Source of the DNA: Candidatus Doudnabacteria bacterium
GTDB lineage: Bacteria; Patescibacteriota; Doudnabacteria; UBA920
Reading direction: 5' to 3'
Assembly (NCBI GenBank): GCA_016218585.1
Contig: JACRDK010000031.1
Coordinates: 1,764 to 65,763 of the forward strand
Length of the DNA: 64,000 bases
In this document: positions 1 to 64,000 of the stretch, piece after piece
Numbering within the stretch: the stretch's first letter is position 1
How the letters are laid out: each line of letters begins with the position of its first letter
Made by a program: the position numbers and the translations under genes
Notes under the pieces: model-generated
The model's input: the letters and a program-made list of their open reading frames with translations, nothing else
Told to the model about the DNA's origin: nothing
The model's database searches: none

Positions 1-2
1 GT

Positions 3-191
3 TCAGTTAGCGGCGACCCTGTTTTTACCAACTACCTGAATATAAACAACAAGACCTGGCAGAATTTTAAAACTACCGTAAATGCCAAAACCTCTGAAGC
101 CCAAACTCTTAAATTAAGCTTACCTACAGGCTTTCCGGGAGCCCCCGGGCAAAAGAGCGGAAAATTAATTTTCTGGGCAAGCGTAAAATAG
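3..191 (+). CDS. 3' end of upstream CDS (partial hypothetical protein)
   Basis: Frame 3 is open from the window edge to TAA at 189-191 (…KLSLPTGFPGAPGQKSGKLIFWASVK*). No start codon lies within the window. Confidence 0.35.
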   Translation, partial: SVSGDPVFTNYLNINNKTWQNFKTTVNAKTSEAQTLKLSLPTGFPGAPGQKSGKLIFWASVK

Positions 192-204
192 CAAAAACAT
201 CCTT

Positions 205-699
205 ATGAAAAATGCTTTTAAAGTTGTCCTATTAACTTGTTTGCTTATTCCTACCCTGGCATTTGCCGCGGGGATACAAGTTTACCCCTCCCGTATGGAC
301 TTTGAGCTTAAACCCGGGCAGCAAGACGCGAAATTTTTAACTATCTCCAACCCAACTTCAGACATACAGTTGTTTGAAGTTCGTGCCGAAGGATTCTCCC
401 AACTCATAAGAATTGAGCCGGCAAGCTTTACTCTTGAGTCTGGAGAGAAGAAAAATGTGCAAATTAGCGTTAAGAGCCCGCTTTCAGGGCAAACCATAGC
501 CGCCGAACTAACTTTAACAGGAAAACCTCTTACGGAAAATTCACTGTCGATTGGGGCCGGCGTTAAAATACCGGTAATTATAAATTCGCAAGAATCGGAA
601 GGAGTTTCAAAAAATAAACCTGCCATCCTTGCCCTTATGATTCTGGTTTTTATCGGCCTGCTCTACTATTCTAATAAAAGAGATAAGCTAAATAAGTAA
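205..699 (+). CDS. Secreted beta-sandwich-like protein with C-terminal TM anchor (DUF916/PapD-like, uncertain)
   Basis: N-terminal signal peptide (…PTLAFAAG). The mature N-terminus GIQVYPSRMDFELKPGQ resembles surface/chaperone-like beta-sandwich domains. C-terminal hydrophobic helix ILALMILVFIGLLYY is followed by a KR tail. Confidence 0.5.
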   Translation: MKNAFKVVLLTCLLIPTLAFAAGIQVYPSRMDFELKPGQQDAKFLTISNPTSDIQLFEVRAEGFSQLIRIEPASFTLESGEKKNVQISVKSPLSGQTIAAELTLTGKPLTENSLSIGAGVKIPVIINSQESEGVSKNKPAILALMILVFIGLLYYSNKRDKLNK

Positions 700-772
700 G
701 GCAGCCTCCTCAATATAAAAAGCCCTATCCTTATAAGAAGGATAGGGCTTTTTGAATTCTTAATTTAAAATT

Positions 773-1594
773 TTACTGAGCCAAGGCTTTTTCTATTGCG
801 GCTTCAAAATTCGCATAAGGCTGAGCGCCAACCATTTGTACGCCATTAACATAGAAAGTCGGGGTTCCGGAAACTCCTGCTGTCTGACCGTCTTTTAAGT
901 CTCCTTGAACGATGCTTAAAGTAGCGTTACTATCCAGACACTGGTTGAATTTATTCTTACCGAAACCAAATGTGCCGTTGTTTAGACCCATTTGATCTGC
1001 GTATTTTTTCAAATCTGCTAAAGCTAAGTTAGTTCCATCAGCCTGGCCGTTTTTAAACAATAAATCATGGTACTCCCAAAACTTGCCCTGATTGTTGGCA
1101 CATTCTGCAGCCACTGCGGCGCCTTGGGCGTTAGCATGAATTGGCAATGGGAAATTCCTAAAAACAAACTTTATCTTGCCGGTGTCTATGTATTTGCTTT
1201 TAATTTGGGCAAAGGTATCGCTAAAAAATTGTTTGCAATATGGGCACTGGAAGTCTGAGAATTCTTCAACAGTTACTTTTGCATTTTTATTCCCTAAAAC
1301 CGGAGCCGAAGCTCTTTGGTTAACATTTACCGGGCCGCTTGGCTGCTGAGCCTGCTGTTGCGAGCCTTGATTCTGTGAAGCTCCCTGAAGAGCGTTATTT
1401 AACAACTGTTGCGGTCCTCCGGGGATAGCAATTGTGTTTATATACTGCCTGGTATTATAAAGCATTGTTCCGCAAATCAATATGGCGCCAATTATCACGC
1501 TCAAGGCAATAGTCTTGGCCGGAGTAAAATAGTGTTCACAAGATTCATCGTGCACATGCCTGTGCTCTCCCGGGTGGTGTTCATGTTCTGTCAT
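773..1594 (-). CDS. DsbA-family thiol:disulfide oxidoreductase with His-rich N-terminus and TM anchor
   Basis: Thioredoxin-fold CxxC motif FSDFQCPYCKQFF. N-terminal HEHHPGEHRHVHDESCEH, then a TM helix (IALSVIIGAILICGTMLY) and a Q/S-rich linker. Confidence 0.8.
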   Translation of the reverse strand: MTEHEHHPGEHRHVHDESCEHYFTPAKTIALSVIIGAILICGTMLYNTRQYINTIAIPGGPQQLLNNALQGASQNQGSQQQAQQPSGPVNVNQRASAPVLGNKNAKVTVEEFSDFQCPYCKQFFSDTFAQIKSKYIDTGKIKFVFRNFPLPIHANAQGAAVAAECANNQGKFWEYHDLLFKNGQADGTNLALADLKKYADQMGLNNGTFGFGKNKFNQCLDSNATLSIVQGDLKDGQTAGVSGTPTFYVNGVQMVGAQPYANFEAAIEKALAQ

Positions 1595-1631
1595 AAGAGT
1601 TCCTTTTTAATTACTTAAATGTTTAATTATT

Positions 1632-4600
1632 CTATAATTTGGGAATTACTAAGTCAATACCAACCTTCATTGTTTTAGGATTTTTAATTTTATCGGTATT
1701 GGCTTCCAAGATTTTACGCCACATTTTACCTTCTCCATAATACTTTTTAGATATACTCCACAAAGTATCACCCTTCTTAACTTTATAAGTTGTTCCCGAC
1801 ACAGCCCCTAAAACAGCGCCACTGCCTCCCGGAGTCCAGTTTGTATCAAATTCCAAACCATTAAATGAGCTTACCCCCGCCTCTGTAAAGAAATCCTGAG
1901 CGGAAGAAAATGCTTTGCCGGTAATTTTGTTATAAATTGTTCCGTTAACATTGGCGTAAGTCCCGCTCATATCCCGATAATTTTCAGGCATTTGCAGTCC
2001 CCCGCTTTGCATCTGCAATCCTTGAACCAAACCGCCATCGGTTGTGCCAAAAGCATTTATGCCCCCGCCGGAATAAGTTGAAGAGCTTCGGGCCTGGGCT
2101 AATAAATTATTTAACTGTTGCACCTGGTTCTGAAGATTTGCTATTTGCGATGCGGAATTTGGATCAGTTACTACTACCGTATTTGTGGTTGTAGTCTTAT
2201 TGGCCAAAGCGGCATTTAAAGAATTAATTTGGCTTTGAAGCTGGCCTATCTGGTTTTGCAACTGGCTAACTAACAAGTCATTTGAGGACGACCCAGTTCC
2301 AGTTCCAGTTCCAGTTCCAGTTCCAGTTCCAGTTCCAGTTCCAGTTCCAGTTCCACTGTCGGCGTTTGAAGACGAACTTAATACAGCAAAACTTACCTGA
2401 TTTGAAGTCTTAGAAGAGTTATCTAGATTTTTTACTTGAATTTTGTAACTGCCAACGGTCAAACTAGTTGGCATAGTAAAAATCATTCCCTGGGCAGTTG
2501 AATAATCAGGCGCAATGGAAGCAACAACTTTACCTGAGCTATTTACAATCTCCACGGAATTTTTTTCCTTTGTTTCATTAAAATTATCTCCAACGATTGC
2601 CAATTGGTATCCTTGCGCTAATTGGGCGGTCGTTGCCGAAGTGCTGGAAAGCTGGGTAATTACTGGGACGCTTGCGGATACAACATCGCCATTGTCCGCA
2701 CCGGTAGTGCTAGCATCTGCCGCCAAAACTGTTATTGGCATTGCGTTAGAAAGCTTTCCAAAATTCGTTCCTATACCGACATACCTTAACCTAATATTAT
2801 ACTGGCCGGCTGACGTGCCGGAAGCCAAGGTTACAGTAGCTGTTCCTTGTACAATTTGTGTCGTTTGCAATGAAACCACGCTGCCGGAAGAATTTATTAA
2901 TTCTACAATAACACTTCCCGGTACTATTCCTTCTCCGGTAATTGTTACGCTGCCGCCGGCTTTTACTGTTGAGGACGATAATGAGGTAATAGACAGTTGA
3001 TAAACCTGAGTCCCGGCTGTTGTCCCGGTAGCTCCCCCTGTTGAACCGGTTCCGCCGTTAGCAGCCTGAATTTCCTGCAAAATCATATTTGCTGCGGTGT
3101 CAAAAGGATAAATAGTAAACAGGTTTGCCATAGCGCCCGCGTTACCCAAATAATTTCCCACTCTAATAGAATAAGAAGGCACCGGCTTACCGCTTGCATC
3201 AACCCAAGAATACGGGCCTTCCGAGGACAGACCTGCGTCTTCCACAGTTCCTCCAAAAATTTGCGCCAAAGCCTGGGCAGTTTCGAGCGTGGCAAAAGTT
3301 TTATTGTTAGCAACTTGTTTGGTCTTTGTTAAATTATCCAAAACGAAAACAGAAGGATAATAAGCCGGGGTAAACTCAACTTTAGTGTAAGTCGCTACAT
3401 AGCCATTGCCGGAACCCGTTTGTCCGCTGGCAATTCCGCCTCCAGGCACTGCTGCCGGGGCTTCTCCGTTCGCAACGGCAATTTCTTGCTTAACCATTGC
3501 TACTGCGGTATCGTACGGGTAAATAGTAAACAGCTGGGCAATAGCCCCTGCGTTTCCGTGGTAATTGCCAACTTGAATGTTGTAAGACACAACCATATTT
3601 TCTGTTGCCGGCGCCGTTTTACCGGAAGCAAGCTTAGAAATATTCACGTATTGGAATGGGCCATCGGCTGAGAGAGTATCAGCTACGACTGTTCCGCCAA
3701 ATATGCTAGCCATTTTTTGAGCAGTGGCTAAAGTTGCAAATTGTTTGTCATTAGCTTTGGTAAAAGTTTTATCAACTGAACTATAAACATATACCCCTGT
3801 CATCCAGGTAGAATTTGCATCTGTTACTCCGGCTTGCTCAGCGCCGGTTTGAACTAAGGTATTGCCAAAAATATCCGAGGTATAACCTTGTATGCTGCCA
3901 TCGGCATTTGAATACACTCCCAATGAGCCGTTATAATATCTGCCTGATCCGGTATCCTGCCAGCCGGCTTTTAATTTGCCGTCTGCGCCAATTGGCGCGG
4001 GAGCCAAACTTTTTGAAGGAGCAATAGGCGGCGTAACTACGCTTGTAGCCTTTGCAACAACATCAAAACTAAAATCACCGCCAACATTTTGTCCGTCAAC
4101 CGACAAATTTAATTGCCAATGCCCGATTTCCGAATCACCAACCTGCCTGCTAACCGTTAGGCTTCCGTCTGAAAGCACGGTCCCTAATACCACCTGGCCG
4201 GAGACAGGAGTTTGTCCATTTTGTGAAAAAACCGTATTTGCAACCACAGTAGCACCGGCTTTTGCTCCTGTAATTTTTATTGTCCAGGATTCTCCTGAAG
4301 TTAGAGTGCTTACAGCCTGGTTATTAGCATTTACAAAAACTGCTGTTGGAGAACTGGCCGAAACCGCAGTATTTTTTAATTTAGACGGGTCATTAAAAGC
4401 CGCGACTATTGCTTGAACATCAGCCGGAGAAAATTCGCCGGTAATATCCTGTCCCTGTTCATTATAAATTCTGCCGTCCGCGGTAACTGCTAAATTTCCA
4501 AGGCCATCAACATAAGAAGTTTTATATTCCGTAGTATTTGTAGTAGCAGCGACTAAATAAACTTCCAAATTATCCAAACTGCCCGGAGTTACAGACAAAT

Positions 4601-7358
4601 TATAAGTTATTGCCGGAGGGGTTACGTTTTCGGCTGGAGCAGTCGGCGTTTCAGTTGAACCAATTTTAATTACGTTAGTTTTTGTTTTTATAGCATTTAT
4701 AACGCTTGGCGGAGGAGCCCCTTTACTGACATTTTCAAATGAAAGTAAATTTCCGTTCTTGTCCAAACGAATCTGGCCCCAAGTGCCAAAATACGCAATT
4801 CTGGTGCCGCTTGGCTGTTCGTATACATCCATATTCTGCAAATCAGCGGTAAAAGCTGTCTGCCATTTAACCAGCATGCTGTCTAAATTGTCATAATAAT
4901 TTGTCTGCAGCCACTGTTGCTGGTCAGTTCGGGAAGAATCTTTTTCAAACTGAATTTGATCAAAAATTCCTTGAATAGCATTCTTAGCAGCGTCATGCAA
5001 GGCCTGGGCTTCTTCTGCTGTTTCCGGAGTAACAGACCAATATTGTGTCATTACTTCATTAAAATACGGGTAGGCAGCTTCTATCCTTTTTGTATCTCTA
5101 ACTTTATCTTGGCCGCGGTTGAGTATTGCCTGAATCCCCATAATTACACCGCCAACCGCTGCGCCAACTACGGCACCAATCGGTCCAGCCGTGCTTCCTG
5201 CCGCTACCGATGATGTCCAAGTGGCAGAACTTCCAACTATGGCAGAAGTTACAATCCCTGTGGGCACTACAGTAATCATGCTGCCAATAACAGCACCAAC
5301 GGCGGCGCCGACACCGGAACCAATAAATACCTTTGCAACACCGGGCACGCTGCTTGAACCCTGATACCAATTAACTCCTGTTGCGCCATTTACATAGTTA
5401 CTTGCCTGAGTTCCGCTGGCGACCTTAACATATTGGTCTGTTTGCCACTCATAAATACTGTCACCCAAAACTAAAACATTCGCCGGGACATTTCCATCGG
5501 CAATTACCGGGGAATCGCTGCGCAAACCAATTTGCATGGCAATCGTGTCGGTAAGTTTAAAACTGCTGGGCAAATTATTTAAATCTACGCTGCCCATATC
5601 GCCGGTTATGGCAACTACCGTCAAAGTGATTGTTTGGTAAGCGGTTTGTCCCTGGCTGTCGGTAGCAATTAAAGTTACCGGGTAACCTCCGGCTGTTGAT
5701 GGCGTGCCCGAAATAACTCCGGTAAAGGAATCTAGCGCCAATCCTGGCGGCAATACATCGCCATCCTGCAAAGAATAAATAATTGATCCTGTCCCGCCCG
5801 TAAGGGTTGGCTGATAACTAAAATTGTCTCCGGCTCTTATGGTCTGTTTAACATTAGCCGTGCCAAACACGGGAGCCTGGGCTTGTTGTTGCTCCTGATT
5901 TTGATTTCCCGTAGCTGCCGCTGCGGCCACGGAAATAGAAAAGCTTTTTTGTGCTTGTGTTGAACCGTCGCTCGCCACAACTGTTACCTGCACATTGCCG
6001 GAAGGAAGATCTGATGGCATATTTTCCGTAAATAAAATGCCTGTTGATGGATCCATTTTCAGCCAATCCGGCCCCGAAGCTAAAGACCAGGTTAAGGCGC
6101 CGCTGCCGCCGGTTGCGCTTACCGCAAACTCTTTATACTCTCCGGAAACCATAGAAGTATCAGACGGGGCTGAAATGCTAATCGGTGCCGTATTATTTGT
6201 GTTATTTACATTTACAACAACCGGAGCTGCTGCGCTGGCTGTAAATGTCGCGGAAAATCCTTTATAAGAAATGCTAATAACGGAAGACCCCGCTTTAATG
6301 GCGTGAACAGCCACTTGGCCGTTTACTAGCTGAGCGGAAATCGCCTCGCTGTTGGAAGAATTTATTGCAACCTCAGGCGCCGACGGAGTCACAATATTTC
6401 CTGTTTCATCCATAATCAAAAAGGTCATACCTGCAGTATTTCCTACTTCAACATCCACCAAAGCGGCGCCGGGAGTAATAGTATAAGAATGAGTTACCGC
6501 AACCGGCTGCGTTCCAGTTACCGTGACATTAACTGTGGCTGTCTTGCTTGGATCATTTAAAGAAGTGATGGTTAAAACTGCTGTTTCGGTTCCAATAACA
6601 TTTTTATTTACGGTGACAGTTACATACCCTTGTCCTGAGGGCAAGACTGATGCCGATACTAAATCCGGCCTGCTAGACTCAACAGAAAAAGCGTTTGGCT
6701 GGGCATTTGCCAAACTCACTTGAAGCTGTTGCTGGGTTACGCCATTTGAAAAATTTAAATTGCTTTGGTCAACTGAAATTGAAATCGGATTTTGAGTCTG
6801 CGTATTGGTTTGTTGCTGTTGTTGGTTTTGTTGGGCAATAAATTCATTAGCGGCAGCGCTGTAAGCGCTTTCCGCAGCTTCCTGAGCGCTTACTAAACCT
6901 GGACGCTGAGCATCTACCGTTGCCTGAATCTCGTCCAGACGGGCCTGAGGGTCTTCAAATGCGGGGGCGTCTGCCTGAGCCTGGCTGACCCAACTGTCAA
7001 AATCAATCAATGCCTGGCGCGAGGCATTGACCTGAGCTTCCAGAGTTTTTAAATAATCTTCCGTTACGGCCGCTTCGGCTTTCTGCACGCCAAAAATTTT
7101 GCCCAAAAGCTGCCTCACTCTACCTTTTCCGGTAGTGCTGTTGTTTTCCTGGGTTCTAACAAATTGCGTTTGCCCGGATTTAGGAGCAACCGCGCCGACT
7201 CCACCCATTAATGTTGAACCAACGCCAATTCCCGCCAATATTTTTTCTGAAGTAGTTGGCTTTTTTTTGTTGCGCTTAACTCTCTTAATCCTAACCTTTT
7301 CCATATCGTTAGTTTTAATTTTTTTTATATGTTTTGTGGGCTTTTTGGTTTTATGCAT
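1632..7358 (-). CDS. Giant (1908 aa) surface protein with C-terminal LysM domain, Ig-like repeats, coiled coils and (GT)10 tract
   Basis: C-terminal LysM motif YKVKKGDTLWSISKKYYGEGKMWRKILEANTD. K-rich N-terminus followed by a TM helix. An internal ~170-aa domain is duplicated in tandem (…FATLATAQKMASIFGGTV… / …FATLETAQALAQIFGGTV…). Gly-zipper hydrophobic stretch mid-protein. (GT)10 tract. Confidence 0.85.
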   Translation of the reverse strand: MHKTKKPTKHIKKIKTNDMEKVRIKRVKRNKKKPTTSEKILAGIGVGSTLMGGVGAVAPKSGQTQFVRTQENNSTTGKGRVRQLLGKIFGVQKAEAAVTEDYLKTLEAQVNASRQALIDFDSWVSQAQADAPAFEDPQARLDEIQATVDAQRPGLVSAQEAAESAYSAAANEFIAQQNQQQQQTNTQTQNPISISVDQSNLNFSNGVTQQQLQVSLANAQPNAFSVESSRPDLVSASVLPSGQGYVTVTVNKNVIGTETAVLTITSLNDPSKTATVNVTVTGTQPVAVTHSYTITPGAALVDVEVGNTAGMTFLIMDETGNIVTPSAPEVAINSSNSEAISAQLVNGQVAVHAIKAGSSVISISYKGFSATFTASAAAPVVVNVNNTNNTAPISISAPSDTSMVSGEYKEFAVSATGGSGALTWSLASGPDWLKMDPSTGILFTENMPSDLPSGNVQVTVVASDGSTQAQKSFSISVAAAAATGNQNQEQQQAQAPVFGTANVKQTIRAGDNFSYQPTLTGGTGSIIYSLQDGDVLPPGLALDSFTGVISGTPSTAGGYPVTLIATDSQGQTAYQTITLTVVAITGDMGSVDLNNLPSSFKLTDTIAMQIGLRSDSPVIADGNVPANVLVLGDSIYEWQTDQYVKVASGTQASNYVNGATGVNWYQGSSSVPGVAKVFIGSGVGAAVGAVIGSMITVVPTGIVTSAIVGSSATWTSSVAAGSTAGPIGAVVGAAVGGVIMGIQAILNRGQDKVRDTKRIEAAYPYFNEVMTQYWSVTPETAEEAQALHDAAKNAIQGIFDQIQFEKDSSRTDQQQWLQTNYYDNLDSMLVKWQTAFTADLQNMDVYEQPSGTRIAYFGTWGQIRLDKNGNLLSFENVSKGAPPPSVINAIKTKTNVIKIGSTETPTAPAENVTPPAITYNLSVTPGSLDNLEVYLVAATTNTTEYKTSYVDGLGNLAVTADGRIYNEQGQDITGEFSPADVQAIVAAFNDPSKLKNTAVSASSPTAVFVNANNQAVSTLTSGESWTIKITGAKAGATVVANTVFSQNGQTPVSGQVVLGTVLSDGSLTVSRQVGDSEIGHWQLNLSVDGQNVGGDFSFDVVAKATSVVTPPIAPSKSLAPAPIGADGKLKAGWQDTGSGRYYNGSLGVYSNADGSIQGYTSDIFGNTLVQTGAEQAGVTDANSTWMTGVYVYSSVDKTFTKANDKQFATLATAQKMASIFGGTVVADTLSADGPFQYVNISKLASGKTAPATENMVVSYNIQVGNYHGNAGAIAQLFTIYPYDTAVAMVKQEIAVANGEAPAAVPGGGIASGQTGSGNGYVATYTKVEFTPAYYPSVFVLDNLTKTKQVANNKTFATLETAQALAQIFGGTVEDAGLSSEGPYSWVDASGKPVPSYSIRVGNYLGNAGAMANLFTIYPFDTAANMILQEIQAANGGTGSTGGATGTTAGTQVYQLSITSLSSSTVKAGGSVTITGEGIVPGSVIVELINSSGSVVSLQTTQIVQGTATVTLASGTSAGQYNIRLRYVGIGTNFGKLSNAMPITVLAADASTTGADNGDVVSASVPVITQLSSTSATTAQLAQGYQLAIVGDNFNETKEKNSVEIVNSSGKVVASIAPDYSTAQGMIFTMPTSLTVGSYKIQVKNLDNSSKTSNQVSFAVLSSSSNADSGTGTGTGTGTGTGTGTGTGTGSSSNDLLVSQLQNQIGQLQSQINSLNAALANKTTTTNTVVVTDPNSASQIANLQNQVQQLNNLLAQARSSSTYSGGGINAFGTTDGGLVQGLQMQSGGLQMPENYRDMSGTYANVNGTIYNKITGKAFSSAQDFFTEAGVSSFNGLEFDTNWTPGGSGAVLGAVSGTTYKVKKGDTLWSISKKYYGEGKMWRKILEANTDKIKNPKTMKVGIDLVIPKL
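2295..2354. repeat. Perfect hexanucleotide microsatellite (GTTCCA)x10 inside the LysM giant gene; encodes (Gly-Thr)10
   Basis: agttcc repeated 10 times without interruption. Unit length is a multiple of 3, so the frame is preserved. Confidence 0.9.
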
Positions 7359-7498
7359 ATTATAAACTAGAAAACCCTAAAAGAAGAATTATTTTAAATC
7401 TTTAATCGAGTTTTCTTCATAAATTTTACTATTTTTTTATTTCACCCAGAACAGATTTACTCAATAATTATACCATATTTTTTAAAATATTGGGAATT

Positions 7499-8494
7499 TT
7501 ACTTTACCAAATTAGCCGGCTTGCCATTCATAAAACCTTGGATATTTGCCACGGTAGTGTCCAATATCCTCATTACCGCCTCTCTGCTGTTAAATGCATT
7601 ATGCGGGGTAATTAAGACATTTGGCATATGCATTAATTCGTGATCGGCCAAAGCCACCTTAATTTGCTCCAAATTAGGATGCGGATTGTTTATTAAATGC
7701 GCTTCTTCTTTAACAAAACCTTCTTCTTCTAAAACATCCAGCCCGGCGCCGGCCAGCTTTCCGGTTTTTAAGGCTTCAACTAATCCCGCTGTTTCAACCA
7801 GTCCGCCGCGTGAAGTATTTAACAAAACAGCGCCCGGCTTAACCAATTTCAAATTTTCCGCATTAAGCAAGTGATGCGTTGCGGGCATATATGGAACGTG
7901 CAGCGTAATTACATCCGATGTTTTTAACAATTCTTCCAAAGAGGCATAAGTATACTCAAAATCTTTCGCCAACTGTTGATTTGGATAAGGATCATAAGCC
8001 ACAATTTTCATGCCAAACCCGTGGGCAATTTTTACCACATAAGTGCCGATGTGCCCGGTGCCAATTACGCCGATAACTTTATCTTTTAAATCAAATCCCT
8101 GCAGCTCCCTGGTTTCAAACAGGCCCTGTTCTTTTACCTGTTTGGCGGCAGGATAAACTTTTCTGGACAAAGCCAAAAGCAGGGCAAAAGTAAACTCTGC
8201 CACGGTGTTTTCCCCGTAAGTCGGCACATTAGAGACGGGAATGCTTTTTGCCGCCGCAGCCTTTAAGTCAATATGGTCAAACCCGGTACTGCGGGTGGCA
8301 ATATATTTTAAATTTGGCATCTTTTCCAATTCCGCCTGGGCAATTGGGCAGCCCAAAAAAGTACACAACACTTCGGTGTTTGCGTCTTCCGGCAAAATTT
8401 CGGGGCGATTTCTAAAAACCAGCTCGTTCCCGGCAAATTTTTCCTTTAAATATTCTTGTTCCCAATTTTCGGTTTCAATAAATAAAATTTTCAT
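7499..8494 (-). CDS. D-isomer-specific 2-hydroxyacid dehydrogenase (D-lactate/phosphoglycerate dehydrogenase family)
   Basis: NAD-binding GxGxxG motif (VIGVIGTGHIGTYVVKIAHGFGMKIVAYDPY). Length and layout are typical of the 2-Hacid_dh family. Confidence 0.85.
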   Translation of the reverse strand: MKILFIETENWEQEYLKEKFAGNELVFRNRPEILPEDANTEVLCTFLGCPIAQAELEKMPNLKYIATRSTGFDHIDLKAAAAKSIPVSNVPTYGENTVAEFTFALLLALSRKVYPAAKQVKEQGLFETRELQGFDLKDKVIGVIGTGHIGTYVVKIAHGFGMKIVAYDPYPNQQLAKDFEYTYASLEELLKTSDVITLHVPYMPATHHLLNAENLKLVKPGAVLLNTSRGGLVETAGLVEALKTGKLAGAGLDVLEEEGFVKEEAHLINNPHPNLEQIKVALADHELMHMPNVLITPHNAFNSREAVMRILDTTVANIQGFMNGKPANLVK

Positions 8495-8550
8495 TTTGTT
8501 TCCAATAATATTCTACCCTTTTAAGTATATCATACTGACATAATCCCAAC

Positions 8551-8590
8551 ATCTTAGGTAAAAAACACGCCCGTATTTTTTACCTAAGAT
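8551..8590. terminator. 40-bp near-perfect palindrome (ATCTTAGGTAAAAAACACG…CGTATTTTTTACCTAAGAT) immediately 3' of the PaaX-like gene; shares a ~29-bp core with 9126-9154
   Basis: Read directly: the two arms are reverse complements with one mismatch. The core AAAACACGsCCGTrTTTTTTACCTAAGAT recurs at 9126-9154. Confidence 0.6.
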
Positions 8591-9117
8591 TATTTCAATC
8601 CAAATTTTTTCTTTAAATCCTTATCATAACCCAAATCATCAACCCTCATAATTCTGATAAACTCGGACAGTCCGGTTTTGTTTAAATATACAAGAGCTTC
8701 CCTATTCAAAGGATACGGACTAATATAAACACTGGCTTGTAATTTTTTATAGCCCATCTTTTTTAACATCCGCCTAAACATCGCTCTTTTTTCTTTACTA
8801 CCCTCTGGAATATCAAAAATTATTACCCTCCATTTGCCATCCCATTCTTTACTTACCATCACTTGAGATTTTAACAATAAAGCTTCCAACTGGCCTTTTT
8901 TTGTAAGCTTTATAAATTTTTTGTTTTTCTTCTTTCCAACAGTAATTAACCCGCGCTCTTTTAAATCAAACAGGCTGCTGTAATATCTTTTCTTAGTGTA
9001 GCTTCTCTGTCTTCTAACCCAGGAATAAGGATCTTCAAAAGGCAGAGGCAACAACTCGGACGCTTCCGATAAAAATTCTAAAATTAAATTTATTATTGTA
9101 TTTTCTTTTTTTGGCAT
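8590..9117 (-). CDS. PaaX-family-like transcriptional regulator (wHTH + PaaX_C/Cas2-like fold)
   Basis: C-terminal signature WDGKWRVIIFDIPEGSKEKRAMFRRMLKKMGYKKLQASVYISPYP matches the PaaX C-domain pattern (W.G.W…F.IPE…R…LRR.L…G…LQ.SV.). N-terminal winged-helix-like region. Confidence 0.6.
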   Translation of the reverse strand: MPKKENTIINLILEFLSEASELLPLPFEDPYSWVRRQRSYTKKRYYSSLFDLKERGLITVGKKKNKKFIKLTKKGQLEALLLKSQVMVSKEWDGKWRVIIFDIPEGSKEKRAMFRRMLKKMGYKKLQASVYISPYPLNREALVYLNKTGLSEFIRIMRVDDLGYDKDLKKKFGLK

Positions 9118-9125
9118 ATTGGTTT

Positions 9126-9154
9126 AAAACACGGCCGTGTTTTTTACCTAAGAT
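9126..9154. terminator. Palindromic hairpin (AAAACACGGCCGTGTTTT) + T-run between the glycerate-kinase and PaaX-like genes; second copy of the 8551-8590 element core
   Basis: Perfect 18-bp palindrome followed by TTTTTTACCTAAGAT. 27/29 nt are identical to 8562-8590. Confidence 0.6.
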
Positions 9155-9163
9155 GACAAGTTC

Positions 9164-10462
9164 TTATGATAGTCCAATAAAAAAGTCGGAAATATTGGAA
9201 TTGGTTTTTCCCGTTAAAACCAGGTCCCCGGTCTTCTCAAAAAAAGCATAGCTATTATTATTATTCAAATATTCCTCGGCGTCCAAGCCTAAACCTTGAG
9301 CCCGTTTAATAACGGAAGCATCAACAATCGCCCCGGCGGCCTCGCTGTTGTCTTTGCCATCTGAAGCCAGCGCTAAAAAAACCTGGTCCGGTTTTATATT
9401 AGCTAGCGCCGCCAAAGCCATTTCCTGATTCCTCCCCCCTTCACCTTTGCCAATAATTTTAACCGTGCTTTCCCCGGCTCCTAAAAGGCACTGGCCGGCC
9501 TTTAGCCCGGAAATGATTTCCGGCGCCAACTTTCTGGCTTCGCCCTGGAAGTTCTCTGAAAAAATATTTACTTTAAACCCAAGATCCTCGGCTTTCTCCT
9601 TCATTGCTTTTAAGGCCTGTTTGGCGGAAACAAACAAAATATTATGGACCCGTTCAAAATATTTATCTTCTTTCGGGGTCTCCAATAACTGGCAGGAAGG
9701 CAGTTGGCACATTTCCAAAATATTATATTTTGCCAAAACAGCAGCCGCGTCGCGGTTAAAACTGGAGTCTTTCACGGTAGGGCCGCTAGCCACCATGGAA
9801 ATATCATCTCCGGGAACATCGGAAAAAATTAAAGAAATGCAAGTGGCGGGATAAATAATTTGGGCCAAGTGTCCGCCTTTAACCGAGCTAATGTGCTTGC
9901 GAACCGTATTTAACTCAGTTATAGTGGCGCCTTTAACGGTTAACCCGGAAATTACGGACACTTCGGTCTCGCAACTCATATCATGCGGCTGGCAAAGCAG
10001 GGCGCTGCCGCCTCCGGAAACAACGCAAATTACCAAATCTTCTTTCTCGCAAGTTTCCAGCATAGCTACCAATTCTTTTGTCGCCTCAATATTAACCTTC
10101 GTCGGCAGAGGATGGGTGCCAACCCTGCAGACAATATTGCCTAAAGAGCCTTCAATTAAATCTAACACGTAGCCGCAGGAGATTTTATCTTTAAGAATTT
10201 TTTGGATTGTGGTTACCGCTTCCAAAGCCGCTTTGCCGAAACCAACTAAAACAATTCTTTTATACTCCGCCAGGTTAAATTGCTGCTGAAAAATTTTTAA
10301 CTGCTGTTTTTTTGAATCGTATAAAAAATTTTGCTCGACGGCTTTTTCGGTATTAATCGCGGAAAAACCGCTCTCGGCTATAGTGAGCGCTTGTTTTCTT
10401 AATACGGATGTCGCCAATGAATTAAAATTTTTTATAATCATAAAAATTATTTTACATGCCAA
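9164..10462 (-). CDS. Glycerate kinase (MOFRL family, glycerate 2-kinase-like)
   Basis: MOFRL-type motifs VLVGFGKAALEAV and ICVVSGGGSALLCQP. Length ~430 aa. Confidence 0.75.
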   Translation of the reverse strand: MACKIIFMIIKNFNSLATSVLRKQALTIAESGFSAINTEKAVEQNFLYDSKKQQLKIFQQQFNLAEYKRIVLVGFGKAALEAVTTIQKILKDKISCGYVLDLIEGSLGNIVCRVGTHPLPTKVNIEATKELVAMLETCEKEDLVICVVSGGGSALLCQPHDMSCETEVSVISGLTVKGATITELNTVRKHISSVKGGHLAQIIYPATCISLIFSDVPGDDISMVASGPTVKDSSFNRDAAAVLAKYNILEMCQLPSCQLLETPKEDKYFERVHNILFVSAKQALKAMKEKAEDLGFKVNIFSENFQGEARKLAPEIISGLKAGQCLLGAGESTVKIIGKGEGGRNQEMALAALANIKPDQVFLALASDGKDNSEAAGAIVDASVIKRAQGLGLDAEEYLNNNNSYAFFEKTGDLVLTGKTNSNISDFFIGLS

Positions 10463-11642
10463 CCATCTGCCAAACCCTGGCGGCTACATTTTGCGGCTTG
10501 CCTAAAAGCGGGTCGTGATGCAAATTAATAAATGGGAGGGAATTAACTTCAATAAAACCGCACAACTGTTCTTTAAAAGATTTGGCAACGTCGGGAATAA
10601 TAAAATCAAACCCGACCAGCGGATCTCCTAAAATTTTAGCCGCCCTTACAAACAGCTCTTTATTGTCCGGATGGCAAAGACTATAATCTTCGCTGGAAGA
10701 ACCTCCATAATTCACCCCGATTTTTTCCGACAAAGAAACTGTTTTACCAACCGGCAAAACCGAATTTAACATAAGTTTTTGCCTTGCCAAAAAAATATTT
10801 TCCTGGTCTCCGGTTTGTATGTTTTTAACGCCTGGGTGCGGCAAACTGTTTTTAATATCCGCCAACTCTTTAATTGTATGCTGCCCGTCGCCAACAACCT
10901 GCGGGCTGTCGCCGCGCAAGACGCCTGAAAGCTGGAAGTCTATTACAGTCGCGCGGTAAACCGGACCCTTTAGCTGCTGCTCAATAATTACCCAAAAACA
11001 AAGTTGCTTGGCGACCTTGTAAGCGGCTTTTAACTCTGCCGGCGTGCTTACATAGGTTGTACTGTGCCTGCCGCGGCTGCCCGCGCGCGGCTTAACTATT
11101 GCCGGCAAACTGCCAGAAGCTTCCAGCTTCTTAAATATTTTTTTTGCCTGGGAAAAAGTCCAGGCAGCGCCTCCAGCCGGAACAGGCAAATTATTTTCCG
11201 CCAGCTTTTTTTTAAACAGCCATTTGTCGTCCATTAAATCCAGCCATTTATTTAAATACCCTTCCGGCCGGGGCAGACCGCTGAATATTATAGTCTTGGA
11301 ACTTGCTGATTTTGCCTCATAACAATCAATCGGACGGCCAAACAGCAGCATCTCCCGCATTACTATGGCCCGGTTTTCCGCCTCTTCCCACATAACCTGC
11401 GCGCGGCGAACTTTGCACTTGGCTTTATCCGTTTGCCATGTAACCAATTTTAGCCGCTCCCCGACTCGAATTAGCATTTGTAAAAACTTTTGCCCAACTT
11501 TTTTAACGGCAAAAACCTGAGTCAGAGGATTATATAATATAGACTGACGCAGTGGCGTTAAAAAAATATTTAGTGTTTCGTTGTACCAATAAATTCTATG
11601 AGGCACCGGATTGTTCCCGCAATATATGCAAACCTGTTTCAT
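10452..11642 (-). CDS. ATP-grasp domain protein (cyanophycin-synthetase/RimK-like ligase)
   Basis: ATP-grasp signature …SLPAIVKPRAGSRGRHSTTYVSTPAELKAAY… and C-terminal FIEVNSLPFINLH. Start placed at MKQVC (11642), abutting the upstream small gene; the longer ORF start would overlap it. Confidence 0.65.
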   Translation of the reverse strand: MKQVCIYCGNNPVPHRIYWYNETLNIFLTPLRQSILYNPLTQVFAVKKVGQKFLQMLIRVGERLKLVTWQTDKAKCKVRRAQVMWEEAENRAIVMREMLLFGRPIDCYEAKSASSKTIIFSGLPRPEGYLNKWLDLMDDKWLFKKKLAENNLPVPAGGAAWTFSQAKKIFKKLEASGSLPAIVKPRAGSRGRHSTTYVSTPAELKAAYKVAKQLCFWVIIEQQLKGPVYRATVIDFQLSGVLRGDSPQVVGDGQHTIKELADIKNSLPHPGVKNIQTGDQENIFLARQKLMLNSVLPVGKTVSLSEKIGVNYGGSSSEDYSLCHPDNKELFVRAAKILGDPLVGFDFIIPDVAKSFKEQLCGFIEVNSLPFINLHHDPLLGKPQNVAARVWQMVGM

Positions 11643-11643
11643 A

Positions 11644-12021
11644 TTAACTTTTTTTACGATTAACTTGCCAATATACAAACCCTCCTCCGAGTAACAACAA
11701 TAGCACCAGCGCATACTTCCACCAAGAACTTCCGGCAGCGACAATTTTTACCGGCAGGGCGGATGCTACCAAATGAGAAGATTCGTCTAAATTCTGCGGT
11801 GCCTGATTGTCGTTAACAACATTCCCCTGGGCGTCAAACTGCCCTTCGTGTGATTCGTCTTGAAATTGTATATTCTTGCTGACATTTGGGGAAATGCCTT
11901 CCGGCGCGGGTTGCACCGGCTGAACTTCCGGAACCGTTCCGGTAACTTGTTTGGCGGCCTGAACAAAAGTTAGCGGGCAAACAGCGGTTACTAAAATAAA
12001 AATAAAATACTTAATTTTCAT
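11644..12021 (-). CDS. Small secreted protein with signal peptide and C-terminal TM anchor
   Basis: N-terminal signal peptide (MKIKYFIFILVTAVCPLTFVQAAK). C-terminal hydrophobic YALVLLLLLGGGFVYW + RKKS. Confidence 0.5.
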   Translation of the reverse strand: MKIKYFIFILVTAVCPLTFVQAAKQVTGTVPEVQPVQPAPEGISPNVSKNIQFQDESHEGQFDAQGNVVNDNQAPQNLDESSHLVASALPVKIVAAGSSWWKYALVLLLLLGGGFVYWQVNRKKS

Positions 12022-12030
12022 ACTTGTTCA

Positions 12031-13455
12031 TTAATTACTAGTCCATGAAATTTGCTGATAACCGCTGGAAGAGAGCGGAAAGCTTGGCGGGGGCGAATAC
12101 AGCAAGTTTGGGTCATAAACCGTGCTGGTATTGGTGTAGCCGGAAGTGGTATTGCCGCTGCCGTTTACCCAACTCCAAGTCCAGGTTCCATAACTTGCCA
12201 CCGTGCCATAAATAGAAATTAAATTTTTTATATTGCCGTTCCAATTGTATCTTTGAGCGCTTCCATTTTGAGCAATCAAAGCGGCGTTAATTTCTAAATT
12301 GTTAGGAGACAAATAAGAAACCAAAATATCCTGCTGCGACAGCAAGCCCAAAGAATTTGTGCCGTCTTTAGCATTATAAACAATGTTGTTAGGAATTATA
12401 ATGTCGGGGGCGCTGCTTGAGTTATAAGGCAGCTTGGCGGCAACTACCATAACTCGCCCCTTTACTGTTCCTTCAACCCAAGTTACGTCTTCTATATAAA
12501 CAACCCCGTTGGCGGGAATCGGCTTGTTATAAACAAAAGACCTAGCATTGTAATCCAAGCTGTTGTTATGCGCATTGCCATTTACGTCATAACCGGTCGG
12601 CTGCCCTGTCTTCAATGAAGTAACTTTATAAACATCGAAAGTTCCATCGCTTTTAAAAACCAGCGAGTAGCCTTGTTTTGTGGAAGGAGCCAAATATAAT
12701 CCGGCGGTCTGGGCTTTGCTTTTTAAGCTGGATAAATCCGAGGTCATTGAGGAAAAATCTACATTTGGCACCGGGTATTGCCAAAAATTTTTGGTTTGTT
12801 GCGGCGCATCTCCCCAAATTCCGGGTTTGCTGGCGGGACACGGCGAACCGGACCAGCTTTGGCAAGTATAAGTGCTTTTGGAAGAATAAATTGGCGCGTT
12901 GCCCGTGCCGTCAAAACGCACGCCGCCGTTGGTATGAAATTGGCCGTTAACTGTTTCTGTGTCGCCAATCCAGGCGTCGCTATTGGTTAAAAAAGCGTAT
13001 TGGGCCAAAGATGGAACTCCATAACGAACCGTAACAGTTCTCTTTTGAGCTGTGTTGTTTAATGTATATCCGGTTGATTGGATGGTAACTATTGTTGAGC
13101 CCACGGCTGGAGGCGTAATGGTTAAGCTGTACCGCCCAATAATCTGGTTAGTGTCTTTATCTATATAATCATGAACATACGGCCCGGGGGTCGTGCTCGC
13201 ATTGCCATCCCAAAAATCCGTAGCAAAGTGAGCCAAATGCCATTGATAATAATTTGCCCCTGCTTCTGCCACCTGAAACGCAATTTCCCTGTTAACCGAA
13301 CTTCTAATTACTCTTAACTGAATAGTGGCGTAGCTTAAAAGACCAAGCATTACCAGGCTGAAAATAAAAATCATTACTATATCGTAAATCAAAATACTCC
13401 CCCGCTCTGCTAGCCGGCTTTGAGCTTGAATATTTTTTTTCAAAAACTTTTGCAT
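12031..13455 (-). CDS. PilX-like type IV pilus minor pilin/pseudopilin (474 aa)
   Basis: N-terminal hydrophobic PilX-N-like segment (ERGSILIYDIVMIFIFSLVMLGLLSYATIQ), then a large Ser/Thr/Asn-rich extracellular domain. First gene of a pilin-like operon. Confidence 0.6.
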   Translation of the reverse strand: MQKFLKKNIQAQSRLAERGSILIYDIVMIFIFSLVMLGLLSYATIQLRVIRSSVNREIAFQVAEAGANYYQWHLAHFATDFWDGNASTTPGPYVHDYIDKDTNQIIGRYSLTITPPAVGSTIVTIQSTGYTLNNTAQKRTVTVRYGVPSLAQYAFLTNSDAWIGDTETVNGQFHTNGGVRFDGTGNAPIYSSKSTYTCQSWSGSPCPASKPGIWGDAPQQTKNFWQYPVPNVDFSSMTSDLSSLKSKAQTAGLYLAPSTKQGYSLVFKSDGTFDVYKVTSLKTGQPTGYDVNGNAHNNSLDYNARSFVYNKPIPANGVVYIEDVTWVEGTVKGRVMVVAAKLPYNSSSAPDIIIPNNIVYNAKDGTNSLGLLSQQDILVSYLSPNNLEINAALIAQNGSAQRYNWNGNIKNLISIYGTVASYGTWTWSWVNGSGNTTSGYTNTSTVYDPNLLYSPPPSFPLSSSGYQQISWTSN

Positions 13456-14081
13456 TATTGTCCCAAATTAGTTTTTAAATTTCTAATTGTTGCGCTGGCA
13501 TTTACCGTGTAAATATTTGTATTTTTTACCCCGGCTTTGTTATAAATTTGAATCGCAACTTTAATAAATTTAACCTGGGTAACATTTACCGGCTGGCTAA
13601 GCGGGCTTTGGCTGCTTGAGCCGGTATAAGAACCGTCATAATAATAAAACACCGGATTCGCCCCATTTGCCAAATTGCTTTGGACCAAGATTGTTTTTTC
13701 TGTGGTGGTATTATAAGTTGTGCCATTGTATTCCGTCACGCCTTTATAAAGAGAGCCGTTTTGCGCAAAATATCTAATTCTTTCCACGCCGCTATCCATA
13801 TCTGAATTTCCATAAAATATAATTTGTTGATTTCCTGCGGTATCAAGAACATATGAACCATTATTTCCTGTTTGCCCGCTGCGCAACTCAGTAGTAATTT
13901 GAAAAGCAAGCCTTCTAGCCTGATCAATATCGCTTAGCAGCCCGGACTGAGTTTTTGATGCAAAAAATACATTAGAAACTAAGGAAATTAAACCCCAAAT
14001 AATCAAGGTAAACCCAAAAATTGCAATTAGCAACTCAATAAGAGTAAATCCCTGTTGATTGTCTTTGCGCAAATACTGCAT
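13455..14081 (-). CDS. Type IV pilin-like protein (prepilin N-terminal methylation motif)
   Basis: Canonical class III signal QQGFTLIELLIAIFGFTLIIWGLISL (G|FTLIELL). Confidence 0.8.
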   Translation of the reverse strand: MQYLRKDNQQGFTLIELLIAIFGFTLIIWGLISLVSNVFFASKTQSGLLSDIDQARRLAFQITTELRSGQTGNNGSYVLDTAGNQQIIFYGNSDMDSGVERIRYFAQNGSLYKGVTEYNGTTYNTTTEKTILVQSNLANGANPVFYYYDGSYTGSSSQSPLSQPVNVTQVKFIKVAIQIYNKAGVKNTNIYTVNASATIRNLKTNLGQ

Positions 14082-14087
14082 AACAAT

Positions 14088-15908
14088 TTATGGGCTCATT
14101 AAAACTTCCAGGCTTTGGTTGCCTGTTATGGTTAAAGGGTCTATGGTCTGCGATTGATAGCCGGGCAAATCTATAGTGAGGCTGTAATTGTTTCCGGCGG
14201 TTAAATCCGGGAACATAACCTGGCCGGGGGTAAAGCATCCGGTTACAAAATTCAAATTAACCGAAGTAAGTACCGGGGTTTTTTTGTCATCAGTGGAACT
14301 TAAATAAGCTTTATATCGTACATAGCGATTGCCGTCCAAGGCCGAACCAATATCTACGCCCGGAGTTGTAAAATATGTGGCGCTAGTGCCGTCCGGACCA
14401 ATATAATTCCATGTAGCGTTGTCGTTATTGGCCGCCACTTGAAAAGATAAGGTTGTTGAAGCGGACTGAGAAGTTGGCTGCCAACTTAAAATTGTATAAT
14501 TTGTTGCATTTGTTCCGGTATCAAAGGTCGAAGATTCCAGCCAGCCCGACGCAACATAACGCCCGCTAATTTTTAGCAGTCTCAGGCCTGTGGGAGCGCT
14601 ATTGGCATCTATATTGCCGTCATCCTGAAAATATCTGTCTGGCGTGGTGGTGCTCCAATTCACAGCGCCTGAACCGCCGCTATAATCCTGCTGAACCCAA
14701 ACGCTGCCTCCGGTGGTGCCGTAATAATCTTGCGGTACGCTGCCGCCTTTATGCAAATGCACAGTTGCGCCTTCTAAGGCTGTTCCCGTAGATGCATCTT
14801 TAACAATTACCAACAAACTGTAAGCGGTCGTGTTGGTTCCTAAAATCATTGTGTAGGTTTGAGTTGTTCCGGGAAGCACGTCAATTTTCTGAATTGGAGA
14901 AGTTCCGTAAATAATATAAGACTGTCCGGTTAACAATGTCGGAGTATAAGTATCCCACTCAATATTATTCAAAGCAATTAAACCGGCAACGGAAGAATAG
15001 CTGTTGTTAAATTTATAAACCACCGGCGGGCCGGTTCCAATTATTTTAGCTCCCCTAACATTTACATTTACCCCGCTAATCGGCTGGCAAAGGGAATTTA
15101 AAGTTTTTATATTTAAGTTGGCCAGCAAATCAATGGCAAAGGTAATTTTTGTTACTTGACCATTTACAATTGTGGCATCGGGCTTGGTTGGATTTGGGTT
15201 GCTGCCTGTTAAAGGATAAGTTTGATCAGTGGAGTAACCTGTTTTAGTTACAACAATATGATAATTATTAACAGCCGCGGGCAAACCAACTTCTATCCAC
15301 TGCCCTGTTCCGTCCGATTGCCTGTCTAAAATTAATGTTGGAGTGGTGGTCGGATAGGTAATATGAATATTTGCCCCGCTCACCGGATTACCCTGAGAAT
15401 CTATAACATTAATAAGCAAAGCGCCGGCGTTATTTGTTCCTTCTAGCCCCTTTGGCACCACCGTAGTTAAAAAATTTGTTACCTGCCCCGTACCGGTATT
15501 TAAAATGCCCATTTTAACCTGTTTGTAATCCGCCGGAGCCGGGTCTGTCCCCGCCAAAACCGTGCCATCTGCCGGGTCGTCAATATAAGTAACTTCATAA
15601 TAAATTTTATAGGTTGAGCCGTTTAGCGTCTGCACGTAAGCATTGGCGGCGTCGGGCAAAGTGCCGACCGGATTTCCGCTAATAGTTCCAACTTGGGCAT
15701 ATGGCATATTGCGGACAATCTCCAAGTAATTAATTGCCAAACTGGAAAGAATGGTTTTTTCCCTGGCGGTTTTTGTTGTCCTGGTAATTAAAGCAAAGGT
15801 GCCGAGCATGGCGCTCACCAAAATTGTAAACACTGCCAAACTTACCATAAATTCAATTATGGTAAAAGCCTTTTGCCTAAATAATTTTTCTTTTTTATTT
15901 ATGCTCAT
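14088..15908 (-). CDS. Large (≈607 aa) type IV pilin-like/pseudopilin protein
   Basis: Prepilin-like N-terminus …KLFRQKAFTIIEFMVSLAVFTILVSAMLG. Start placed at MSINKK (15908) to give a short leader. Long Thr/Gly/Asn-rich beta-type extracellular region. Confidence 0.7.
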   Translation of the reverse strand: MSINKKEKLFRQKAFTIIEFMVSLAVFTILVSAMLGTFALITRTTKTAREKTILSSLAINYLEIVRNMPYAQVGTISGNPVGTLPDAANAYVQTLNGSTYKIYYEVTYIDDPADGTVLAGTDPAPADYKQVKMGILNTGTGQVTNFLTTVVPKGLEGTNNAGALLINVIDSQGNPVSGANIHITYPTTTPTLILDRQSDGTGQWIEVGLPAAVNNYHIVVTKTGYSTDQTYPLTGSNPNPTKPDATIVNGQVTKITFAIDLLANLNIKTLNSLCQPISGVNVNVRGAKIIGTGPPVVYKFNNSYSSVAGLIALNNIEWDTYTPTLLTGQSYIIYGTSPIQKIDVLPGTTQTYTMILGTNTTAYSLLVIVKDASTGTALEGATVHLHKGGSVPQDYYGTTGGSVWVQQDYSGGSGAVNWSTTTPDRYFQDDGNIDANSAPTGLRLLKISGRYVASGWLESSTFDTGTNATNYTILSWQPTSQSASTTLSFQVAANNDNATWNYIGPDGTSATYFTTPGVDIGSALDGNRYVRYKAYLSSTDDKKTPVLTSVNLNFVTGCFTPGQVMFPDLTAGNNYSLTIDLPGYQSQTIDPLTITGNQSLEVLMSP

Positions 15909-16014
15909 TTTTAATTTCAAAGCGAAAAAATTCAACTTTATTATACCATTTTTCCCCATAAAACAAAAATTACCGGGATTTTAGGAAAATCACGGTAATT
16001 TAAAATTTGGCAAT

Positions 16015-16581
16015 TTACTTATTTCTTCCATACACACCAACCAGCTCAGCCTGGCCCAGAATGTGCCCGGACATTGCTTTCTCCAAGTCAGCCTGCAAAG
16101 AATAGGTTGGAATAGATAATTTTGTGTCTAAGGCATAAAGTTTAAAAAAATAGCGGTGCATGCCGGATGGCGGGCACGGACCCCCGTAAACAGTTTGCCC
16201 ATTACTGCCTTGGCCCACAATCGCGCCAAACGGAACAGAATTTTCCGCAAGCTCCCTGCTCTCCGGCGAAATATTCCAAACCAGCCAATGCGTCCAGGTT
16301 CCGGCCGGAGCATCCGGGTCATCCATAATTAAGGCCAAAGTTTTTACTCCTTCGGGCAAATCTCTAAAAGTAAGCGGCGGATTAACTCCGTCGCCGTCGC
16401 AGGTATACTTGGCGGGGATGCTTTTGCTGTTTTCAAAAGCCGGGCTGGTAATTTGCATAGGTTTAATTTGGGAGGAAACCGGAGGCTCGACTGGTATGGA
16501 CGGACGACTCTTTAGCCACCAAAATATTCCACCCGCGGCCGCCAGAATAATTATTATCCAAATAACAAATATTTTTTTCAT
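16015..16581 (-). CDS. YbhB/YbcL-family PEBP (Raf kinase inhibitor-like) protein, membrane-anchored
   Basis: PEBP motifs LIMDDPDAPAGTWTHWLVWNI and GPCPPSGMHRYFFKLYAL. N-terminal TM helix. Confidence 0.8.
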   Translation of the reverse strand: MKKIFVIWIIIILAAAGGIFWWLKSRPSIPVEPPVSSQIKPMQITSPAFENSKSIPAKYTCDGDGVNPPLTFRDLPEGVKTLALIMDDPDAPAGTWTHWLVWNISPESRELAENSVPFGAIVGQGSNGQTVYGGPCPPSGMHRYFFKLYALDTKLSIPTYSLQADLEKAMSGHILGQAELVGVYGRNK

Positions 16582-16614
16582 AAAAAATCTATTTAGAAAA
16601 AAACACAATTTAAA

Positions 16615-18405
16615 CTATTTTCTTAATACCCCTCCCCACTCAACCACCACAAAACCTTTCCTTTGGGGAGTGTGAATTTTATATTCATCAACAGTAATTT
16701 TTTTATCTAACGGCGTAAAATCCATCAGCACCCGAATTACTGTGTCAGGTTTAGGCGAAACATCCAAAGGCGCCAGCATATCCATAACCTCATTTCCCAT
16801 AAAACTTATAAAATAATATGGGGAGCCTTGCATTCGGGGAAGCCAAAATTCTTTAAAATCAACCGTCTCTTTCCGGTTTAATCCAAACATTGCGAGTTTG
16901 TCGTCTAAAAATTTGCTAACGTCTGATTGTTTAACAACAAAACCTTTTTTTGGCGACTCATAAATTCCTCCGCGGCCTTCCCAAAATAAATATGGATAAT
17001 TTAACCCGCTTATTTTTTCGGTTAATTTGCCATCTGGCTCGGCAAAGACCTGCCAACCGTTGCCATATTCAGGGTCAGACTTTGACATTCCACCAACCGG
17101 ACTTACTTTAACAAAAACTTCCTGGGGCTTTGTAGGATACAAATAAATTACCGGCTTGCCGCATTCTGCCACAGGCAACAAAGTACTTTTCTGAAATTTA
17201 ACCAGCCTTCCAAAACCGTCTTTCCAAAAAAATACAGGATGCGACTTTACAAATTGCGCATAAGGCATTTTTTCATCTCCATTGGCGGGATAATATGTAT
17301 TATCATAAAAGTCTTTTAAAAATTGATGGTTTGGATTTTTAAATTCAAAAACCGTCTGACCATCTATCGTTACTCCCGCCACTGTTAAATCCGAATCAAA
17401 ATTGAAGGTATCGGCAGTAATAACTGAAACATAGTTATAACTTCCGCATCGGGTATGGTCGGTATAAATATATTCATCGGTATTTTTTACATTATTATTC
17501 CAGGTCAATTGCGGTACATTGTCGGCGCCAGCAAAACCCAAACTAAACTTATAATCAACTTGGGAACCATCGGGTGATTGCACATAAAAACCGTAATTCG
17601 GAATAGTTCCGGGAATAATTTTATCAACAGGGTCAGTATAGACATCTCCTAAAGCTGGGTCAGTAAAAGCCTTAATCTTATTATCGGCGCAAAAAGCCTT
17701 AAAGCTGCGCTGTTGACTGACCAAATCCAGCACCTGACCCTGAGGGCCATTTATTGAATTTGGGTAAACCTTGTCAGATATACTGTAGTTATTATCCACA
17801 CCCACGCCTGGCACGCTTTCTCCCTGAGGAGTGAATTGGCTCACAGATTCTTTTTGCAATATAGCCAGCTTATCGTCTTTTTTTACAAGATAATAAAAAT
17901 TGTCTGTGCAGGGACCTTCGCAGAGCTCATCAACTAAAAATAAATCGGCTCCAGCATAGTTTCCGGCAGCAAAATGGCCTAATTTATAAAAATTAGGTTT
18001 GCCATAAAACGGATTGCCTGAGGTAAATATTTCTCCGCCGGAAATTAATTGCGGTTTTTGCCAAACAATTTCGCCGCTGTTCTTTTTGGCTGAAGTTGTG
18101 GTGGTTGTGCAATTAAATAAATTTGTAAGTGGGGACAATACCTCTCCCCCACCATTAGGGACTGTGTCGGTTGCTTGAGTATAAGCGATTGGCTCTGGAA
18201 ATGGATTATCAGTAACCACCACCCTAGTCATGCCGTTCTGTAAAGAATCTGTTTTAACATTTTGCTTTTTTTGGTACCAAGAAAAACCGGCGACGCAAGA
18301 TGCAATAAATACAACCACCAACGTAATAATTAAAACAACCGACTTTGTTGAAAGTTTTCCCGGCATTTTCGGCTGGGGTATTTCCGGAGGAGTAATTTGA
18401 TCCAT
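16615..18405 (-). CDS. Hypothetical membrane-anchored extracytoplasmic protein (596 aa)
   Basis: N-terminal TM helix (VVLIITLVVVFIASCVAGFSWY). No recognisable catalytic motif. Confidence 0.5.
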   Translation of the reverse strand: MDQITPPEIPQPKMPGKLSTKSVVLIITLVVVFIASCVAGFSWYQKKQNVKTDSLQNGMTRVVVTDNPFPEPIAYTQATDTVPNGGGEVLSPLTNLFNCTTTTTSAKKNSGEIVWQKPQLISGGEIFTSGNPFYGKPNFYKLGHFAAGNYAGADLFLVDELCEGPCTDNFYYLVKKDDKLAILQKESVSQFTPQGESVPGVGVDNNYSISDKVYPNSINGPQGQVLDLVSQQRSFKAFCADNKIKAFTDPALGDVYTDPVDKIIPGTIPNYGFYVQSPDGSQVDYKFSLGFAGADNVPQLTWNNNVKNTDEYIYTDHTRCGSYNYVSVITADTFNFDSDLTVAGVTIDGQTVFEFKNPNHQFLKDFYDNTYYPANGDEKMPYAQFVKSHPVFFWKDGFGRLVKFQKSTLLPVAECGKPVIYLYPTKPQEVFVKVSPVGGMSKSDPEYGNGWQVFAEPDGKLTEKISGLNYPYLFWEGRGGIYESPKKGFVVKQSDVSKFLDDKLAMFGLNRKETVDFKEFWLPRMQGSPYYFISFMGNEVMDMLAPLDVSPKPDTVIRVLMDFTPLDKKITVDEYKIHTPQRKGFVVVEWGGVLRK

Positions 18406-18408
18406 AAA

Positions 18409-19908
18409 TTAATTATTCGTAATTAATTGTAATTGTCCTTTTAAAATTTGTTTCTTCAAGTCTGGGCTAATTAAAGAATTATTTGCCATTTCTGTCAATA
18501 CTATATCACTTTGCGCCCCGACTAGCAATTTAAGCTCGCCCTTGTCATTTGCTATAGGGAATAAAACTACCCTTAAACTATCATCTTTATAAGCCAATCC
18601 AACCGCCATGCTCTTTTGTCCTAACTCCGATAATTTATCGTTCAATAAATCCCCAGCCGCATAAATTACTAGTTTACTTTTATAAAAAATAACCCTGTTT
18701 TTTGATGCGCTTTGGCAAACCGCTAAATCTGCACCGCGGTCTATAGCTTGGATTGCAAATTTTTCTGAACCAGCGCAATTAAGAATTGCGACTTTTAACG
18801 GTCCCAGCGGTTGAATTAGTTGGTCATCGGCAATAAAAGTTATGTCTTCCTGAGGTTGAATACTACCATCAGTTTTTGTCTGAAATGCAAAAGTATTATC
18901 CTGACCATAAAATAATCTTTGCAAATACTTTAGCATTCCCAACTGAATTTTTTTATTTAATGTGCCCGACGGCACAACCCTGCCTAAACTCAAAAGGGTG
19001 TTCCAACCTTGTATTTTTGGCTCACCATTAGTGAAATAACCAGTAATATAGCTTGTTGTCTCCAAAAAATCTGCTTTTGTTAGTTTCGACGAATTAGACT
19101 GCTCCAAAATATTAAACTGCTGTGCCCGATAATTTTTTAATAACTCCAGAAAAAATGCCAGGCCGGGCCTCGAATCAATATCCAACTTATACAAACTGTT
19201 AAAGTTAAAACTTTCTATATCTGATAAATTTTCTAGATCATGGAAGTCAGCCGCTCGCGACGATAAATAATGAGAAAAATCAAAGCTGCCAACCAGCAAA
19301 ACATTTTCAGGTAAAATTTTAAAATATTTATCCGCCGCTTCCAACGACTGCGCTAAAGATAATTTATCGTTAAAAATAACCGGGACAATTTTAGCGTTGG
19401 GTAAAGATTTCTTTATAAAGGGGACAATTCCGGAAACCCCATGTTCCTGCTCAAAAGGCATTTCCTCCACACTAGCTAAGTTATTTTTTTCCAGTTCATC
19501 AATTAATTTTGTATTCGCCGGTGAAATCCCGAATGGCGTTTGCCATGAATATTTTGAGGTGATTATTGGAGCTAAGCCTGAAGAAAAATGATTTGGACTA
19601 ATGAGCAAAACTGTTACCGGAGAGTCTGTGGCAACAACCTCAAAACTCTCAGCAATAAAATGCCCTGCCAAAAGATGATGGTTAACTAAAATCGCTTTTG
19701 CATTTGGCTCATAAACCTCTGACTTGGCGGAACTATAAGCCTGATTAAAAAACTCCGGCTGGCTAAAATAAGAATAATGCATACCTGCCAGCTTATCATC
19801 TCTGGAATTACTGTTTAAATTTGGCGAGCTAATATAATATCTAAACAAAAAAATACCCAGGCATCCGACGACAAGCAATCCCAGGATAATAACAAATATT
19901 TTTTTCAT
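18409..19908 (-). CDS. MEMO1-family (AmmeMemoRadiSam system protein B-like) domain protein with N-terminal TM and degenerate CapA-like C-terminal region
   Basis: MEMO-like motifs LLAGHFIAESF, ISPNHFSSG, EQEHGVSGIVPFIKK and FDFSHY. C-terminal GADLAVCQSASKNRVIFYKSKLVIYAAGDLL resembles CapA/metallophosphatase but lacks the His residues. Confidence 0.55.
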   Translation of the reverse strand: MKKIFVIILGLLVVGCLGIFLFRYYISSPNLNSNSRDDKLAGMHYSYFSQPEFFNQAYSSAKSEVYEPNAKAILVNHHLLAGHFIAESFEVVATDSPVTVLLISPNHFSSGLAPIITSKYSWQTPFGISPANTKLIDELEKNNLASVEEMPFEQEHGVSGIVPFIKKSLPNAKIVPVIFNDKLSLAQSLEAADKYFKILPENVLLVGSFDFSHYLSSRAADFHDLENLSDIESFNFNSLYKLDIDSRPGLAFFLELLKNYRAQQFNILEQSNSSKLTKADFLETTSYITGYFTNGEPKIQGWNTLLSLGRVVPSGTLNKKIQLGMLKYLQRLFYGQDNTFAFQTKTDGSIQPQEDITFIADDQLIQPLGPLKVAILNCAGSEKFAIQAIDRGADLAVCQSASKNRVIFYKSKLVIYAAGDLLNDKLSELGQKSMAVGLAYKDDSLRVVLFPIANDKGELKLLVGAQSDIVLTEMANNSLISPDLKKQILKGQLQLITNN

Positions 19909-19911
19909 AAA

Positions 19912-20550
19912 TTATATTTCCAAAATTCCGTTTTCCAGCAAAGGCTTAAAGTCAATTCCGTTTTCCTTTAAATATTTTTCCGCCGGGGTATGGACCAGCG
20001 CCGGATTTTTTAAAATTCCATCGTGAACCGGAAAAGCAACTTTGGGACGAATTTTTTTGGCGTATTCAATAGCTTGGGAAATTTTCATCCACGGGCCGAC
20101 TACCGGCAAAGCCAAAATTTCCACTTCGCGGTTCGGCGCATAAAATGCGTCTCCCGGATAAAACAAACGCGGCCCAATAAAATAAGAAGTATTTTCCACC
20201 TGGCCATAATCCTGGTAAATTTCCTCGTGCTTGCTGCCAAAACCCTCCAGCTTTAATTCGCCCATCATGGCAATTTCGCCATCTTCGACGCGCATAAAGT
20301 TAATGCCTTCTTTTTGTAATAACGCGCCTACGGACTTGTTGGTATAAATTTTTACCTGCGGATTTAACTTTAAAATTTCCTTTAATGATTCCAGATGGAA
20401 ATGGTCTGCGTGTTCATGGGTAATAATTATGGCATTCAAGTTTTGGACCACGCTATGTGCGGCCACGGTAAAAATACCGGGATCGGTAAGAAGCCTTAAA
20501 CCCGCCTCTTCAATTAACAAACAGCAATGTCCAAATTTGGTTATTTTCAT
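19912..20550 (-). CDS. MBL-fold metallo-hydrolase
   Basis: Metallo-beta-lactamase motif IIITHEHADHFH. Confidence 0.85.
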   Translation of the reverse strand: MKITKFGHCCLLIEEAGLRLLTDPGIFTVAAHSVVQNLNAIIITHEHADHFHLESLKEILKLNPQVKIYTNKSVGALLQKEGINFMRVEDGEIAMMGELKLEGFGSKHEEIYQDYGQVENTSYFIGPRLFYPGDAFYAPNREVEILALPVVGPWMKISQAIEYAKKIRPKVAFPVHDGILKNPALVHTPAEKYLKENGIDFKPLLENGILEI

Positions 20551-20557
20551 AATTTTA

Positions 20558-20959
20558 CTACTTACCCAACAATCCTTTCACTCTTTTAAAAAGCCCGCCC
20601 TTTCCATGAACATTTTCTAGCCTCGCCTTTTCAGTTTCCAAGCCTTGCTGCATGTTCTTTAATTTCTCAAAAAGCTGACCCATATCGGCAATCGCCGTCT
20701 CGCTCCTCGCCGGCTCCTTCTCTAATCTCCTTCTCGCCCATTCCGATTCTACAAAAGTTACCAGGTCGGCCAATAATTTTACATCTTTTCTGCTATTTGG
20801 ATTAATAACGGTTTCGCCGGATGCAACTTTCCTGGCTGCAATCAAATTTTGTGCAATTACTCGTTCCGCCTCTAACATTTTAGGAGTCTGGCTCCTTAAA
20901 CTCTCAACGCCCTCATCATTTTCATAAAGCGCGTAAGGGTCGTATCCTTTTTCTCCAAA
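20558..20959 (-). CDS. Hypothetical coiled-coil protein
   Basis: ORF with start set at MFGEKGYDP to avoid overlap with acyP. Charged coiled-coil-like sequence, no motif. Confidence 0.4.
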   Translation of the reverse strand, partial: FGEKGYDPYALYENDEGVESLRSQTPKMLEAERVIAQNLIAARKVASGETVINPNSRKDVKLLADLVTFVESEWARRRLEKEPARSETAIADMGQLFEKLKNMQQGLETEKARLENVHGKGGLFKRVKGLLGK

Positions 20960-20972
20960 CATATATTTAAAA

Positions 20973-21251
20973 TTAATTTTCTTTTGTACTTTCCTCCGGG
21001 GAAGCATTTTCCGCTTCCACGGTTTTATATTCCATATTATTCACCTTAGCGCCTTGCGGTCCTTTTTGCGCCCAACGCAGCAACTCTTTTAGTTTGTCCA
21101 CTTCTCCGGTCGCGGTAATTTCCACTCCGCCATCTTTGCTGTTTTCCGCTTTGCCCGTAAGCCCCAGTTCCACGAATTTTTCGTAAGCGCTCCAGCGAAA
21201 CCCAATCCCCTGAACCTTGCCCGTAACTTTTATATAAACTGTCTTTTCCAT
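20973..21251 (-). CDS. acyP: Acylphosphatase
   Basis: Signature VTGKVQGIGFRWSA and overall ~90-aa acylphosphatase layout. Confidence 0.85.
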   Translation of the reverse strand: MEKTVYIKVTGKVQGIGFRWSAYEKFVELGLTGKAENSKDGGVEITATGEVDKLKELLRWAQKGPQGAKVNNMEYKTVEAENASPEESTKEN

Positions 21252-21269
21252 ATATCTTTTCCCGTAAAA

Positions 21270-21746
21270 TTAATTGCTTAAATAATCAACATTTTTAATA
21301 TTATACTTGCCAATGGTCGGTTTGTCATCTAAAAACTCAAACTCTGCCTCAAATTTTTCGCCTGCCAAGAATTTAGGAAACCATAATTTATCATCCGGCC
21401 ACATTTTTTCGTAAGGCGCTTCGGCAAACTTAAACCAAAATGGCTGCATTTCTTCCGTTTCCACCGGCTCTCCCGCAAAATCTTCACACCAATAAATATG
21501 TGAAATAGTTTTTTTTCCTGAATTAATAAAATTAAAAGTTAACACCGCCCGCTTGCTCACATTTTTTGCGACCACCCCTGCTTCTTCCTTAAGTTCCCGA
21601 ATCGCCGACTGCTCTATACTTTCACCGCTCTCAACTTTCCCGCCGTAGCCATTATGCCAGCCTGCCCCAAATCCGCGTTTCTTTAACGGCAGGCTAACTT
21701 GAGCCTGTTTTAATAAATAAATTTGGCTGCAAACTGTCGTGTCCAT
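21270..21746 (-). CDS. NUDIX hydrolase (MutT-like)
   Basis: Nudix box GGKVESGESIEQSAIRELKEEAGV. Confidence 0.85.
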   Translation of the reverse strand: MDTTVCSQIYLLKQAQVSLPLKKRGFGAGWHNGYGGKVESGESIEQSAIRELKEEAGVVAKNVSKRAVLTFNFINSGKKTISHIYWCEDFAGEPVETEEMQPFWFKFAEAPYEKMWPDDKLWFPKFLAGEKFEAEFEFLDDKPTIGKYNIKNVDYLSN

Positions 21747-21748
21747 AA

Positions 21749-21952
21749 TTACTTGCCGCCTAGTTTAGGCCTTAATTTAAAACCCAACGCCAACTGGCTG
21801 GTTTTTTGAGCATGGCTAATTACTATTTCTTCCTTATTTTTGCCCAAAACTATTTTTACTTCATCCCCCATTTTTAAACCCAATTCCTTTAGCAAACTTT
21901 GGGATAAAGTTACAGCCAAAGAGTGTCCGGTTTTAAAGATTTTTCTTTGCAT
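21749..21952 (-). CDS. AbrB/MazE/SpoVT-family small DNA-binding protein (antitoxin-like, no cognate toxin seen)
   Basis: SpoVT-AbrB-like swapped-hairpin sequence KTGHSLAVTLSQSLLKELGLKMGDEVKI. 67 aa. Confidence 0.5.
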   Translation of the reverse strand: MQRKIFKTGHSLAVTLSQSLLKELGLKMGDEVKIVLGKNKEEIVISHAQKTSQLALGFKLRPKLGGK

Positions 21953-22052
21953 AGAATTATTTCTCTCTATATATTATACCTCAAATACCAATTGACAGGC
22001 AACGGCTATTTATCGTATGATATTACGTAATCTGTTACCCAAGGAGGGCGAC

Positions 22053-22535
22053 ATGACTATCAGAGTTTGGCAAATGATTCCAATCCTCGCGCTCTGCGCC
22101 TGGCTGGGACGTGAGAACGAAAGCAACCAAGAAAAGGTAATCCTGGTAAGCTACTATGGCGACGCCACAGCCGCCAAGATGCAGCGCGAACTGGAGCTCC
22201 GGCTCAAACCCTTGGCCGCGGAAATTAAAAACAAATTCCGCAACCTCGGGCAGAGGCCGATCTCGGTTGAAATCTACCCATTACCGAAAACCAGCGGGGC
22301 CTACGTGGTCGAATACAGGTACAAAGGCCAACTTGCCGGCTATACGGTAGTGGAGATCGATCAAAACAACTTCGACCTCGCTCTGAAGCGAGCATCTCAA
22401 GATATCTCTTCTGGTATCAGGACCTTTATGCTCATACAAATACTTTGGGACCCCGACAGCCTGCGGGCTTGTCGGGGTTTCGCACGTCTGGGCACAAAAA
22501 AACCCGCACACTCCGGCGGGGGCAGTCTAAACTAA
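22053..22535 (+). CDS. Hypothetical protein, GC-rich ORFan (possible signal peptide)
   Basis: AGGAGG RBS sits 4 nt before the ATG at 22053. N-terminus is hydrophobic (MTIRVWQMIPILALCAWLG). Local GC is visibly higher than the flanking sequence. Confidence 0.45.
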   Translation: MTIRVWQMIPILALCAWLGRENESNQEKVILVSYYGDATAAKMQRELELRLKPLAAEIKNKFRNLGQRPISVEIYPLPKTSGAYVVEYRYKGQLAGYTVVEIDQNNFDLALKRASQDISSGIRTFMLIQILWDPDSLRACRGFARLGTKKPAHSGGGSLN

Positions 22536-22537
22536 AA

Positions 22538-22966
22538 TTATAAATAACTTTCTAACTTTTCAATCCAAGCTTCCGGAAGGCGGTTTTCGCGCGCGCCAAT
22601 AATCACTCTTTTTAAATAATCCTCTTTAACATAAGAGCCGCCAAACTGTTCAGGCTTTTCCAAATAAACCCATGTAATATATTTGTTGCCGCTGGCCCCG
22701 ACTTTGGAAACCTCTACTTCAATGCGGTTAAATACATTTGGATAGCCTTCAAAATCGTCTAAAATAGACAAGCGCTCTTCGTCTAATTCATACAACACGC
22801 CATAGACCTTATCCCCCGCAGACGGACGGATGTTGGCATACCCTCTCATATCCGGACCAAATTCATACCCTTCCAAAATGGCCGCGCCAAGCACGCGAAA
22901 ATGCCAGCCGCAAAGGCGGCGCATATGCTCTAAATTCATATTGGAACCGTATGCAAAATAGTACAT
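22538..22966 (-). CDS. Gamma-glutamylcyclotransferase (AIG2/GGCT-like)
   Basis: N-terminal YFAYGSNM motif. ~140-aa GGCT fold length. Confidence 0.85.
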   Translation of the reverse strand: MYYFAYGSNMNLEHMRRLCGWHFRVLGAAILEGYEFGPDMRGYANIRPSAGDKVYGVLYELDEERLSILDDFEGYPNVFNRIEVEVSKVGASGNKYITWVYLEKPEQFGGSYVKEDYLKRVIIGARENRLPEAWIEKLESYL

Positions 22967-23020
22967 GATATTTAATTGTATTAAAAAACCGCCCGGCGCG
23001 CAAGAGCCGCGGGTAAAAAT

Positions 23021-24661
23021 TTATGACTTTTTTATGTGCGCCATGGCATATTCCAAACTGGCGCCGACTTTTTTGCCCGGATTAAAAATATTTTGCGGAT
23101 CAAAAATTTCTTTTACTTCCTTAAATAAGGCGGTTATTTCCGAACCATACATTTTTTCCAAATATGGGCTGCGAATTAAGCCGTCGTTGTGCTCGGCGGT
23201 TATACTCCCTTTATATTTTAAAACTAAATCATAAACCTTATCCGCAAGTTTCGGAATTATCATCCGCTGGTCGGCGCGGCTTAAATCCATAAGCGGGATT
23301 ATATGAAAATTAGCATCACCCATATGTCCGGCTATTGTGTAAATAAGCGAAGGATATTTAGCCAAAATAGCATTTAATTCCGGCAAAAACTGCGGCAATT
23401 GCGCCGGATGCACCACAATGTCGTCTATAAAAGGCGCGGTTGAAAGGCCTTTGCTGTGCTGCCGCAACAAATTAAAACTTTCCCGGCGAATAATCCAATA
23501 TTTTTCCGCTTCCTGCGGGCTCTGTGTAATATGGGTTTTTAAGCGGAATTTGCTTTGAATTTCCTTTTCCGCCATAAATAATTTTTGATAAATTTCCGTT
23601 TCTGTCTCCCCGGTAAATTCAGCAATTAAAATTAATTTTGGCACGCCGCCGGTTAAAGTCATCCATAACTCCGGCAAAAATTTTAAACCCAAGGAAATAA
23701 GGCCGCCTTTCATTCGCTTTATCATATCCGGCAAAAAACGCATAGCCAATTTAAAAGTATGGTCGTCAAAACTCTCAAAGCTTTCCGGCTTGTAGGCGGC
23801 AATGCAGTCTATTATCTCCCCCAATTTTTGCATATCTTTCAAAAAAATAACCAGCAACTCGCTTTTTGGCTTCGGCTTAACCAAGCGAAACTTAATTTTG
23901 GTAACAAGCCCCAAAGTTCCCTGCGAGCCGGTAATTAACTTAGCAAGATTAAAACGGCTTTTGTTCCAAATTTCCCATAACAAATATCCGGCCGAATTTT
24001 TGCTGGTTGTCGGCTTGGCTTTTTGAATTAAATCGTAATGGTCTTTTACCAAGCGGAAAGTTTTTCGGTAAATTTCTCCTTCAAACCCGGGCAATTTAAG
24101 CTTGCTTTCCAGCTCCCTGTCGTCCAAGTCCTTAAAAACATACTCATTACCGTCGGACAAAATAACATTAAGCTCTTCCACATAATCCTTGGTCTGCCCA
24201 TATGCCAAAGATTTTTCTCCGGCGGAATTATTCCCCACCATTCCGCCTAAAGTGTTTAAACTTTTAGACGCGGTATAACAGGGCAAAATTAGCCCCCGTT
24301 CCAGTGACATTTTTTCAAAGTCGCGGTAATAAACTCCGGGCTCGGCCACGGAAAAATTTTTGCCGAACATCTCTACGCGGTTAAAGTGCGCCGGAAAGTC
24401 GGCTAAAATGGAATTATTAATAGCTCCGCCGGACATATCGGTTCCGGCAGAACGCGCTGTTATAGATAATCCGGGATTAGCTGCCTTATTTTGGCTAACC
24501 CATTTCACCAAGGCTTTTACATCCGCCACGTCTTTTGGCTTAACCACGCAGGCCGGCATAATTTCAAAAATACTGGCATCGCGGCTGTAGCTATGCAGCG
24601 TAGCCTCGTCAGTTAAAACTTCGCCTTTAAATTGTTTTTTTATTTCATTAAAATCTACCAT
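23021..24661 (-). CDS. FAD-binding oxidoreductase (FAD-linked oxidase, GlcD/D-lactate dehydrogenase-like)
   Basis: FAD_binding_4-type N-terminal region (VVKPKDVADVKALVKWVSQNK…ITARSAGTDMSGGAI). 546 aa with C-terminal FAD-oxidase_C-like half. Confidence 0.8.
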   Translation of the reverse strand: MVDFNEIKKQFKGEVLTDEATLHSYSRDASIFEIMPACVVKPKDVADVKALVKWVSQNKAANPGLSITARSAGTDMSGGAINNSILADFPAHFNRVEMFGKNFSVAEPGVYYRDFEKMSLERGLILPCYTASKSLNTLGGMVGNNSAGEKSLAYGQTKDYVEELNVILSDGNEYVFKDLDDRELESKLKLPGFEGEIYRKTFRLVKDHYDLIQKAKPTTSKNSAGYLLWEIWNKSRFNLAKLITGSQGTLGLVTKIKFRLVKPKPKSELLVIFLKDMQKLGEIIDCIAAYKPESFESFDDHTFKLAMRFLPDMIKRMKGGLISLGLKFLPELWMTLTGGVPKLILIAEFTGETETEIYQKLFMAEKEIQSKFRLKTHITQSPQEAEKYWIIRRESFNLLRQHSKGLSTAPFIDDIVVHPAQLPQFLPELNAILAKYPSLIYTIAGHMGDANFHIIPLMDLSRADQRMIIPKLADKVYDLVLKYKGSITAEHNDGLIRSPYLEKMYGSEITALFKEVKEIFDPQNIFNPGKKVGASLEYAMAHIKKS

Positions 24662-24807
24662 GAATGAATTATAGCAAACTTTTTTCTTTTTGTTTTTATG
24701 CCTCCCCTCCTGGCAAGAGGGGTCGAAACTATTTGTTTATGATAACCCTGATAAATCAGTAAAAATTTGGCGTCATCCTGACCCCGAGTCAGACGAGGGG
24801 AAGGATC

Positions 24808-25092
24808 TCAAAAGCTTAAAGACAAGTCTCTCCAATCGGGATTAAGACTATTAATTAAATTAATTTTTTTCTGCCTGACCCATCCTTTAATCTTTTTTTC
24901 TTCCGCTATTGCCTCTGGCGCTGTTCCAAGCTCTTTATAATAAACCAATTTCGTCACATTATATTTCGAAGTAAAACCTTTCACCAGCTTATTTTTATGC
25001 TGATAACTTCTATTAACTATATTGTTTGTCACCCCGGTGTATAACACAGTGTGACTTTTATTCGTCATAATATAAACAAAAAATGACTTCAT
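24808..25092 (-). CDS. GIY-YIG nuclease-domain protein (stand-alone URI domain)
   Basis: FFVYIMTNKSHTVLYTGVTNNIVNRSYQHK motif (GIY…YIG…R…H). 94 aa. Confidence 0.85.
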   Translation of the reverse strand: MKSFFVYIMTNKSHTVLYTGVTNNIVNRSYQHKNKLVKGFTSKYNVTKLVYYKELGTAPEAIAEEKKIKGWVRQKKINLINSLNPDWRDLSLSF

Positions 25093-25214
25093 GGTGTTAA
25101 AATAGATTCTTCAGGCCTAAAGGCCTTCAGAATGACGCCAAACAAAGATGTCTTTTCGGTGTTATTTGTAGCGTTCGCCTGCCTGCCGGTAGGCACGGAT
25201 TATAATGCTTCGTA

Positions 25215-25928
25215 TTATATCAGCCTAATATCCCTTAACTCATATATTACGTCTTTTCTTTCCGCGATTACCGTCCAGGCTTTCTTTTTTGCCATTTTTG
25301 CCAATTCTAAATTAGGGTTAAACGCAATCGGCATGCCAACCAGCTCAAGCATAACAATATCGCTTTCGGTATCCCCTACGGCCAAAGATTGTTTTAAATC
25401 CGCGGAAAATGCTTTTGCCAAATTTTTTACAATTTTAGCCTTATTTAAAGCTGAGTCTAAATTTTTAACCTTGCCGGTAAAAATTCCGTTTAAAACTTCC
25501 AGCTCAGTGCCAAAAAATACATCAAACCCAATAGTTTGCGCATACTCTTTTACTATATATGACGGTGAGCCGGAAACCGCGGCTAAAATATAGCCTTGTT
25601 TTTTGAGCCTTTTAATTAAATCTCTGGTATACCTATAAGTGCGGTCCTTTTGAAAAGCAATTACCCGCTTGGCTACATTGTCCACCGCCTTAAACTTTTT
25701 CCCGGCAATATATTTAACATAAATTTTTACAACTTTATTTATGTAAGCCTCGTAAGTGCCTCTGCGGTCTAGCCAAGCCAAATACTCTTTGGCAATTTGC
25801 TGCCTGGCGGCCATTGGAAAAATACCCGCGTCCACCAGCGCGTGGCTTAACTCAATTACTAAAGAAGAGCGAAAAATGGTTCCGTCAATGTCAAAAAAAG
25901 CTATTTTCTTTTTTGTCTTATTTTTCAT
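25215..25928 (-). CDS. HAD-superfamily hydrolase (HAD-IB, phosphoserine-phosphatase-like)
   Basis: Motif I FFDIDGTIF and motif IV …VGDTESDIVMLE. Start set at MKNKTKKK. Confidence 0.8.
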   Translation of the reverse strand: MKNKTKKKIAFFDIDGTIFRSSLVIELSHALVDAGIFPMAARQQIAKEYLAWLDRRGTYEAYINKVVKIYVKYIAGKKFKAVDNVAKRVIAFQKDRTYRYTRDLIKRLKKQGYILAAVSGSPSYIVKEYAQTIGFDVFFGTELEVLNGIFTGKVKNLDSALNKAKIVKNLAKAFSADLKQSLAVGDTESDIVMLELVGMPIAFNPNLELAKMAKKKAWTVIAERKDVIYELRDIRLI

Positions 25929-26316
25929 AAATCCGCTCCATTTCTGCAATGTTAAATTTTTCTAAAATCGCTTCTGCTTGTTTTTTTATAAACCCAATAC
26001 CGCTTTTTCCCGAAAGCTCCCTGGCTTTTTCCATATCCGCCATTAGGCCTTTTACCCAGGCAACACAGTGTGAATAGTCGCCGCCATGCTTTACTAAAAA
26101 ATTTTGTAAAATAAGAGCTTTCCCGTACATATCATTAAGCACGGCTTTTTCCGGCCCGCTTAATTGCCTATTATTCAATCCATGGGTCCACAAGGCCTCT
26201 AAATGATCGCTAAACTCCCTAAAACCTGATGTGCTGAAACCATTACCAAAAACCATTGCTTCCGGCTCGTCCTTTATTTCCCGAGCAGGAAAATCTCTTT
26301 TATAATGTTCTGCCAT
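25918..26316 (-). CDS. Hypothetical protein (132 aa)
   Basis: ORF with host-like composition and no recognised motif. Overlaps the HAD gene start by ~10 nt. Confidence 0.45.
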   Translation of the reverse strand: MAEHYKRDFPAREIKDEPEAMVFGNGFSTSGFREFSDHLEALWTHGLNNRQLSGPEKAVLNDMYGKALILQNFLVKHGGDYSHCVAWVKGLMADMEKARELSGKSGIGFIKKQAEAILEKFNIAEMERIYEK

Positions 26317-26426
26317 AAAATTGGTACTTATAAATAATGGTAGTTTGCCGATTTATCGGCCCATAAATGGTCGAACTACACATCAGTAAACATATTTATT
26401 ATAAACCCCTTTGAGCAAAAGAAAAA

Positions 26427-26456
26427 GGCGCCGACAACCGGGTCGACGCCTTTTTT
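26427..26456. terminator. Bidirectional rho-independent terminator hairpin (GGCGCCGAC-AACCGG-GTCGACGCC + T6, preceded by A5)
   Basis: 9-bp GC-rich stem with one mismatch, flanked by A-run and T-run. Lies downstream of the minus-strand ORF that ends at 26503. Confidence 0.65.
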
Positions 26457-26502
26457 GATGTTATCCTGCTGCCGACTTCGAATCTCGGCAAGAGGATCGT
26501 AG

Positions 26503-26895
26503 CTAACGGAACAGGGTTCGGCTGGGCGGTCCCAGAGCGCGGGCTCCTGCAGCCATGCTTTGGTTGCTAGCAGCAATAGCCGCAGCCGCAGCGCGATGTT
26601 CGCCTGGACTGGGGACCGCCCTTTCGGCCGTTCCTGGCCAGGCGTGAGCCTGATGAATTGTCTGTACAGGATCGACCGCTGAGAAACGGTACATCGTGAC
26701 AACTGCGATGGCGATCATTGCAGCCCCAGCTACGATCGCCAGAAAGCGATCAATGTGGGTACCATAATGCCAGGCAATCCAAGCAAACCGGCCGCCAACA
26801 ATGGTGACCAGCGCGAGCCCGAAGGTGTACGATTGGTTTCTGATCTCTTTGTTTTCCCAGAAACGAAATATGACACTCTTCAAATTCAACTGCAT
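26503..26895 (-). CDS. Hypothetical small membrane protein encoded in a high-GC islet
   Basis: Two predicted TM helices (TFGLALVTIVGGRFAWIAW; FLAIVAGAAMIAIAVVTMY) and an Ala-rich C-terminus. Own terminator at 26427-26456. GC is much higher than the host average. Overlapping ORF 26376-26702 is considered spurious. Confidence 0.35.
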   Translation of the reverse strand: MQLNLKSVIFRFWENKEIRNQSYTFGLALVTIVGGRFAWIAWHYGTHIDRFLAIVAGAAMIAIAVVTMYRFSAVDPVQTIHQAHAWPGTAERAVPSPGEHRAAAAAIAASNQSMAAGARALGPPSRTLFR

Positions 26896-27069
26896 CTTTC
26901 CACTCCTTCTGACTTGTTCTTACCCCTTAAACTTTCAGGGTAAAGTATATAAAAGATACTATAACGGAAAAGTCTTGTCAATACAAAAATCCTTAGTTTC
27001 AATATTGAAACTAAGGATTTTATCTATATTCTAAATGCAATATGCTAAATTCTAAATGCTCCCCGTCCC

Positions 27070-27792
27070 CTACTTCATTGAAAACCCGGCTTTAACTGTT
27101 ACCATTACTTCTTTGTCTATTTTAGAAGTGTCATATTGTCCATAATCGGAAACATCCACGGAATTTGGCGCCAAGACCTGGACTACGCCCATAGATGCGG
27201 AGCGCAAAGAGCCAACGCTTTGTCCGCTGCTTTTGGCAATATTGTCCGCGCGCACTTGCGCGTCTTTTACGGCATCGGAAAGCAGTTCAACTCTTAAGTC
27301 CGGCAACTTGCTGTAATAATATTCCACTCCCTGGGTGGCAAACACAACTCCCTGATTAATGAGCTGATCGGTTTTCTTAGAAAGTTCCGTAACTTTTTCT
27401 ACATCAGCAGACTGCACTTCCACTGTTTGCCTTAAAATATATTGCTTGTCCGCGTTAGGATAATTTTGCCTGTCGTAAAGCCCCGGTTGCTCCATATACA
27501 CGGGGGAAATATTTATATCGCTGTCTTTTAATCCCTGGCCAACTAAAAATTTCTTAACCAATTCTGTGTCTTGAGCCATTTGGCTGTATCCGCCTTTTAA
27601 ATTGCCGTCAAAAATGGTTCGGCTAAAGCCTGCCGTCCACTTTACCTGGTCAGAGGTTACTTTGCGCTTGGCTGAACCTGTTACAGACAAAATATTGTCC
27701 AAGCTTTTTGCTTTATAAAATGCGCCCGCGCCAATGGCAGATGCAATAATTATTCCTAAGGCCAAAATTGCCGCACCCTTTGAATTTTCCAT
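27070..27792 (-). CDS. SIMPL-domain protein (DUF541, BP26/OMP28-like periplasmic protein)
   Basis: N-terminal TM/signal, then SIMPL-type sequence (…LRQTVEVQSADVEKVTELSKKTDQL…GVVQVL…). 240 aa. Confidence 0.7.
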   Translation of the reverse strand: MENSKGAAILALGIIIASAIGAGAFYKAKSLDNILSVTGSAKRKVTSDQVKWTAGFSRTIFDGNLKGGYSQMAQDTELVKKFLVGQGLKDSDINISPVYMEQPGLYDRQNYPNADKQYILRQTVEVQSADVEKVTELSKKTDQLINQGVVFATQGVEYYYSKLPDLRVELLSDAVKDAQVRADNIAKSSGQSVGSLRSASMGVVQVLAPNSVDVSDYGQYDTSKIDKEVMVTVKAGFSMK

Positions 27793-28066
27793 ATTTTTAT
27801 TTAATTATTTATGTTTCTACCCTTAATTCTTAATACATGATTCTTAATTCTTAATTCATGCTACACAATAATACCTTAATTATAACAAAAAGTAACAATT
27901 CTCTCTATACATTATCCTTGTATCCTTATATCCTTATCTAACCATTTGACAACTTTTTCCCCCAGGAGTAGAATCTTTTTATGCAAATCTGTAGGAGGAT
28001 TTCTAGGCTTCATGCCTTTAAGTCAGCCTATGGCTTCTGTGTAGAAGACACACCACTGGAGTTCGA

Positions 28067-28474
28067 ATGATTCTCAAAATCAATCTCCCCCTGGCGCTTG
28101 CTCTTCTGACCACCTGTGTGGCGTTTGCTGGCCCCCCACCTCCGGGCTCAAAGAACGTTAATGCAGCCATGGTCTATGTCGAAACGGCGACGTGTGACAA
28201 CGGCAGCGCACTGATCATCATCAGTGAGGAAAAAGCCGGCGCGATCAACGTCAACGAAGCGGCGATTCGTGTCGCCAACAACACCACGGTCGTCGGCGCG
28301 TCTGCCAACATCGTGGGAAGATCCGACAGTGGAAACGTAGCGACCAATGTTGCGGCGATCCCCAACAACGGCACTAACGCCACTGTGGCGGGCAACAGCC
28401 CAACCGGCGTGGCTCGTAGCGGCCCCTCCAATGCCGCTGCGGACGCGGTCGAGGAAGTATACCTCGGCGATTGA
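28067..28474 (+). CDS. Hypothetical secreted protein, GC-rich ORFan (Ala/Asn/Val-rich)
   Basis: Signal peptide MILKINLPLALALLTTCVAFAG, then PPPPGS. About 57% GC in 28201-28260 versus ~32-42% in flanking host genes. Confidence 0.5.
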   Translation: MILKINLPLALALLTTCVAFAGPPPPGSKNVNAAMVYVETATCDNGSALIIISEEKAGAINVNEAAIRVANNTTVVGASANIVGRSDSGNVATNVAAIPNNGTNATVAGNSPTGVARSGPSNAAADAVEEVYLGD

Positions 28475-28721
28475 CTTTCCCTCCGACATCTTGTCGGGGG
28501 CGCTCAACAACGGTAGCTAACTTTCCCCTCAGCACTTCGCTGAGGGAACATGAAACCTAACCACGTGTCTGCGGCCAACCGCAAACACTTAACGGACATA
28601 ACGTCTCCAAAGGGCCGGCAAGCGCACAATGCGTCTGCCGGCTCTTCACATTTTTAGCAAAATTTTTTGACAAATCTCTCAAATTTATATAAGGTTGCTT
28701 TATCTAGCCAAGGAGGCATAG

Positions 28722-29258
28722 ATGAAACTTGCAACTCTCGCATTACTTTCTACCTCTTTGGCCTTTGGCCAATGGGTGGCAACGAGGCCGCCATCGTATG
28801 TAAGACTTGTGCCGGATGATTATTTTCTTTCCTCCCGGCAAACCACTGAGACTCTGGTCTCAGTTCCGACAATCAAACGCTCTCTTTTCGCTTTTAGCCG
28901 CGACTATGAGCGAACGGACAACGAACCACTGGTCTTCTTGGGACCGGAGGCCGCCCAATTGCAACTGGAAGTGCTAAAAAGAAACTGGCACCCCATAGAT
29001 GGCAACATCTGGCGGCAACTTAGTCATGTCTTTAAGGAAGGCTTTGCCAACTTGGGCGCATTAAATGCCGCCACGGTCTACTACCGGCAATATGGCCTCG
29101 CAACCACCCCTTCGCCGCATGACCCAATGGCCATGCGGAACTACGAGCGCGAGCACGATGTTATCCGCAGGCTGTACGGACCAATCCTCAAGTCTTTAAA
29201 AGGCTCAGCCGGAGCCCAGCTCCGGCACGACCTGCGAAAATTGTTGACGTTGAAGTAA
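28722..29258 (+). CDS. Hypothetical secreted protein, GC-rich ORFan
   Basis: Signal peptide MKLATLALLSTSLAFGQ. High GC. Followed by a terminator hairpin at 29267-29303. Confidence 0.5.
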   Translation: MKLATLALLSTSLAFGQWVATRPPSYVRLVPDDYFLSSRQTTETLVSVPTIKRSLFAFSRDYERTDNEPLVFLGPEAAQLQLEVLKRNWHPIDGNIWRQLSHVFKEGFANLGALNAATVYYRQYGLATTPSPHDPMAMRNYEREHDVIRRLYGPILKSLKGSAGAQLRHDLRKLLTLK

Positions 29259-29266
29259 TGCAAAAA

Positions 29267-29310
29267 CGCCGTCCCGCCCTTTGATAAAAAGAGCGGGACG
29301 GCGAATTTGT
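29267..29310 (+). terminator. Terminator-like hairpin CGCCGTCCCGC…GCGGGACGGCG after the 28722-29258 gene
   Basis: Perfect 11-bp GC-rich inverted repeat with a 15-nt loop, then an AT-rich tail. Confidence 0.55.
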
Positions 29311-29321
29311 TTGTATATAAA

Positions 29322-29882
29322 TTATCGCATTAAAGGCTCAAAAACCATCAACACATTGCCATTTTTAAATTCTCTGCTGCGAATAAATTTGAGATTCTGT
29401 TTATTATTCTTGCCTTTAAACAAAGGCTTGCCTTCTCCTAAAACAACAGGGTTAACCATTAACCTGTATTCATCAACCAGCCCCATAGCGGTAAATTGTT
29501 GAACCAACTGGCCGCTGCCAAAAATATAAATATCCTTGCCCGGCTGTGTTTTTATTTTTTTAATTTCCTCAACATCAATATCTTTAACCAATTGCGTATT
29601 TTGCCAATCGGGATGTTGCAGCATTTTAGAAAAAACTACTTTTGGCAAAGAATTCATTAAGCCGGCCACTATCGGATCGGTTTTTAACACCTGTTCGCTT
29701 GGCCAATAATTTGCCATCAATTCGTATGTTACGCGGCCAAACCATAAACTGCCCGCTTCTTGCAGCTGCTTGATGGCAAAATCATTAAATTCATCGTCAA
29801 CCTTATGCCAATCTATTTCTCCATTTGGCCCGGCAAAATAACCGTCCACGGTAACTAAATTAAAAACAATTATTTTTTTCAT
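29322..29882 (-). CDS. Dihydrofolate-reductase-like (RibD C-terminal domain family) protein
   Basis: VFNLVTVDGYFAGPNGEIDW… and …IYIFGSGQLVQQFTAMGLVDEYRLMVNPVVLGEGKPLF, typical of the RibD_C/YwjB family. Confidence 0.85.
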   Translation of the reverse strand: MKKIIVFNLVTVDGYFAGPNGEIDWHKVDDEFNDFAIKQLQEAGSLWFGRVTYELMANYWPSEQVLKTDPIVAGLMNSLPKVVFSKMLQHPDWQNTQLVKDIDVEEIKKIKTQPGKDIYIFGSGQLVQQFTAMGLVDEYRLMVNPVVLGEGKPLFKGKNNKQNLKFIRSREFKNGNVLMVFEPLMR

Positions 29883-29980
29883 AAAATTAAAATTAATTAT
29901 TAATACTATAAAAGGCCGCGAGGAAAATTTCCCGGCGGCCTAAAATTTTTGCTGTGACTCTAGGCCATCGAACCAAACTT

Positions 29981-30655
29981 CTACCTTTTATAATTGGGGC
30001 AAACCACATTACACTTGTTTTGAGAGCAGACGGAAGTATAGGGGCAGTTGGAACGCATTAAATACTCCGGGGGCGTCTGGCAATCATTATCAACCTTACA
30101 GGCAATGTCCAAAACTTTTTCCACTTTATAGGAATCTAAGGAATAGCCAATCGGCAAAGTTTTATTAATCGGCGGATGAGAATTTATCTGCCAGATTGTA
30201 AAGTTTAAAAATCCGGCAAAACTTACCCATAAAATATAGGGCACCAGCAGCCACGCGGCTTTTTTTGAAATTTTGACAAATAAAATTATGTTGGCCAAAA
30301 TTGCCAGCCACAAAATAATTATTTCCGCAAAAGCCCCGCCTAAATTACGTTGGCCAAAAAATATTGCCGACCAAGCCACATTTAAAACTAATTGCGCCAT
30401 AAAAACCGCGAGCGCGATTTTAACCTGTTTTCTGTCCCAGCCTTTTTGCCAAACCAAAAACGCCGCAATACCCATAAATAAAAATAGCGTTGTCCATACC
30501 GGGCCAAAAACCCATGACGGCGGGTTAAAACTTGGTTTAACTAATTCGGTATACCAGGAGGCAATATTTGGCGCCGTAAAAATTGAGCCAATGCCCCCTG
30601 CTAATTCGGCAACTACTACCCAAACTATAAGCATTGCAATGTTTTTTATTTTCAT
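29981..30655 (-). CDS. tspO: TspO/MBR (tryptophan-rich sensory protein) with C-terminal Cys-rich extension
   Basis: Five-TM Trp-rich TspO pattern (SWYTELVKPSFNPPSWVFGPVWTTLF…). The extra ~50-aa C-terminal tail has 8 Cys (CKVDNDCQTPPEYLMRSNCPYTSVCSQNKCNVVCPNYKR). Confidence 0.85.
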   Translation of the reverse strand: MKIKNIAMLIVWVVVAELAGGIGSIFTAPNIASWYTELVKPSFNPPSWVFGPVWTTLFLFMGIAAFLVWQKGWDRKQVKIALAVFMAQLVLNVAWSAIFFGQRNLGGAFAEIIILWLAILANIILFVKISKKAAWLLVPYILWVSFAGFLNFTIWQINSHPPINKTLPIGYSLDSYKVEKVLDIACKVDNDCQTPPEYLMRSNCPYTSVCSQNKCNVVCPNYKR

Positions 30656-30694
30656 ATATTCAATTATTTTTTCTTACCTTAAGTTTACAACATT

Positions 30695-31468
30695 TTAAAA
30701 AGATTCGCTAAGCCATTTTAGCAACTGCTCAATTTCCCTTTGATTTTTTAAATAATATTTTGCCCGGCTGCCATTTTTCTTCCCGACCCGAATGCTTACC
30801 CCTTGTTTTATTGCTGCAAAAGCGTCTTCATCTGTAGTGTCGTCACCCACATAAATGGGAGCAAATTTTTGCATAAACTTTTTTTGGTAATAATTTAAGC
30901 AAAACAACGCGATTTTCCCCTTATTCCAATTTATATTTGGCCTCAATTCAATTACCATTTTACCGTGGACAACTTTTATATTACCCGTCTTTAAAAACGG
31001 GCCGACAGCTTTTTTAACTTCGCGCTTAAATTTAAAAATAAGCTTTGGGCTTAACAAGCGATAGTGCAAAGACAATGAATATTTTTTATTTTCTAACAAT
31101 GTCCCCGGATAATTTTTTTTAGCCTGTTTAAACCATTGAATAATGGCCGGGAAGCTTTTTACCGCCAAATTTGCTTCGGCAACTATTTCCTTGTTGCCAG
31201 CTATCTTCCACTCCAGGCCATGGTTGCCGGCATAAGACAGAGTGCTTAGCCCGACCTTCTTTTGCACGTCGGCTAAAGCCCGCCCTGAAATTATTGCCGC
31301 CGGAAACCGGCCAGCGCAAGCCCGCAGCTTAACGCGGACAGGCTCGGGTAAAATTGCCAAACCCGGGGTGGGCGCAATGGGGCTTAATGTGCCGTCAAAA
31401 TCCAGCATCAACAAAGGACGCTTTAATTTTCTTTTTATTTCCGGCAAGCAATCAAATACATATTTCAT
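30695..31468 (-). CDS. otsB: Trehalose-6-phosphate phosphatase (HAD-IIB)
   Basis: Motif I LLMLDFDGTLSPI and …IYVGDDTTDEDAF. Immediately downstream of otsA on the same strand. Confidence 0.8.
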   Translation of the reverse strand: MKYVFDCLPEIKRKLKRPLLMLDFDGTLSPIAPTPGLAILPEPVRVKLRACAGRFPAAIISGRALADVQKKVGLSTLSYAGNHGLEWKIAGNKEIVAEANLAVKSFPAIIQWFKQAKKNYPGTLLENKKYSLSLHYRLLSPKLIFKFKREVKKAVGPFLKTGNIKVVHGKMVIELRPNINWNKGKIALFCLNYYQKKFMQKFAPIYVGDDTTDEDAFAAIKQGVSIRVGKKNGSRAKYYLKNQREIEQLLKWLSESF

Positions 31469-31469
31469 T

Positions 31470-33689
31470 TTAACCTAAATTAATAATGGCCCTTAAAAAT
31501 TCCGCCGCCCAACGGTAAATATTATAATTTTTTACCGCCTCGCGCATTTTTTTCATTCGCCTGTGCTGTTCGGCGGCCGGCATAGTAATGGCTTTATAAA
31601 TTGCCTCAGCCGTTTCCTCCGCGCTATAAGGATTTATAATAATTGCGTCTTTCAAATCGCGCGCCGCCCCGGTAAACTGGCTCAACACCAGAACTCCGGC
31701 TTCGTCGTTTCTGGCGGAAACAAACTCCTTAGCCACCAAATTCATACCGTCGTGCAGCGGGGTAACCAAACAAATGTTCGCCGCCCGATATAGCGGAAAA
31801 ATTTCCTCGTGGGTATGATTTTCTTTTAATAAAACTATAGGCTTCCAGCCATTGTTTTCATATTTATTGTTTATCCGCTCCGCTTCGCGAGTTACCTCAG
31901 CGTTAAACTGGCGGTATTTTTCCACTCCTTCGCGGCTCGGCGGGGCAATCTGCACAAAAGTAAACTGCTCTTTATAGGCCGGATACATTTCAAAAAAGAA
32001 CTCCAACCCCTTAAACCGTTCCATAATTCCTTTTGTATAATCCAATCTGTCCACGCCAACGCCTAAAAACTTTGGCTTTAAATCCAATTTTTCTAAAAGT
32101 TCCGACTTGTGCGGCACATCTTCCGCCTCGGTATTGCTAAACGGCACGCTAATAGGAAAGGGTTTTATATACGTAGTGTGGCCTTTGTGGGTAATGGCAA
32201 ATTTTTCCAAATCCGTTAAGGATTCAATTTCCTTGCCCACGGTTTCCAAAAAATTATTGCAATACTGCTGGGTATGAAAGCCTAAAACATCCGCGCCTAA
32301 CATCCCTTCCAAAATTTCCTTGCGCCAGGGGCACACGCTAAAAACTTCCGCATTTGGCCAGGGAATATGCCAAAACATTCCCACTTCCGCGTCGGGGCGG
32401 CTATTTTTTATCATCTCGGGCAGCAGGGCAAAATGATAGTCCTGAATTAAAATAACCGGGCGCTGAACATTTTTTATTTCCGCCAATAGCGCCTGGGCAA
32501 ATTTGCCGTTAACTTTTCGGTACTGCAGCCAATCCTCTTTTCGAAAAATTGGTCTGGTGTGGGCCATGTGGCAAAGCGGCCATAGCGCTTCGTTTGAAAA
32601 TCCAACATAGTGCCCCTGAATTTCTTTTTCATTTAACCAAATTCTCTTTAACGTATATTGGGGTTCTTCCGGAGGAACTTGAATTTTTCCTTCCGCGTCA
32701 GATGTAATTTTATCCGCGCTGCCGGAGCCGTGAGCCAGCCACATGCCGCCGCAGGCCTCCATTATCGGCTCAAGCGCGGTAACCAAACCAGCGGCCGGAA
32801 CCTCCCAGGTTATTTCATTTTTTATTTTAGAATGTATATAAGGCTCGCGGTTGGAAACAACAAAAATTTTTCTTTCTTTAAAATAAGCCTTAAAAAATTC
32901 CTTAAGCCTCTCTGCCGTCCAGGGCGAGTCAATTTTCTCCAGGCGCATTCTCGCCTCCTCGCTAGCAGCGGTTCTAGCCAGCACCAAACTCTGGGACATT
33001 TTTGTTATTTCCGCTACAATCGGCTTAAAAAATCCGTGGCTTTTTTGCATAGCGGAATCTCCACCGGCCTGGCCGCTGCGGGCCTGGCGAATCGCCTCCG
33101 CCATTTTAACTATCGGGGCGTAAATAATCCAGCGCAAAATTAATACCACCGCAATGGCAAACAACAGCGACTGGACCAGCAAACGAAGTAAATTATTTTT
33201 CCAAGTGTCAGATATGCTCGCGTCTATATAATCAGCGCGTTGATATACAACAACGGAACCGATAACTTTTTCGTCCTGATGCAGCGGAGATGCAAGTATA
33301 TAAACTTTGCCCGGCATCTGCGGAGAAAATGCGCCGACCGCGCTGTCGGAATCCATGGATTTTTCCGGAATTTGCGGATCTTCTACTAATTCATTCGGCA
33401 GGCCGGCTGAGACTGCGAATAATTCCCCTTTATTGTCAAACACGGCCAAACCAAGCAGGCGCTCTCTCCCTGCAAATTTGTTCAGCAAACTCTGCAAAGT
33501 TGAGGTCGCTTTCACAACATAAGCGGGACGAATTGACTCCTTGAAACTATCGGCTAACAGTGTGCTGCGCCGCTGCAAGTCATCCATTAACGAAGCCTGC
33601 TGCTGGTGAACTTGGGTGTAAGTAAAACCAATTACCACCAAGCTCACCACAATAACCACAGCAGCAATTGATGCTAGAAGTTGTTTCAT
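31470..33689 (-). CDS. otsA: Trehalose-6-phosphate synthase (GT20) with ~270-aa N-terminal two-TM sensor-like extension
   Basis: GT20 core begins at …RKIFVVSNREPYIHS…AGGLVTALEPIM… (≈470 aa). Before it come a TM helix (IAAVVIVVSLVVIGFTY), a ~140-aa extracytoplasmic segment, a second TM (LLRLLVQSLLFAIAVVLILRWIIYAPIV) and a HAMP-like linker. Confidence 0.85.
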   Translation of the reverse strand: MKQLLASIAAVVIVVSLVVIGFTYTQVHQQQASLMDDLQRRSTLLADSFKESIRPAYVVKATSTLQSLLNKFAGRERLLGLAVFDNKGELFAVSAGLPNELVEDPQIPEKSMDSDSAVGAFSPQMPGKVYILASPLHQDEKVIGSVVVYQRADYIDASISDTWKNNLLRLLVQSLLFAIAVVLILRWIIYAPIVKMAEAIRQARSGQAGGDSAMQKSHGFFKPIVAEITKMSQSLVLARTAASEEARMRLEKIDSPWTAERLKEFFKAYFKERKIFVVSNREPYIHSKIKNEITWEVPAAGLVTALEPIMEACGGMWLAHGSGSADKITSDAEGKIQVPPEEPQYTLKRIWLNEKEIQGHYVGFSNEALWPLCHMAHTRPIFRKEDWLQYRKVNGKFAQALLAEIKNVQRPVILIQDYHFALLPEMIKNSRPDAEVGMFWHIPWPNAEVFSVCPWRKEILEGMLGADVLGFHTQQYCNNFLETVGKEIESLTDLEKFAITHKGHTTYIKPFPISVPFSNTEAEDVPHKSELLEKLDLKPKFLGVGVDRLDYTKGIMERFKGLEFFFEMYPAYKEQFTFVQIAPPSREGVEKYRQFNAEVTREAERINNKYENNGWKPIVLLKENHTHEEIFPLYRAANICLVTPLHDGMNLVAKEFVSARNDEAGVLVLSQFTGAARDLKDAIIINPYSAEETAEAIYKAITMPAAEQHRRMKKMREAVKNYNIYRWAAEFLRAIINLG

Positions 33690-33916
33690 AAAAATTATCT
33701 TTGCTAAAAAAAACGGGCGCAGCCGGCTTTAGTTTTTCCTAAATCCCTGACCACCACCCTGGTAACATTAATTTACTTCCTGCCTCTATTATATCACCCT
33801 GTGGGTAATAAAACAGCTTAATTATTCAAAATTACGCTTAATTATAAGGCTAAAAATTAATTTTGCTTTAATAGTGAGCGAGAAACAAAATTTTTTAAAT
33901 ATGATAAAATCAGTGT

Positions 33917-35179
33917 ATGAAAACATTACTTGCCGTAAATCCGGCAAAGCAGCAGTTCAGGCCTTATCGCCAATTTAATCCGGCTGGATTTAATAAATGC
34001 ATAAACCTGGCCCGGCAGCTTAAAGGCGCTCGGATTATTCATATTAACTCTGCCGCCATAGGCGGCGGGGTGGCGGAATTGTTGAAAAACCAAGTTCCTC
34101 TGGAAAAAAGTTTAGGGGTAAATTCTTCCTGGCTGGTTTTGCAATTGCCAAAACAATTCTTTTTTATTACCAAAAAAATTCACAACCTGCTGCAAGGGCA
34201 AAAAGGCTTTCTTTCTGAACCGGAAAAAAAATACTATACCAATAAACTGGCCAAACCAGGAATGGAACTGCAAAAAATTATTAGTTCATCGCCCCAGCCA
34301 ACTGTTGTAATTTTGCACGACCCGCAAACCCTTCCGCTAATAGACTACTTGCCCGCTTCAGTTTCCACCGTGGTTCGTTTGCACATTGACACATCTTCGG
34401 CAAATAAATCTATGCTTCAAACCCTCAAACCATTTTTAGAAAAAGCCGACAAAGTTATTGTAAGCCACAAACAATACGCTCCTCCGTGGTTGAATAAAAA
34501 AAAGCTGCTGGTAAGCTACCCGGCCATAAGTCCATTTACTTTAAAAAACCACGCCCTAAGCAAAAAACAAATTTTGCAACTCTTCAAACATTTTCGCATA
34601 GATACAACCAGGCCAATAATGGCGCAAATTTCCCGCTTCGACCCCTGGAAAGATCCGGAAGGGGTAATAGAAAGTTATTATCTGGCCAAAAAAACTATTC
34701 CAAAACTGCAGCTGGTTTTAGAAGGAGTAATGGAAGCAAAAGATGACCCGCAGGCCGAAGGAATTTATAACCGGCTAAAAATGGAGCACCAAAACGATCC
34801 CGATATTTTTTTGCACGGGAAAAAAACTCTTTCCGACACTGCATACCAAACCTGGATAAACGCCCTTCAAAGCCAATCGAATGTGATTTTGCAAAAGTCT
34901 TTGCGGGAAGGTTTTGGGCTTACCGTCACCGAAGCCCTGTGGAAGGGCAAGGCGGTAATTGGCGGAAATGCTTTAGGAATTAAGGCGCAAATAAAAAATG
35001 GCCGTAACGGATTTATTGTTAAATCCCCGGCCGAATGCGCTAAACGAGTTATTCAGATTATTCAAAACCCCTCACTGGCTAAAAAATTGGGTGCAGAAGG
35101 TAAAAACACAGTCCGCAAAAATTTTCTGTTTAACCGCTTAATTTTAGACTTTTTAAAACTTTATGCTGAAGTGCTATAA
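33917..35179 (+). CDS. GT4-family glycosyltransferase, possibly trehalose glycosyltransferring synthase (TreT-like)
   Basis: N-terminal INSAAIGGGVAELL and C-terminal GT1/GT4 motif …EGFGLTVTEALWKGKAVIGG. Lies beside the otsA/otsB pair. Confidence 0.55.
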   Translation: MKTLLAVNPAKQQFRPYRQFNPAGFNKCINLARQLKGARIIHINSAAIGGGVAELLKNQVPLEKSLGVNSSWLVLQLPKQFFFITKKIHNLLQGQKGFLSEPEKKYYTNKLAKPGMELQKIISSSPQPTVVILHDPQTLPLIDYLPASVSTVVRLHIDTSSANKSMLQTLKPFLEKADKVIVSHKQYAPPWLNKKKLLVSYPAISPFTLKNHALSKKQILQLFKHFRIDTTRPIMAQISRFDPWKDPEGVIESYYLAKKTIPKLQLVLEGVMEAKDDPQAEGIYNRLKMEHQNDPDIFLHGKKTLSDTAYQTWINALQSQSNVILQKSLREGFGLTVTEALWKGKAVIGGNALGIKAQIKNGRNGFIVKSPAECAKRVIQIIQNPSLAKKLGAEGKNTVRKNFLFNRLILDFLKLYAEVL

Positions 35180-35228
35180 AATAACAGGGCAGGCTAAAAC
35201 TAGCCGCCCTGTTATTTATTTTTAGGTT

Positions 35229-36752
35229 TTATTTTCTATGGCCAGCTTGCTTTCTTCTTAGCATAAAATAATTTAGCCAGCCAAAAATTGCAAAAATAAA
35301 CAGGATTGCAATAATAATATTTTCAATAGTAAGTAAGCCGGAAACAAGGGACATTACACCGGCAATTCTGGTCAAGTATGTTTGTTTAACATTTATAATA
35401 ATACGGGCCGACTTTAAATCCGCTACTTCTGCCCACATAACATAGGAACCCAAGGCGGCTATTGGCTCGCTGCGGAAAGAAAAATTACCAAGTTCGTCCG
35501 ATTTCACCACATAAGCCCGGCTAATGCCATCCTCGGTTGTTAATAAAATATTTACTTTTGAATTAGCCGGAGCTTGTCCTTGAGCTTTAATCCTGCCCCC
35601 TTCTTTAATCTCCGCGGAATAATCCTTAATTGCCAAAACCGCTTGTTGTTTAAACTCAATATTGGCTTTGGCGGATGCAAGGTTGCCCGCAAAATCATAG
35701 GCTTCAACTTCCACCAAGTGCATTCCGGAAGAAATGCCTTCCGATAAAATTGAGGCGGAACCGTCTTTAGCCGGAATTTTTATAGCTTCTTGGCCGTCAA
35801 TTTTTACTAAAAAGTAATCAATGCCTGAAAGAGCGTCGTGAGCTGAAATTATCGGCAAGGTCTTGCTGTCACCTTGATTAATTGCCAAACTTTCCGGCGC
35901 CGCGGTATCCACTTGCACTTTATAAGCGGCTGTTTTTGTCCAAGCCCCATTAACTAAAAATCTGGAGTTAAAATACCAGGTACCGTCTTTAATATCTTCA
36001 ACGGCAATAGTGCTCACAGCCGGCTTGCGCAACACCCTGGGCACCGACAACGCTGTGCTGTCAAAGGAAGTTTGGCTGGCGCTTGTCCCCGGCGGCAGCT
36101 TCCACGAAAATATTGCCTTGGTTTGATTGTACCATTTGTTGCTATCCGGATGAGTGGCGGAATAAACCGCGGCTTGCGGCTGGAACTGCGCGCTGGCAGC
36201 GGGAGTGATATTTTTATTTTCCGCATTCTGGTCTCCTGCCTTATTCTCAGGGACAGGGGTATCTTTGGCTTGAACTAAAATAAACTGCGCCTGGCCTTTA
36301 GCTTGCAGCAGCTCGGTCCCTAAACCGTCATTTGCCAATACAGAACCGGAAGAAAAATAAATAGACGCCGACCCTGAAGCTTTAGCGCGAAAGGAAATAG
36401 TTAAAGCCGCGCCCGAAGCTCCGGCGTAGCCGGGAGTTGGAAGGCCGCCGTTAAAAGAAACCGTGCCGGCCTGGTTGGAAAAAGCGGGCTCTTCTACCCA
36501 CAAAGAAAAAATTGACCCGGACTTTGACAGCGAAACCACTTCCAGTAAATCAGTTGGAAAATTAATTACAGCCTGGGAATTATTTATGGGCCTGTTATCT
36601 GTATTTATTAACACCTGAACATTTACTATATTACCGACGGAGACTTCCTTGGTGCTGGGCGAAAAATACAAAGAAGCGGCCTTAGCCGAACCTACGTTCA
36701 GCACAAGGAAGAATAGAGCGGCAATAAATGCTAAAAGAAACTTTTTTTTCAT
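35229..36752 (-). CDS. Cohesin-like domain surface protein with C-terminal TM anchor (paralog of 36755-37675)
   Basis: Signal peptide + cohesin-like beta-sandwich segment (LYFSPSTKEVSVGNIVNVQVLINTDNRPINNSQAVINFPTDLLEVVSLSKSGSIFSLWVEEP…). C-terminal TM + RRKQAGHRK. Start set at MKKKFLL. Confidence 0.55.
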   Translation of the reverse strand: MKKKFLLAFIAALFFLVLNVGSAKAASLYFSPSTKEVSVGNIVNVQVLINTDNRPINNSQAVINFPTDLLEVVSLSKSGSIFSLWVEEPAFSNQAGTVSFNGGLPTPGYAGASGAALTISFRAKASGSASIYFSSGSVLANDGLGTELLQAKGQAQFILVQAKDTPVPENKAGDQNAENKNITPAASAQFQPQAAVYSATHPDSNKWYNQTKAIFSWKLPPGTSASQTSFDSTALSVPRVLRKPAVSTIAVEDIKDGTWYFNSRFLVNGAWTKTAAYKVQVDTAAPESLAINQGDSKTLPIISAHDALSGIDYFLVKIDGQEAIKIPAKDGSASILSEGISSGMHLVEVEAYDFAGNLASAKANIEFKQQAVLAIKDYSAEIKEGGRIKAQGQAPANSKVNILLTTEDGISRAYVVKSDELGNFSFRSEPIAALGSYVMWAEVADLKSARIIINVKQTYLTRIAGVMSLVSGLLTIENIIIAILFIFAIFGWLNYFMLRRKQAGHRK

Positions 36753-36754
36753 GA

Positions 36755-37675
36755 TTAAGCTTTGGAACTTTTTTTCTTTTTGTATTTTATAAAGGTTACT
36801 CCTATTAACAACAAAGATAAAACAATAACAATAAATTGCCAAAGCCCAAAAGATTTTGCTTTTAACTTGGCCGGATCAACAACAATTACGCTGGTATTTC
36901 CGGCTTTGTCAAAAGCCGCAATTTTAACCTGCGACTTCAAAGACTGGTCTTTTAACACGTAAGGGCTTTCACTATTTATTGCCGGCAAATCGCCTTCCTG
37001 AACCTGAAAATAATTTACTCCGGAAGATTGGTCCGCGGATGAAAAACTCAAAAAATATTTGCCGCCAAACATGGAAGAATCCCGTCCCAACGCAACATTT
37101 AAGTTTTCCGGGGGCGTTTTATCGCTAGCTAAAATTTTTGTCCACGCATCGCTTGCCGCCGGCTGTTTCAAACCGGCATTTATGGTAATTTGTTTTGACG
37201 CGGTCGTTAACGTTTCTTTTGTGCCTTTGCCGTCGGCCAGGTAGGCTGAGGAGTCTGGGGAAATATTTATTTCCGCATCTCCTGAAGATTTAGCTAAAAA
37301 GACAATGCTGAGTATTTTACCGTTGCCGCTATTTTGCGTCGTTCCGCCGGTAAAAAATATTTTTCCGCTGTCGTTTGAATACACCGGCGTCCTGGTCCAA
37401 AGATTAAACACAGACCCGCCGGTACTTATATCCCGAACTTCCAATTTACTCGCGTCAAAATTTACCATTCCGTCAACAACATTAATTTTTTCTCCCGCGC
37501 TGTCCAGCCTTAACTCAACCAAAAATTCGTCTCCCGCGTTAAACTCGCGATTTTCTGCAGACAAGGTCAAATTCGCTGCTTCCGCCGCAACAGGCATTAC
37601 AAGCATCATCAACAGAGCAACTATTAAATTTTTATACTTTTGTCCCATATTCATTGTTATTTTTTTGCGGTCCAA
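36755..37675 (-). CDS. Cohesin-like domain surface protein with C-terminal TM anchor
   Basis: Same architecture and clear paralogy (LTLSAENREFNAGDEFLVELRLDSAGEKINVVDGMVNFDASKLEVRDISTGGSVFNLWTRTP…). C-terminal TM LWQFIVIVLSLLLIGVTFI + KYKKKKSSKA. Confidence 0.55.
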   Translation of the reverse strand: MDRKKITMNMGQKYKNLIVALLMMLVMPVAAEAANLTLSAENREFNAGDEFLVELRLDSAGEKINVVDGMVNFDASKLEVRDISTGGSVFNLWTRTPVYSNDSGKIFFTGGTTQNSGNGKILSIVFLAKSSGDAEINISPDSSAYLADGKGTKETLTTASKQITINAGLKQPAASDAWTKILASDKTPPENLNVALGRDSSMFGGKYFLSFSSADQSSGVNYFQVQEGDLPAINSESPYVLKDQSLKSQVKIAAFDKAGNTSVIVVDPAKLKAKSFGLWQFIVIVLSLLLIGVTFIKYKKKKSSKA

Positions 37676-40530
37676 TTATATAACAAAATAGAAAAATCTA
37701 TGGCGTCCACTTTACCGTCTCCGTTAATGTCAACTTTTGGATTGGCAAAAGGCGGCTTAGTTTTCCAATAATAAAGCAAAATAGAAAAATCCACTGCATC
37801 AACTCTGCCATCCTGATTAATATCTGCGGAAAAAATCTTACCTGTGTCTGGATTGGTAGAAGTGGCTGGTGCAGTATATCCTCCACCGCCGCCCCCACCA
37901 CCTCCGCCGGATGGCGGAGTAACAACTGGTTGAGAAGTCGCGGTAAAACTGCGTGAAGCGCCGGATGAATCGGAACCAAAGTAAACAACCAACTTAAAAT
38001 AATAATTCCCGGGGGTCGAAACAGTTGCGGTTAAAGACGTGTCCCAATTCTCTCCGGGCAAAATAAATTTAGCCGCCGAAGCATAAAACACATCATTGCC
38101 GCCGCCGCAGGAATTATTTACTTGGGAAACCACGCACCATTCATAGGTATATTCATAGCCGCTGCTGCCTTCGTTGGTTATGGTTATATTAGCGCTTATA
38201 TCCGGCGTTTGAGTCTGGTTAACCTCACGAATAATTACCTGAGCCGGCGCTCCTTTAACTTCCCAATAATCGGTATTTTCGCTAAACCTGCCATTCTCTA
38301 CTTGCGTGGACACAATTGTTTCCCATGCGCCTTGTGTTGCGCCGCTGGCAACACTATAAACGTACTCGTAAACACCAGTGCTTAAGCGGGTCATGGCCAC
38401 GGCTGAAACAACAACATTTCTGTCGGCATCATAGAGCGTAATTTGCGGCGCGGAATACGGATCGCTTGCGGAATTTGAATTATAAATATAATATTTTACC
38501 CGGTAAGATTTCCCGGTCATAATTGATCCGGTTTCCGACAAAGTTGTAATCCACGCGCCCTGCTGTCCGGTAATTATTCTGCTGCCGTTATTCCACACCG
38601 AACTAGCCACGGTTGAAGTTGATATTCCGGCCACCTGCGCCCCAACGCTTCCGGCTGTGGTAAGAGAAGAAGTCATTACATTCCACACGTCAGCGGCAGT
38701 AATATTGTTGCCGTAGTTTGTGAGTGTTCTGCTGCCATTGCTCCAAACAGCGCTGGCTAAAGAGGAGGTTGAATAATCGGACAACGTTCTGCTAGCCGAA
38801 AGCCAAACATCGGCCGCGGTCAAACTGGAGGTTCCTCGTGAAGAAATGGTTGCGTCTAAATTGTCGGCAATAGTTTTGCCAATGCTGCCGGAAGATGTAA
38901 GGCTGGACTTAGCCACATTCCAAATCGCTAAAGTAGAAGAAGCGGTCAAATCAACCGTGCCTCCCCCGGCGGAAGTTAAAGTCCTGGCACCGTAAGCCCA
39001 AACATCGCTTGCGGAAATATTATTTAAATTATTTATTAGAGTCCTGTTAGCTAAAACTTCGGTAATTATTGAAGATGTAGCATTGTTTACATCTGACTGA
39101 GTAGCTAATGACCCGCCGGAGGTTAATGTCTGGTCGGTTAGCCTCCTCGTGGATGCAAATGTATTATTCCAGACATCGGCAGCCAAAGAGCCAAAGGCGG
39201 TTAACGTGCGGGATCCGCTGGACCACACGGCCGTGGCAATATCCGAAACCAGCGTGCCAAATGATGTTAAAGTCCTTGAAGGAGACAGCCAAATCGCTGA
39301 AGCTATAGACGATGTTGCATAATCTGTTAACGTTCTGCTAGAAGACAACCACACGGCAGAAGCAACGGTTGATGTCGAGACTCCCGCCACTTGAGAACCT
39401 ACGCTCCCGGCGGTTGTAAGGGAAGAAGTTAAAACGTTCCATACATCCGCGGCGGTAATGTCATTTCCATAATTAGTTAACGTTCTGCTGCCCTGGTTCC
39501 AGACCGCAGCGGCAACAGACGAAGTAGCATAATCGGACAAGGTTCTGGAAGCAGACAGCCAAACATCGGCCGCGGTTAAATTAGACGTGCCTCGGGAAGA
39601 AATGTTTGCATTTAAGTTATCAACTAAATGTTTGCCTACTGAACCTAAAGTGGTCAGTGAAGAGCTGGCTACATTCCAAACCTGGCTAGGGTTAGACAAG
39701 GTTACATCTTTAGTGCCATAAGCCCAAACATCGCTTGCGGAAATATTATTTAAATTATTTATTAGAGTCCTGTTAGCTAAAACTTCGGCAACAATTGTAG
39801 ACGTTGCGTTGTCAACATCTGCTTTGGTAGCCAAAGAGCCGCCGCTCTCCAATGTTTGGTCTGTAAGTCTTCTGCTTGGAGCAAAAGTATTATTCCAAAC
39901 ATCGGCCGCTAAAGAGCCAAATGCCGTTAAAGTGCGGCTGCCGCTGGACCAAACGGCCGTTGTAATATCCGAAACCAGTGAACCGAAAGAAGTGAGGGTT
40001 CTTGAGGGAGACAGCCAAACTGCCGTGGCAATGGATGTGGTGCCATAATCAGTTAAACTTCGGGAATTAGAATTCCAAATATCCCCTGCCACCGATGTGG
40101 CGGAGGTCAGCGTTCTGTTGCTGCTATTCCAAACTGAATCGGCTATGGCTGAGTTGTCAACTGTGGTGCTGGAAGCAATTATAAAAGTTTTATTTTCTTT
40201 AATTAAATCTCCGTTAACCTGGCTGCCGCAAGAAATAAAAGTTGGCCAGGTTCCTAAAGTTGTGGAAGCGGTAAATGAATAATAATGCCAACCACTTGCG
40301 TCGCTGGACATTGTCGCAGCATTTATATCCACTGCTCCTGCAGGGGACATAACCGTAAGCGTACAAGGGGTAGTGGTCGGCTGCATATTGTCATCATACA
40401 CAAATTCGCCCAGGGTCACGGATGACCCAGGGGCAAATTGGTCATAAGCAGCCGCGGCTTTAAATGGTCCGGCGGCTGCAAATAACGCAAACAGAACACT
40501 AAAAATCAAAATTAGGCGACCTTGTTTCAT
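37657..40530 (-). CDS. 957-aa secreted repeat protein with C-terminal type-I dockerin pair and poly-Gly linker
   Basis: Signal peptide. About 20 repeats of a ~24-aa unit (…A.AVW.S.SRTLT.YG…). G10 linker. C-terminal DINQDGRVDAVDFSILLYYW…DINGDGKVDAIDFSILLYNW matches two dockerin Ca-binding segments. Confidence 0.8.
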   Translation of the reverse strand: MKQGRLILIFSVLFALFAAAGPFKAAAAYDQFAPGSSVTLGEFVYDDNMQPTTTPCTLTVMSPAGAVDINAATMSSDASGWHYYSFTASTTLGTWPTFISCGSQVNGDLIKENKTFIIASSTTVDNSAIADSVWNSSNRTLTSATSVAGDIWNSNSRSLTDYGTTSIATAVWLSPSRTLTSFGSLVSDITTAVWSSGSRTLTAFGSLAADVWNNTFAPSRRLTDQTLESGGSLATKADVDNATSTIVAEVLANRTLINNLNNISASDVWAYGTKDVTLSNPSQVWNVASSSLTTLGSVGKHLVDNLNANISSRGTSNLTAADVWLSASRTLSDYATSSVAAAVWNQGSRTLTNYGNDITAADVWNVLTSSLTTAGSVGSQVAGVSTSTVASAVWLSSSRTLTDYATSSIASAIWLSPSRTLTSFGTLVSDIATAVWSSGSRTLTAFGSLAADVWNNTFASTRRLTDQTLTSGGSLATQSDVNNATSSIITEVLANRTLINNLNNISASDVWAYGARTLTSAGGGTVDLTASSTLAIWNVAKSSLTSSGSIGKTIADNLDATISSRGTSSLTAADVWLSASRTLSDYSTSSLASAVWSNGSRTLTNYGNNITAADVWNVMTSSLTTAGSVGAQVAGISTSTVASSVWNNGSRIITGQQGAWITTLSETGSIMTGKSYRVKYYIYNSNSASDPYSAPQITLYDADRNVVVSAVAMTRLSTGVYEYVYSVASGATQGAWETIVSTQVENGRFSENTDYWEVKGAPAQVIIREVNQTQTPDISANITITNEGSSGYEYTYEWCVVSQVNNSCGGGNDVFYASAAKFILPGENWDTSLTATVSTPGNYYFKLVVYFGSDSSGASRSFTATSQPVVTPPSGGGGGGGGGGYTAPATSTNPDTGKIFSADINQDGRVDAVDFSILLYYWKTKPPFANPKVDINGDGKVDAIDFSILLYNWTAKK

Positions 40531-40586
40531 AAAACCTTAAATCACCGCGAGAACAGTACTTAAAAAATTTTTAAGACTAAATAACT

Positions 40587-40766
40587 CTATTTAACTTTTT
40601 TTACATCCGCTACTCCGGTGCTTGCGGATTCGTCCTTAAAAGCTCCGCGCAAATGGCGAATTGCTTCTACTAAGCTTTTCGCTAATTCCGGAATTTTTCT
40701 GGAACCAAACAATAATACAATTACCACGGCAATGATGATAATTTCTTTTGTGCCTAAATCAAACAT
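40587..40766 (-). CDS. tatA: Twin-arginine translocase subunit TatA/E (59 aa; not in supplied ORF track)
   Basis: Hand translation of the minus strand gives MFDLGTKEIIIIAVVIVLLFGSRKIPELAKSLVEAIRHLRGAFKDESASTGVADVKKVK*. TM helix + FG + amphipathic helix is the TatA hallmark. Overlaps the tatC stop by 8 nt. Confidence 0.75.
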   Translation of the reverse strand: MFDLGTKEIIIIAVVIVLLFGSRKIPELAKSLVEAIRHLRGAFKDESASTGVADVKKVK

Positions 40767-41496
40767 ATGCTTTTATACTTTCTTCAGGGCTTTTATATGC
40801 CCTGTTAATAATTAATATTACCTCGTACATAATTAGCAGAGGCAAGGTTAAAATAATTAACGACAAAACATCCGTTGGCGGAAGTAGGGAGACAAAAATA
40901 AAAATAATTACTATGGCGTGGCGTCGCTTCTCTCTTAAAAAGGCAACCGAGAGGACCCCAACCCTAATCAGAAAAGTCGCAACGAGCGGCAATTGAAACA
41001 AAATTCCCAAAAGGGCGCCGGTTAAGGACACTTGCGCAACAAACTTGCCAATGTCCCACATATTGGTAATTCCCAAATCGGTATTAATTTTTGCCAGCGA
41101 GCTTAAAGAAATATAAAGGGTAAAAAAACCGTATGCAAAACCCGAAACAAATAGTAACAGACCTACGGGTAAAAGTTTTAAAAATAACTTTTGTTCTCTG
41201 CTAGTTAAGGCGGACTTTAAAAAAGAATACACTTCATAAATCGCAAACGGCGCCAAAATTATTACTGCGCAAAAAAAACCTATATCCATTGCCAAGTCAA
41301 AATACTGAAACGGCGAAGTTGCGGCAATGGTCACGTTAGCCAACTTAAAAAAACGAATCATCTGGTTAATTATCATGCCGGCGGCAAAAAAACCAATGGC
41401 AAAAACAGCGACAAAACCAATAGCCAGCCGATAAGCTCGGCTGCGCAGATCTTCAAGATATAGTGAAAAATTATCCCATTCTGCTAGCATTTCCAT
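40759..41496 (-). CDS. tatC: Twin-arginine translocase subunit TatC
   Basis: Six-TM protein with TatC motifs (…RLAIGFVAVFAIGFF…, …LLPPTDV…). Confidence 0.85.
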   Translation of the reverse strand: MEMLAEWDNFSLYLEDLRSRAYRLAIGFVAVFAIGFFAAGMIINQMIRFFKLANVTIAATSPFQYFDLAMDIGFFCAVIILAPFAIYEVYSFLKSALTSREQKLFLKLLPVGLLLFVSGFAYGFFTLYISLSSLAKINTDLGITNMWDIGKFVAQVSLTGALLGILFQLPLVATFLIRVGVLSVAFLREKRRHAIVIIFIFVSLLPPTDVLSLIILTLPLLIMYEVILIINRAYKSPEESIKAYV

Positions 41497-42409
41497 TTTT
41501 GTTCTTTAATTTACTTCGGGTTTTTAAACTCAAAACTTCCGGGGTACTGCTGGAAGTTCCCGGATCAACACTTTCCGGAGTGGAAGAGGCACTGGTCGGA
41601 TTTTCAATTGTTGGCGGAGTGGAACTTGCCGCAGGTTCATTTGTTATATTTTCCGCCGGAGTGGAACTCGCATTTTCGGTTGGACTTGCAGTTGTTTCTG
41701 GCAGGGTTTCGGGAGTGCTGGAGCTCTGCGTTGCTGCAGAATTTTCTACTGTTGGAACAGGCGCAGGAACAGGTTCTTTTTGCGCTGAATTTATTCGGTG
41801 TTTATTTAACCAATCCGCCACTGCATTAACGCCTTCTGCCCAGGAACTGTAAGTTCTGGTGGAGGAACCGGTATTGCCAACATTGCCGGGATTAAAAGTG
41901 TTTACGGCTACTCCGGCAGTTCCAAACCGCGAGTCCAGCTCTATTATAGCCATCATCAATCTAACATCCACAGAATATTTTTGCGCCGAGTTTAAAAACA
42001 TTTCACCGGTAAGCGGGCTGCTTATGGCCTCGCTGTCTATGTAGGCATTAATTGCTTCCTGCGTGTCCATACTGCCAATATAATGCAAAATGTCGGCAAT
42101 TTTTTGCTCGTGTAATGGGTCTGACGCGTAAGTGCTAATATCATAATTATTCAAACAGTCAGTGGAGCCGTTTGAGACAACAACAGGTTGGATAGTCATC
42201 GCCTCTACTAGAGTGCTGTTAGTGGCAGCAGCGGCCTGCGCCGCGGTTTGCAATAAATTCAGTTTGGACAAAGTATCCTGCACGCCCATTACTTCCGCGT
42301 CTAAAGTATTTATTCTTTCCAAATCGCCCGCGTTAAAAGCCTGGTCTTTGGCCAGAAGCAAAGCCTGCAAACGATTCTGCAACAATTGTATTAAGTATTC
42401 AACGTTCAT
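41471..42409 (-). CDS. GH73-like N-acetylglucosaminidase-domain protein (FlgJ/LytD-type) with N-terminal coiled coil and C-terminal S/T/P-rich tail
   Basis: LMMAIIELDSRFGTAG…NPGNVGNTGS…YSSWAEGVNAVADWL parallels the glucosaminidase consensus (AQAALESGWG…NLFGIK…YSS..eAl.DY..LL). No signal peptide. Confidence 0.55.
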   Translation of the reverse strand: MNVEYLIQLLQNRLQALLLAKDQAFNAGDLERINTLDAEVMGVQDTLSKLNLLQTAAQAAAATNSTLVEAMTIQPVVVSNGSTDCLNNYDISTYASDPLHEQKIADILHYIGSMDTQEAINAYIDSEAISSPLTGEMFLNSAQKYSVDVRLMMAIIELDSRFGTAGVAVNTFNPGNVGNTGSSTRTYSSWAEGVNAVADWLNKHRINSAQKEPVPAPVPTVENSAATQSSSTPETLPETTASPTENASSTPAENITNEPAASSTPPTIENPTSASSTPESVDPGTSSSTPEVLSLKTRSKLKNKNGNASRMG

Positions 42410-42415
42410 AAATTT

Positions 42416-45235
42416 TTAGAAAATTATAGTCCGCCACATTTCCGCGCCGGTATGGCGCATAATGTACAAATAATCCAAGCCGTCTGCCGTGGTAATTATT
42501 TCCATGCGATTGCCAATAATGGCCGTGCTCATACCGTAAGGCACCATACCAAAGGTGGATATGGTATTGGTAGTTACATCGTAAGCAAAAATTCTTCCTG
42601 TTGCGTCTTTGGTAAAATAAACCGTATTAATGCCGTCATAAGCGTACATAGAACCGGTGGTCAAAGTTTCCGTTTGCGGTGAAAGCATATTGCCATAATC
42701 AAACTTTTCAAAAATCACATCGTACCTGTCCGCGGTGTTAGACGCACCACCTCTTGGCAGAACCATATAGCGCCCATTGGATGCGCCCCCAAACAGCCAG
42801 ACCAATTGCATGCCAGCGCCTCTGGCTGGAATACCCAAAATTGTATAAACCGTGGTAGTGTCCGGCGCCAAACCGGTAACGGCGCCAAAAGTCAAAACCG
42901 TTGCGGTATTTGAAGTAATTAAAATTTCCTGGCCTTGGCCTGCTCCGGCAATAATTTTTAATCTTTTACCGGCCCATTGGTTTGTTGCCCAGGCCTTGTC
43001 AGCGCAAGTGAGCGTGGTGGTAGAACCCGCCCCGGTACAAGTTCCAAAAGAATCCTGAATGGAATAATGAGTTGTTGAATCAGGCGTAAAACTTTGGGTG
43101 GAATAAGTTAAGGTTGTGGCAGTGTTGGAAATGATCGTAACTTCCGTGTCTCTGCCGGTGCCGGACATAATTCTAAATTTATAAGCAGCCCATTGGTTAG
43201 TTATCCAATTTTTGCTTGAGTCCACCAAAGTGGTCGTGCTTCCGCCTGAAGCATGGCCTTCCTGTCCTCTGTCAAACCTTTTTACCTGGTCATCACGCCC
43301 AAAAGCCGCGGTGTCGGTAATAACATAACGGCCGGTGCCGTTAACCGGAGCCGTTGTAATAGTGGCAAAAGTTAAAGTTGTTGCCGTGTTTGCGGTAATT
43401 CTTCTGGCGAGCATTGCGCCGGTAACGCCAACCAAATGCGTCTGAACAATTTTTCCTACGTGCTCATTAACAGTCCAATTTTTTGTTGAGTCTACAAGCT
43501 GGGTGGCAGACTGAGAATTTGCCGCGGTCATATTAGAGGCAGCCGAGGTCGCAATATCAAAAGCCGTGAGCGCGTCGCAACCAATTATAGTAGCAGAGCC
43601 GGCATAGTTTGCATCGCCTGACAAAGTTACTGAATCGCCAATTTTAAAATAATGGTTTATGGCTGTGGTCACATAACAAACTACCCCGGTTGAGGTAATC
43701 TCAATAGTGCAGCCGCTGCCTGTGCCTCCGGTCGTTGCCTTTCCCGTGCCGGTAGTATAAGTGGCTCCGGCACGCAATAAAGAAACTGTTTCGACAAGCC
43801 CGCCTGGAGATGTTGTTTCAACAATTACTTTTCCGTTAGTGCCGCCAGTGCTAATAGTTAAAATATCACCCACCAGATAGTTTGTGCCTTTAGCTGTTGG
43901 TACGGCATTTACACCTGTAATTCCTCCTGTGTTTCTTACGCCGCTGGTAATAGCTATGAGCGACTGCTCCAAACCGGCCAGGGTGGCGGCCATGTTACAG
44001 GCAATTCCGTCTTCGTATTTTGCGGCAAAAATTGGCAGGTCAGAGTCTACGTCGTACTGATACATGGCCGACGCAGCACCGCCTGCAATATAATATTTGT
44101 CTTTATCCGCCAAAATTTCATAAACGCTGGTATTGTCCGGGGCAATATCAAATTTTCTGGCAACTTCAAAATAATTTGTTCCGGAACAAATTATTCTTCT
44201 GGCTTGTCCAATGCCTGTTCCATCTGTTATTCTAATTCGATAATTACGATATTGGTCAACAGTTAAAGTTTGCGTGCTGTCAGTTAACCGATAACTTGTC
44301 CCCGCTGAAGCCGTGCCCGTTAAAAACACCCCGCCTATTTCCCCTGTTCTTTCTATGGTCACGTCAGTCCCCAAAGCAGCAAGCAGCATATTTTGGGAGC
44401 AAGTTTTGGTATTCCAATAATCTCCGGCAACATCGTAATACTGCAAAGTGTAAAATGGGGTTGCGGCGGCCGAGGAAATTAAAACAATACCGCCTGATTC
44501 AATATTGAATCTGGAAGTATAGTCCGGCGCGGTTGTCCAGTTGCTGTCTACTGTAATATCGGAGGCTTCAATAATAAAATGAGTTTGCGAACCGGCGGTA
44601 GTTATTGGAGCTGTGGCAAAACCGGTATTATTCCACGGGTCTAAAGCTTGATGGTTAGTATCGGCAAAATACAGTGTGGTTGCATCGTTGTAAACAATTT
44701 TTCTTAGTTGAGTTTGCCCTGTAGAAAATGACAGCCTACACTGATATCCTGCCCACTGATTAAATTTCCATTTCTTGGTGGAATCGCCAATAGTTGTAGC
44801 GGAAGCCGTTGTAGCTAAACCCTGTTCGTAATTTACCGACTCAGTCATCGCTGTAATAGTTCTTATTTGGCCCGTACCAGCGCCGGCATAAATTTTTATT
44901 CTTTTATTTATAAAAAGTCTGCCATTCATCCCGGCAATTCTTAAAGTATTAACTGCCGGGGCGGAAATTACCCTGCCCCTGTTGCCCCCATATTTAGCAA
45001 AACGCATTGAAGCCACGCCGGAAACTGCCGTAGGTGGAGAGGCTAATTGTTGCCAAGCATCATACCAAGTGTCATAACGGTAAAAAGTAGCTCCGGTCAG
45101 GTAATACATAAACCTATCCAGGCCGTCTTCTTGAGTCGTTAAACAGGCCGCGGCGGCAGTGTTAGTCGGGGCAAACCGACACCATTCCCATACCGGCAAA
45201 TCTACTTGTTTTTTTAATTTGTTTGTAAAAGACAT
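42416..45235 (-). CDS. 939-aa repeat protein (Thr/Gly-rich, recurrent ~45-aa module D-S-T-K-x-W-x-x-N-Q-W-A-G…I-T-S-N-T-A-T-T-L-T-F); fibre/beta-helix-like, function unknown
   Basis: At least 5 copies of the module (e.g. LVDSSKNWITNQWAAYKFRIMSGTGRDTEVTIISNTATTLTY). No signal peptide seen. Confidence 0.55.
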   Translation of the reverse strand: MSFTNKLKKQVDLPVWEWCRFAPTNTAAAACLTTQEDGLDRFMYYLTGATFYRYDTWYDAWQQLASPPTAVSGVASMRFAKYGGNRGRVISAPAVNTLRIAGMNGRLFINKRIKIYAGAGTGQIRTITAMTESVNYEQGLATTASATTIGDSTKKWKFNQWAGYQCRLSFSTGQTQLRKIVYNDATTLYFADTNHQALDPWNNTGFATAPITTAGSQTHFIIEASDITVDSNWTTAPDYTSRFNIESGGIVLISSAAATPFYTLQYYDVAGDYWNTKTCSQNMLLAALGTDVTIERTGEIGGVFLTGTASAGTSYRLTDSTQTLTVDQYRNYRIRITDGTGIGQARRIICSGTNYFEVARKFDIAPDNTSVYEILADKDKYYIAGGAASAMYQYDVDSDLPIFAAKYEDGIACNMAATLAGLEQSLIAITSGVRNTGGITGVNAVPTAKGTNYLVGDILTISTGGTNGKVIVETTSPGGLVETVSLLRAGATYTTGTGKATTGGTGSGCTIEITSTGVVCYVTTAINHYFKIGDSVTLSGDANYAGSATIIGCDALTAFDIATSAASNMTAANSQSATQLVDSTKNWTVNEHVGKIVQTHLVGVTGAMLARRITANTATTLTFATITTAPVNGTGRYVITDTAAFGRDDQVKRFDRGQEGHASGGSTTTLVDSSKNWITNQWAAYKFRIMSGTGRDTEVTIISNTATTLTYSTQSFTPDSTTHYSIQDSFGTCTGAGSTTTLTCADKAWATNQWAGKRLKIIAGAGQGQEILITSNTATVLTFGAVTGLAPDTTTVYTILGIPARGAGMQLVWLFGGASNGRYMVLPRGGASNTADRYDVIFEKFDYGNMLSPQTETLTTGSMYAYDGINTVYFTKDATGRIFAYDVTTNTISTFGMVPYGMSTAIIGNRMEIITTADGLDYLYIMRHTGAEMWRTIIF

Positions 45236-45236
45236 A

Positions 45237-45983
45237 TTATGACCAAATTAAATTATTTCTCACTCCGTTGGCGTAAGCATTTCTTGCGGTATCAATATGC
45301 AAATATCTTCCGTCAACTCCGCCCAAAGCTACCAGGTTGGTGGCGGAAGTAACCGTAGAAACAGTTCCTACTGTGGTAACCGTGCTTAAAGTTAAAGAAC
45401 CGGTAATTGAATCTATGGTTATTTTTTGCCTTTGTGCAGAGTCTACCACGCCCAAAGAATCCACCTGCCTAATAATTCTTCTCAGCAAAATTGTACTGTC
45501 TTCTGTTGCCGGATTAATTTGCGTAGCCGTAGTGTCATTTACCGTAACCGCGCTGCCTGCCCCGGAAGAAGCGGTTAATAATTTTCCACTGCCGTCAAAT
45601 GTGAATTTATCGGAATTTGCTTTTACCGCCAATAAGGTTGTTTCTGATGCTCTAGTGGCCAAAGTTGCCTCCGAAGCTTTGGCTGCGAGAGTTGTTTCTG
45701 TGGCAGGGTCAATCCTCAAATTTGTCGAATCTTTTATCCCAACAACTCCGGCGGAAGGAGTGCCGCCCATAACCAAAGCCTCAGCTTTTTTTGGCATTAA
45801 AGCTGACATAATTAAACCGGCGCCGCCAATTCCGGCCATGCGCAAAAACATTCTCTTTTTCGCATCTGCCACTTGCCCTTCTGCTTTAACAGGTTCATTT
45901 AGCCCATGCACGACCGGCAGCGCTGTTGTGCTGACAATCTTTGGCGGCGGCGATAAATATTTGTAATGCAAGTTTTGTTTCAA
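45237..45983 (-). CDS. Hypothetical exported protein with KR-type Tat-like/Sec signal and ETTL-type repeats
   Basis: …KKRMFLRMAGIGGAGLIMSALMPKKAEA|LV resembles a signal peptide with an AxA cleavage site. Repeated TETTLAAKASEATLATRASETTLLAVKA. True start may be the internal M at 45851. Confidence 0.5.
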   Translation of the reverse strand: MKQNLHYKYLSPPPKIVSTTALPVVHGLNEPVKAEGQVADAKKRMFLRMAGIGGAGLIMSALMPKKAEALVMGGTPSAGVVGIKDSTNLRIDPATETTLAAKASEATLATRASETTLLAVKANSDKFTFDGSGKLLTASSGAGSAVTVNDTTATQINPATEDSTILLRRIIRQVDSLGVVDSAQRQKITIDSITGSLTLSTVTTVGTVSTVTSATNLVALGGVDGRYLHIDTARNAYANGVRNNLIWS

Positions 45984-45993
45984 GGCTTTATTT

Positions 45994-46398
45994 TTAAACT
46001 TTTAGCTGGTTGCTTTCAGAAAAGTAGATTGACCAAAAAAATATAACTACCGGCAAAAAAACATATAACCCATTCCTGTCTTGCGGCATACTCGCTTTTA
46101 AAAAACCGCCGACTATAATAATACTGCTAAAAATCAGTGAGTAATAAAATAACACGACTCTAAACTTAGATAACTTAATCCAAGCCAAGGACAAATCGCT
46201 TTTATTTCCTGAATTAAGTTTGCCTCTAAAGGCTAGCAGCCAGGTAAAAAACAAAATTGGCAAGAACATCAAAAATAACAGCATCGAAACCCTGGTCCTG
46301 GCGGCATACAAAGCGCCAATTGTCATAATCGAAATCAAGGCAACTGAAAAATACAGAAATAATTTGGAATTTTCAATATATTTAAATATTTGTTTCAT
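45994..46398 (-). CDS. Hypothetical 4-TM membrane protein
   Basis: Four hydrophobic helices. Start set at MKQIF. Confidence 0.45.
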   Translation of the reverse strand: MKQIFKYIENSKLFLYFSVALISIMTIGALYAARTRVSMLLFLMFLPILFFTWLLAFRGKLNSGNKSDLSLAWIKLSKFRVVLFYYSLIFSSIIIVGGFLKASMPQDRNGLYVFLPVVIFFWSIYFSESNQLKV

Positions 46399-46497
46399 CT
46401 TAAGCGCATTATGCAAAGAATAAGCATATCAAAAAAAATAAGCTCAAACTTTTTAAAGTCTGAGCTTCGAGAGCTTCTCTATATTATTAAATTGCAC

Positions 46498-46698
46498 TTA
46501 ATCAACTTCGGGGTCAGGAATTATGCCTTTTTTTATCAATACCGAGCGTTTTTTTATAATTTCCGCGTCCGGACCCTGGAAAAACTGAATCTCATGGCAT
46601 TTCCGGCACTTAACTTCCAACGCGTTTTCTTTGCTTGTCAAACAGCCCTTGCACAATAACTTCCCGCAGTTGCGACAGTGATATTCACGCAACTCCAT
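46498..46698 (-). CDS. Com-like zinc-finger protein (phage Mu Com translational-regulator family, tentative)
   Basis: CxxC…CxxC arrangement HCRNCGKLLCKGCL…EVKCRKCHEIQFF parallels Mu Com (RCxNCxKLL…CPRC). Confidence 0.45.
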   Translation of the reverse strand: MELREYHCRNCGKLLCKGCLTSKENALEVKCRKCHEIQFFQGPDAEIIKKRSVLIKKGIIPDPEVD

Positions 46699-46771
46699 AG
46701 AATTATTATAACACAATCTTCCATATAAGCAACCAAAAAAGCTTGATTTTTAGCAAGAATATGAGGATAAC

Positions 46772-47290
46772 TTACTTTATTTCAACCAATTCGCCATTTG
46801 CGACTTTAAAATACTTACTAACCCCAACAGATGGCGATGCGGACATGAGTTCTCCTGATTTTCTTTCAGCAAAATTGACTATTATTTTACCATCTTTAAA
46901 CTCACTAGTCTGCGGAGCAATCCTGTCCCCCAAAAATACGGCATTGGTGCCAATAAACCCTTGTTCGGTTTTTAGCGCAGCCACAATATAATAGAATGTG
47001 CCGCTGCCGCCCGTATTAACACTAAGCAAAAAGGCTTTGTCTGCTGTGCCATCGCCATTGAAATCCCCCGAAACTTCATTGCCAAAATACTGGTAGGCTG
47101 TCTGTCCAGCGCCCGATGCGGCAACTTCAGCCAGGCCGTTTTTTAGCTGAATTTTCTGTCCCTCTATAATATAGGCGGTATTTTTATAGTCATTGGCTAA
47201 CTTTATCAAATTTTCGGCCGCTTTGTTGTCTTTAGTGCAGGCCGAAGCCATTACAAGAGCCATGGACAAAATAATAAATATTTTTTTCAT
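46772..47290 (-). CDS. Putative lipoprotein (172 aa)
   Basis: Signal peptide with lipobox-like LVMASAC. Confidence 0.55.
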   Translation of the reverse strand: MKKIFIILSMALVMASACTKDNKAAENLIKLANDYKNTAYIIEGQKIQLKNGLAEVAASGAGQTAYQYFGNEVSGDFNGDGTADKAFLLSVNTGGSGTFYYIVAALKTEQGFIGTNAVFLGDRIAPQTSEFKDGKIIVNFAERKSGELMSASPSVGVSKYFKVANGELVEIK

Positions 47291-47300
47291 TGTTTATAAA

Positions 47301-48395
47301 TTATTGATATTGAATATATACAGGAATTGGGTTTAGCTTTAACAAGCCTTCAGGCTCTAACATTCCTCCGGCTGCCCGCGCGTCATTTTTGTAAAAAAGC
47401 TTAAAGCCGGTAAGCTGAACCGGTTGTTTATAAATATATTGTTTATAGGTATTTAATTTTGATCCCCTCCCGCCAAAACCATCCATATTCATAACCAGCT
47501 GCACTTCAGGCAAAGGCTTAATCTCCGAATAATTCGTAAGCATCTTTTGGGTGAAGCGGTGAATTACCAAAACTTTTGGCGGCAAATTGTTTTCTCTAAC
47601 AATTTTTGCCAAATATTCGGCTGCAAAATTTACATCTGCCGCATCAAGCGTGCCAATTTCTGTTCCGGGCCGCGCGCCTGACTTCATAGAAAATTCCGGA
47701 TCTATTCCTAAATGAACATTGGCCATTTTTAAATATTTTTCTAACAGCGGAATTTCGGTTTGCACATTGCTCAAGCCAACCTGAATGTCTAAAAATACCA
47801 GGGCGTTAATTTTTTCCGCCATTTTTAAAACTTTATCTATTTCTTTGTCCGGCATTCTCGCTCTAAACTTGCCGTCTTTGCCCGGACCAGCTTGCGCTAC
47901 CACCGCAATATAATGCAGCGCGGGAATTACCGGAGTTTCCGGGTCGGCCGCTTGCCATTTATTTACTTCGCCTGCCAATTTTTGCAACACAACCTCTTCC
48001 GAATATTCCCCTAACACTCCCATATTTTTTGAATACAAATTTCCATAATAAGCCACTATACGTTTAAACGGCAAAATTGCTCCGGCGTTTGGGTAAACTG
48101 TTTTCACCGGCCATAAATACTGCGGGGCTGAAGATGTGGTTGTGGCCAAAGTCGGGTTATTGGCAATAGCCAAAAGTTTGCTGTCATAAGCAGCGGTGTC
48201 TAATTGCGGTACAGTAAGACCGGCCGGTTCTTTTTCCTCAACTGAGATTTTTAAACCTTCAACGCTGGCTTTTTTAGGCTTGTTAAAAATTTCCGCGCGG
48301 AAATAAACCGCTAAAAAAATTGTAGCAACACCAATAAGACCTAAAACTATTTTAAGCAAAAATGATTTGTTTTTTGGCTTTTGCTCTGTTTCCAT
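47301..48395 (-). CDS. Hypothetical membrane-anchored extracytoplasmic protein (possibly TIM-barrel glycoside-hydrolase-like)
   Basis: N-terminal TM (FLLKIVLGLIGVATIFLAVYF), then a ~330-aa domain. The glycoside-hydrolase-like call is weak. Confidence 0.45.
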   Translation of the reverse strand: METEQKPKNKSFLLKIVLGLIGVATIFLAVYFRAEIFNKPKKASVEGLKISVEEKEPAGLTVPQLDTAAYDSKLLAIANNPTLATTTSSAPQYLWPVKTVYPNAGAILPFKRIVAYYGNLYSKNMGVLGEYSEEVVLQKLAGEVNKWQAADPETPVIPALHYIAVVAQAGPGKDGKFRARMPDKEIDKVLKMAEKINALVFLDIQVGLSNVQTEIPLLEKYLKMANVHLGIDPEFSMKSGARPGTEIGTLDAADVNFAAEYLAKIVRENNLPPKVLVIHRFTQKMLTNYSEIKPLPEVQLVMNMDGFGGRGSKLNTYKQYIYKQPVQLTGFKLFYKNDARAAGGMLEPEGLLKLNPIPVYIQYQ

Positions 48396-48543
48396 TTTGT
48401 TTCAATTAAAACAAATATAGCTTTATTATACCCTACCCCATAGCTTAAATCCAACGCTTTCCTCTTGAACAATTATGCTTAATATGTTAGAGTAAACCAT
48501 TCCCCACGCCTCTTTTGAGGCGAAAATTTTAAGGAGTGTAGAA

Positions 48544-49020
48544 TTGTCAAAAGAATTTGCGATTGCGTTCACAAGCGACCAACCAAGAAAAGACCTTATG
48601 GCTTGCTTGGCCGCTGATGCGGCAAACCGCCATTGGACCATAAGTGTTGCCAGACCAGACCTTCGCGGTCTGATCGAAGGGTACAAACCTTCAATTATTG
48701 TTGTAAGCCACGACGCCGGACCAGACGATACCCAACTTTTCCGGCAGCTACAAATGCTGAGCCCCAATGAACTGCAAGGTATCGTCAAGGATCTAGATGA
48801 CGGGCTGGAATTCCCCTTTCCACAAAGCCTCCGGCTCATTCACTCTCTGCAGCTCAACCCGGCGCCAGCTCCCATCATCTTTCTAACCGAACAGCACCCT
48901 GGACCAATGGTGGTTCAACTATGCCGCCGGCTCGGAGCTACCGCTGTCTGGAGCTTCGGCGTTCCAGACTCAGCAAGAAGATTCTCCGCTTTCATCAATG
49001 GCGTCCAGGAATTTCGTTAG
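48544..49020 (+). CDS. Hypothetical protein, GC-rich ORFan
   Basis: ORF with markedly higher GC than the flanks. No motif. Confidence 0.45.
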   Translation: MSKEFAIAFTSDQPRKDLMACLAADAANRHWTISVARPDLRGLIEGYKPSIIVVSHDAGPDDTQLFRQLQMLSPNELQGIVKDLDDGLEFPFPQSLRLIHSLQLNPAPAPIIFLTEQHPGPMVVQLCRRLGATAVWSFGVPDSARRFSAFINGVQEFR

Positions 49021-49252
49021 CACCGCAAAATCATCAACCGCAAAAAATCCGGGAGCCCCGTTCGGCTCCCGGATTTTTGAAATATCCTTACACAATTTTC
49101 TGTATAACCTTACGGGATAAAATTTAATTCCCCATAACTTACAAAAGCTAAGCCTTAAACCCTACCTTTTTACTCTGAAATATGCTATTATCCTTTATAC
49201 CCTTTAAGGGTTTGTGGCTAAATATTTTGGCTATATTTTAAATTTATTTTTT

Positions 49253-50203
49253 ATGGATAAAGCAATTGAGATAAAAAACCTTACTAAATCGTTTAAAAAT
49301 GTACCGGTGCTTAAAGGTATAAATTTAGACGTGGAACGGGGAACAATTTTGGCGCTGCTTGGGCCGAATGGTGCCGGCAAAACCACCACAGTCCGAATTT
49401 TAAGCACGTTAATTCAGCCCGATGGCGGAGAAGTTTTTATTAACGGCTATAATGCGGTAAAAAATCCAAATTCGGTAAGGGCTAGCATTGGCCTTACGGG
49501 ACAATACGCGGCCGTGGACGAATACTTAAGCGGCTACGAAAATTTAGTTATGCTTGGCAGGCTGTACCACTTAAATTATGCCGATGCCAAAAAACGCGCA
49601 ACCGAACTGCTGGAGCAATTTGATTTAGTGGAAGCCGGCGGCAGGATTGCCAAAACCTATTCTGGAGGTATGCGCCGCCGTTTGGACTTGGCCTTAAGCT
49701 TAATCGCCACTCCTCCCATTCTATTTTTAGACGAACCAACCACCGGATTGGACCCCAGAAGCCGATTGGCAATGTGGGCAATAATTGAACAGTTGGTTCA
49801 GGCCAAAACAACCGTCTTGCTCACCACTCAATATTTAGAGGAAGCGGACAAGCTCGCTAACAGCATTGCGGTTCTGCATAATGGAACGATTATCGCCCAG
49901 GGTACGGCCAATGAACTAAAAGACAAAGTCGGCAAAGAACGGTTAGAAATTACCATAGCTGAGGGGCATAATTTTAAACAAGCCGTAAGCGCCATAAATG
50001 GCCAGGCAATTTCAAGCGATGAGAAAAAAAGGCTTATTAGCATTGCCACCAGCGGAGCGGTAAGCGAAATTAAGCGCGTGATTAGCCTAATGGAAAATCA
50101 TAATATTGAAATTGAGGCTCTGTCTCTCCACAAACCAACCCTAGACGACGTCTTTTTGAACTTAACGGGACACAAAACCACCAAGGAAAGCGAGGAAGAA
50201 TAA
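49253..50203 (+). CDS. ABC transporter ATP-binding protein (ABC-2/DrrA-like exporter)
   Basis: Walker A GPNGAGKTTT, ABC signature YSGGMRRRL, Walker B ILFLDEPTTGLD. Start set at MDKAIEIKNL. Confidence 0.9.
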   Translation: MDKAIEIKNLTKSFKNVPVLKGINLDVERGTILALLGPNGAGKTTTVRILSTLIQPDGGEVFINGYNAVKNPNSVRASIGLTGQYAAVDEYLSGYENLVMLGRLYHLNYADAKKRATELLEQFDLVEAGGRIAKTYSGGMRRRLDLALSLIATPPILFLDEPTTGLDPRSRLAMWAIIEQLVQAKTTVLLTTQYLEEADKLANSIAVLHNGTIIAQGTANELKDKVGKERLEITIAEGHNFKQAVSAINGQAISSDEKKRLISIATSGAVSEIKRVISLMENHNIEIEALSLHKPTLDDVFLNLTGHKTTKESEEE

Positions 50204-50207
50204 ATTT

Positions 50208-51026
50208 ATGGCATTATCAAATTACCATAGTTACAAATCTGCGGACGAACACCACTCCAAATTGTATTGGTTGGTGCATGACTTGTCTATTTTTATCGGC
50301 CGAAGCCTAAAGCATATATTTAAAAATACCGACCAGCTGCTTGGCTTAACTATTCAGCCAATAATGTTTATGCTGTTGTTCCGTTATGTTTTTGGCGGCG
50401 CAATTAACACGGGACCAATTAGTTACGTAAATTTTTTAATGGCCGGGATTTTAGTACAAAGCGTTGCTTTTGGCGCCCTCACCACCTCCCTGTCCGTTGC
50501 CACCGATTTGCAGCGCGGAATTATTGAAAGATTTAAATCTTTGCCAACCATTAGCTGGGGAGTGTTAATGGGCCACGTAACCGCCGACTTGGTGCGCAAT
50601 ATTATTCAGGCCATAATTATGATTTCCGTAGGACTGCTGGTCGGTTTTCACCCAACAGCAACTCTTTGGCAATGGGTGGAAATAACCGGCATTGTACTAT
50701 TATTTACTTTTGCTATTTCCTGGGTGGCGGCAATTATGGGCCTGGTGGCAAAGACAATAGAAGCTGTTCAATGGATGGGATTCTTTTTAGTTTTTCCCCT
50801 TACTTTTGCCAGCGCTGCTTTTGCCCCAACCAGCAGTATGGCCTCAGGTTTGAGAATTTTTGCCCAGAATCAACCCGTAACTCATGTTATTGAAGCGATT
50901 CGCGCTTTAATGATAGGAACTCCCGTCGGCAACCATGCCTGGCTGGCAGTAATTTGGTGCTTAGGCATAATCATTGTTTCTATTCCCACAGCAGGCTATT
51001 TATTCCGCAGATACAGCGGAAGATAA
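50208..51026 (+). CDS. ABC-2 family transporter permease
   Basis: Six-TM protein immediately after the ATPase (5-nt gap). ABC-2 type layout. Confidence 0.8.
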   Translation: MALSNYHSYKSADEHHSKLYWLVHDLSIFIGRSLKHIFKNTDQLLGLTIQPIMFMLLFRYVFGGAINTGPISYVNFLMAGILVQSVAFGALTTSLSVATDLQRGIIERFKSLPTISWGVLMGHVTADLVRNIIQAIIMISVGLLVGFHPTATLWQWVEITGIVLLFTFAISWVAAIMGLVAKTIEAVQWMGFFLVFPLTFASAAFAPTSSMASGLRIFAQNQPVTHVIEAIRALMIGTPVGNHAWLAVIWCLGIIIVSIPTAGYLFRRYSGR

Positions 51027-51083
51027 CCCAACTATAATTTAAAAAAACTTCCGCGACGGCGGAAGTTTTTTTATTTAGCAAAT

Positions 51084-51731
51084 TTATTTTTGATTTTGTT
51101 TAAAAGTTTGCGCCACTCTGTCCATTATGTCGTCTATATTAAAGGTTGCCCGCTCCGCTTCACATTCCGTTTTTTGCGAGTCATCATAATTCAAACACTG
51201 TACCATGCGCAAAGTAAAGTTAAGAATTACAGTTTTATTATTTTGCGCAAAGGCGTAAGCATACTGGTTATAAATGCTGCCTGCTGCCCCTTCGCTAACC
51301 TGCGTTATGCAATAATCGTGCCCGTTTACGGTTTTTCTTACCGTCTGCCCCGCTCTGCTGGTGCTGGTTCCTGCTTGGGTGCAGGTAAACGGCTGATTTA
51401 ATATTTGTACTGCCGGCGGCCAGTCTGTTGCGGAAATATATTTTGTTGGCAAAGTAGCCGGATATTGGAATGAGGAAGTGGTTGTGGCATCCGTGAAAGT
51501 TTGCCAAGAAGGCTCGGAAACCGGCGGGCATGCGGCAAATTCACAAGACGGCCCGCTGCGCCCAACGTAAGAGCCGTCGGGGCAAAGCTTGGCTTCCTGC
51601 GTACAGGCTACCGGTTCCTGCTCAACAACCTCCGGACTTTTTGGTTTGTTAGCGTACAAAAAATATGTGGCGACGCCAGCGGCAATTAATAAAATTACAA
51701 CAATCGTTGCAAATACTTTGTCTTTGTTCAT
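51084..51731 (-). CDS. Hypothetical membrane-anchored Cys-containing extracytoplasmic protein
   Basis: N-terminal TM (VFATIVVILLIAAGVATYFLY), then an extracytoplasmic region with 8 Cys. Confidence 0.5.
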   Translation of the reverse strand: MNKDKVFATIVVILLIAAGVATYFLYANKPKSPEVVEQEPVACTQEAKLCPDGSYVGRSGPSCEFAACPPVSEPSWQTFTDATTTSSFQYPATLPTKYISATDWPPAVQILNQPFTCTQAGTSTSRAGQTVRKTVNGHDYCITQVSEGAAGSIYNQYAYAFAQNNKTVILNFTLRMVQCLNYDDSQKTECEAERATFNIDDIMDRVAQTFKQNQK

Positions 51732-52018
51732 ACCCAGTATATCATCCCCATAAAATTATTGAGGATGTCCTTTATATAGTTAATTATAGATGCCGCCCAA
51801 ATACCAGCCGCCTCTCAACGGGGTTGTATTACTGGGCATAAAATTTATATTTAATAATACTTTAACTTTAGCAAGGAAATTAAATATTTCCAAGTAAATT
51901 TTTGCAAAAACCGCTGTATAAATATAAAAAAAATAAAATGCCTTGCAAACAAAATACTTTTTGGCAAAAAATAATTTTTTTATTTTGAAATATAGTTTTT
52001 CTTTGCTAAAGTTAATAG

Positions 52019-52735
52019 ATGATAATCTCTAAAAAAATATTGTTTGGATTTATTAGTTTTATTGCAATTATCGCCGCACTTCCCGCTCGCGCCCAATTAA
52101 TGATGCCAAACTTTAACAATGACGGTATACAACAACAGGTAGAAAATTTTTTTATTGGCGCTCCGGAAATGATAAATATTGCCAAATGTGAATCCGGCTT
52201 CCGCCAATATAACAACAATGGCGAAGTTTTGGCCGGAGGCAATGCCGGTAATTATCTTGGCGTATTTCAAATTAGCAAAGGCCATACCGACAAAGCCTTG
52301 GCTTTAGGCTGGGATATTTATACCACGGACGGCAATTTAGCTTATGCCAAATATTTATACCAGCAACAAGGCACTTCTCCCTGGGCCGGCTGTGTAAGCG
52401 TTACACCAAGCGCTATTCCAAGTTTTTCCGCCGCAACACTTGCGCCTGCTGTTGCCGGATCAATAACTCAAAATTTAAAACTCGGGGCGGTGAGCCCGGA
52501 GGTTAAAACTCTTCAGCAAATTTTAAATGCTTTAGGCTTTACTATTGCCAAAAGCGGTCCCGGATCAAGCGGGCAAGAAACCGAAAAGTTTGGCAGCTTA
52601 ACTAAACAAGCGGTGCAGCAATTTCAATGCCAAAAAAACATTACTTGTTCCGGCAATGAAGCCACCACCGGTTATGGGCGCGTTGGTCCTTACACCCGCG
52701 CCGCAATTTTAGACGCCCTCTCGGCCAAGCAATAA
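52019..52735 (+). CDS. Secreted transglycosylase-like (Rpf-type) protein with C-terminal peptidoglycan-binding domain
   Basis: Signal peptide. IAKCESGFRQYNNNGEV…YLGVFQIS…W resembles the transglycosylase-like domain. C-terminal LKLGAVSPEVKTLQQILNALGF…AVQQFQ resembles PG_binding_1. Confidence 0.7.
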   Translation: MIISKKILFGFISFIAIIAALPARAQLMMPNFNNDGIQQQVENFFIGAPEMINIAKCESGFRQYNNNGEVLAGGNAGNYLGVFQISKGHTDKALALGWDIYTTDGNLAYAKYLYQQQGTSPWAGCVSVTPSAIPSFSAATLAPAVAGSITQNLKLGAVSPEVKTLQQILNALGFTIAKSGPGSSGQETEKFGSLTKQAVQQFQCQKNITCSGNEATTGYGRVGPYTRAAILDALSAKQ

Positions 52736-52803
52736 CCCTTACTTATATTTTAGAAAGTCTAAAACAAAACGCCGCAAAACCCAAAGTTAGCGGCGTTTTA
52801 AAT

Positions 52804-55800
52804 TTATATTCCAATATTGCTATTTAAACATCCAATTTTACCAACAGCAACATCCATAGTTACAATTGGGATTTTTTGTTCACCCTCAACCCGGGAAATC
52901 TTTAGCGAATAACTTCCGGGCACTGCTTTTAAGAAAAACTTGCCATTCTTATCAGTCTTAGCTTTGGCAATAACAACAGGCAAATTCGGATGGCTTAATT
53001 CCAACACCAGCCCTTCTTGGCACAGCATATTGCTTTGTTCAAACACCCTGCCCCATAAACGCTGTTGCGGCCAAAGCAGTTGAACAGCTAAAACCAGCGC
53101 GTAACAGCCGACTACCAGATTATGCCAAAAACCGGGATCTTGCCAGGCAACAAAAATGCTCCAAATAAAACCCAAAGTGAAAAATGAATTAATTACCGCT
53201 TTTAAAATAATTTCACGGGTAGGATGAAACTTTACAATTCGCTGCTTGTCCATTTGGTTCCAATCAAAAGCCAGCGGGTCCATTGGCACATTTGGGGAAA
53301 TTACGTCATCCCCGCCAATATTAATATCCCCGCCAAAATAGAGGTTGTCATAAATTTGGTCGCGCGGCCCGATAATATTTTTGCTCGGAAATAAATAGTT
53401 AGTTTTTTTTGCTACCAGCCTAAATTGGCCACGCTCCGACAAAAAACCAAAACGGCCAAACATATCGGTAATTACTTGTTCTAATTTTTTTCCGGTTTTT
53501 ACATCATACAACTCAACCATAACCGGATCCAGCGGTTGTTTGTTTTTTGAATCATAAACTGTCCCCCAATAACGTTTTTGCCTGCGCAATCCAAACAAGG
53601 ACATAAGCCACTGCACAAACTTTAATATCCATAACCAGGCTTCGCTTAATGAAGTTAGAATAGTTAGCAGTGTTTTTGGGGACACGCCTTTATTGGCCAT
53701 TACGCTAATCGGCAAAACGCTTACTGCCGCCGTATCCAGCAAAACTTCTTTGGTTGGAGACATAGTTTCAAAATAGCTCAAAAGCCTTAATTCGCCGTGA
53801 GAATTTTGGGGTTTAGGCGCTTCGGGCTTATTGTTTGCCGGTATGTTCGTAGTAAATATCGGCAGCGGCTCTGTTTTGGTAGCTTCCTGATTGCTTGGGC
53901 CGGATGGCGGATTATCATTGACCGGCAAAAGAAGTTCCACAATAGCAGGATTTATTGGATTACTTTCTTGGTTTGGCGTATTGGTTGCCGGATTAGCTAT
54001 TGTTTCTTCCGTTACCGGCGTCTGGTTTAAATTTAAATTTATCTGCGCACTTGCCGAGCCAAGCAATATGCCTGCGTTGTTATAAAATTGCGAATAGACT
54101 TTGTACAGTCCGGAATTGCAGGCCGCCAGCCCAAAACATAACGGCCAATCAATTATTTTGTTGGAGACCGCGAACTCGGTGCTGCTGGCAAAGTTAGGCG
54201 TATTTGAAAATTTCATTTTTGTCGCTTCAGTGCTATAACTTATTTCTAAATTTGCCAAATCAATATTTGTAGAGGTTGCGTGATTTTCAAAATATATTTC
54301 ATAATTGCCAAAATAGAAAGTTCCCCCGCTTCCTCCGGGTTGGCTTGGCTCGGGCGGCTCGGGCGTGCTGCCGGACCCGGTTATTGCAACCGATATATCA
54401 GACACGACCAAGCCGTTATAATTTCCGTCGGTGCTGGAAAAAGTATGGCTTATGCTGCCAGTGGAATTAGAAACAGCGCTGGACAATGCCGAAACCGTAA
54501 CAGTTTGCGGCGTGTCCCAATTGGCGGAAGTAAATATCAGGCTGGCGGCGGAAGTTGTGGCCAAACCGGAAACAGCAATTGAAACATTCACATCGCCTGA
54601 CGGCTGAGTATTTAAAACAACAGTATAACTGCTGGCAACTCCCGGATTAGTAACACTCAAAGATGTCGGGCTAATGCTTGCTCCCGGAGAAATTGAATCA
54701 ACAACTCTAACAGTATAAACAGTATTAGCCCCCAAAACAGTTCCGCCCGGCGACGATAAAGTAATTTGAAAAGTTTCCGGCGATTCCGTAACCGCATCGC
54801 TCACTAGCGGTATGTTAATTGTGGTACTGGATTGTCCCGCGTCTACCCCGGCCATGCCCATAGACCACACATAATCCGAACCGTGCGCTGCCGTGCCGTC
54901 GGTAATTACATAAGCTACTTCCGTATCTGCCGTGCTTGTTGCGGATAAAGTTAATTTAACCGCGGCAAAACCCGAGGACTCCGCCACGGTTGAACCGGTT
55001 GTTGAAAATTGAATTTCGGGTTTTTCCTGAACTGTTCCTTTAAAGCCGGCCAAATAATACTGTTCGCTGCCCCCAATTCCATAGTACCTGCCCACGGGGC
55101 CGCCGAGGCTGCTAAATTGGCCTCCCATAAATAACTGCGTCCCGTCTAAAATTGTGTAATTTGGATACGGGCTGTAGCTTGTGTCGTAAGTGCCTTTGTA
55201 ATAACTTTGCCCTAAATCGGGAACCCAGTCGCCCAGTCCTCCATTTGTCGTATTTAACGAGGTTACTCCCATGCGATATGCGCCGTTGACCGTGGAAAAG
55301 CCATCCTGAGAAAGAATAACCTGGTTGGCATTCGCGGAAATACTTTTTGATGTGGGATAATATGTGGTTCCAAAAGTAGGAGCCCAACTCTTTAGCGTGC
55401 CGGCATCGGCATCAACATTTATGGCAACAGTTTGGCTGCCGGCTCCGGCATCTAAACTGTAGGTGGATGACCAATATAAATTACTCCCCGCTTTAGCCAA
55501 ACTATCCATCCAGCCGCTATAACCGCCAAAAGAAATATTATTTGTCCAACGGCTTGAAGCTTTGCCGTTGCCCATTTCAAGCGCAGTAATGTAATCGGCC
55601 GGGGAACCATAATATGACCTAAAATCCCCTACCACGTAAACCAGGTTGCGCGTGGCATCGGGCCAAACATCGTAAACTGTTGAATCAAAAGTTGGAGAAC
55701 TCCAATCTTCCACGTATGCCGCTTTCATTTTCTGGCAAGGAACAGTAACATAATTTCCTACTTTAATGCTGTCTATCCAAACCATATCTTGGCCGGACAA

Positions 55801-58800
55801 ACCGCTTGAGTCCTTAAGATATTTCCAAGTTAGAACGTGCGAACCCTGGGACAAGGCCAATGTTGAACTTGCCCAATTATTTTCCCCGCTTGAAGAAAAA
55901 TCCGCATTGGTCTGATCGCAATTTTGGTTGTCAACGCAAAATAATAAATAGTCATAGCCTGCTTCGCTGCTGGTTTTGTAATCAAAGGAAATTATTCCGG
56001 CGCTGCTTAAATTTGTTGTCGTAGAAATGTAGGTCTGTTGGCTGTCTGCGGTTTTTTTGGAAGCTAATGAATACGTCCCGGCGCTTGCAGCGGAAGTTGT
56101 GGCCACCCAGACTGTGTTTCCCCCGGTTGTCCAGCCGGAAGGCAGGCTGCCGCTATGCTCAACTGTTTCACTCCACAAACTTGTATCAACAGAACAATCG
56201 GTATAAGCCGGCGCGCCGGGCTTGTTAAGCTTAGCAACATTTTTTACCGCCGCTCCGCCAACATCCGACATATTTCCCCCAACATACACGGAGTTGCCGG
56301 AAAGATGAATTGAATAAATGTTTCCGGTTGAATCCGGATAATCCGCCACAGCCAGGCTGCTGGTTGCCGACACCACGGCTAACTCATTCCTTAAAATTCC
56401 GCCAATCCGCTCATTGCTGGATCCATAAAGATTGCCGGCCATATATACATAATTTTCATCCGCCACCATCCGCTCCGCAGTTGCCTGATGCGCATTACTT
56501 CTCGGCCACGGCTCCCAGTCGGTCGCCGCTCCGGTTGCTAAATCTAAAGCGGCAAACGCGTTGCGCTGCTTTCCGCCCATACTGGACATGGAGCCATTTT
56601 CTCCTATGTACATACTACTGCCGCTAATTGCCAGGGTTGTCGCAATGCTGGGAGTAACTAATTTTTGGCTGGCCACAGTCCCGGTGCCGGTGCTTATGTC
56701 TAAAATTGTAACGTTATTTAAAATATTAAAATAGTTATAATTTGTGGTAGTGGAACTATAAAAAGCGCCGGTCAAATACATATTTGTTCCGTCCACCGCA
56801 ACATCATAAACTTTAGCTTTTGCAATCCCCGGATTCCAGGCAGACAAATTAAATACGGTGCTGCTGGAAACATTTATAGCCACAATCCCTTCAAAATTGC
56901 TGAACCAGTCAAAATCTCCGGAGTAATATAGAGTACTGCCGACTAGGGTAAGCTTGGTTTTTTTACCCGGCGGAACATACAGAGTCGAACTCGGCCAAGC
57001 TTTATATACCGCGCCGGTAGTGCCGTTGACCGCGAAAATTGTGTTGTTGTTTATAGAACCGTTAAACTGAGCTCCAAAGTTATCATCACCTGAAAAATAA
57101 ACAACCGAACCGTTGACCGCAATTGAATTTCCCGTTCCCCAAGCGGTGTTAGGCCAAGCCAACGCATTTCCGGTTGAAGTATTTAAACCTGCAACCGAAG
57201 TAATGTTAACCCCGCCCATATGAGTAAAACTGCCGGCAATATATAGAGTGGTTTTGGCGTCATTTAAAGCCAGAGCGTTTACCAACGGCACGGCGCTGCC
57301 CCTTATTCCGTCCGCGCTGGGATTCCAGGAAGTGGCAAGGCCGGTAGAAGCGCTCAAGGCGGCTACGCCAAATCTTTGTTTGCCGCCAATGCGCGTGAAT
57401 TGTCCGCCTACATATAAAGTTGAACCGTCCAGCAGCAAGCTTACTACTTTTTCGCCCATAACCATATGAGCATTAAAACCGGTGTCTAAACTGCCGTCAG
57501 ACAACACGTGAATTAGCCCCGGGATGTATTGCTCATTAACTTTGGTAAAATCCCCGCCCAGATACCAGCCTCCACTGCCGTCAGAAATAATTTTTTGCAC
57601 TGAACCGTTATCAATTTTAGGCACTGTCCCGGACAGCGCAAAACTGCTCTTGTCAAACATTGCCGCGTGTCCGTTATTTGGGCCAATGTAGCTAAAATCT
57701 CCATTCAAAAACAAGGTTGTGCTATTTTTTGCTGTGGACCAAATAGTCGCATTTGGAATCCAATATTTGCTGTCGGCAAAACATTCTGTGAGAGCGACGC
57801 CAAAACTCCAACCGGTGTTCCTTCCGGAATCGGTAAAGGTAGTGCCGTGCCCGCAAAGAGTTGTGGTTGCAGTGTTGTTGGAGTCCTGAACGTCTAAACC
57901 TTTAAGCGACTGATAAAAAGCATTTATATTCCAGGCCGCTCCTGGAGAAAGGCTGCGAAGCTGCAAAGAGTTGCCGCTTAGGCCTTTTAGCTCCAAAGTA
58001 TTTAGAACAGTTTGGGTTGATCCGGCCGCGAAACTTAAAGAAGAAGTCGTTGTAGCAATTTTAATTAAATTTCCAAACGTATTATTCCCCGTAATCGACT
58101 GGTTGCCGCCTTCCAAAATTAGCGATGGATACGCGCCGGGCTTATAAGCTGTGCCACCGGGCGTGCGCGCCGTGTAATTATTGGTTAAGGTGCCGCCGCT
58201 GCGATAAAAATCCCCGGCCAGCCTAAGGTTGTCCGGCGCGTTAAAAGTTCCGCCGGTCTGCGTAAAATTTCCGCTTATGGAAATTTCATTAAAACTTGAG
58301 CCAATCGTTCCGCTGGCCATATAAAAATTTCCGTAAACCGTAATAGTGCTGCTTGCGGTAGTGGACGCCAAAATGCTCGAAAACGTTCCGGTAGACATTG
58401 TAAAACCGGAAACAAAAACCTGCTGGTCGACAGAAGGGTTGCAATTAACAGCGCAGGTATTGTCGAATACTACTGTGTCGGCCTCTTGCGGCAAAGTGTC
58501 GCCCGCCCAATTAGCGGCTGTTGACCATCGGCTATTTGCGCCGCCGCCATCCCAGACTTTTGTGCTGTTAAAAGCCTCAGCCGCCGACTGCTCGGCAGAC
58601 TGGCCAAACTGAAAAAGCAAATGATGATTGCCGGTTTTTAAAACCAAATTGCCAACTGTCGCAATATCATCGCACTGCCAGTTAGAATAAAAAATTGAAT
58701 GATCCGGCAAAATTTGCGCATCCGCGGTCCTGTCTTCCTGCCCGCAGACTAACTTGGTAAACTGCAAATCATTAATTGTGTCCTGGTCAGCCGGGGTAAT

Positions 58801-59874
58801 TAGCAAATCCTGCATCCCGACCGTGGTAAAATCCACCTGCCAGTTGTCGCCCGCCACCGGATGGGAATGAACATTTAAAACGGTAATCGTTATAGTGGGG
58901 TCGACCGTTACCGGATAAACTGCGGTTTCCGTTAACCAGTCCTTATCCGGCGTTAGAGTTAATACATTGCTGGCAAGCTTGAATTCTAAATTGTCGCTGC
59001 TTTGCCCCGCGCTGTCATACATAACCGGAGCAGTTATCGCAAATAGCTTGAATAACGAATTTAAATTCTTGCCTTTCTTATAAATATCAATTTCCTTTTC
59101 CGAGACTTGTTTGTAATCATACTCATCCAGATTTAAAACATAGGAAAAATTTTCCGGATGCGGTGAATTTTTTAAAATAATGTTTTCTTTTAACCCGTCA
59201 GGTTTTAGCTGGTATTCCAAATCCGTATTCGGAAACGCGTTTTCAAAAATTACTCGGTTTTCTTCCGCCTGGGACCGCACCAATTCTTTGTTCAAATTCA
59301 GCGGCATAAATTTCAGTGCCAGGGAATCCGAAATTTTTTCATTTAAGGCAAATGGATTGCTTATGGGGTTTTCCGGGATGGATAAATTTACCGATTCATT
59401 TTTTAATTCCGCGTGGGTATAATCTTTTGGGTCCTGTTCTAAAACAGATGTTTCGGGAATTATGGCATTAGCGCTTTCTTCCGCTTTTAAATTTATTTTT
59501 TCCGGTTGTTCGCTCGGATTTTCCAACGGCGCTTCCGGCAAGGTCGAAGACGCAGTACCTGGCAATGAGCTATCTTCCGCCGCGGCATCAGGTTCGGCAT
59601 CGGTTAAAATTGGCGCAGGTAGATTTTCTGGCGTGGTTGAAGAAAGATCAAATGAAATTAGAGGCTCTGTTGCCGGTTCCTCGCTTGCAGTGTTTTCCTT
59701 AACTTCATTTTTTTCAATAACTAAATCATCAGCCGCGGCAGAGGAAGGCAGAGTAATTAAACTTTGGCTTAAAATTAAATTTATTAATAAAAAAATACCC
59801 CAAAACTTCCTAAGAGAACTTTTCTTAAAAAGGGGTATTTTAATTTTGAGTTTAATTTCTTTTAGGCGTAACAT
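52804..59874 (-). CDS. Giant (2356 aa) surface protein with beta-propeller-like repeats, Calx-beta domain and C-terminal multi-TM/carboxypeptidase-regulatory-like region
   Basis: N-terminal signal/TM. Calx-beta-like segment (…AYVITDGTAAHGSDYVWSMG…TTINIPLVSDAVTESPETFQITL…). C-terminal hydrophobic helices with two prealbumin-like CarboxypepD_reg-type segments (GTVYDSKNKQPLDPVMVELYDVKTGKK…; …AKTDKNGKFFLKAVPGSYSLKIS). Confidence 0.8.
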   Translation of the reverse strand: MLRLKEIKLKIKIPLFKKSSLRKFWGIFLLINLILSQSLITLPSSAAADDLVIEKNEVKENTASEEPATEPLISFDLSSTTPENLPAPILTDAEPDAAAEDSSLPGTASSTLPEAPLENPSEQPEKINLKAEESANAIIPETSVLEQDPKDYTHAELKNESVNLSIPENPISNPFALNEKISDSLALKFMPLNLNKELVRSQAEENRVIFENAFPNTDLEYQLKPDGLKENIILKNSPHPENFSYVLNLDEYDYKQVSEKEIDIYKKGKNLNSLFKLFAITAPVMYDSAGQSSDNLEFKLASNVLTLTPDKDWLTETAVYPVTVDPTITITVLNVHSHPVAGDNWQVDFTTVGMQDLLITPADQDTINDLQFTKLVCGQEDRTADAQILPDHSIFYSNWQCDDIATVGNLVLKTGNHHLLFQFGQSAEQSAAEAFNSTKVWDGGGANSRWSTAANWAGDTLPQEADTVVFDNTCAVNCNPSVDQQVFVSGFTMSTGTFSSILASTTASSTITVYGNFYMASGTIGSSFNEISISGNFTQTGGTFNAPDNLRLAGDFYRSGGTLTNNYTARTPGGTAYKPGAYPSLILEGGNQSITGNNTFGNLIKIATTTSSLSFAAGSTQTVLNTLELKGLSGNSLQLRSLSPGAAWNINAFYQSLKGLDVQDSNNTATTTLCGHGTTFTDSGRNTGWSFGVALTECFADSKYWIPNATIWSTAKNSTTLFLNGDFSYIGPNNGHAAMFDKSSFALSGTVPKIDNGSVQKIISDGSGGWYLGGDFTKVNEQYIPGLIHVLSDGSLDTGFNAHMVMGEKVVSLLLDGSTLYVGGQFTRIGGKQRFGVAALSASTGLATSWNPSADGIRGSAVPLVNALALNDAKTTLYIAGSFTHMGGVNITSVAGLNTSTGNALAWPNTAWGTGNSIAVNGSVVYFSGDDNFGAQFNGSINNNTIFAVNGTTGAVYKAWPSSTLYVPPGKKTKLTLVGSTLYYSGDFDWFSNFEGIVAINVSSSTVFNLSAWNPGIAKAKVYDVAVDGTNMYLTGAFYSSTTTNYNYFNILNNVTILDISTGTGTVASQKLVTPSIATTLAISGSSMYIGENGSMSSMGGKQRNAFAALDLATGAATDWEPWPRSNAHQATAERMVADENYVYMAGNLYGSSNERIGGILRNELAVVSATSSLAVADYPDSTGNIYSIHLSGNSVYVGGNMSDVGGAAVKNVAKLNKPGAPAYTDCSVDTSLWSETVEHSGSLPSGWTTGGNTVWVATTSAASAGTYSLASKKTADSQQTYISTTTNLSSAGIISFDYKTSSEAGYDYLLFCVDNQNCDQTNADFSSSGENNWASSTLALSQGSHVLTWKYLKDSSGLSGQDMVWIDSIKVGNYVTVPCQKMKAAYVEDWSSPTFDSTVYDVWPDATRNLVYVVGDFRSYYGSPADYITALEMGNGKASSRWTNNISFGGYSGWMDSLAKAGSNLYWSSTYSLDAGAGSQTVAINVDADAGTLKSWAPTFGTTYYPTSKSISANANQVILSQDGFSTVNGAYRMGVTSLNTTNGGLGDWVPDLGQSYYKGTYDTSYSPYPNYTILDGTQLFMGGQFSSLGGPVGRYYGIGGSEQYYLAGFKGTVQEKPEIQFSTTGSTVAESSGFAAVKLTLSATSTADTEVAYVITDGTAAHGSDYVWSMGMAGVDAGQSSTTINIPLVSDAVTESPETFQITLSSPGGTVLGANTVYTVRVVDSISPGASISPTSLSVTNPGVASSYTVVLNTQPSGDVNVSIAVSGLATTSAASLIFTSANWDTPQTVTVSALSSAVSNSTGSISHTFSSTDGNYNGLVVSDISVAITGSGSTPEPPEPSQPGGSGGTFYFGNYEIYFENHATSTNIDLANLEISYSTEATKMKFSNTPNFASSTEFAVSNKIIDWPLCFGLAACNSGLYKVYSQFYNNAGILLGSASAQINLNLNQTPVTEETIANPATNTPNQESNPINPAIVELLLPVNDNPPSGPSNQEATKTEPLPIFTTNIPANNKPEAPKPQNSHGELRLLSYFETMSPTKEVLLDTAAVSVLPISVMANKGVSPKTLLTILTSLSEAWLWILKFVQWLMSLFGLRRQKRYWGTVYDSKNKQPLDPVMVELYDVKTGKKLEQVITDMFGRFGFLSERGQFRLVAKKTNYLFPSKNIIGPRDQIYDNLYFGGDINIGGDDVISPNVPMDPLAFDWNQMDKQRIVKFHPTREIILKAVINSFFTLGFIWSIFVAWQDPGFWHNLVVGCYALVLAVQLLWPQQRLWGRVFEQSNMLCQEGLVLELSHPNLPVVIAKAKTDKNGKFFLKAVPGSYSLKISRVEGEQKIPIVTMDVAVGKIGCLNSNIGI

Positions 59875-60301
59875 AACAGAAACTTTTAAACAAAAAAAAG
59901 TTTCTGCCCGGAGTTGCTATTCCCTACCTAAATTTAGGCCCGCCGCATTGTCCCTGCATCAATTAGCACTGTTTAAGACAAGCGTGTCTGCAGATAATAA
60001 ATATGTAAATTTTCCTTATATATTAATTATCTCACTTTTAAGCCAATAATTAAAGATTTAGCGGCAACTCACTTTCCACGTTTTTTAACTCTGAACGATT
60101 CAAGTTATAAATTTTACCAAAATTAAATTAATCAGAGAATAATAAATAAATACTTTTTATTTATTGGGGTGCCTGAATTTTAAAAGTATAATCTGACTGG
60201 GAAACAAATTTTTGAAACAATGAAGATAAAAACCTCAATTTAAAAAAATTTCCTAAATTTTGCTTATCCACACAAAAATTCAAACTACTGGCTAAAATTA
60301 A

Positions 60302-60336
60302 AAACATCCCCCGCCTCGGGAGATGTTTTTTAAAAA
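60302..60336 (-). terminator. Terminator-like hairpin + U-run downstream of the glutaredoxin gene
   Basis: aaaacatcccccgcctcgggagatgtttttt. On the minus strand this reads as a hairpin followed by TTTT. Confidence 0.5.
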
Positions 60337-60338
60337 AA

Positions 60339-60575
60339 CTACTGTAGCAGCTTTTCTAGCATAGCCGGTTGGTAACCCACTAAAATTTTGCCGTCTATTT
60401 CAAATACCGGCACGCCCATTTGTCCGCTTTTGCGAACCATTTCCATAGCGGCTTCCTGGTCTGCGCTTACGTCTATATCTTTATATTTTATCCCCTTTTC
60501 GTTGAATTGCTTTTTGGCAATATTGCAATAACCGCAAGTCGGGGTGGAATAAACTATTACATTATGTTGAGCCAT
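60339..60575 (-). CDS. Glutaredoxin (GrxC/NrdH-like)
   Basis: Active site YSTPTCGYCNIAKK and the …GVPVFEIDGK… glutaredoxin fold. Confidence 0.9.
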   Translation of the reverse strand: MAQHNVIVYSTPTCGYCNIAKKQFNEKGIKYKDIDVSADQEAAMEMVRKSGQMGVPVFEIDGKILVGYQPAMLEKLLQ

Positions 60576-60611
60576 ATTTTTCTCCTTGAGAAGGGCTAAG
60601 GCCTTCGAAAA

Positions 60612-60908
60612 TTATTTTTCTTGATAACAAATAAATTGCTGAATATATTTTGTTAACGGGGTTTTATTTAGAGAGTAACAAATATTTTTTCCCTGCCTAA
60701 CGGTATTAAGCAAACCGCTCTCCTGCATTAGCAACAAATGGTGGGACACGGCTGCTACGCTCATATTTAAAAACTTGGACATATCGGACACGCAGACGTT
60801 ATCTTTTTCAAACAGCTTGCAGAGAATTTTAATTCTGGTCTCGTCCCCCGCCAGCTCAAGCAGCTTGGCTTTTTTGGTTAAGTCCTTAGGCAGCTTTTTT
60901 TGTTCCAT
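60612..60908 (-). CDS. ArsR/SmtB-family metalloregulatory transcriptional repressor
   Basis: HTH segment …VCVSDMSKFLNMSVAAVSHHLLLMQESGLL… is typical of ArsR. 98 aa. Confidence 0.85.
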   Translation of the reverse strand: MEQKKLPKDLTKKAKLLELAGDETRIKILCKLFEKDNVCVSDMSKFLNMSVAAVSHHLLLMQESGLLNTVRQGKNICYSLNKTPLTKYIQQFICYQEK

Positions 60909-60965
60909 AAATTAAATAAATTACATTCAAACGTATGTTTGAATGATATAATAGAATTAAAATCT

Positions 60966-61004
60966 TGTCAAATAAAAACGGGCGAGGTTGCTTTGCCTCG
61001 CCCG
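60966..61004 (-). terminator. Rho-independent terminator (CGGGCGAGG-loop-CCTCGCCCG + U-run on minus strand)
   Basis: 9-bp GC stem. On the minus strand it is followed by TTTTTATTT. Lies just downstream of the small ORF 61028-61222. Confidence 0.6.
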
Positions 61005-61027
61005 TCTGTTCTACCCCGAAGCGGCTA

Positions 61028-61222
61028 TTAGTGGACTTTGCCGTCGGCAAAGAATCCGCTTTCGTCGTCGTTTTCAACCTGCTCTCCTTGCGGAGGCCAA
61101 GGTTGAATGGTTTCTACCGGCTCCTGAGGGGAAGCCAAAATTGCCGTTTCCGGCGGCACCGGTTGCAAGCCGGTGTTTGCGGTAGCGCCCATATTCCCTC
61201 CCTTTGGGAAATAATAACCCAA
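61028..61222 (-). CDS. Small hypothetical acidic protein in GC-rich islet
   Basis: 64-aa ORF (or shorter from an internal Met) with its own terminator. High local GC. Confidence 0.35.
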   Translation of the reverse strand: MGYYFPKGGNMGATANTGLQPVPPETAILASPQEPVETIQPWPPQGEQVENDDESGFFADGKVH

Positions 61223-61341
61223 ACCATTACGCCCCTATTATAGACCCGCTTTATAATATAGACAACATTGACAAGAAGACCTAAAAATAGTAGAGTTATA
61301 AGTTAAATTGTCATCGTGGCCGAGAAATATTCTTATCTCCG

Positions 61342-61386
61342 CCGCCCTTCTAAGTCCATCTTAATGTAGGTGAGTTTGGAAGGGTT
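61342..61386 (+). repeat. 45-bp direct repeat copy 1 (CCGCCCTTCTAAGTCCATCTTAATGTAGGTGAGTTTGGAAGGGTT), 37 nt upstream of the GTG start at 61423
   Basis: About 40/45 nt identical to 62575-62619. Confidence 0.85.
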
Positions 61387-61422
61387 CGCCCTAAATACAA
61401 AATTCGAAAAAGGAGGATCCAA

Positions 61423-62172
61423 GTGATCCAAAAAACTATTGACGCGCTGACTTCTTTTCTCGCGATTATCCCGAAAAATGACAAGTGCTGGCAACGGCAA
61501 GCCAGCATCATCATCGCTTTCGCGATAAAGATGTCCGAAGATCTGCTCAAAAGCACAGGCTTCACTGATCCGGAATCGGAGAAGTGGAAAGCCAACATGT
61601 TGGCAGTTCCAGTTAAAAATCTGGACATCAGGCATGCTCCGGCAGGCCTACTAGGTATTCTACTTCTCAAAAACGTTCCGGCAACGCTCACGGCAGAGAC
61701 TGAAATGAGAGTTCCGGCAAACAAGACTCTCTACTTCTGCACCGGTCGGGTACTTGATTGGGACGAAGACCATCACGCTGCCAAGGCCGTCATCACCTAC
61801 GAAGACGCGGCCAGGACAGTTGTGTTCTGGTTGATGGCTAAGATGCTGTGCATCTGCCAAGCCAACCAGTGGGACCGAGTCAGCGGCTTGCCAAGAATGA
61901 TTGATCAGATGGCAGAGATGATTATACACCCCTCTGTTCAAGACATAATCCTCAACGAGTCTGTTTTGGCAATTGAGTTTTCGAGTAAGAATCTGGCCAG
62001 CAGGTTTCAGTATGCGATGAAGATTTCGGAGGTAGAAACCGTACGCGACCTTTTGAAAAGGTTCAAAAGCAGCGGGCAACTCCGCCACACCAAAAACATC
62101 GGCCAAAAAGTCTGTGAAGACGTGAACAAGTGGCTTGAGAGCCAAAACCTTCACTTCGGCATGAAAGTTTAA
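61423..62172 (+). CDS. Hypothetical protein (249 aa), GTG start with AGGAGG RBS; moderately GC-rich
   Basis: AGGAGG at 61411-61416, GTG at 61423. No recognised motif. Confidence 0.5.
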   Translation: MIQKTIDALTSFLAIIPKNDKCWQRQASIIIAFAIKMSEDLLKSTGFTDPESEKWKANMLAVPVKNLDIRHAPAGLLGILLLKNVPATLTAETEMRVPANKTLYFCTGRVLDWDEDHHAAKAVITYEDAARTVVFWLMAKMLCICQANQWDRVSGLPRMIDQMAEMIIHPSVQDIILNESVLAIEFSSKNLASRFQYAMKISEVETVRDLLKRFKSSGQLRHTKNIGQKVCEDVNKWLESQNLHFGMKV

Positions 62173-62189
62173 GGACAAAGGAGAGTACC

Positions 62190-62495
62190 ATGGATTTTAC
62201 CATGCTTGTCGTTTTCGTTCTGGCTGGGGTCATGTTGTTGTTCGTTGCTCGTTTTATCTTTACAAACGGAATAGCGTGGAAGGTTGTCGCAATTCCTGCG
62301 CTATGCCTTGCTGCCGCAGGGGCGAGCTACTTCAGTGTAGTGTGGTGGGAAGGAGTAATCCTAGGCAAAGGTGGTGAATGGGCTATTCTCCACTACTTCC
62401 CGCAACCTGGAACCAACTATGCGATAATAATTTTCGTTTGCCAAGCGGCGGCAGCGGAGATTATCTATCGGGCAATCGTCAGGCTCACAAAATAA
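62190..62495 (+). CDS. Hypothetical 3-TM small membrane protein
   Basis: Three hydrophobic helices. Followed by hairpin GGGGTAGAG…CTCTACCCC at 62552-62578. Confidence 0.45.
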   Translation: MDFTMLVVFVLAGVMLLFVARFIFTNGIAWKVVAIPALCLAAAGASYFSVVWWEGVILGKGGEWAILHYFPQPGTNYAIIIFVCQAAAAEIIYRAIVRLTK

Positions 62496-62574
62496 CCGCG
62501 AAAGCGCAGGAGGAAACAAAATAGAATAACCCGAACACGATTCGGCGCGGAGGGGTAGAGACCGGCGCTCTACC

Positions 62575-62619
62575 CCGCCCTTCTAAGTTCATCTTATAAA
62601 AGGTGAGTTTGGAAGGGTT
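62575..62619 (+). repeat. 45-bp direct repeat copy 2 (CCGCCCTTCTAAGTTCATCTTATAAAAGGTGAGTTTGGAAGGGTT), 87 nt upstream of the DUF1059 gene start
   Basis: See copy 1. Immediately preceded by a 9-bp-stem hairpin. Confidence 0.85.
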
Positions 62620-62706
62620 TTTAATTTTACTGTGAATAACTAATTTTCTCCAAGATTAATGATATGTTAAAATACCCATACTTAATTTTATGAAAGGAGA
62701 AAATTT

Positions 62707-62922
62707 ATGAAGCAAATGACATGCGCACAAATGGGCGGACCGGCAGATTGCACTTTTTCAGTTACTTCAGACACGGCGGAAAATATGGTAGAGCAGGGCT
62801 TTGCCCACATACAGCAGGCTCACCCGGATTTAGCCAAAGAAATAATGGAACATCCGGCTGAAGAAAACGACAAATGGATGCAAGAGTTTAAAACCAAGTT
62901 TGAAACTTGGCCGGAAATGTAA
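62707..62922 (+). CDS. DUF1059-family small metal-binding protein
   Basis: MKQMTCAQMGGPADCTFSVTSDTAENMVEQGFAHIQQAHP fits the DUF1059 pattern (MK.x.C.d.G..C.F…a.TeeE…….H….H). RBS AAAGGAG. Confidence 0.6.
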   Translation: MKQMTCAQMGGPADCTFSVTSDTAENMVEQGFAHIQQAHPDLAKEIMEHPAEENDKWMQEFKTKFETWPEM

Positions 62923-62962
62923 GTTATAAAATAACCTTCTTGTAAAAGAAGGTTATTTTTAT

Positions 62963-63325
62963 TTAATCTTTAAATTTTTCAATTGTTTGCTTCACGCGGA
63001 AGCGGACAATTTTTTTTACCAGGGCGTAGGGAATGGGTTTTTCTATTGGAAATTGAATTGCGCCTTTGGAAGTATTAAATTTAGCCAATTCTTTTTTAAA
63101 AGCTACTATGGGACCGGGTGAAGGATAAAACCCAATATGGTTTTTAAATGCGGCGAAGTGGACCAGGTTGCCGTTTAAAATAAATGTCGGCATGCCATAT
63201 TTAATTGCCTCCCCTGCTTTCGGAACAACCGAGCGAATTGTTTCGCGCATCTTTTTTAAAATAACCTGCACCTCGTCCGGAAACTGCTTTATATACGTGT
63301 CTATGGTTTTTGTATTTGTATTCAT
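62963..63325 (-). CDS. DUF1801-domain protein (YdhG-like)
   Basis: …IDTYIKQFPDEVQVILKKMRETI…GMPTFILNGNLVHFAAFKNHIGFYP… is characteristic of DUF1801. Confidence 0.75.
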   Translation of the reverse strand: MNTNTKTIDTYIKQFPDEVQVILKKMRETIRSVVPKAGEAIKYGMPTFILNGNLVHFAAFKNHIGFYPSPGPIVAFKKELAKFNTSKGAIQFPIEKPIPYALVKKIVRFRVKQTIEKFKD

Positions 63326-63687
63326 ATTGTTTTACGTTTCTTTTTCCAGCCTACAATTAGCGGCAGCAAAAACGTTATCAAATAATAAACATATACATCT
63401 AACTTATAATATCCATCAGCGGGGTTAAAAACTTTAACCAAAAAGAAATAATCAAAAACAACCGCTATTATTGTCCATATTACTGAAATTTTTAAATAAT
63501 AATTAAGTTCCTCGCTTTTTATTTTTTTAATTAATACCCACAAAGTTATAATTATGCCAATTGGCATAATTACCCAACCTAGCATTGCAGGCGGCACTGC
63601 CGCAAATAAAACTATGCCAAGGACATAGCCAATAAGCCAAAGAACAAATCCCCAGCCTACCGCGTCCTTAAAGAATTGTTTATTCAT
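63322..63687 (-). CDS. Hypothetical 4-TM membrane protein
   Basis: Hydrophobic helices throughout. 4-nt overlap with the downstream gene. Confidence 0.5.
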   Translation of the reverse strand: MNKQFFKDAVGWGFVLWLIGYVLGIVLFAAVPPAMLGWVIMPIGIIITLWVLIKKIKSEELNYYLKISVIWTIIAVVFDYFFLVKVFNPADGYYKLDVYVYYLITFLLPLIVGWKKKRKTI

Positions 63688-63723
63688 ATTTATAAGTTTA
63701 ATTACTTATATTATATAAGAAAG

Positions 63724-64000
63724 CTATTTTAAAATAAAATTAAACATATACCCGGTTAAAGTAATTCCAACGGCAACTATGCCGGCGAAAATTAAAACTA
63801 GTTTAGTCTTCATTACTTTCTTTAGGATCATAAACTCCGGCAGGGACAGGGCGGTTATCGACATCATAAACGCCAAAGTCGTCCCCATACTCACTCCCTT
63901 TTCGGTTAAGGCCGAAACCAGCGGAATAACCCCGGCGGCATTAGAATACAGCGGCACGCCAATTAATACCGCTAGCGGCACGCCATACCATTTACTGCTG
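63724..64000 (-). CDS. Permease (COG0701-type putative two-component membrane permease), C-terminal part; gene continues beyond window
   Basis: ORF open to the window edge. C-terminal TM helices …TLAFMMSITALSLPEFMILKKVMK…. Permeases of this type are often linked to ArsR-family regulators. Confidence 0.5.
   Translation of the reverse strand, partial: SSKWYGVPLAVLIGVPLYSNAAGVIPLVSALTEKGVSMGTTLAFMMSITALSLPEFMILKKVMKTKLVLIFAGIVAVGITLTGYMFNFILK

Follow-up and report, generated by a model that had tools for sequence, protein, structure and literature searches.

We found that five loci in a 64-kb part of a Candidatus Doudnabacteria MAG contig (the window; the organism is a tiny groundwater bacterium) carry eight ORFs in six transcription units that are sharp composition outliers. 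These islets are compositionally foreign by GC3, codon usage and TC/GA dinucleotides. Lateral gain or exchange of accessory genes is their most likely origin, and on balance we favor the explanation that they stem from a pool of genes exchanged laterally, as accessory units resembling phage morons.

Composition of the islets

The GC content of the window is 43.1%, with a standard deviation of 6.3% for 200-nt windows. The initial annotation had named the five GC-rich loci, giving 35–42% GC for the genome and about 55–60% for the islets; the actual values are ~42–43% and, for the islet ORFs, 49–59%. Its spot value for positions 28201–28260 was reproduced (56.7% measured, 57% claimed), and positions 8881–8940 are indeed low in GC, at 30% and not 32%. 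The strongest patches are located at 26401–26850 (56.9%), 28001–28650 (57.2%) and 28751–29300 (53.5%). Those at 22.0, 48.6 and 61–62.5 kb reach 52–55% and by raw GC do not exceed patches within ordinary genes, e.g. 36001–36500 with 53.8%. The five loci are real, as all of them stand out at the codon level and a blind scan covering every ORF with a length of 50 aa or more returned exactly these five plus two tiny spurious ORFs.

GC3 is 0.417±0.044 (maximum 0.493) in the 49 native genes and 0.51–0.68 in the islet ORFs (z +2.1 to +6.0). The synonymous-codon log-likelihood gives z = -4.4 to -6.4 for the islet ORFs, except for the 54-aa ORF F1, which has too few codons. The sharpest marker is the fraction NTC/(NTC+NTT): it is 0.11±0.05 with a maximum of 0.235 in the native genes (49 genes, both strands) and 0.52–0.73 in the seven longer islet ORFs, with 2/6 for F1 in its minus-strand frame. 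The distribution is bimodal, no other real gene in the 64 kb lying between native and islet values. Native DNA has a strong signature, with hardly any NTC codons and a depletion of TC/GA dinucleotides, that the islets lack (rho(TC)/rho(GA) 1.02/0.94 in the islets vs 0.75/0.62 in native DNA). The shift mainly concerns the choice of C vs T in codons whose second position is A or T, together with a change from TTA to CTN for Leu. Codons for Ala, Gly and Pro are unchanged, CAA is used more than CAG and GAA more than GAG, and AAA is still preferred. The codon pattern of the islets differs from that of a high-GC genome. Most islet ORFs show a GC3>GC1>GC2 periodicity.

Organization and products of the transcription units

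The units occupy intergenic gaps; the native Doudnabacteria genes on either side mostly share one orientation. Each comprises a sigma-70-like promoter, a Shine-Dalgarno sequence and one or two small ORFs, and five of the six end in a clear hairpin terminator. The predicted features are:

21992–22021, +, promoter of A by promoter match, TTGACA-18-TATGAT, 11/12
22042–22048, +, Shine-Dalgarno of A, AAGGAGG
22053–22535, +, ORF A, 160 aa, N-terminal hydrophobic segment, orphan, GC3 0.63, NTC 19/26
26422–26455, -, intrinsic terminator of B, 14-bp stem and T-run
26503–26895, -, ORF B, 130 aa, two hydrophobic helices, Ala-rich tail, GC 56%, NTC 14/24
26953–26981, -, promoter of B by promoter match, TTGACA-17-TATCTT
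27946–27974, +, promoter of C, TTGACA-17-TAGAAT, 11/12, kept in relative L003
27981–28066, +, 5' leader of C, Shine-Dalgarno-like AGGAGGA at 27996–28002
28067–28474, +, ORF C, 135 aa, signal peptide, then a low-complexity mature part rich in Ala, Asn, Val and Gly, GC 59%, GC3 0.68, NTC 17/24
28475–28655, +, structured 3' UTR of C with a terminator-like hairpin at its end (about 28610–28646)
28667–28695, +, promoter of D, TTGACA-17-TAAGGT, followed by TGCT and an AAGGAGG Shine-Dalgarno
28722–29258, +, ORF D, 178 aa, GC3 0.59, NTC 14/27
29267–29303, no strand assigned, 16-bp hairpin terminating D and facing the convergent RibD_C gene as well
48465–48493, +, putative promoter-like site of E read from the sequence, TTGAAC-17-TAGAGT, with a TAAGGAG Shine-Dalgarno ahead of a TTG start
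48544–49020, +, ORF E, 158 aa, cytoplasmic-looking orphan, GC 53%, NTC 18/33
49042–49079, no strand assigned, hairpin terminator of E predicted from its A-run, 11-bp GC-rich stem and T-run
60976–61007, -, terminator of F1
61028–61192, -, ORF F1, 54 aa, acidic, Pro-rich, GGGAGGG Shine-Dalgarno
61237–61265, -, promoter of F1, TTGTCT-17-TATAAT
61268–61296, +, promoter of the F2-F3 operon, TTGACA-17-TAGAGT
61336–61386, +, 51-nt repeat copy 1, hairpin without U-tract in the F2 5' UTR
61423–62172, +, ORF F2, 249 aa, orphan, GC3 0.60, NTC 26/49
62190–62495, +, ORF F3, 101 aa, about three hydrophobic helices, NTC 15/29
62569–62619, +, 51-nt repeat copy 2, 86% identical to copy 1, hairpin with U-tract as the F2-F3 terminator

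The promoters of A, C and B are the best matches within 21.5–30 kb. Hairpin terminators previously described in three places were confirmed at 26422–26455(-), 29267–29303 and 60976–61007(-). The statement that every islet has its own terminator applies to five of the six units: A has no clear one, and the 3' end of this islet passes through a terminator that belongs to the convergent GGACT gene. Strong folding is predicted for the 3' UTR of C (28520–28660, -58.6 kcal/mol, z = -8.1). The small ORF at 60.96–61.24 kb (F1) lies on the minus strand, in agreement with the 54-aa gene call on the Logan contig L045. Six of the eight islet ORFs are located on the minority strand, compared to 6 of the 49 native genes (Fisher p = 6e-4).

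The islet products are functionally heterogeneous. By a crude hydropathy scan, the signal peptides that had been proposed at 22053, 28067 and 28722 are plausible as signal-peptide-like N-termini of A, C and D, while B and F3 seem to be embedded in the membrane and E, F1 and F2 look cytoplasmic. A lack of recognizable domains holds for most of the ORFs, since searches of Pfam, NCBIfam, PHROG and PADLOC gave no families other than a weak match of the C-terminal ~70 aa of F2 to the RNA polymerase alpha-CTD. Among 5.8 billion protein clusters the proteins A and F2 each matched only themselves, and B is a singleton cluster. None of the eight proteins matched among 50,697 phage and 72,556 plasmid records. 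Within the window we found no integrase, transposase, tRNA or phage gene, and Rfam gave no family at gathering score, only sub-threshold terminator-like matches; one of these, ctRNA_p42d at the terminator of B, is merely the terminator hairpin.

The islets in relatives and in an independent assembly

Islet A is absent at the junction of the GGACT and MazE-like genes in four relatives (L003, L004, L005 and L007), where the gap measures 95–217 bp vs 585 bp with A in the window. By synteny, at least A appears to be an insertion relative to these four; it is the one islet covered by evidence of this kind. In a further relative (L008) the same slot holds two islet-class ORFs. Relatives carry other islet-class ORFs as well (NTC 0.55–0.68 vs 0.15–0.30), among them a CheW gene (Pfam 1.4e-27) that looks like a real lateral transfer.

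The situation is different for C. The closest relative, L003, shares the promoter and leader of C with the window (for the leader, the first ~25 nt), and the signal peptide resembles its counterparts in L003 and L006 (z 2.9–5.7). The mature parts are unalignable: the identity to L003 is 42% at the nucleotide level, while neighboring genes are 37–81% identical at the protein level. As promoter and leader are common to the closest relative and the signal peptide to two, C is no one-off acquisition.

D is the one islet gene with relatives: 8 were detected among 1.84 billion representatives, including full-length homologues, and none was found in IMG/VR. Together with D they form a rare family, whose proteins measure ~190 aa, start with a signal-peptide-like segment and are helical in the C-terminal half. 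Members occur as promoter-ORF-terminator units in unrelated contexts, namely ASL/GIY-YIG, DinB, a cyo operon beside an IS30 element, and SIMPL/RibD_C in the window. The promoter region is conserved at the DNA level across the family; the terminator is nearly identical in L037, and the same stem motif closes the C-like locus of L003. Comparison with L037 indicates purifying selection (dN/dS 0.11). In 6/6 contexts the GC content of the D-type gene exceeds that of its flanks (33–45% GC), and among these six no "home" genome of matching composition was found. The two closest copies are both GC3-rich despite a dS of ~1.1; the atypical composition therefore persists and does not fade, which a plain recent transfer does not predict.

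Independent Logan contigs (run SRR12113407) extend across the two junctions of each islet, e.g. L044 for A, L002 for B and L046 for E. The islets are therefore not chimeras, and the chimeric assembly that the initial annotation advised checking for is largely refuted.

Origin of the islets and closest known systems

According to the explanation we favor, each unit would have been added ready-made between native genes in the manner of phage "morons". It would be transcribed from its own promoter independently of the neighboring operons, and its own terminator would insulate it from them. Export or a membrane location is predicted for five of the eight products, so that the likely effect would be a remodelling of the cell envelope or secretome; F2, one of the three cytoplasmic-looking products, may use its alpha-CTD-like domain for contacts with DNA or RNAP. 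Like the lateral origin itself, we infer expression, export and function of the units. The excess of islet ORFs on the minority strand fits insertion in random orientation and not highly expressed native genes. Against a laterally exchanged pool count the lack of a donor or vehicle in the window and the databases searched, the conserved parts of C, which make it no simple insertion, and the GC excess of D kept in all six contexts at dS ~1.1.

Phage morons are transcription units of their own that have been inserted between genes (Cumby, Davidson & Maxwell 2012, PMC3594210). The islets resemble morons in having their own promoter and terminator, one or two small accessory or unknown ORFs and a composition unlike that of the neighbors, in their insertion between otherwise conserved adjacent genes, and in the apparent spread of the D family as a whole unit. 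They differ in lacking a prophage context, PHROG matches and phage or IMG/VR relatives, and in sitting between housekeeping genes of a CPR chromosome. A similar case is that of the GC-rich putative alien genes reported for the AT-rich Lawsonia intracellularis (PMC2671203).

With genomic islets as recognized by arguments of the Lawrence-Ochman/Karlin type the units share atypical GC3, codons and dinucleotides, a patchy occurrence in relatives and orphan products. Unlike these, they are very small (0.5–1.7 kb), have no integrase, tRNA or direct-repeat borders save for the one 51-nt repeat pair, and are GC-richer than the host, bacterial ORFans usually being AT-richer. In addition, the C type and D keep their atypical composition across hosts and over saturated synonymous divergence without amelioration. 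Integron gene cassettes and CALINs likewise consist of small, mostly orphan and often mutually unrelated ORFs with an imperfect palindrome 3' of each; the islets, however, have their own promoters, plain U-tract terminators without R''/R' core sites and no integrase, and are dispersed singly and not in an array.

The main rival is that the islets are native, long-resident, very highly expressed and fast-evolving genes for secreted or surface proteins, in which selection through translation efficiency or mRNA stability holds C-ending "weak" codons and a higher GC content. This is possible but rather unlikely. Promoters close to consensus, strong Shine-Dalgarno sequences and the structure of leaders and 3' UTRs would suit such genes, as would the restriction of the shift mainly to NTY and NAY codons, which resembles the classical optimal-codon pattern, with Ala/Gly/Pro unchanged and CAA, GAA and AAA preferred. 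The retention of promoter, leader and signal peptide at the C-type locus and the GC excess of the D family in 6/6 hosts despite the dS of ~1.1 and dN/dS of 0.11 point the same way. It is opposed by the sharp bimodality without intermediate genes, by the four relatives without A, and by the signature also occurring in several cytoplasmic orphans and a CheW. Genes with high expression normally point in the direction of replication, whereas 6/8 islet ORFs lie on the minority strand, and strong translational selection is unexpected in slow growers with tiny genomes.

The initial annotation had proposed repeated small acquisitions from a high-GC donor, possibly the host of an episymbiont, bringing in secreted effectors. 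Foreign composition, autonomous units, the insertion of A and the CheW islet of a relative bear out the acquisition part, and signal-peptide-like N-termini of three products would fit effectors. Nothing points to a high-GC host as donor: no homologue was found in a high-GC context in any search run, all D-family contigs have flanks of 33–45% GC, and the codons (CAA > CAG, GAA > GAG, Ala unchanged) are not those of a high-GC genome. Three products look cytoplasmic, and the promoter and signal peptide of C, shared with relatives, speak against its single acquisition. Recent repeated transfer from such a donor is thus improbable.

Still less probable is a targeted diversification at a fixed expression slot, in which a diversity-generating retroelement (DGR), or gene conversion from silent cassettes, would rewrite the payload behind a conserved promoter, leader and signal peptide into hypervariable, compositionally odd sequence. 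The C type does recall antigenic-variation expression sites and DGR targets, with its conserved 5' end followed by a non-alignable low-complexity mature region (42% nucleotide identity vs 37–81% protein identity of the neighbors); the payload is rich in Asn(AAC), and CPR bacteria are rich in DGRs. However, the scanned window ORFs include no reverse transcriptase, the 64 kb contain no template-repeat-like copy or silent cassette of an islet, and A, B, E and F would be left unexplained.

Finally, an artefact or non-coding origin (chimeric assembly with reads of an organism richer in GC, or structured RNA genes of high GC content) is hardly credible: GC-rich patches of AT-rich genomes are often RNA genes and the C 3' UTR is strongly folded, but the independent assembler connects both flanks of all islets, tRNAs and Rfam families at gathering score are absent, and the ORFs have Shine-Dalgarno sequences, mostly codon-position periodicity and, for D, full-length homologues under purifying selection.

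Composition of the islets

The genes surrounding the islets in the window are ordinary cellular ones and lie mostly on the minus strand. Around the first islets they encode NUDIX, MazE-like, GGACT, FAD-linked oxidase, GIY-YIG, HAD, SIMPL, RibD_C, TspO and trehalose-synthesis proteins, and elsewhere pilin-like proteins, TatC, an ABC transporter, ArsR, glutaredoxin and several giant surface-type proteins. The islets themselves are GC-rich patches at five loci and carry eight small ORFs (A to F3). By exact-sequence look-up their products are found at MBI5530959 to MBI5530995 on a 137,608-bp MAG contig of Doudnabacteria (CPR/Patescibacteria), all annotated as hypothetical.

Islet units with their predicted expression signals
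A, 22053-22535, plus strand: promoter TTGACA-18-TATGAT; Shine-Dalgarno AAGGAGG; 160 aa with an N-terminal hydrophobic segment
B, 26895-26503, minus strand: promoter and Shine-Dalgarno; predicted two-helix membrane protein of 130 aa; strong terminator
C, 28067-28474, plus strand: promoter TTGACA-17-TAGAAT; 86-nt leader; 135 aa
D, 28722-29258, plus strand: promoter; Shine-Dalgarno AAGGAGG; 178 aa with a signal-peptide-like N-terminus; 16-bp hairpin terminator
E, 48544-49020, plus strand: promoter-like site; Shine-Dalgarno TAAGGAG; TTG start; 158 aa, cytoplasmic-looking; strong terminator
F1, 61192-61028, minus strand: own promoter, Shine-Dalgarno and terminator; acidic peptide of 54 aa
F2-F3 operon, 61423-62495, plus strand: F2 of 249 aa; F3, a predicted membrane protein of 101 aa

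Against an overall GC content of 43.1%, only the stretches at 26.4-26.9 kb and 28.0-29.3 kb exceed the raw GC values found within ordinary genes, but codon usage sets all five loci clearly apart. GC3 is 0.417±0.044 in the 49 native, i.e. non-islet, genes of the window (maximum 0.493) and 0.51-0.68 in the islet ORFs. Under a synonymous-codon model of the native genes the log-likelihood of islet ORFs lies 4.4-6.4 SD below the native mean; F1 was left out of this scoring because it has too few codons. The shift is not a uniform increase in GC. Native genes hardly use ATC (4% of Ile), CTC (3% of Leu), TTC (9% of Phe) or GTC (9% of Val), and NAC codons are likewise disfavoured. The choice of Ala, Gly and Pro codons is identical in both classes, and CAA, GAA and AAA are still preferred in the islet ORFs. 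Expressed as NTC/(NTC+NTT), the fraction is 0.11±0.05 in native genes (maximum 0.235, both strands) and 0.52-0.73 in seven islet ORFs, with 2 of 6 codons in F1. Native DNA is poor in the dinucleotides TC and GA on both strands (rho 0.75 and 0.62); the islets are not (1.02 and 0.94). In GC3, codon usage and dinucleotide signature the islets therefore show the deviant composition by which genomic islets are recognized.

A blind scan of non-overlapping ORFs of at least 50 aa returned exactly the five loci of the initial annotation and, in addition, two tiny spurious ORFs, so that the list is complete for the window at this ORF length and the two gene classes do not overlap. Codon usage bears out the earlier impression of foreign-looking islets and sharpens it, and the spot GC values reported before were reproduced; F1, first read on the plus strand, had to be reassigned to the minus strand.

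Strand-asymmetric mutation was rejected as the source of the codon signature, as native genes on the plus strand avoid NTC too (0.154). A trend towards NTC avoidance (0.15-0.30) is common to the loci of related Doudnabacteria that we compared (L003-L009). The scarcity of NTC codons and the depletion of TC and GA in native DNA could result from context-dependent mutation or a decoding constraint. The islets also differ in orientation: six of the eight islet ORFs are located on the minority strand, in comparison to 6 of 49 native genes (p = 6e-4).

Independent Logan contigs (L001, L002, L044, L045 and L046, run SRR12113407) extend across each islet on both sides. Every junction is thus reproduced by an independent assembly, which rules out an assembly chimera at the level of Logan contigs.

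Unit anatomy and gene order in relatives

An independent promoter and terminator are the mark of a moron, a transcription unit added between phage genes. From consensus scans and reading of the sequence such signals are predicted for the islet units as well. A has no clear terminator of its own, since its 3’ end crosses the terminator of the convergent GGACT gene. The eight islet proteins show no similarity to each other. No Rfam family reached its curated threshold in the window, so the islets contain no known structured RNA family. A sub-threshold match to ctRNA_p42d (33 bits, gathering score 50) at 26415-26455 on the minus strand coincides with the terminator hairpin of B and most likely reflects mere resemblance to a terminator. 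In F2 the last ~70 residues weakly resemble the C-terminal domain of the RNA polymerase alpha subunit. The F2-F3 operon is flanked by a 51-nt direct repeat (61336-61386 and 62569-62619, 86% identical) forming a long hairpin. Only the 3’ copy is followed by a U-tract, and it is the predicted terminator of the operon. The pair could be a duplicated insertion target or a set of mRNA-end stabilisers.

Unit C is the most elaborate in its untranslated parts. Its leader carries AGGAGGA close to the 5’ end, and the product has a predicted signal peptide followed by an Ala/Asn/Val/Gly-rich mature part. The 3’ UTR of ~180 nt folds far more strongly than shuffled sequences (z = -8.1), with four hairpins at 28520-28660 (-58.6 kcal/mol), and long 3’ hairpins are also present at the C-like genes of relatives. 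The structure may act as a stabiliser or give rise to a 3’-UTR-derived small RNA. An upstream ORF of 29 codons (27981-28070) begins approximately at the predicted transcription start of C, and its TGA stop shares bases with the start codon of C (ATGA). Conservation of this ORF does not extend to L003, the closest relative (FAD oxidase 81% identical).

Seven Doudnabacteria loci share the block of HAD, FAD oxidase, GGACT, MazE-like and acylphosphatase genes. Between the GGACT and MazE-like genes the gap measures 95-217 bp in four relatives and 585 bp in the window, where it contains A; A is therefore lineage-specific at that junction. When aligned with tblastn, A, B, C and D had no homologues in the relatives. 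The relatives do possess islet-class ORFs of their own, with a GC3 of 0.60-0.71 and an NTC fraction of 0.55-0.68 as compared to 0.15-0.30 for their other genes, and nearly all of them run opposite to the conserved genes. In one relative (L008) the slot of A holds two orphan ORFs of this class, and the L008 ORF of the A slot shows no similarity to A. An islet of the same locus carries a GC- and NTC-rich gene with a CheW domain (1142-1633, minus strand; Pfam E = 1.4e-27). As a chemotaxis adaptor, CheW would not be expected in a bacterium of the CPR type.

Syntenic relatives allowed A and C to be compared at the orthologous position: A is absent in four relatives, and C has a counterpart with conserved promoter or signal peptide. 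Four relatives carry a C-like gene at the matching flank of the HAD-FAD-oxidase block, oriented like C, whose product begins with a signal peptide and continues as a low-complexity sequence rich in Ala, Thr and Asn. In L003 the promoter and the initial part of the leader align with those of C (ATTTGACAACTTT...GTAGAATCyTTTTATGC...TCTGTAGGAGGA), and the signal peptides of C, L003 and a further relative (L006) are significantly similar (z 2.9-5.7 against shuffles), whereas the mature parts are unalignable (42% nucleotide identity, z ≤ 2.3). As promoter, leader and signal peptide are kept and the mature part is not, C appears to be a long-established locus that has held its position and whose payload is hypervariable or has been replaced, and not a recent one-off acquisition.

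The small GIY-YIG nuclease gene between FAD oxidase and HAD (24808-25092, 32% GC) is missing from L003, which has a gap of 103 bp at this junction, and GIY-YIG homologues also adjoin D-like genes on two other contigs (L035, 2369-2620, and L036). The SIMPL/DUF541 gene between B and C (27070-27792) has native composition and no synteny in relatives; its closest metagenomic homologues lie on contigs of 32%, 42% and 64% GC, and a metagenome scan anchored on SIMPL found homologues, none of them syntenic. The stretch therefore appears to be a synteny breakpoint.

Homologues of the islet proteins and the D family

Searches of Pfam, NCBIfam, PHROG and PADLOC assigned no family to any islet protein except for F2, which matched the alpha-CTD weakly. 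In a set of 5.8 billion protein clusters the only matches of A and F2 were to themselves. Six islet proteins were found in this collection at 90% clustering, all as singletons apart from A, whose cluster combines two versions differing in start site; the sequences tried for C and F1 had no entry there. Neither tblastn with all eight proteins against phage and plasmid collections nor blastn with the C-D region against plasmids gave a match. A single-sequence model of F2 was uninformative (pLDDT 35).

D is the only islet protein for which we describe a family. An exhaustive HMMER search of 1.84 billion representatives yielded eight relatives, seven of them full-length (~190 aa, 29-43% identity) with the same N-terminal signal-like segment. 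The eighth is a fragment on contig L037 and the closest (79% identical); dN/dS between it and D is 0.11 at a dS of ~1.1, which indicates that D is a genuine protein subject to purifying selection. For D, AlphaFold gave a moderately confident model (pLDDT 62.6) with a helical C-terminal half, and neither Foldseek nor a profile search against the PDB gave a match.

In the window D lies between C and RibD_C. Elsewhere D-type genes adjoin adenylosuccinate lyase and a GIY-YIG gene, adjoin DinB, or are located near a cytochrome-o oxidase operon. A contig variant of the last context (L048) has an IS30-family transposase gene (429-1433, minus strand) immediately upstream of the D-like gene; a second contig (L047) is the same downstream, yet its left neighbour differs. 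In six of six contexts the D-type gene is GC-richer than its flanks (49-54% GC and GC3 0.53-0.65, flanks 33-45%), and no family member was seen in a genome of matching composition. The gene is accompanied by its promoter and leader, which show higher conservation than the protein, with the 5’ DNA of the family reading TTGACA-17-TAWKGT, (T)TGCT, CCAAGGAGG and ATGAAA in this order. Likewise, the terminator (29267-29303) differs from that of L037 by one mismatch in ~55 nt despite nearly saturated synonymous sites, and similarity between the two ends directly past it. The stem motif TCCCGCCCTTTG..AAAGAGCGGG of this terminator also closes the C-like locus of L003 (7378-7403, minus strand), which has no D gene. 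The D family was not found in IMG/VR, where scans with D, a distant member (P0016) and the D promoter motif returned chance matches only.

Possible origin of the islets

We lean towards the view that the islets are accessory transcription units resembling morons (a term adopted from PMC3594210) and come from a pool of genes that is exchanged laterally. This is suggested by the sharply bimodal codon signature, the predicted promoters and terminators, the near-random orientation, the orphan status of the genes and the heterogeneous functions of their products, as well as by the lack of A in relatives and the CheW gene of the same class in one of them. The islets resemble phage morons in having predicted promoters and terminators of their own; unlike these they are flanked by cellular genes (FAD oxidase, HAD, GGACT, SIMPL, RibD_C, ABC transporter, ArsR) without PHROG matches.

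The main rival, which we consider rather unlikely, holds that the islets are native, very highly expressed and fast-evolving genes whose codon usage is maintained by selection; the finding would then reduce to an ordinary codon-bias effect. The persistent composition of the C-type and D families, a codon shift mainly confined to weak (A/T-rich) codons and the strong expression signals predicted from the sequence are consistent with it. However, genes of intermediate composition are lacking, the islet ORFs are biased to the minority strand, cytoplasmic orphans occur among them, and CheW carries the same signature. Highly expressed markers (EF-Tu, S12, GroEL and others) were not found in the Doudnabacteria loci examined; among all loci searched the only match was to a different GTPase (L041).

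The initial annotation had suggested repeated small acquisitions from a high-GC donor, possibly the host. Lateral acquisition remains the favoured reading, in line with composition, autonomy and the absence of A in relatives; recent transfer from a high-GC host has no positive support and seems to us very improbable. No donor lineage emerged: A and F2 match only themselves, the D relatives lie on unassigned contigs with low-GC flanks, and phage and plasmid matches are lacking. Nor did the window contain a tRNA gene or, among the ORFs scanned, an integrase or transposase, the only border repeat being the 51-nt pair around F2-F3. Integron cassettes were rejected, since the units are dispersed, have promoters of their own and end in simple terminator hairpins (attC R’’/R’ cores assessed by eye only), and intI is lacking. 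DGR targets were rejected within the window, which holds no repeat of any islet, no RT domain and no TR; a rewriting of the C payload by a DGR or by cassette conversion can be given hardly any credence.

We regard the feature as a variant of something already known, namely small islets gained by lateral transfer, or morons; literature searches gave no earlier description of the feature itself. Three aspects are unusual. The GC content of the orphans is higher than that of their host. The composition does not fade in two families, C-type and D, and how these hold it across hosts without ameliorating is a puzzle. Finally, one locus seems to be a conserved slot of promoter and signal peptide with a variable payload. 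On a speculative and quite doubtful extension, Doudnabacteria and perhaps other low-GC bacteria would share a pool of tiny, phage-independent plug-in units, their GC- and NTC-rich composition being actively maintained in every host even past synonymous saturation and their promoter, leader and terminator constrained more tightly than the protein. Some would occupy fixed expression-and-export slots (C-type promoter and signal peptide) with swapped or hypervariable payload. Such a pool would amount to a dedicated system rapidly altering the secreted and surface repertoire of an episymbiont.

The genomes of CPR/Patescibacteria are tiny, and attachment to other cells is assumed to be the way of life of these bacteria; the genes behind this lifestyle are mostly orphans. 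Mini-units that are cleanly separable, foreign in composition and equipped with predicted expression signals of their own make up ~7% of the DNA of the window, most products being predicted as exported or membrane proteins. Relatives carry other members of this class of units, in two cases at corresponding genomic positions. NTC codons, nearly banned from the native genome, provide a simple sequence marker for this flexible gene pool. Candidates for surface or secreted factors of episymbiont-like bacteria are the D family and the C-type slot.

Among the remaining genes of the window, four very large ORFs (1632-7358, 37657-40530, 42416-45235 and 52804-59874; 1908, 957, 939 and 2356 aa) probably encode surface proteins. 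The 957-aa ORF contains internal repeats of 726-756 nt, and a (CCAGTT)n tract is located at 2293-2358. A gene of low GC content (8590-9117, minus strand, 32.8%), the product of which has a PaaX_M/Cas2-like domain, is flanked by 35-nt inverted repeats at 8550-8584 and 9121-9155 (89% complementary).

Follow-up and report, generated by a model that had tools for sequence, protein, structure and literature searches.

The locus described here raises the question of what a tiny bacterium of the candidate phyla radiation would display by means of two membrane-anchored cohesin-type proteins and one secreted dockerin-tagged protein. The window, i.e. the whole 64 kb (64,000-nucleotide) stretch of DNA that was analysed, comes from a Candidatus Doudnabacteria genome and contains one dockerin and two cohesins; further dockerins or cohesins may be encoded elsewhere in the same genome. 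The three genes concerned are the following.

37657-40530, minus strand: Doc957, secreted 957-aa dockerin-tagged repeat protein (cargo)
36755-37654, minus strand: CohA, 299 aa, signal peptide, cohesin, Ig-like domain and C-terminal TM anchor
35229-36752, minus strand: CohB, 507 aa, signal peptide, divergent cohesin, several Ig-like domains and C-terminal TM anchor

All three reading frames that a sequence-only reading had delimited are present, and all lie on the minus strand. Therefore, the order of transcription is Doc957, CohA, CohB, with intergenic gaps of 2 nt in the ORF list, and the repeat protein, which had been taken for the next gene after the anchors, is actually the first of the trio. 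Doc957 is 100% identical to the database protein P0121 (HY918_05795, Ca. Doudnabacteria). For CohA, the ATG at 37654 is the most likely start and agrees with the 299-aa database protein P0001 (100% identical), the TTG at 37675 being less likely. The trio is probably a non-cellulosomal cohesin-dockerin cell-surface module, encoded by an operon conserved across Patescibacteria.

The two anchor proteins are built of the following parts.

37175-37576, minus strand: CohA cohesin domain, aa ~27-160 (Pfam Cohesin; AlphaFold2 and Foldseek)
36875-37123, minus strand: CohA Ig-like stalk domain, aa ~178-260 (alignment A1; all-beta, pLDDT >90)
36788-36844, minus strand: CohA C-terminal TM helix, aa 271-289 (hydropathy 2.57; AlphaFold2 helix 271-298)
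36243-36677, minus strand: CohB cohesin-like domain, aa ~26-170 (similarity to CohA)
35664-35810, minus strand: CohB Big_13 Ig-like domain, aa 315-363 (Pfam, 27.3 bits vs a cut-off of 27)
35283-35339, minus strand: CohB C-terminal TM helix, aa 472-490, then a basic tail (hydropathy 2.46)

The cohesin of CohA was recognized by Pfam (E 5e-8, 33.7 bits vs a cut-off of 24.1). When the AlphaFold2 model of the protein (mean pLDDT 88.8) was compared with the PDB by Foldseek, the best 50 matches were all cohesins (E to 6e-9, TM-score to 0.82), including those of OlpA and OlpC and the non-cellulosomal cohesins of C. perfringens and A. fulgidus. The stalk is characterized by the family-invariant motifs DKTPPE, SPYVLKDQSL and DKAGN (alignment A1), and the NCBIfam OmpL47-type domain matches it under the cut-off (E 1.7e-5). 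Hydropathy revealed in both CohA and CohB an N-terminal signal-like segment and a C-terminal TM segment with a basic tail behind it, which in CohA reads KYKKKKSSKA. CohB appears to be a divergent paralogue of CohA, with 37% identity over its first 149 residues (E 4e-20). Pfam gave no cohesin match at E<=1 for the CohB of the window, and 8 of the 15 CohB N-terminal cohesin regions scanned (14 orthologues and the window's own copy) matched the Pfam model, with a best E of 1.1e-9; a profile of the CohB-type domain matches solved cohesins weakly (E 0.09-0.7). The description of CohA and CohB as tandem paralogues, each with signal peptide, cohesin and TM anchor, thus holds for both topologies, for the CohA cohesin and for the paralogy, but CohB lacks a Pfam cohesin match of its own. 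This gap in CohB, together with the presence of two different anchors for one dockerin, speaks against the surface-display reading.

In Doc957, the dockerin stands at the end of a long chain of domains and repeats.

40450-40530, minus strand: Sec-type signal peptide, aa 1-27, MKQGRLILIFSVLFALFAAAGPFKAAAA with the cut before Y (hydropathy 2.11, residues 6-24)
40171-40449, minus strand: N-terminal beta-sandwich, aa ~28-120 (AlphaFold2 pLDDT ~90, all-beta)
38578-40158, minus strand: repeat region, aa ~125-651 (~17 units of ~20 aa, VWxxxSRTLT motif)
37936-38574, minus strand: tandem beta-sandwich pair, aa 653-865, MG2-like and a second Ig-like domain (AlphaFold2 pLDDT 85-95)
37879-37908, minus strand: G10 linker, aa 875-884 (sequence read directly)
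37660-37833, minus strand: dockerin, aa ~900-957, two Ca-loop and helix segments (Pfam Dockerin_1)

The Pfam Dockerin_1 match covers residues 902-949 (E 1.2e-10, 41.8 bits vs a cut-off of 22.9), and solved type I dockerins match the domain by sequence (E 3e-5 to 1e-3). In the six-frame translation of the window (ORFs >100 aa), only DINQDGRVDAVD and DINGDGKVDAID matched the dockerin-loop pattern. The two segments, which are identical at 16 of 20 residues, represent a DNA duplication with 93-nt spacing, and in the AlphaFold2 model (pLDDT 83-91) each loop is followed by a helix (912-920 and 943-955). The signal peptide is the single hydrophobic segment of Doc957, and a twin-arginine motif was not found in it by direct reading. 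The N-terminal beta-sandwich is conserved in 11 related loci. The repeat units, with 17 matches to their motif, form two super-repeats of ~250 aa that share 79% amino acid and 73-81% nucleotide identity at a period of 726-756 nt; the region has no family match in Pfam, NCBIfam or PHROG, and its AlphaFold2 pLDDT is mostly <50, with short stretches to ~65. The beta-sandwich pair, which has numerous invariant columns in alignment A2, matched Pfam MG2 under the cut-off (E 4.6e-6) and was linked by Foldseek with RbmA, MG domains of alpha-2-macroglobulin and complement, and adhesin extender repeats. The pLDDT is low across residues 872-899, which span the linker. The Pfam, NCBIfam and PHROG searches of Doc957 revealed no catalytic domain, nor did the Foldseek comparison of its structured C-terminal part. 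The earlier picture of a 957-aa secreted repeat protein ending in ten glycines and a canonical two-segment dockerin is therefore borne out by the ORF, the repeats, the lone hydrophobic segment, the linker as read directly and the Pfam score. Likewise, the HMM search placed both CohA and Doc957 above the Pfam cut-offs, and the DxNxDG segments modelled confidently as loop-then-helix units.

The same arrangement was sought in GTDB species representatives of Patescibacteria, and it recurs. A dockerin gene lies upstream of CohA on the same strand in 60 of the 64 loci with enough upstream DNA (directly adjacent in 38), and CohB directly follows CohA in 73 of the 76 loci with enough downstream DNA; the gene order is also present in metagenome contigs. 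The dockerin and cohesin reading frames of trio loci often overlap or nearly abut. The trio is thus widespread and conserved in the phylum and not peculiar to one genome, and no published description of a CohA-CohB-dockerin operon was found. In the upstream protein the dockerin is constant and the cargo is variable: over 85 loci, the dockerin was counted in 73, the MG2-like domain in 20, the repeats in 14 and the N-terminal domain in 11, and cargo ORFs range from 105 to 2223 aa. One such cargo (L062) combines DUF4215, Big_6 and a dockerin, and clusters of the Paceibacteria type encode a third protein with a cohesin and a dockerin in a single chain. The notion of a membrane-anchored scaffold with its cargo is upheld as to anchors, cargo and conserved gene order, but the word scaffold is not; since each anchor has a single cohesin, CohA and CohB resemble anchoring proteins and not multi-cohesin scaffoldins. 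Because the same trio recurs across the phylum, its recurrence suggests non-enzymatic surface display rather than a cellulose-degrading machine.

In such a display system, Doc957, CohA and CohB would be exported by Sec, and the C-terminal TM helix would keep both anchors in the cytoplasmic membrane, each lifting one N-terminal cohesin off the membrane via an Ig-like stalk, which is shorter in CohA than in CohB. Cleavage of the signal peptide would free Doc957 from the membrane. The protein may then be captured non-covalently, when its internally symmetric Ca-binding C-terminal dockerin, set apart from the remaining chain by the flexible G10 linker, docks on one cohesin, whichever of the two this may be. 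The displayed part would be a long non-enzymatic protein in which beta-sandwich domains are combined with a length-variable repeat region. Most likely, Doc957 would form a fibril for adhesion or spacing on the cell surface of an episymbiotic bacterium, possibly in contact with a host; the term fibril is a guess, because the repeat region was modelled with low confidence.

The neighbouring genes have to be considered before other explanations are weighed.

40587-41496, minus strand: TatC (41496..40759) and TatA (40766..40587), directly upstream of the trio in one gene string
41471-42409, minus strand: GH73-like glucosaminidase-domain protein, 312 aa, context gene (Pfam Glucosaminidase)
45237-45983, minus strand: p248, probable Tat substrate, context gene (KRMFLR motif, G/A-rich h-region, PKKAEA c-region)

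TatC was identified by Pfam (E 1.8e-41) and TatA from the ORF reading, and their order is repeated in L001, L006, L018 and one JGI contig; the linkage to the trio is clade-specific and membership of the module only putative. The GH73-like gene (30.3 bits vs a cut-off of 30.2) belongs to the same tightly packed gene string, three genes upstream of the trio, and is syntenic in the nearest relatives (L001, L009, L018). Its presence contradicts the earlier statement that no glycoside hydrolase is nearby, though its product has neither a dockerin (loop-pattern scan) nor a signal peptide (hydropathy). The signal motif that makes p248 a probable Tat substrate is conserved in homologues adjoining Doc genes (L009, with a true RR, L014, L017, L023 and L036), and p248 co-occurs with Doc genes of the Doc957 type.

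These neighbours are part of the case for a rather unlikely alternative, in which the same tethering belongs to housekeeping envelope architecture and not to a host or surface adhesin; the trio would act as a spacer in the wall or S-layer, or would organise the remodelling of the wall together with the GH73-like protein and Tat. The CohA family is indeed very widespread (3,497 50%-identity clusters at E<=1e-30), the trio occurs in nearly all loci examined, from many Patescibacteria classes, and in the clade of the window it shares one gene string with the peptidoglycan-hydrolase-like gene and TatCA; in one locus (L003) it adjoins ftsZ. Anchors conserved so generally may just as well point to a housekeeping envelope role instead of host contact. 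However, variable cargo on constant anchors is more in keeping with recognition or adaptation than with a fixed structural role, the Tat/GH73 linkage is confined to the closest relatives (TatC in 5/85 loci, the GH73-like gene in 3/85), and the GH73-like protein would have to act without dockerin or signal peptide. It is improbable that the cohesins and the dockerin are genuine and yet not mutual partners, the dockerin being Ca-stabilising, glycan-binding or bound to a distant cohesin and the sandwiches binding another ligand. Many non-cellulosomal dockerins and cohesins reportedly have no known partner, the essential Southlakia dockerin protein SEML1_0315 stands alone, and the CohB of the window has diverged beyond what the Pfam model recognizes. 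Against this, in 94% of the loci that extend far enough the dockerin gene adjoins cohesin genes of the same orientation, both modules meet in one chain in the Paceibacteria-type protein, as expected of interacting modules, and the helix motif DFSILLxxW is kept across 61 distinct dockerins from trio loci.

A cellulosome-like complex that recruits enzymes for the degradation of polysaccharides or host cell walls, with dockerin-bearing hydrolases elsewhere in the genome, is very improbable. Cohesins and dockerins are familiar chiefly from cellulosomes and amylosomes, a GH73-like gene is near, and dockerin-containing giant proteins of Omnitrophota have been proposed for cell-wall degradation; however, the sole dockerin in 64 kb sits on a protein without a catalytic domain, each anchor has one cohesin, Pfam and NCBIfam revealed no CBM, SLH domain or multi-cohesin scaffoldin, and no enzyme domain was found in related cargo proteins where checked. 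The region is almost certainly not a prophage or a phage-derived tail-fibre-like element. The large repeat-rich proteins, the signal-less glucosaminidase protein and the ATExTL-type repeats of p248 loosely recall fibre and lysin genes, but Doc957, p939, p248, the GH73-like protein and CohB gave no significant PHROG matches, integrase and tRNA are both absent from the window, and the trio is chromosomal, syntenic in many species and adjacent to housekeeping genes.

Surface display by single-cohesin anchors has a close parallel in OlpA and OlpC of C. thermocellum, which bind type I dockerins and whose structures (PDB 3ul4, 4dh2) rank with the best fold matches to CohA. As proposed for the trio, the single cohesin of a protein anchored at the cell surface directly catches a secreted partner that bears a dockerin. 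OlpA and OlpC are attached to the wall via an SLH domain and their cargo consists of cellulosomal enzymes, whereas CohA and CohB are held by a C-terminal TM helix, carry a family-specific Ig-like stalk and have non-enzymatic cargo. The modules of C. perfringens glycosidase toxins (PDB 2vo8, 2jh2, 2ozn) and of Archaeoglobus fulgidus (2xdh), with TM-scores against CohA of 0.82 (2vo8, the best) and 0.78 (2xdh), also function outside plant-cell-wall degradation; however, the former join secreted enzymes to one another, and neither has a conserved operon of two membrane-anchored cohesins with a variable dockerin-tagged structural protein. The Ruminococcus bromii amylosome also re-uses cohesin and dockerin beyond cellulose, but as an enzyme complex of GH13 amylases, whereas the trio has no attached enzyme (PMC4611034). 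Within the same phylum, SEML1_0315 of the Saccharibacterium Southlakia epibionticum is an essential envelope protein which, like Doc957, is large and secreted and combines Ig/FnIII-like domains with a dockerin; its proposed role is host adhesion or glycan targeting, and a cohesin partner is not discussed (PMC10633639). The gene of SEML1_0315 has a hydrolase gene on one side and a tRNA gene on the other and stands alone, without neighbouring cohesin genes. Periscope proteins are said to be Gram-positive surface proteins with repeat stalks of variable length, and like Doc957 they are secreted and vary in length among relatives via near-identical tandem repeats; they are attached covalently by sortase, whereas the attachment of Doc957 would be non-covalent via the dockerin.

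Summarizing, the cohesin-dockerin trio would add a non-enzymatic, membrane-anchored case to the non-cellulosomal cohesin-dockerin systems.

The three open reading frames in which the sequence-only reading had seen a cohesin-dockerin surface module are present, all on the minus strand, and this trio is arranged in the order of transcription as follows:

40530..37657, minus strand: Doc957, the dockerin-bearing cargo protein, 957 aa, first in transcription order
37654..36755, minus strand: CohA, the cohesin anchor, 299 aa from the ATG, or 306 aa if the TTG at 37675 is used
36752..35229, minus strand: CohB, the divergent paralogue anchor, 507 aa, last in transcription order

The stop-to-start spacing is 2 nt at each junction inside the trio. 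CohA and Doc957 are identical (both 100%) to HY918_05790 and HY918_05795, respectively, from a Candidatus Doudnabacteria metagenome-assembled genome, which places the source of the window among the Patescibacteria (candidate phyla radiation).

The dockerin predicted at the C-terminus of Doc957 was borne out by profile searches and by structural modelling. Residues 902-949 match Pfam Dockerin_1 (PF00404) with 41.8 bits (E 1.2e-10; curated cut-off 22.9), and in a phmmer search the C-terminal 73 residues matched solved type I dockerins with E-values from 3e-5 to 1e-3, among them 4fl4_A, 2yik, 1daq and 2vn5_B (3e-5 to 8e-4). The NCBIfam model of GC-type dockerins (NF041540) gave 18.7 bits on Doc957, which is under its cut-off of 29. 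The domain comprises two duplicated, putatively Ca-binding 12-residue loops of the form D-x-N-x-D-G-x-x-D-x-x-D, in which DINQDGRVDAVD is followed by FSILLYYW and DINGDGKVDAID by FSILLYNW. The two 20-residue segments have 16 of 20 residues in common, correspond to a 93-nt-spaced duplication visible at the DNA level, and are the sole matches to the dockerin-loop pattern among the six-frame ORFs >100 aa of the 64 kb window. The DxNxDG segments also model with confidence: AF2 places a helix behind each loop (912-920 and 943-955) and assigns residues 900-955 a pLDDT of 83-91. The G10 linker ahead of the dockerin is indeed made of ten glycines.

The remainder of Doc957 is a long protein whose only hydrophobic segment, according to hydropathy, is N-terminal. 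An N-terminal beta-sandwich (residues 30-120) and two further beta-sandwich domains (residues 653-865) are confident in the AF2 model, and in a region of ~530 residues a 20-residue unit (core VWxxxSRTLT) is repeated ~17 times, in two super-repeats of ~250 residues sharing 79% aa and 73-81% nt identity. This repeat region matches no known family, and AF2 gives no confident model of it. Tandem Repeats Finder returned nothing on the Doc957 gene because the super-repeat period exceeds 500 nt; a separate repeat search did detect the repeats. Foldseek likens the beta-sandwich domains to modules of the tandem Ig/FnIII kind, namely those of RbmA (a Vibrio matrix protein), alpha-2-macroglobulin/complement MG domains and adhesin extender repeats, and the whole model matched nothing more specific than tandem Ig/FnIII proteins, at low TM-scores. 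Since half of the model is of low confidence, no specific function can be read from these matches. No catalytic family was found in Doc957 in Pfam, NCBIfam or PHROGs.

Both neighbouring genes had been read as cohesin-like anchors, and the profile search upheld this directly for CohA, which matches Pfam Cohesin (PF00963) with 33.7 bits (cut-off 24.1, E 5e-8), whereas CohB gave no match at E≤1. The AF2 model of CohA (mean pLDDT 88.8, from a 24-sequence alignment) adopts the nine-stranded, jelly-roll beta-sandwich of cohesins, and its best 50 Foldseek matches in the PDB are all cohesins, with TM-scores to the target of 0.6-0.82. They include OlpA and OlpC, the single-cohesin anchoring proteins of C. 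thermocellum, as well as the non-cellulosomal cohesins of C. perfringens (2vo8, TM-score 0.82) and A. fulgidus (2xdh, TM-score 0.78). The claimed paralogy of the two anchors is evident in the first 149 residues of CohB, which are 37% identical to CohA (E 4e-20). Moreover, 8 of 15 CohB-type N-terminal regions (14 orthologues and the window's own) match Pfam Cohesin, the best with an E-value of 1.1e-9. A search of solved structures with the CohB sequence gave no match, and a profile of CohB-type cohesin domains gave weak cohesin matches (E 0.09-0.7), so that the assignment of CohB as a divergent cohesin paralogue relies on its paralogy with CohA and on the Pfam matches of its orthologues. Behind the cohesin lie Ig-like domains of the OmpL47 or Big_13 type, one in CohA and several in CohB. 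Hydropathy supports the proposed topology of both anchors: each opens with a signal-like segment, and a basic tail comes after its C-terminal TM helix.

CohA is a member of a sizeable, clearly delimited family of proteins of ~300 residues, the alignment of which contains the invariant motifs GGSxFxLW and LxDGxGT in the cohesin and DKTPPE, SPYVLKDQSL and DKAGN in the stalk. Among 1.84 billion proteins, the family profile matched 3,497 representatives of 50%-identity clusters at E≤1e-30 and 7,791 at E≤1e-10, and a scan of GTDB species representatives yielded 80 loci. Some of the representative library matches (P0241-P0253, P0261, P0265) are apparent CohA-CohB fusions of 700-970 aa with two matched stretches, and others are giant proteins of 2,183-4,269 aa in which the CohA Ig-like stalk domain is repeated 10-31 times. 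Many informative record titles name Patescibacteria lineages (Doudna-, Kaiser-, Nomura-, Adler-, Staskawicz-, Azam-, Campbell- and Taylorbacteria, Paceibacteria, Minisyncoccia), around one third of the loci are titled uncultured Candidatus Saccharibacteria, which are also Patescibacteria, and others are titled "bacterium" only. The trio is also present in the cultivated archaeal parasite lineage Ca. Microsyncoccus archaeolyticus PMX.50 (Minisyncoccia; locus L049). About a dozen loci bear names of other phyla, mostly Gammaproteobacteria; the titles of the metagenome-assembled genomes concerned (L009-L011, L014, L019, L020, L050, L063, L077, L084, L085) name Gammaproteobacteria, Nitrospira, Acidimicrobiales or Deferribacteres. 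Their clusters are typical Patescibacteria-type trios, and the contigs are probably mislabelled or mis-binned.

The arrangement of the trio recurs among these relatives. Of the 64 loci with 1.5 kb or more of upstream sequence, 60 have a same-strand dockerin gene ahead of CohA, directly adjacent in 38 cases, separated by one gene of ~340-410 aa in 21 and by a 481-nt gap in one. Of the 76 loci that extend far enough downstream, 73 have a CohB-type gene immediately after CohA, and metagenome contigs carry the trio in identical order. The constant part of the upstream protein is the dockerin, recognisable in 73 of 85 loci, and the cargo is its variable part: the MG2-like domain of Doc957 was recognisable in 20, the repeats in 14 and the N-terminal domain in 11 of the same 85, and homologues range from ~640 to 1450 residues. 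On a Nomurabacteria chromosome the cargo consists of a Cys-rich DUF4215 domain and an Ig domain, and the cluster also encodes a protein of ~250 residues in which cohesin and dockerin are both found. This protein (L062:11523-12269, plus strand; Dockerin_1 25.3 bits, Cohesin E 0.001), encoded two genes downstream of CohB, is a single chain with a hydrophobic N-terminal segment, a domain resembling cohesins and a dockerin, and would be an adaptor-like or self-linking element. Equivalents occur in ~25 Paceibacteria-type loci (for example L021, L026, L027 and L034), the clusters of which hold three cohesins, two dockerins and conserved genes of ~320, 385, 220 and 590 aa. At a distant locus (L003:5711-9013, plus strand), proteins matching WxLIP_PGBD (DUF916-like) are encoded directly upstream of the dockerin gene, and CohB is followed by ftsZ; the WxLIP_PGBD domain is known from the loci of WxL cell-surface complexes in Firmicutes.

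In the window, the trio comes last in a string of closely spaced minus-strand genes (gaps of -26 to +56 nt), which begins with a small multi-TM protein and continues, ahead of Doc957, CohA and CohB, with:

45237-45983, minus strand: p248, a 248-aa protein with a Tat-type signal
42416-45235, minus strand: p939, a 939-aa protein, start 1 nt past the p248 stop
41471-42409, minus strand: GH73-like protein with a glucosaminidase domain (Pfam 30.3 bits, borderline at a cut-off of 30.2)
40759-41496, minus strand: TatC
40587-40766, minus strand: TatA

Counts in the promoter and terminator scan were no higher than in shuffled sequence, so the operon boundaries are estimated from gene spacing only; a terminator-like hairpin lies upstream of the string (46467..46440). 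In the nearest relatives (L001, L006, L018 and a JGI contig) the trio is likewise preceded by the block of large protein, GH73-like protein, TatC and TatA, which is missing from most other loci. Neither Doc957 nor CohA and CohB contain a twin-arginine motif (S/T-R-R-x-F-L-K), as their short Sec-type signals are without RR or KR-x-FLK. The signal of p248 has KRMFLR, a G/A-rich core and a basic c-region (PKKAEA), and its homologues have KRAFLK, KRLFLK, KRFLLK and once a true RR (RRLFLK). A p248 homologue divergently adjoins the Doc gene in five other Patescibacteria loci, and p248, which gave no match in a sequence search of solved structures, is probably a dedicated Tat substrate tied to the surface module. 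For p939 no signal peptide, TM segment, Pfam or PHROG match was found, and a PDB sequence search gave one chance-level match (E 0.26); its "hitchhiker" co-export with p248 would be pure speculation. Downstream of the trio and convergent to it lies a TreT-type trehalose synthase (33917-35179), beyond which are an OtsB phosphatase (30695-31468) and an OtsA-like GT20 with an N-terminal membrane/sensor-like extension (31470-33689). Two trehalose synthesis routes thus stand side by side (30695-35179) in a small-genome bacterium, and they look unrelated to the trio. Two further giant predicted surface proteins have neither dockerin nor cohesin: a 1,908-aa protein that combines He_PIG Ig domains with a LysM at its C-terminus (1632-7358, minus strand), and a 2,356-aa protein with a Calx-beta domain (52804-59874, minus strand).

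The statement that no glycoside hydrolase is nearby does not hold literally, given the GH73-like gene in the same string, which is syntenic in L001, L009 and L018 and the end of which overlaps the tatC start by 26 nt. The N-terminus of the encoded protein resembles a coiled coil and its tail is rich in S, T and P; no signal peptide or dockerin was found in it. A cellulosome-like enzyme complex, or an amylosome, lacks every testable defining feature here. The anchors have a single cohesin each, not several as in a scaffoldin, and no CBM was matched; Doc957, a protein in which no catalytic domain was found, carries the window's sole dockerin; and as to attachment by SLH or sortase (LPXTG), there was no SLH match, and the C-termini are a plain TM helix with a basic tail and show no conserved LPXTG in the CohA family alignment. 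A phage origin of the genes has no support, as no PHROG match at E≤0.001 was obtained for Doc957, p939, p248, the GH73-like protein or CohB, and no tRNA turned up in the window. A scan of the window against Rfam gave no match either.

That the cohesins and the dockerin of the trio are not partners of each other is unlikely in view of the 94-96% adjacency of their genes and of the proteins in sister clusters that carry both domains. Binding of the dockerin by CohA or CohB may be proposed from conserved adjacency (60/64 and 73/76 loci). As to function, the strongest alternative is a housekeeping role in the envelope, given how widespread the anchors are. We favour adhesion or contact, since it is the cargo, and not the anchors, that differs from one lineage to the next, and since cultivated Patescibacteria live attached to host cells (PMC10633639, PMC10936435).

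In the mechanism that we consider most likely, CohA and CohB would be type I membrane proteins presenting one cohesin each on Ig-like stalks of differing length. Doc957 would leave the cell via Sec and be captured non-covalently by one of the cohesins through its Ca-binding dockerin, and the G10 linker may give it orientational freedom. The displayed product would be a long, non-enzymatic protein of variable length. The Doc957 dockerin is highly symmetric internally, a property that in known type I dockerins allows two binding orientations, and PDB 2vn5 and 2vn6 occur among the structure and sequence matches. The original observation is confirmed, and its interpretation is supported in part and considerably broadened.

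Cohesin-dockerin pairs outside cellulosomes are known from C. perfringens toxins and A. fulgidus, and their occurrence was reportedly surveyed by Peer et al. in 2009. The R. bromii amylosome is another such system (PMC4611034). The modules are common to these systems and to the trio, which differs from them in TM anchoring, paired single-cohesin anchors, a non-enzymatic variable cargo and phylum-wide conservation. In the literature search, no paper on a Patescibacteria operon of dockerin protein, CohA and CohB was found; the one mention of a dockerin concerns a domain protein essential in the Saccharibacterium Southlakia (PMC10633639), the gene of which stands alone, whereas the dockerin gene described here belongs to a conserved operon. 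The Pfam and NCBIfam libraries hold no curated family for full-length CohA or CohB, and the public record names of CohA, CohB and Doc957 proteins are mostly "hypothetical" and at best "cohesin domain-containing" or "dockerin type I domain-containing"; present annotations therefore do not reveal the system.

To our knowledge, host attachment in the candidate phyla radiation is little understood beyond type IV pili. The trio is a widespread and easily recognised operon that offers clonable candidates for attachment or envelope organisation. It would carry cohesin-dockerin biology from enzyme complexes into non-enzymatic surface display, by a mode of TM anchoring that cellulosomes are not known to use. 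A more far-reaching reading, which we consider rather improbable, is that CohA and CohB form a phylum-wide envelope "socket" of the Patescibacteria into which lineage-specific dockerin-tagged proteins plug, that the Paceibacteria-type protein with cohesin and dockerin extends or branches the assembly, and that the displayed, fast-evolving cargo is one of the chief factors that set host attachment and host range. If true, cohesin-dockerin pairing would be a general device of cell-cell contact and not an organiser of enzymes. The module may be unsurprising to cellulosome specialists, yet it is a concrete, testable candidate in the poorly understood surface biology of the candidate phyla radiation.
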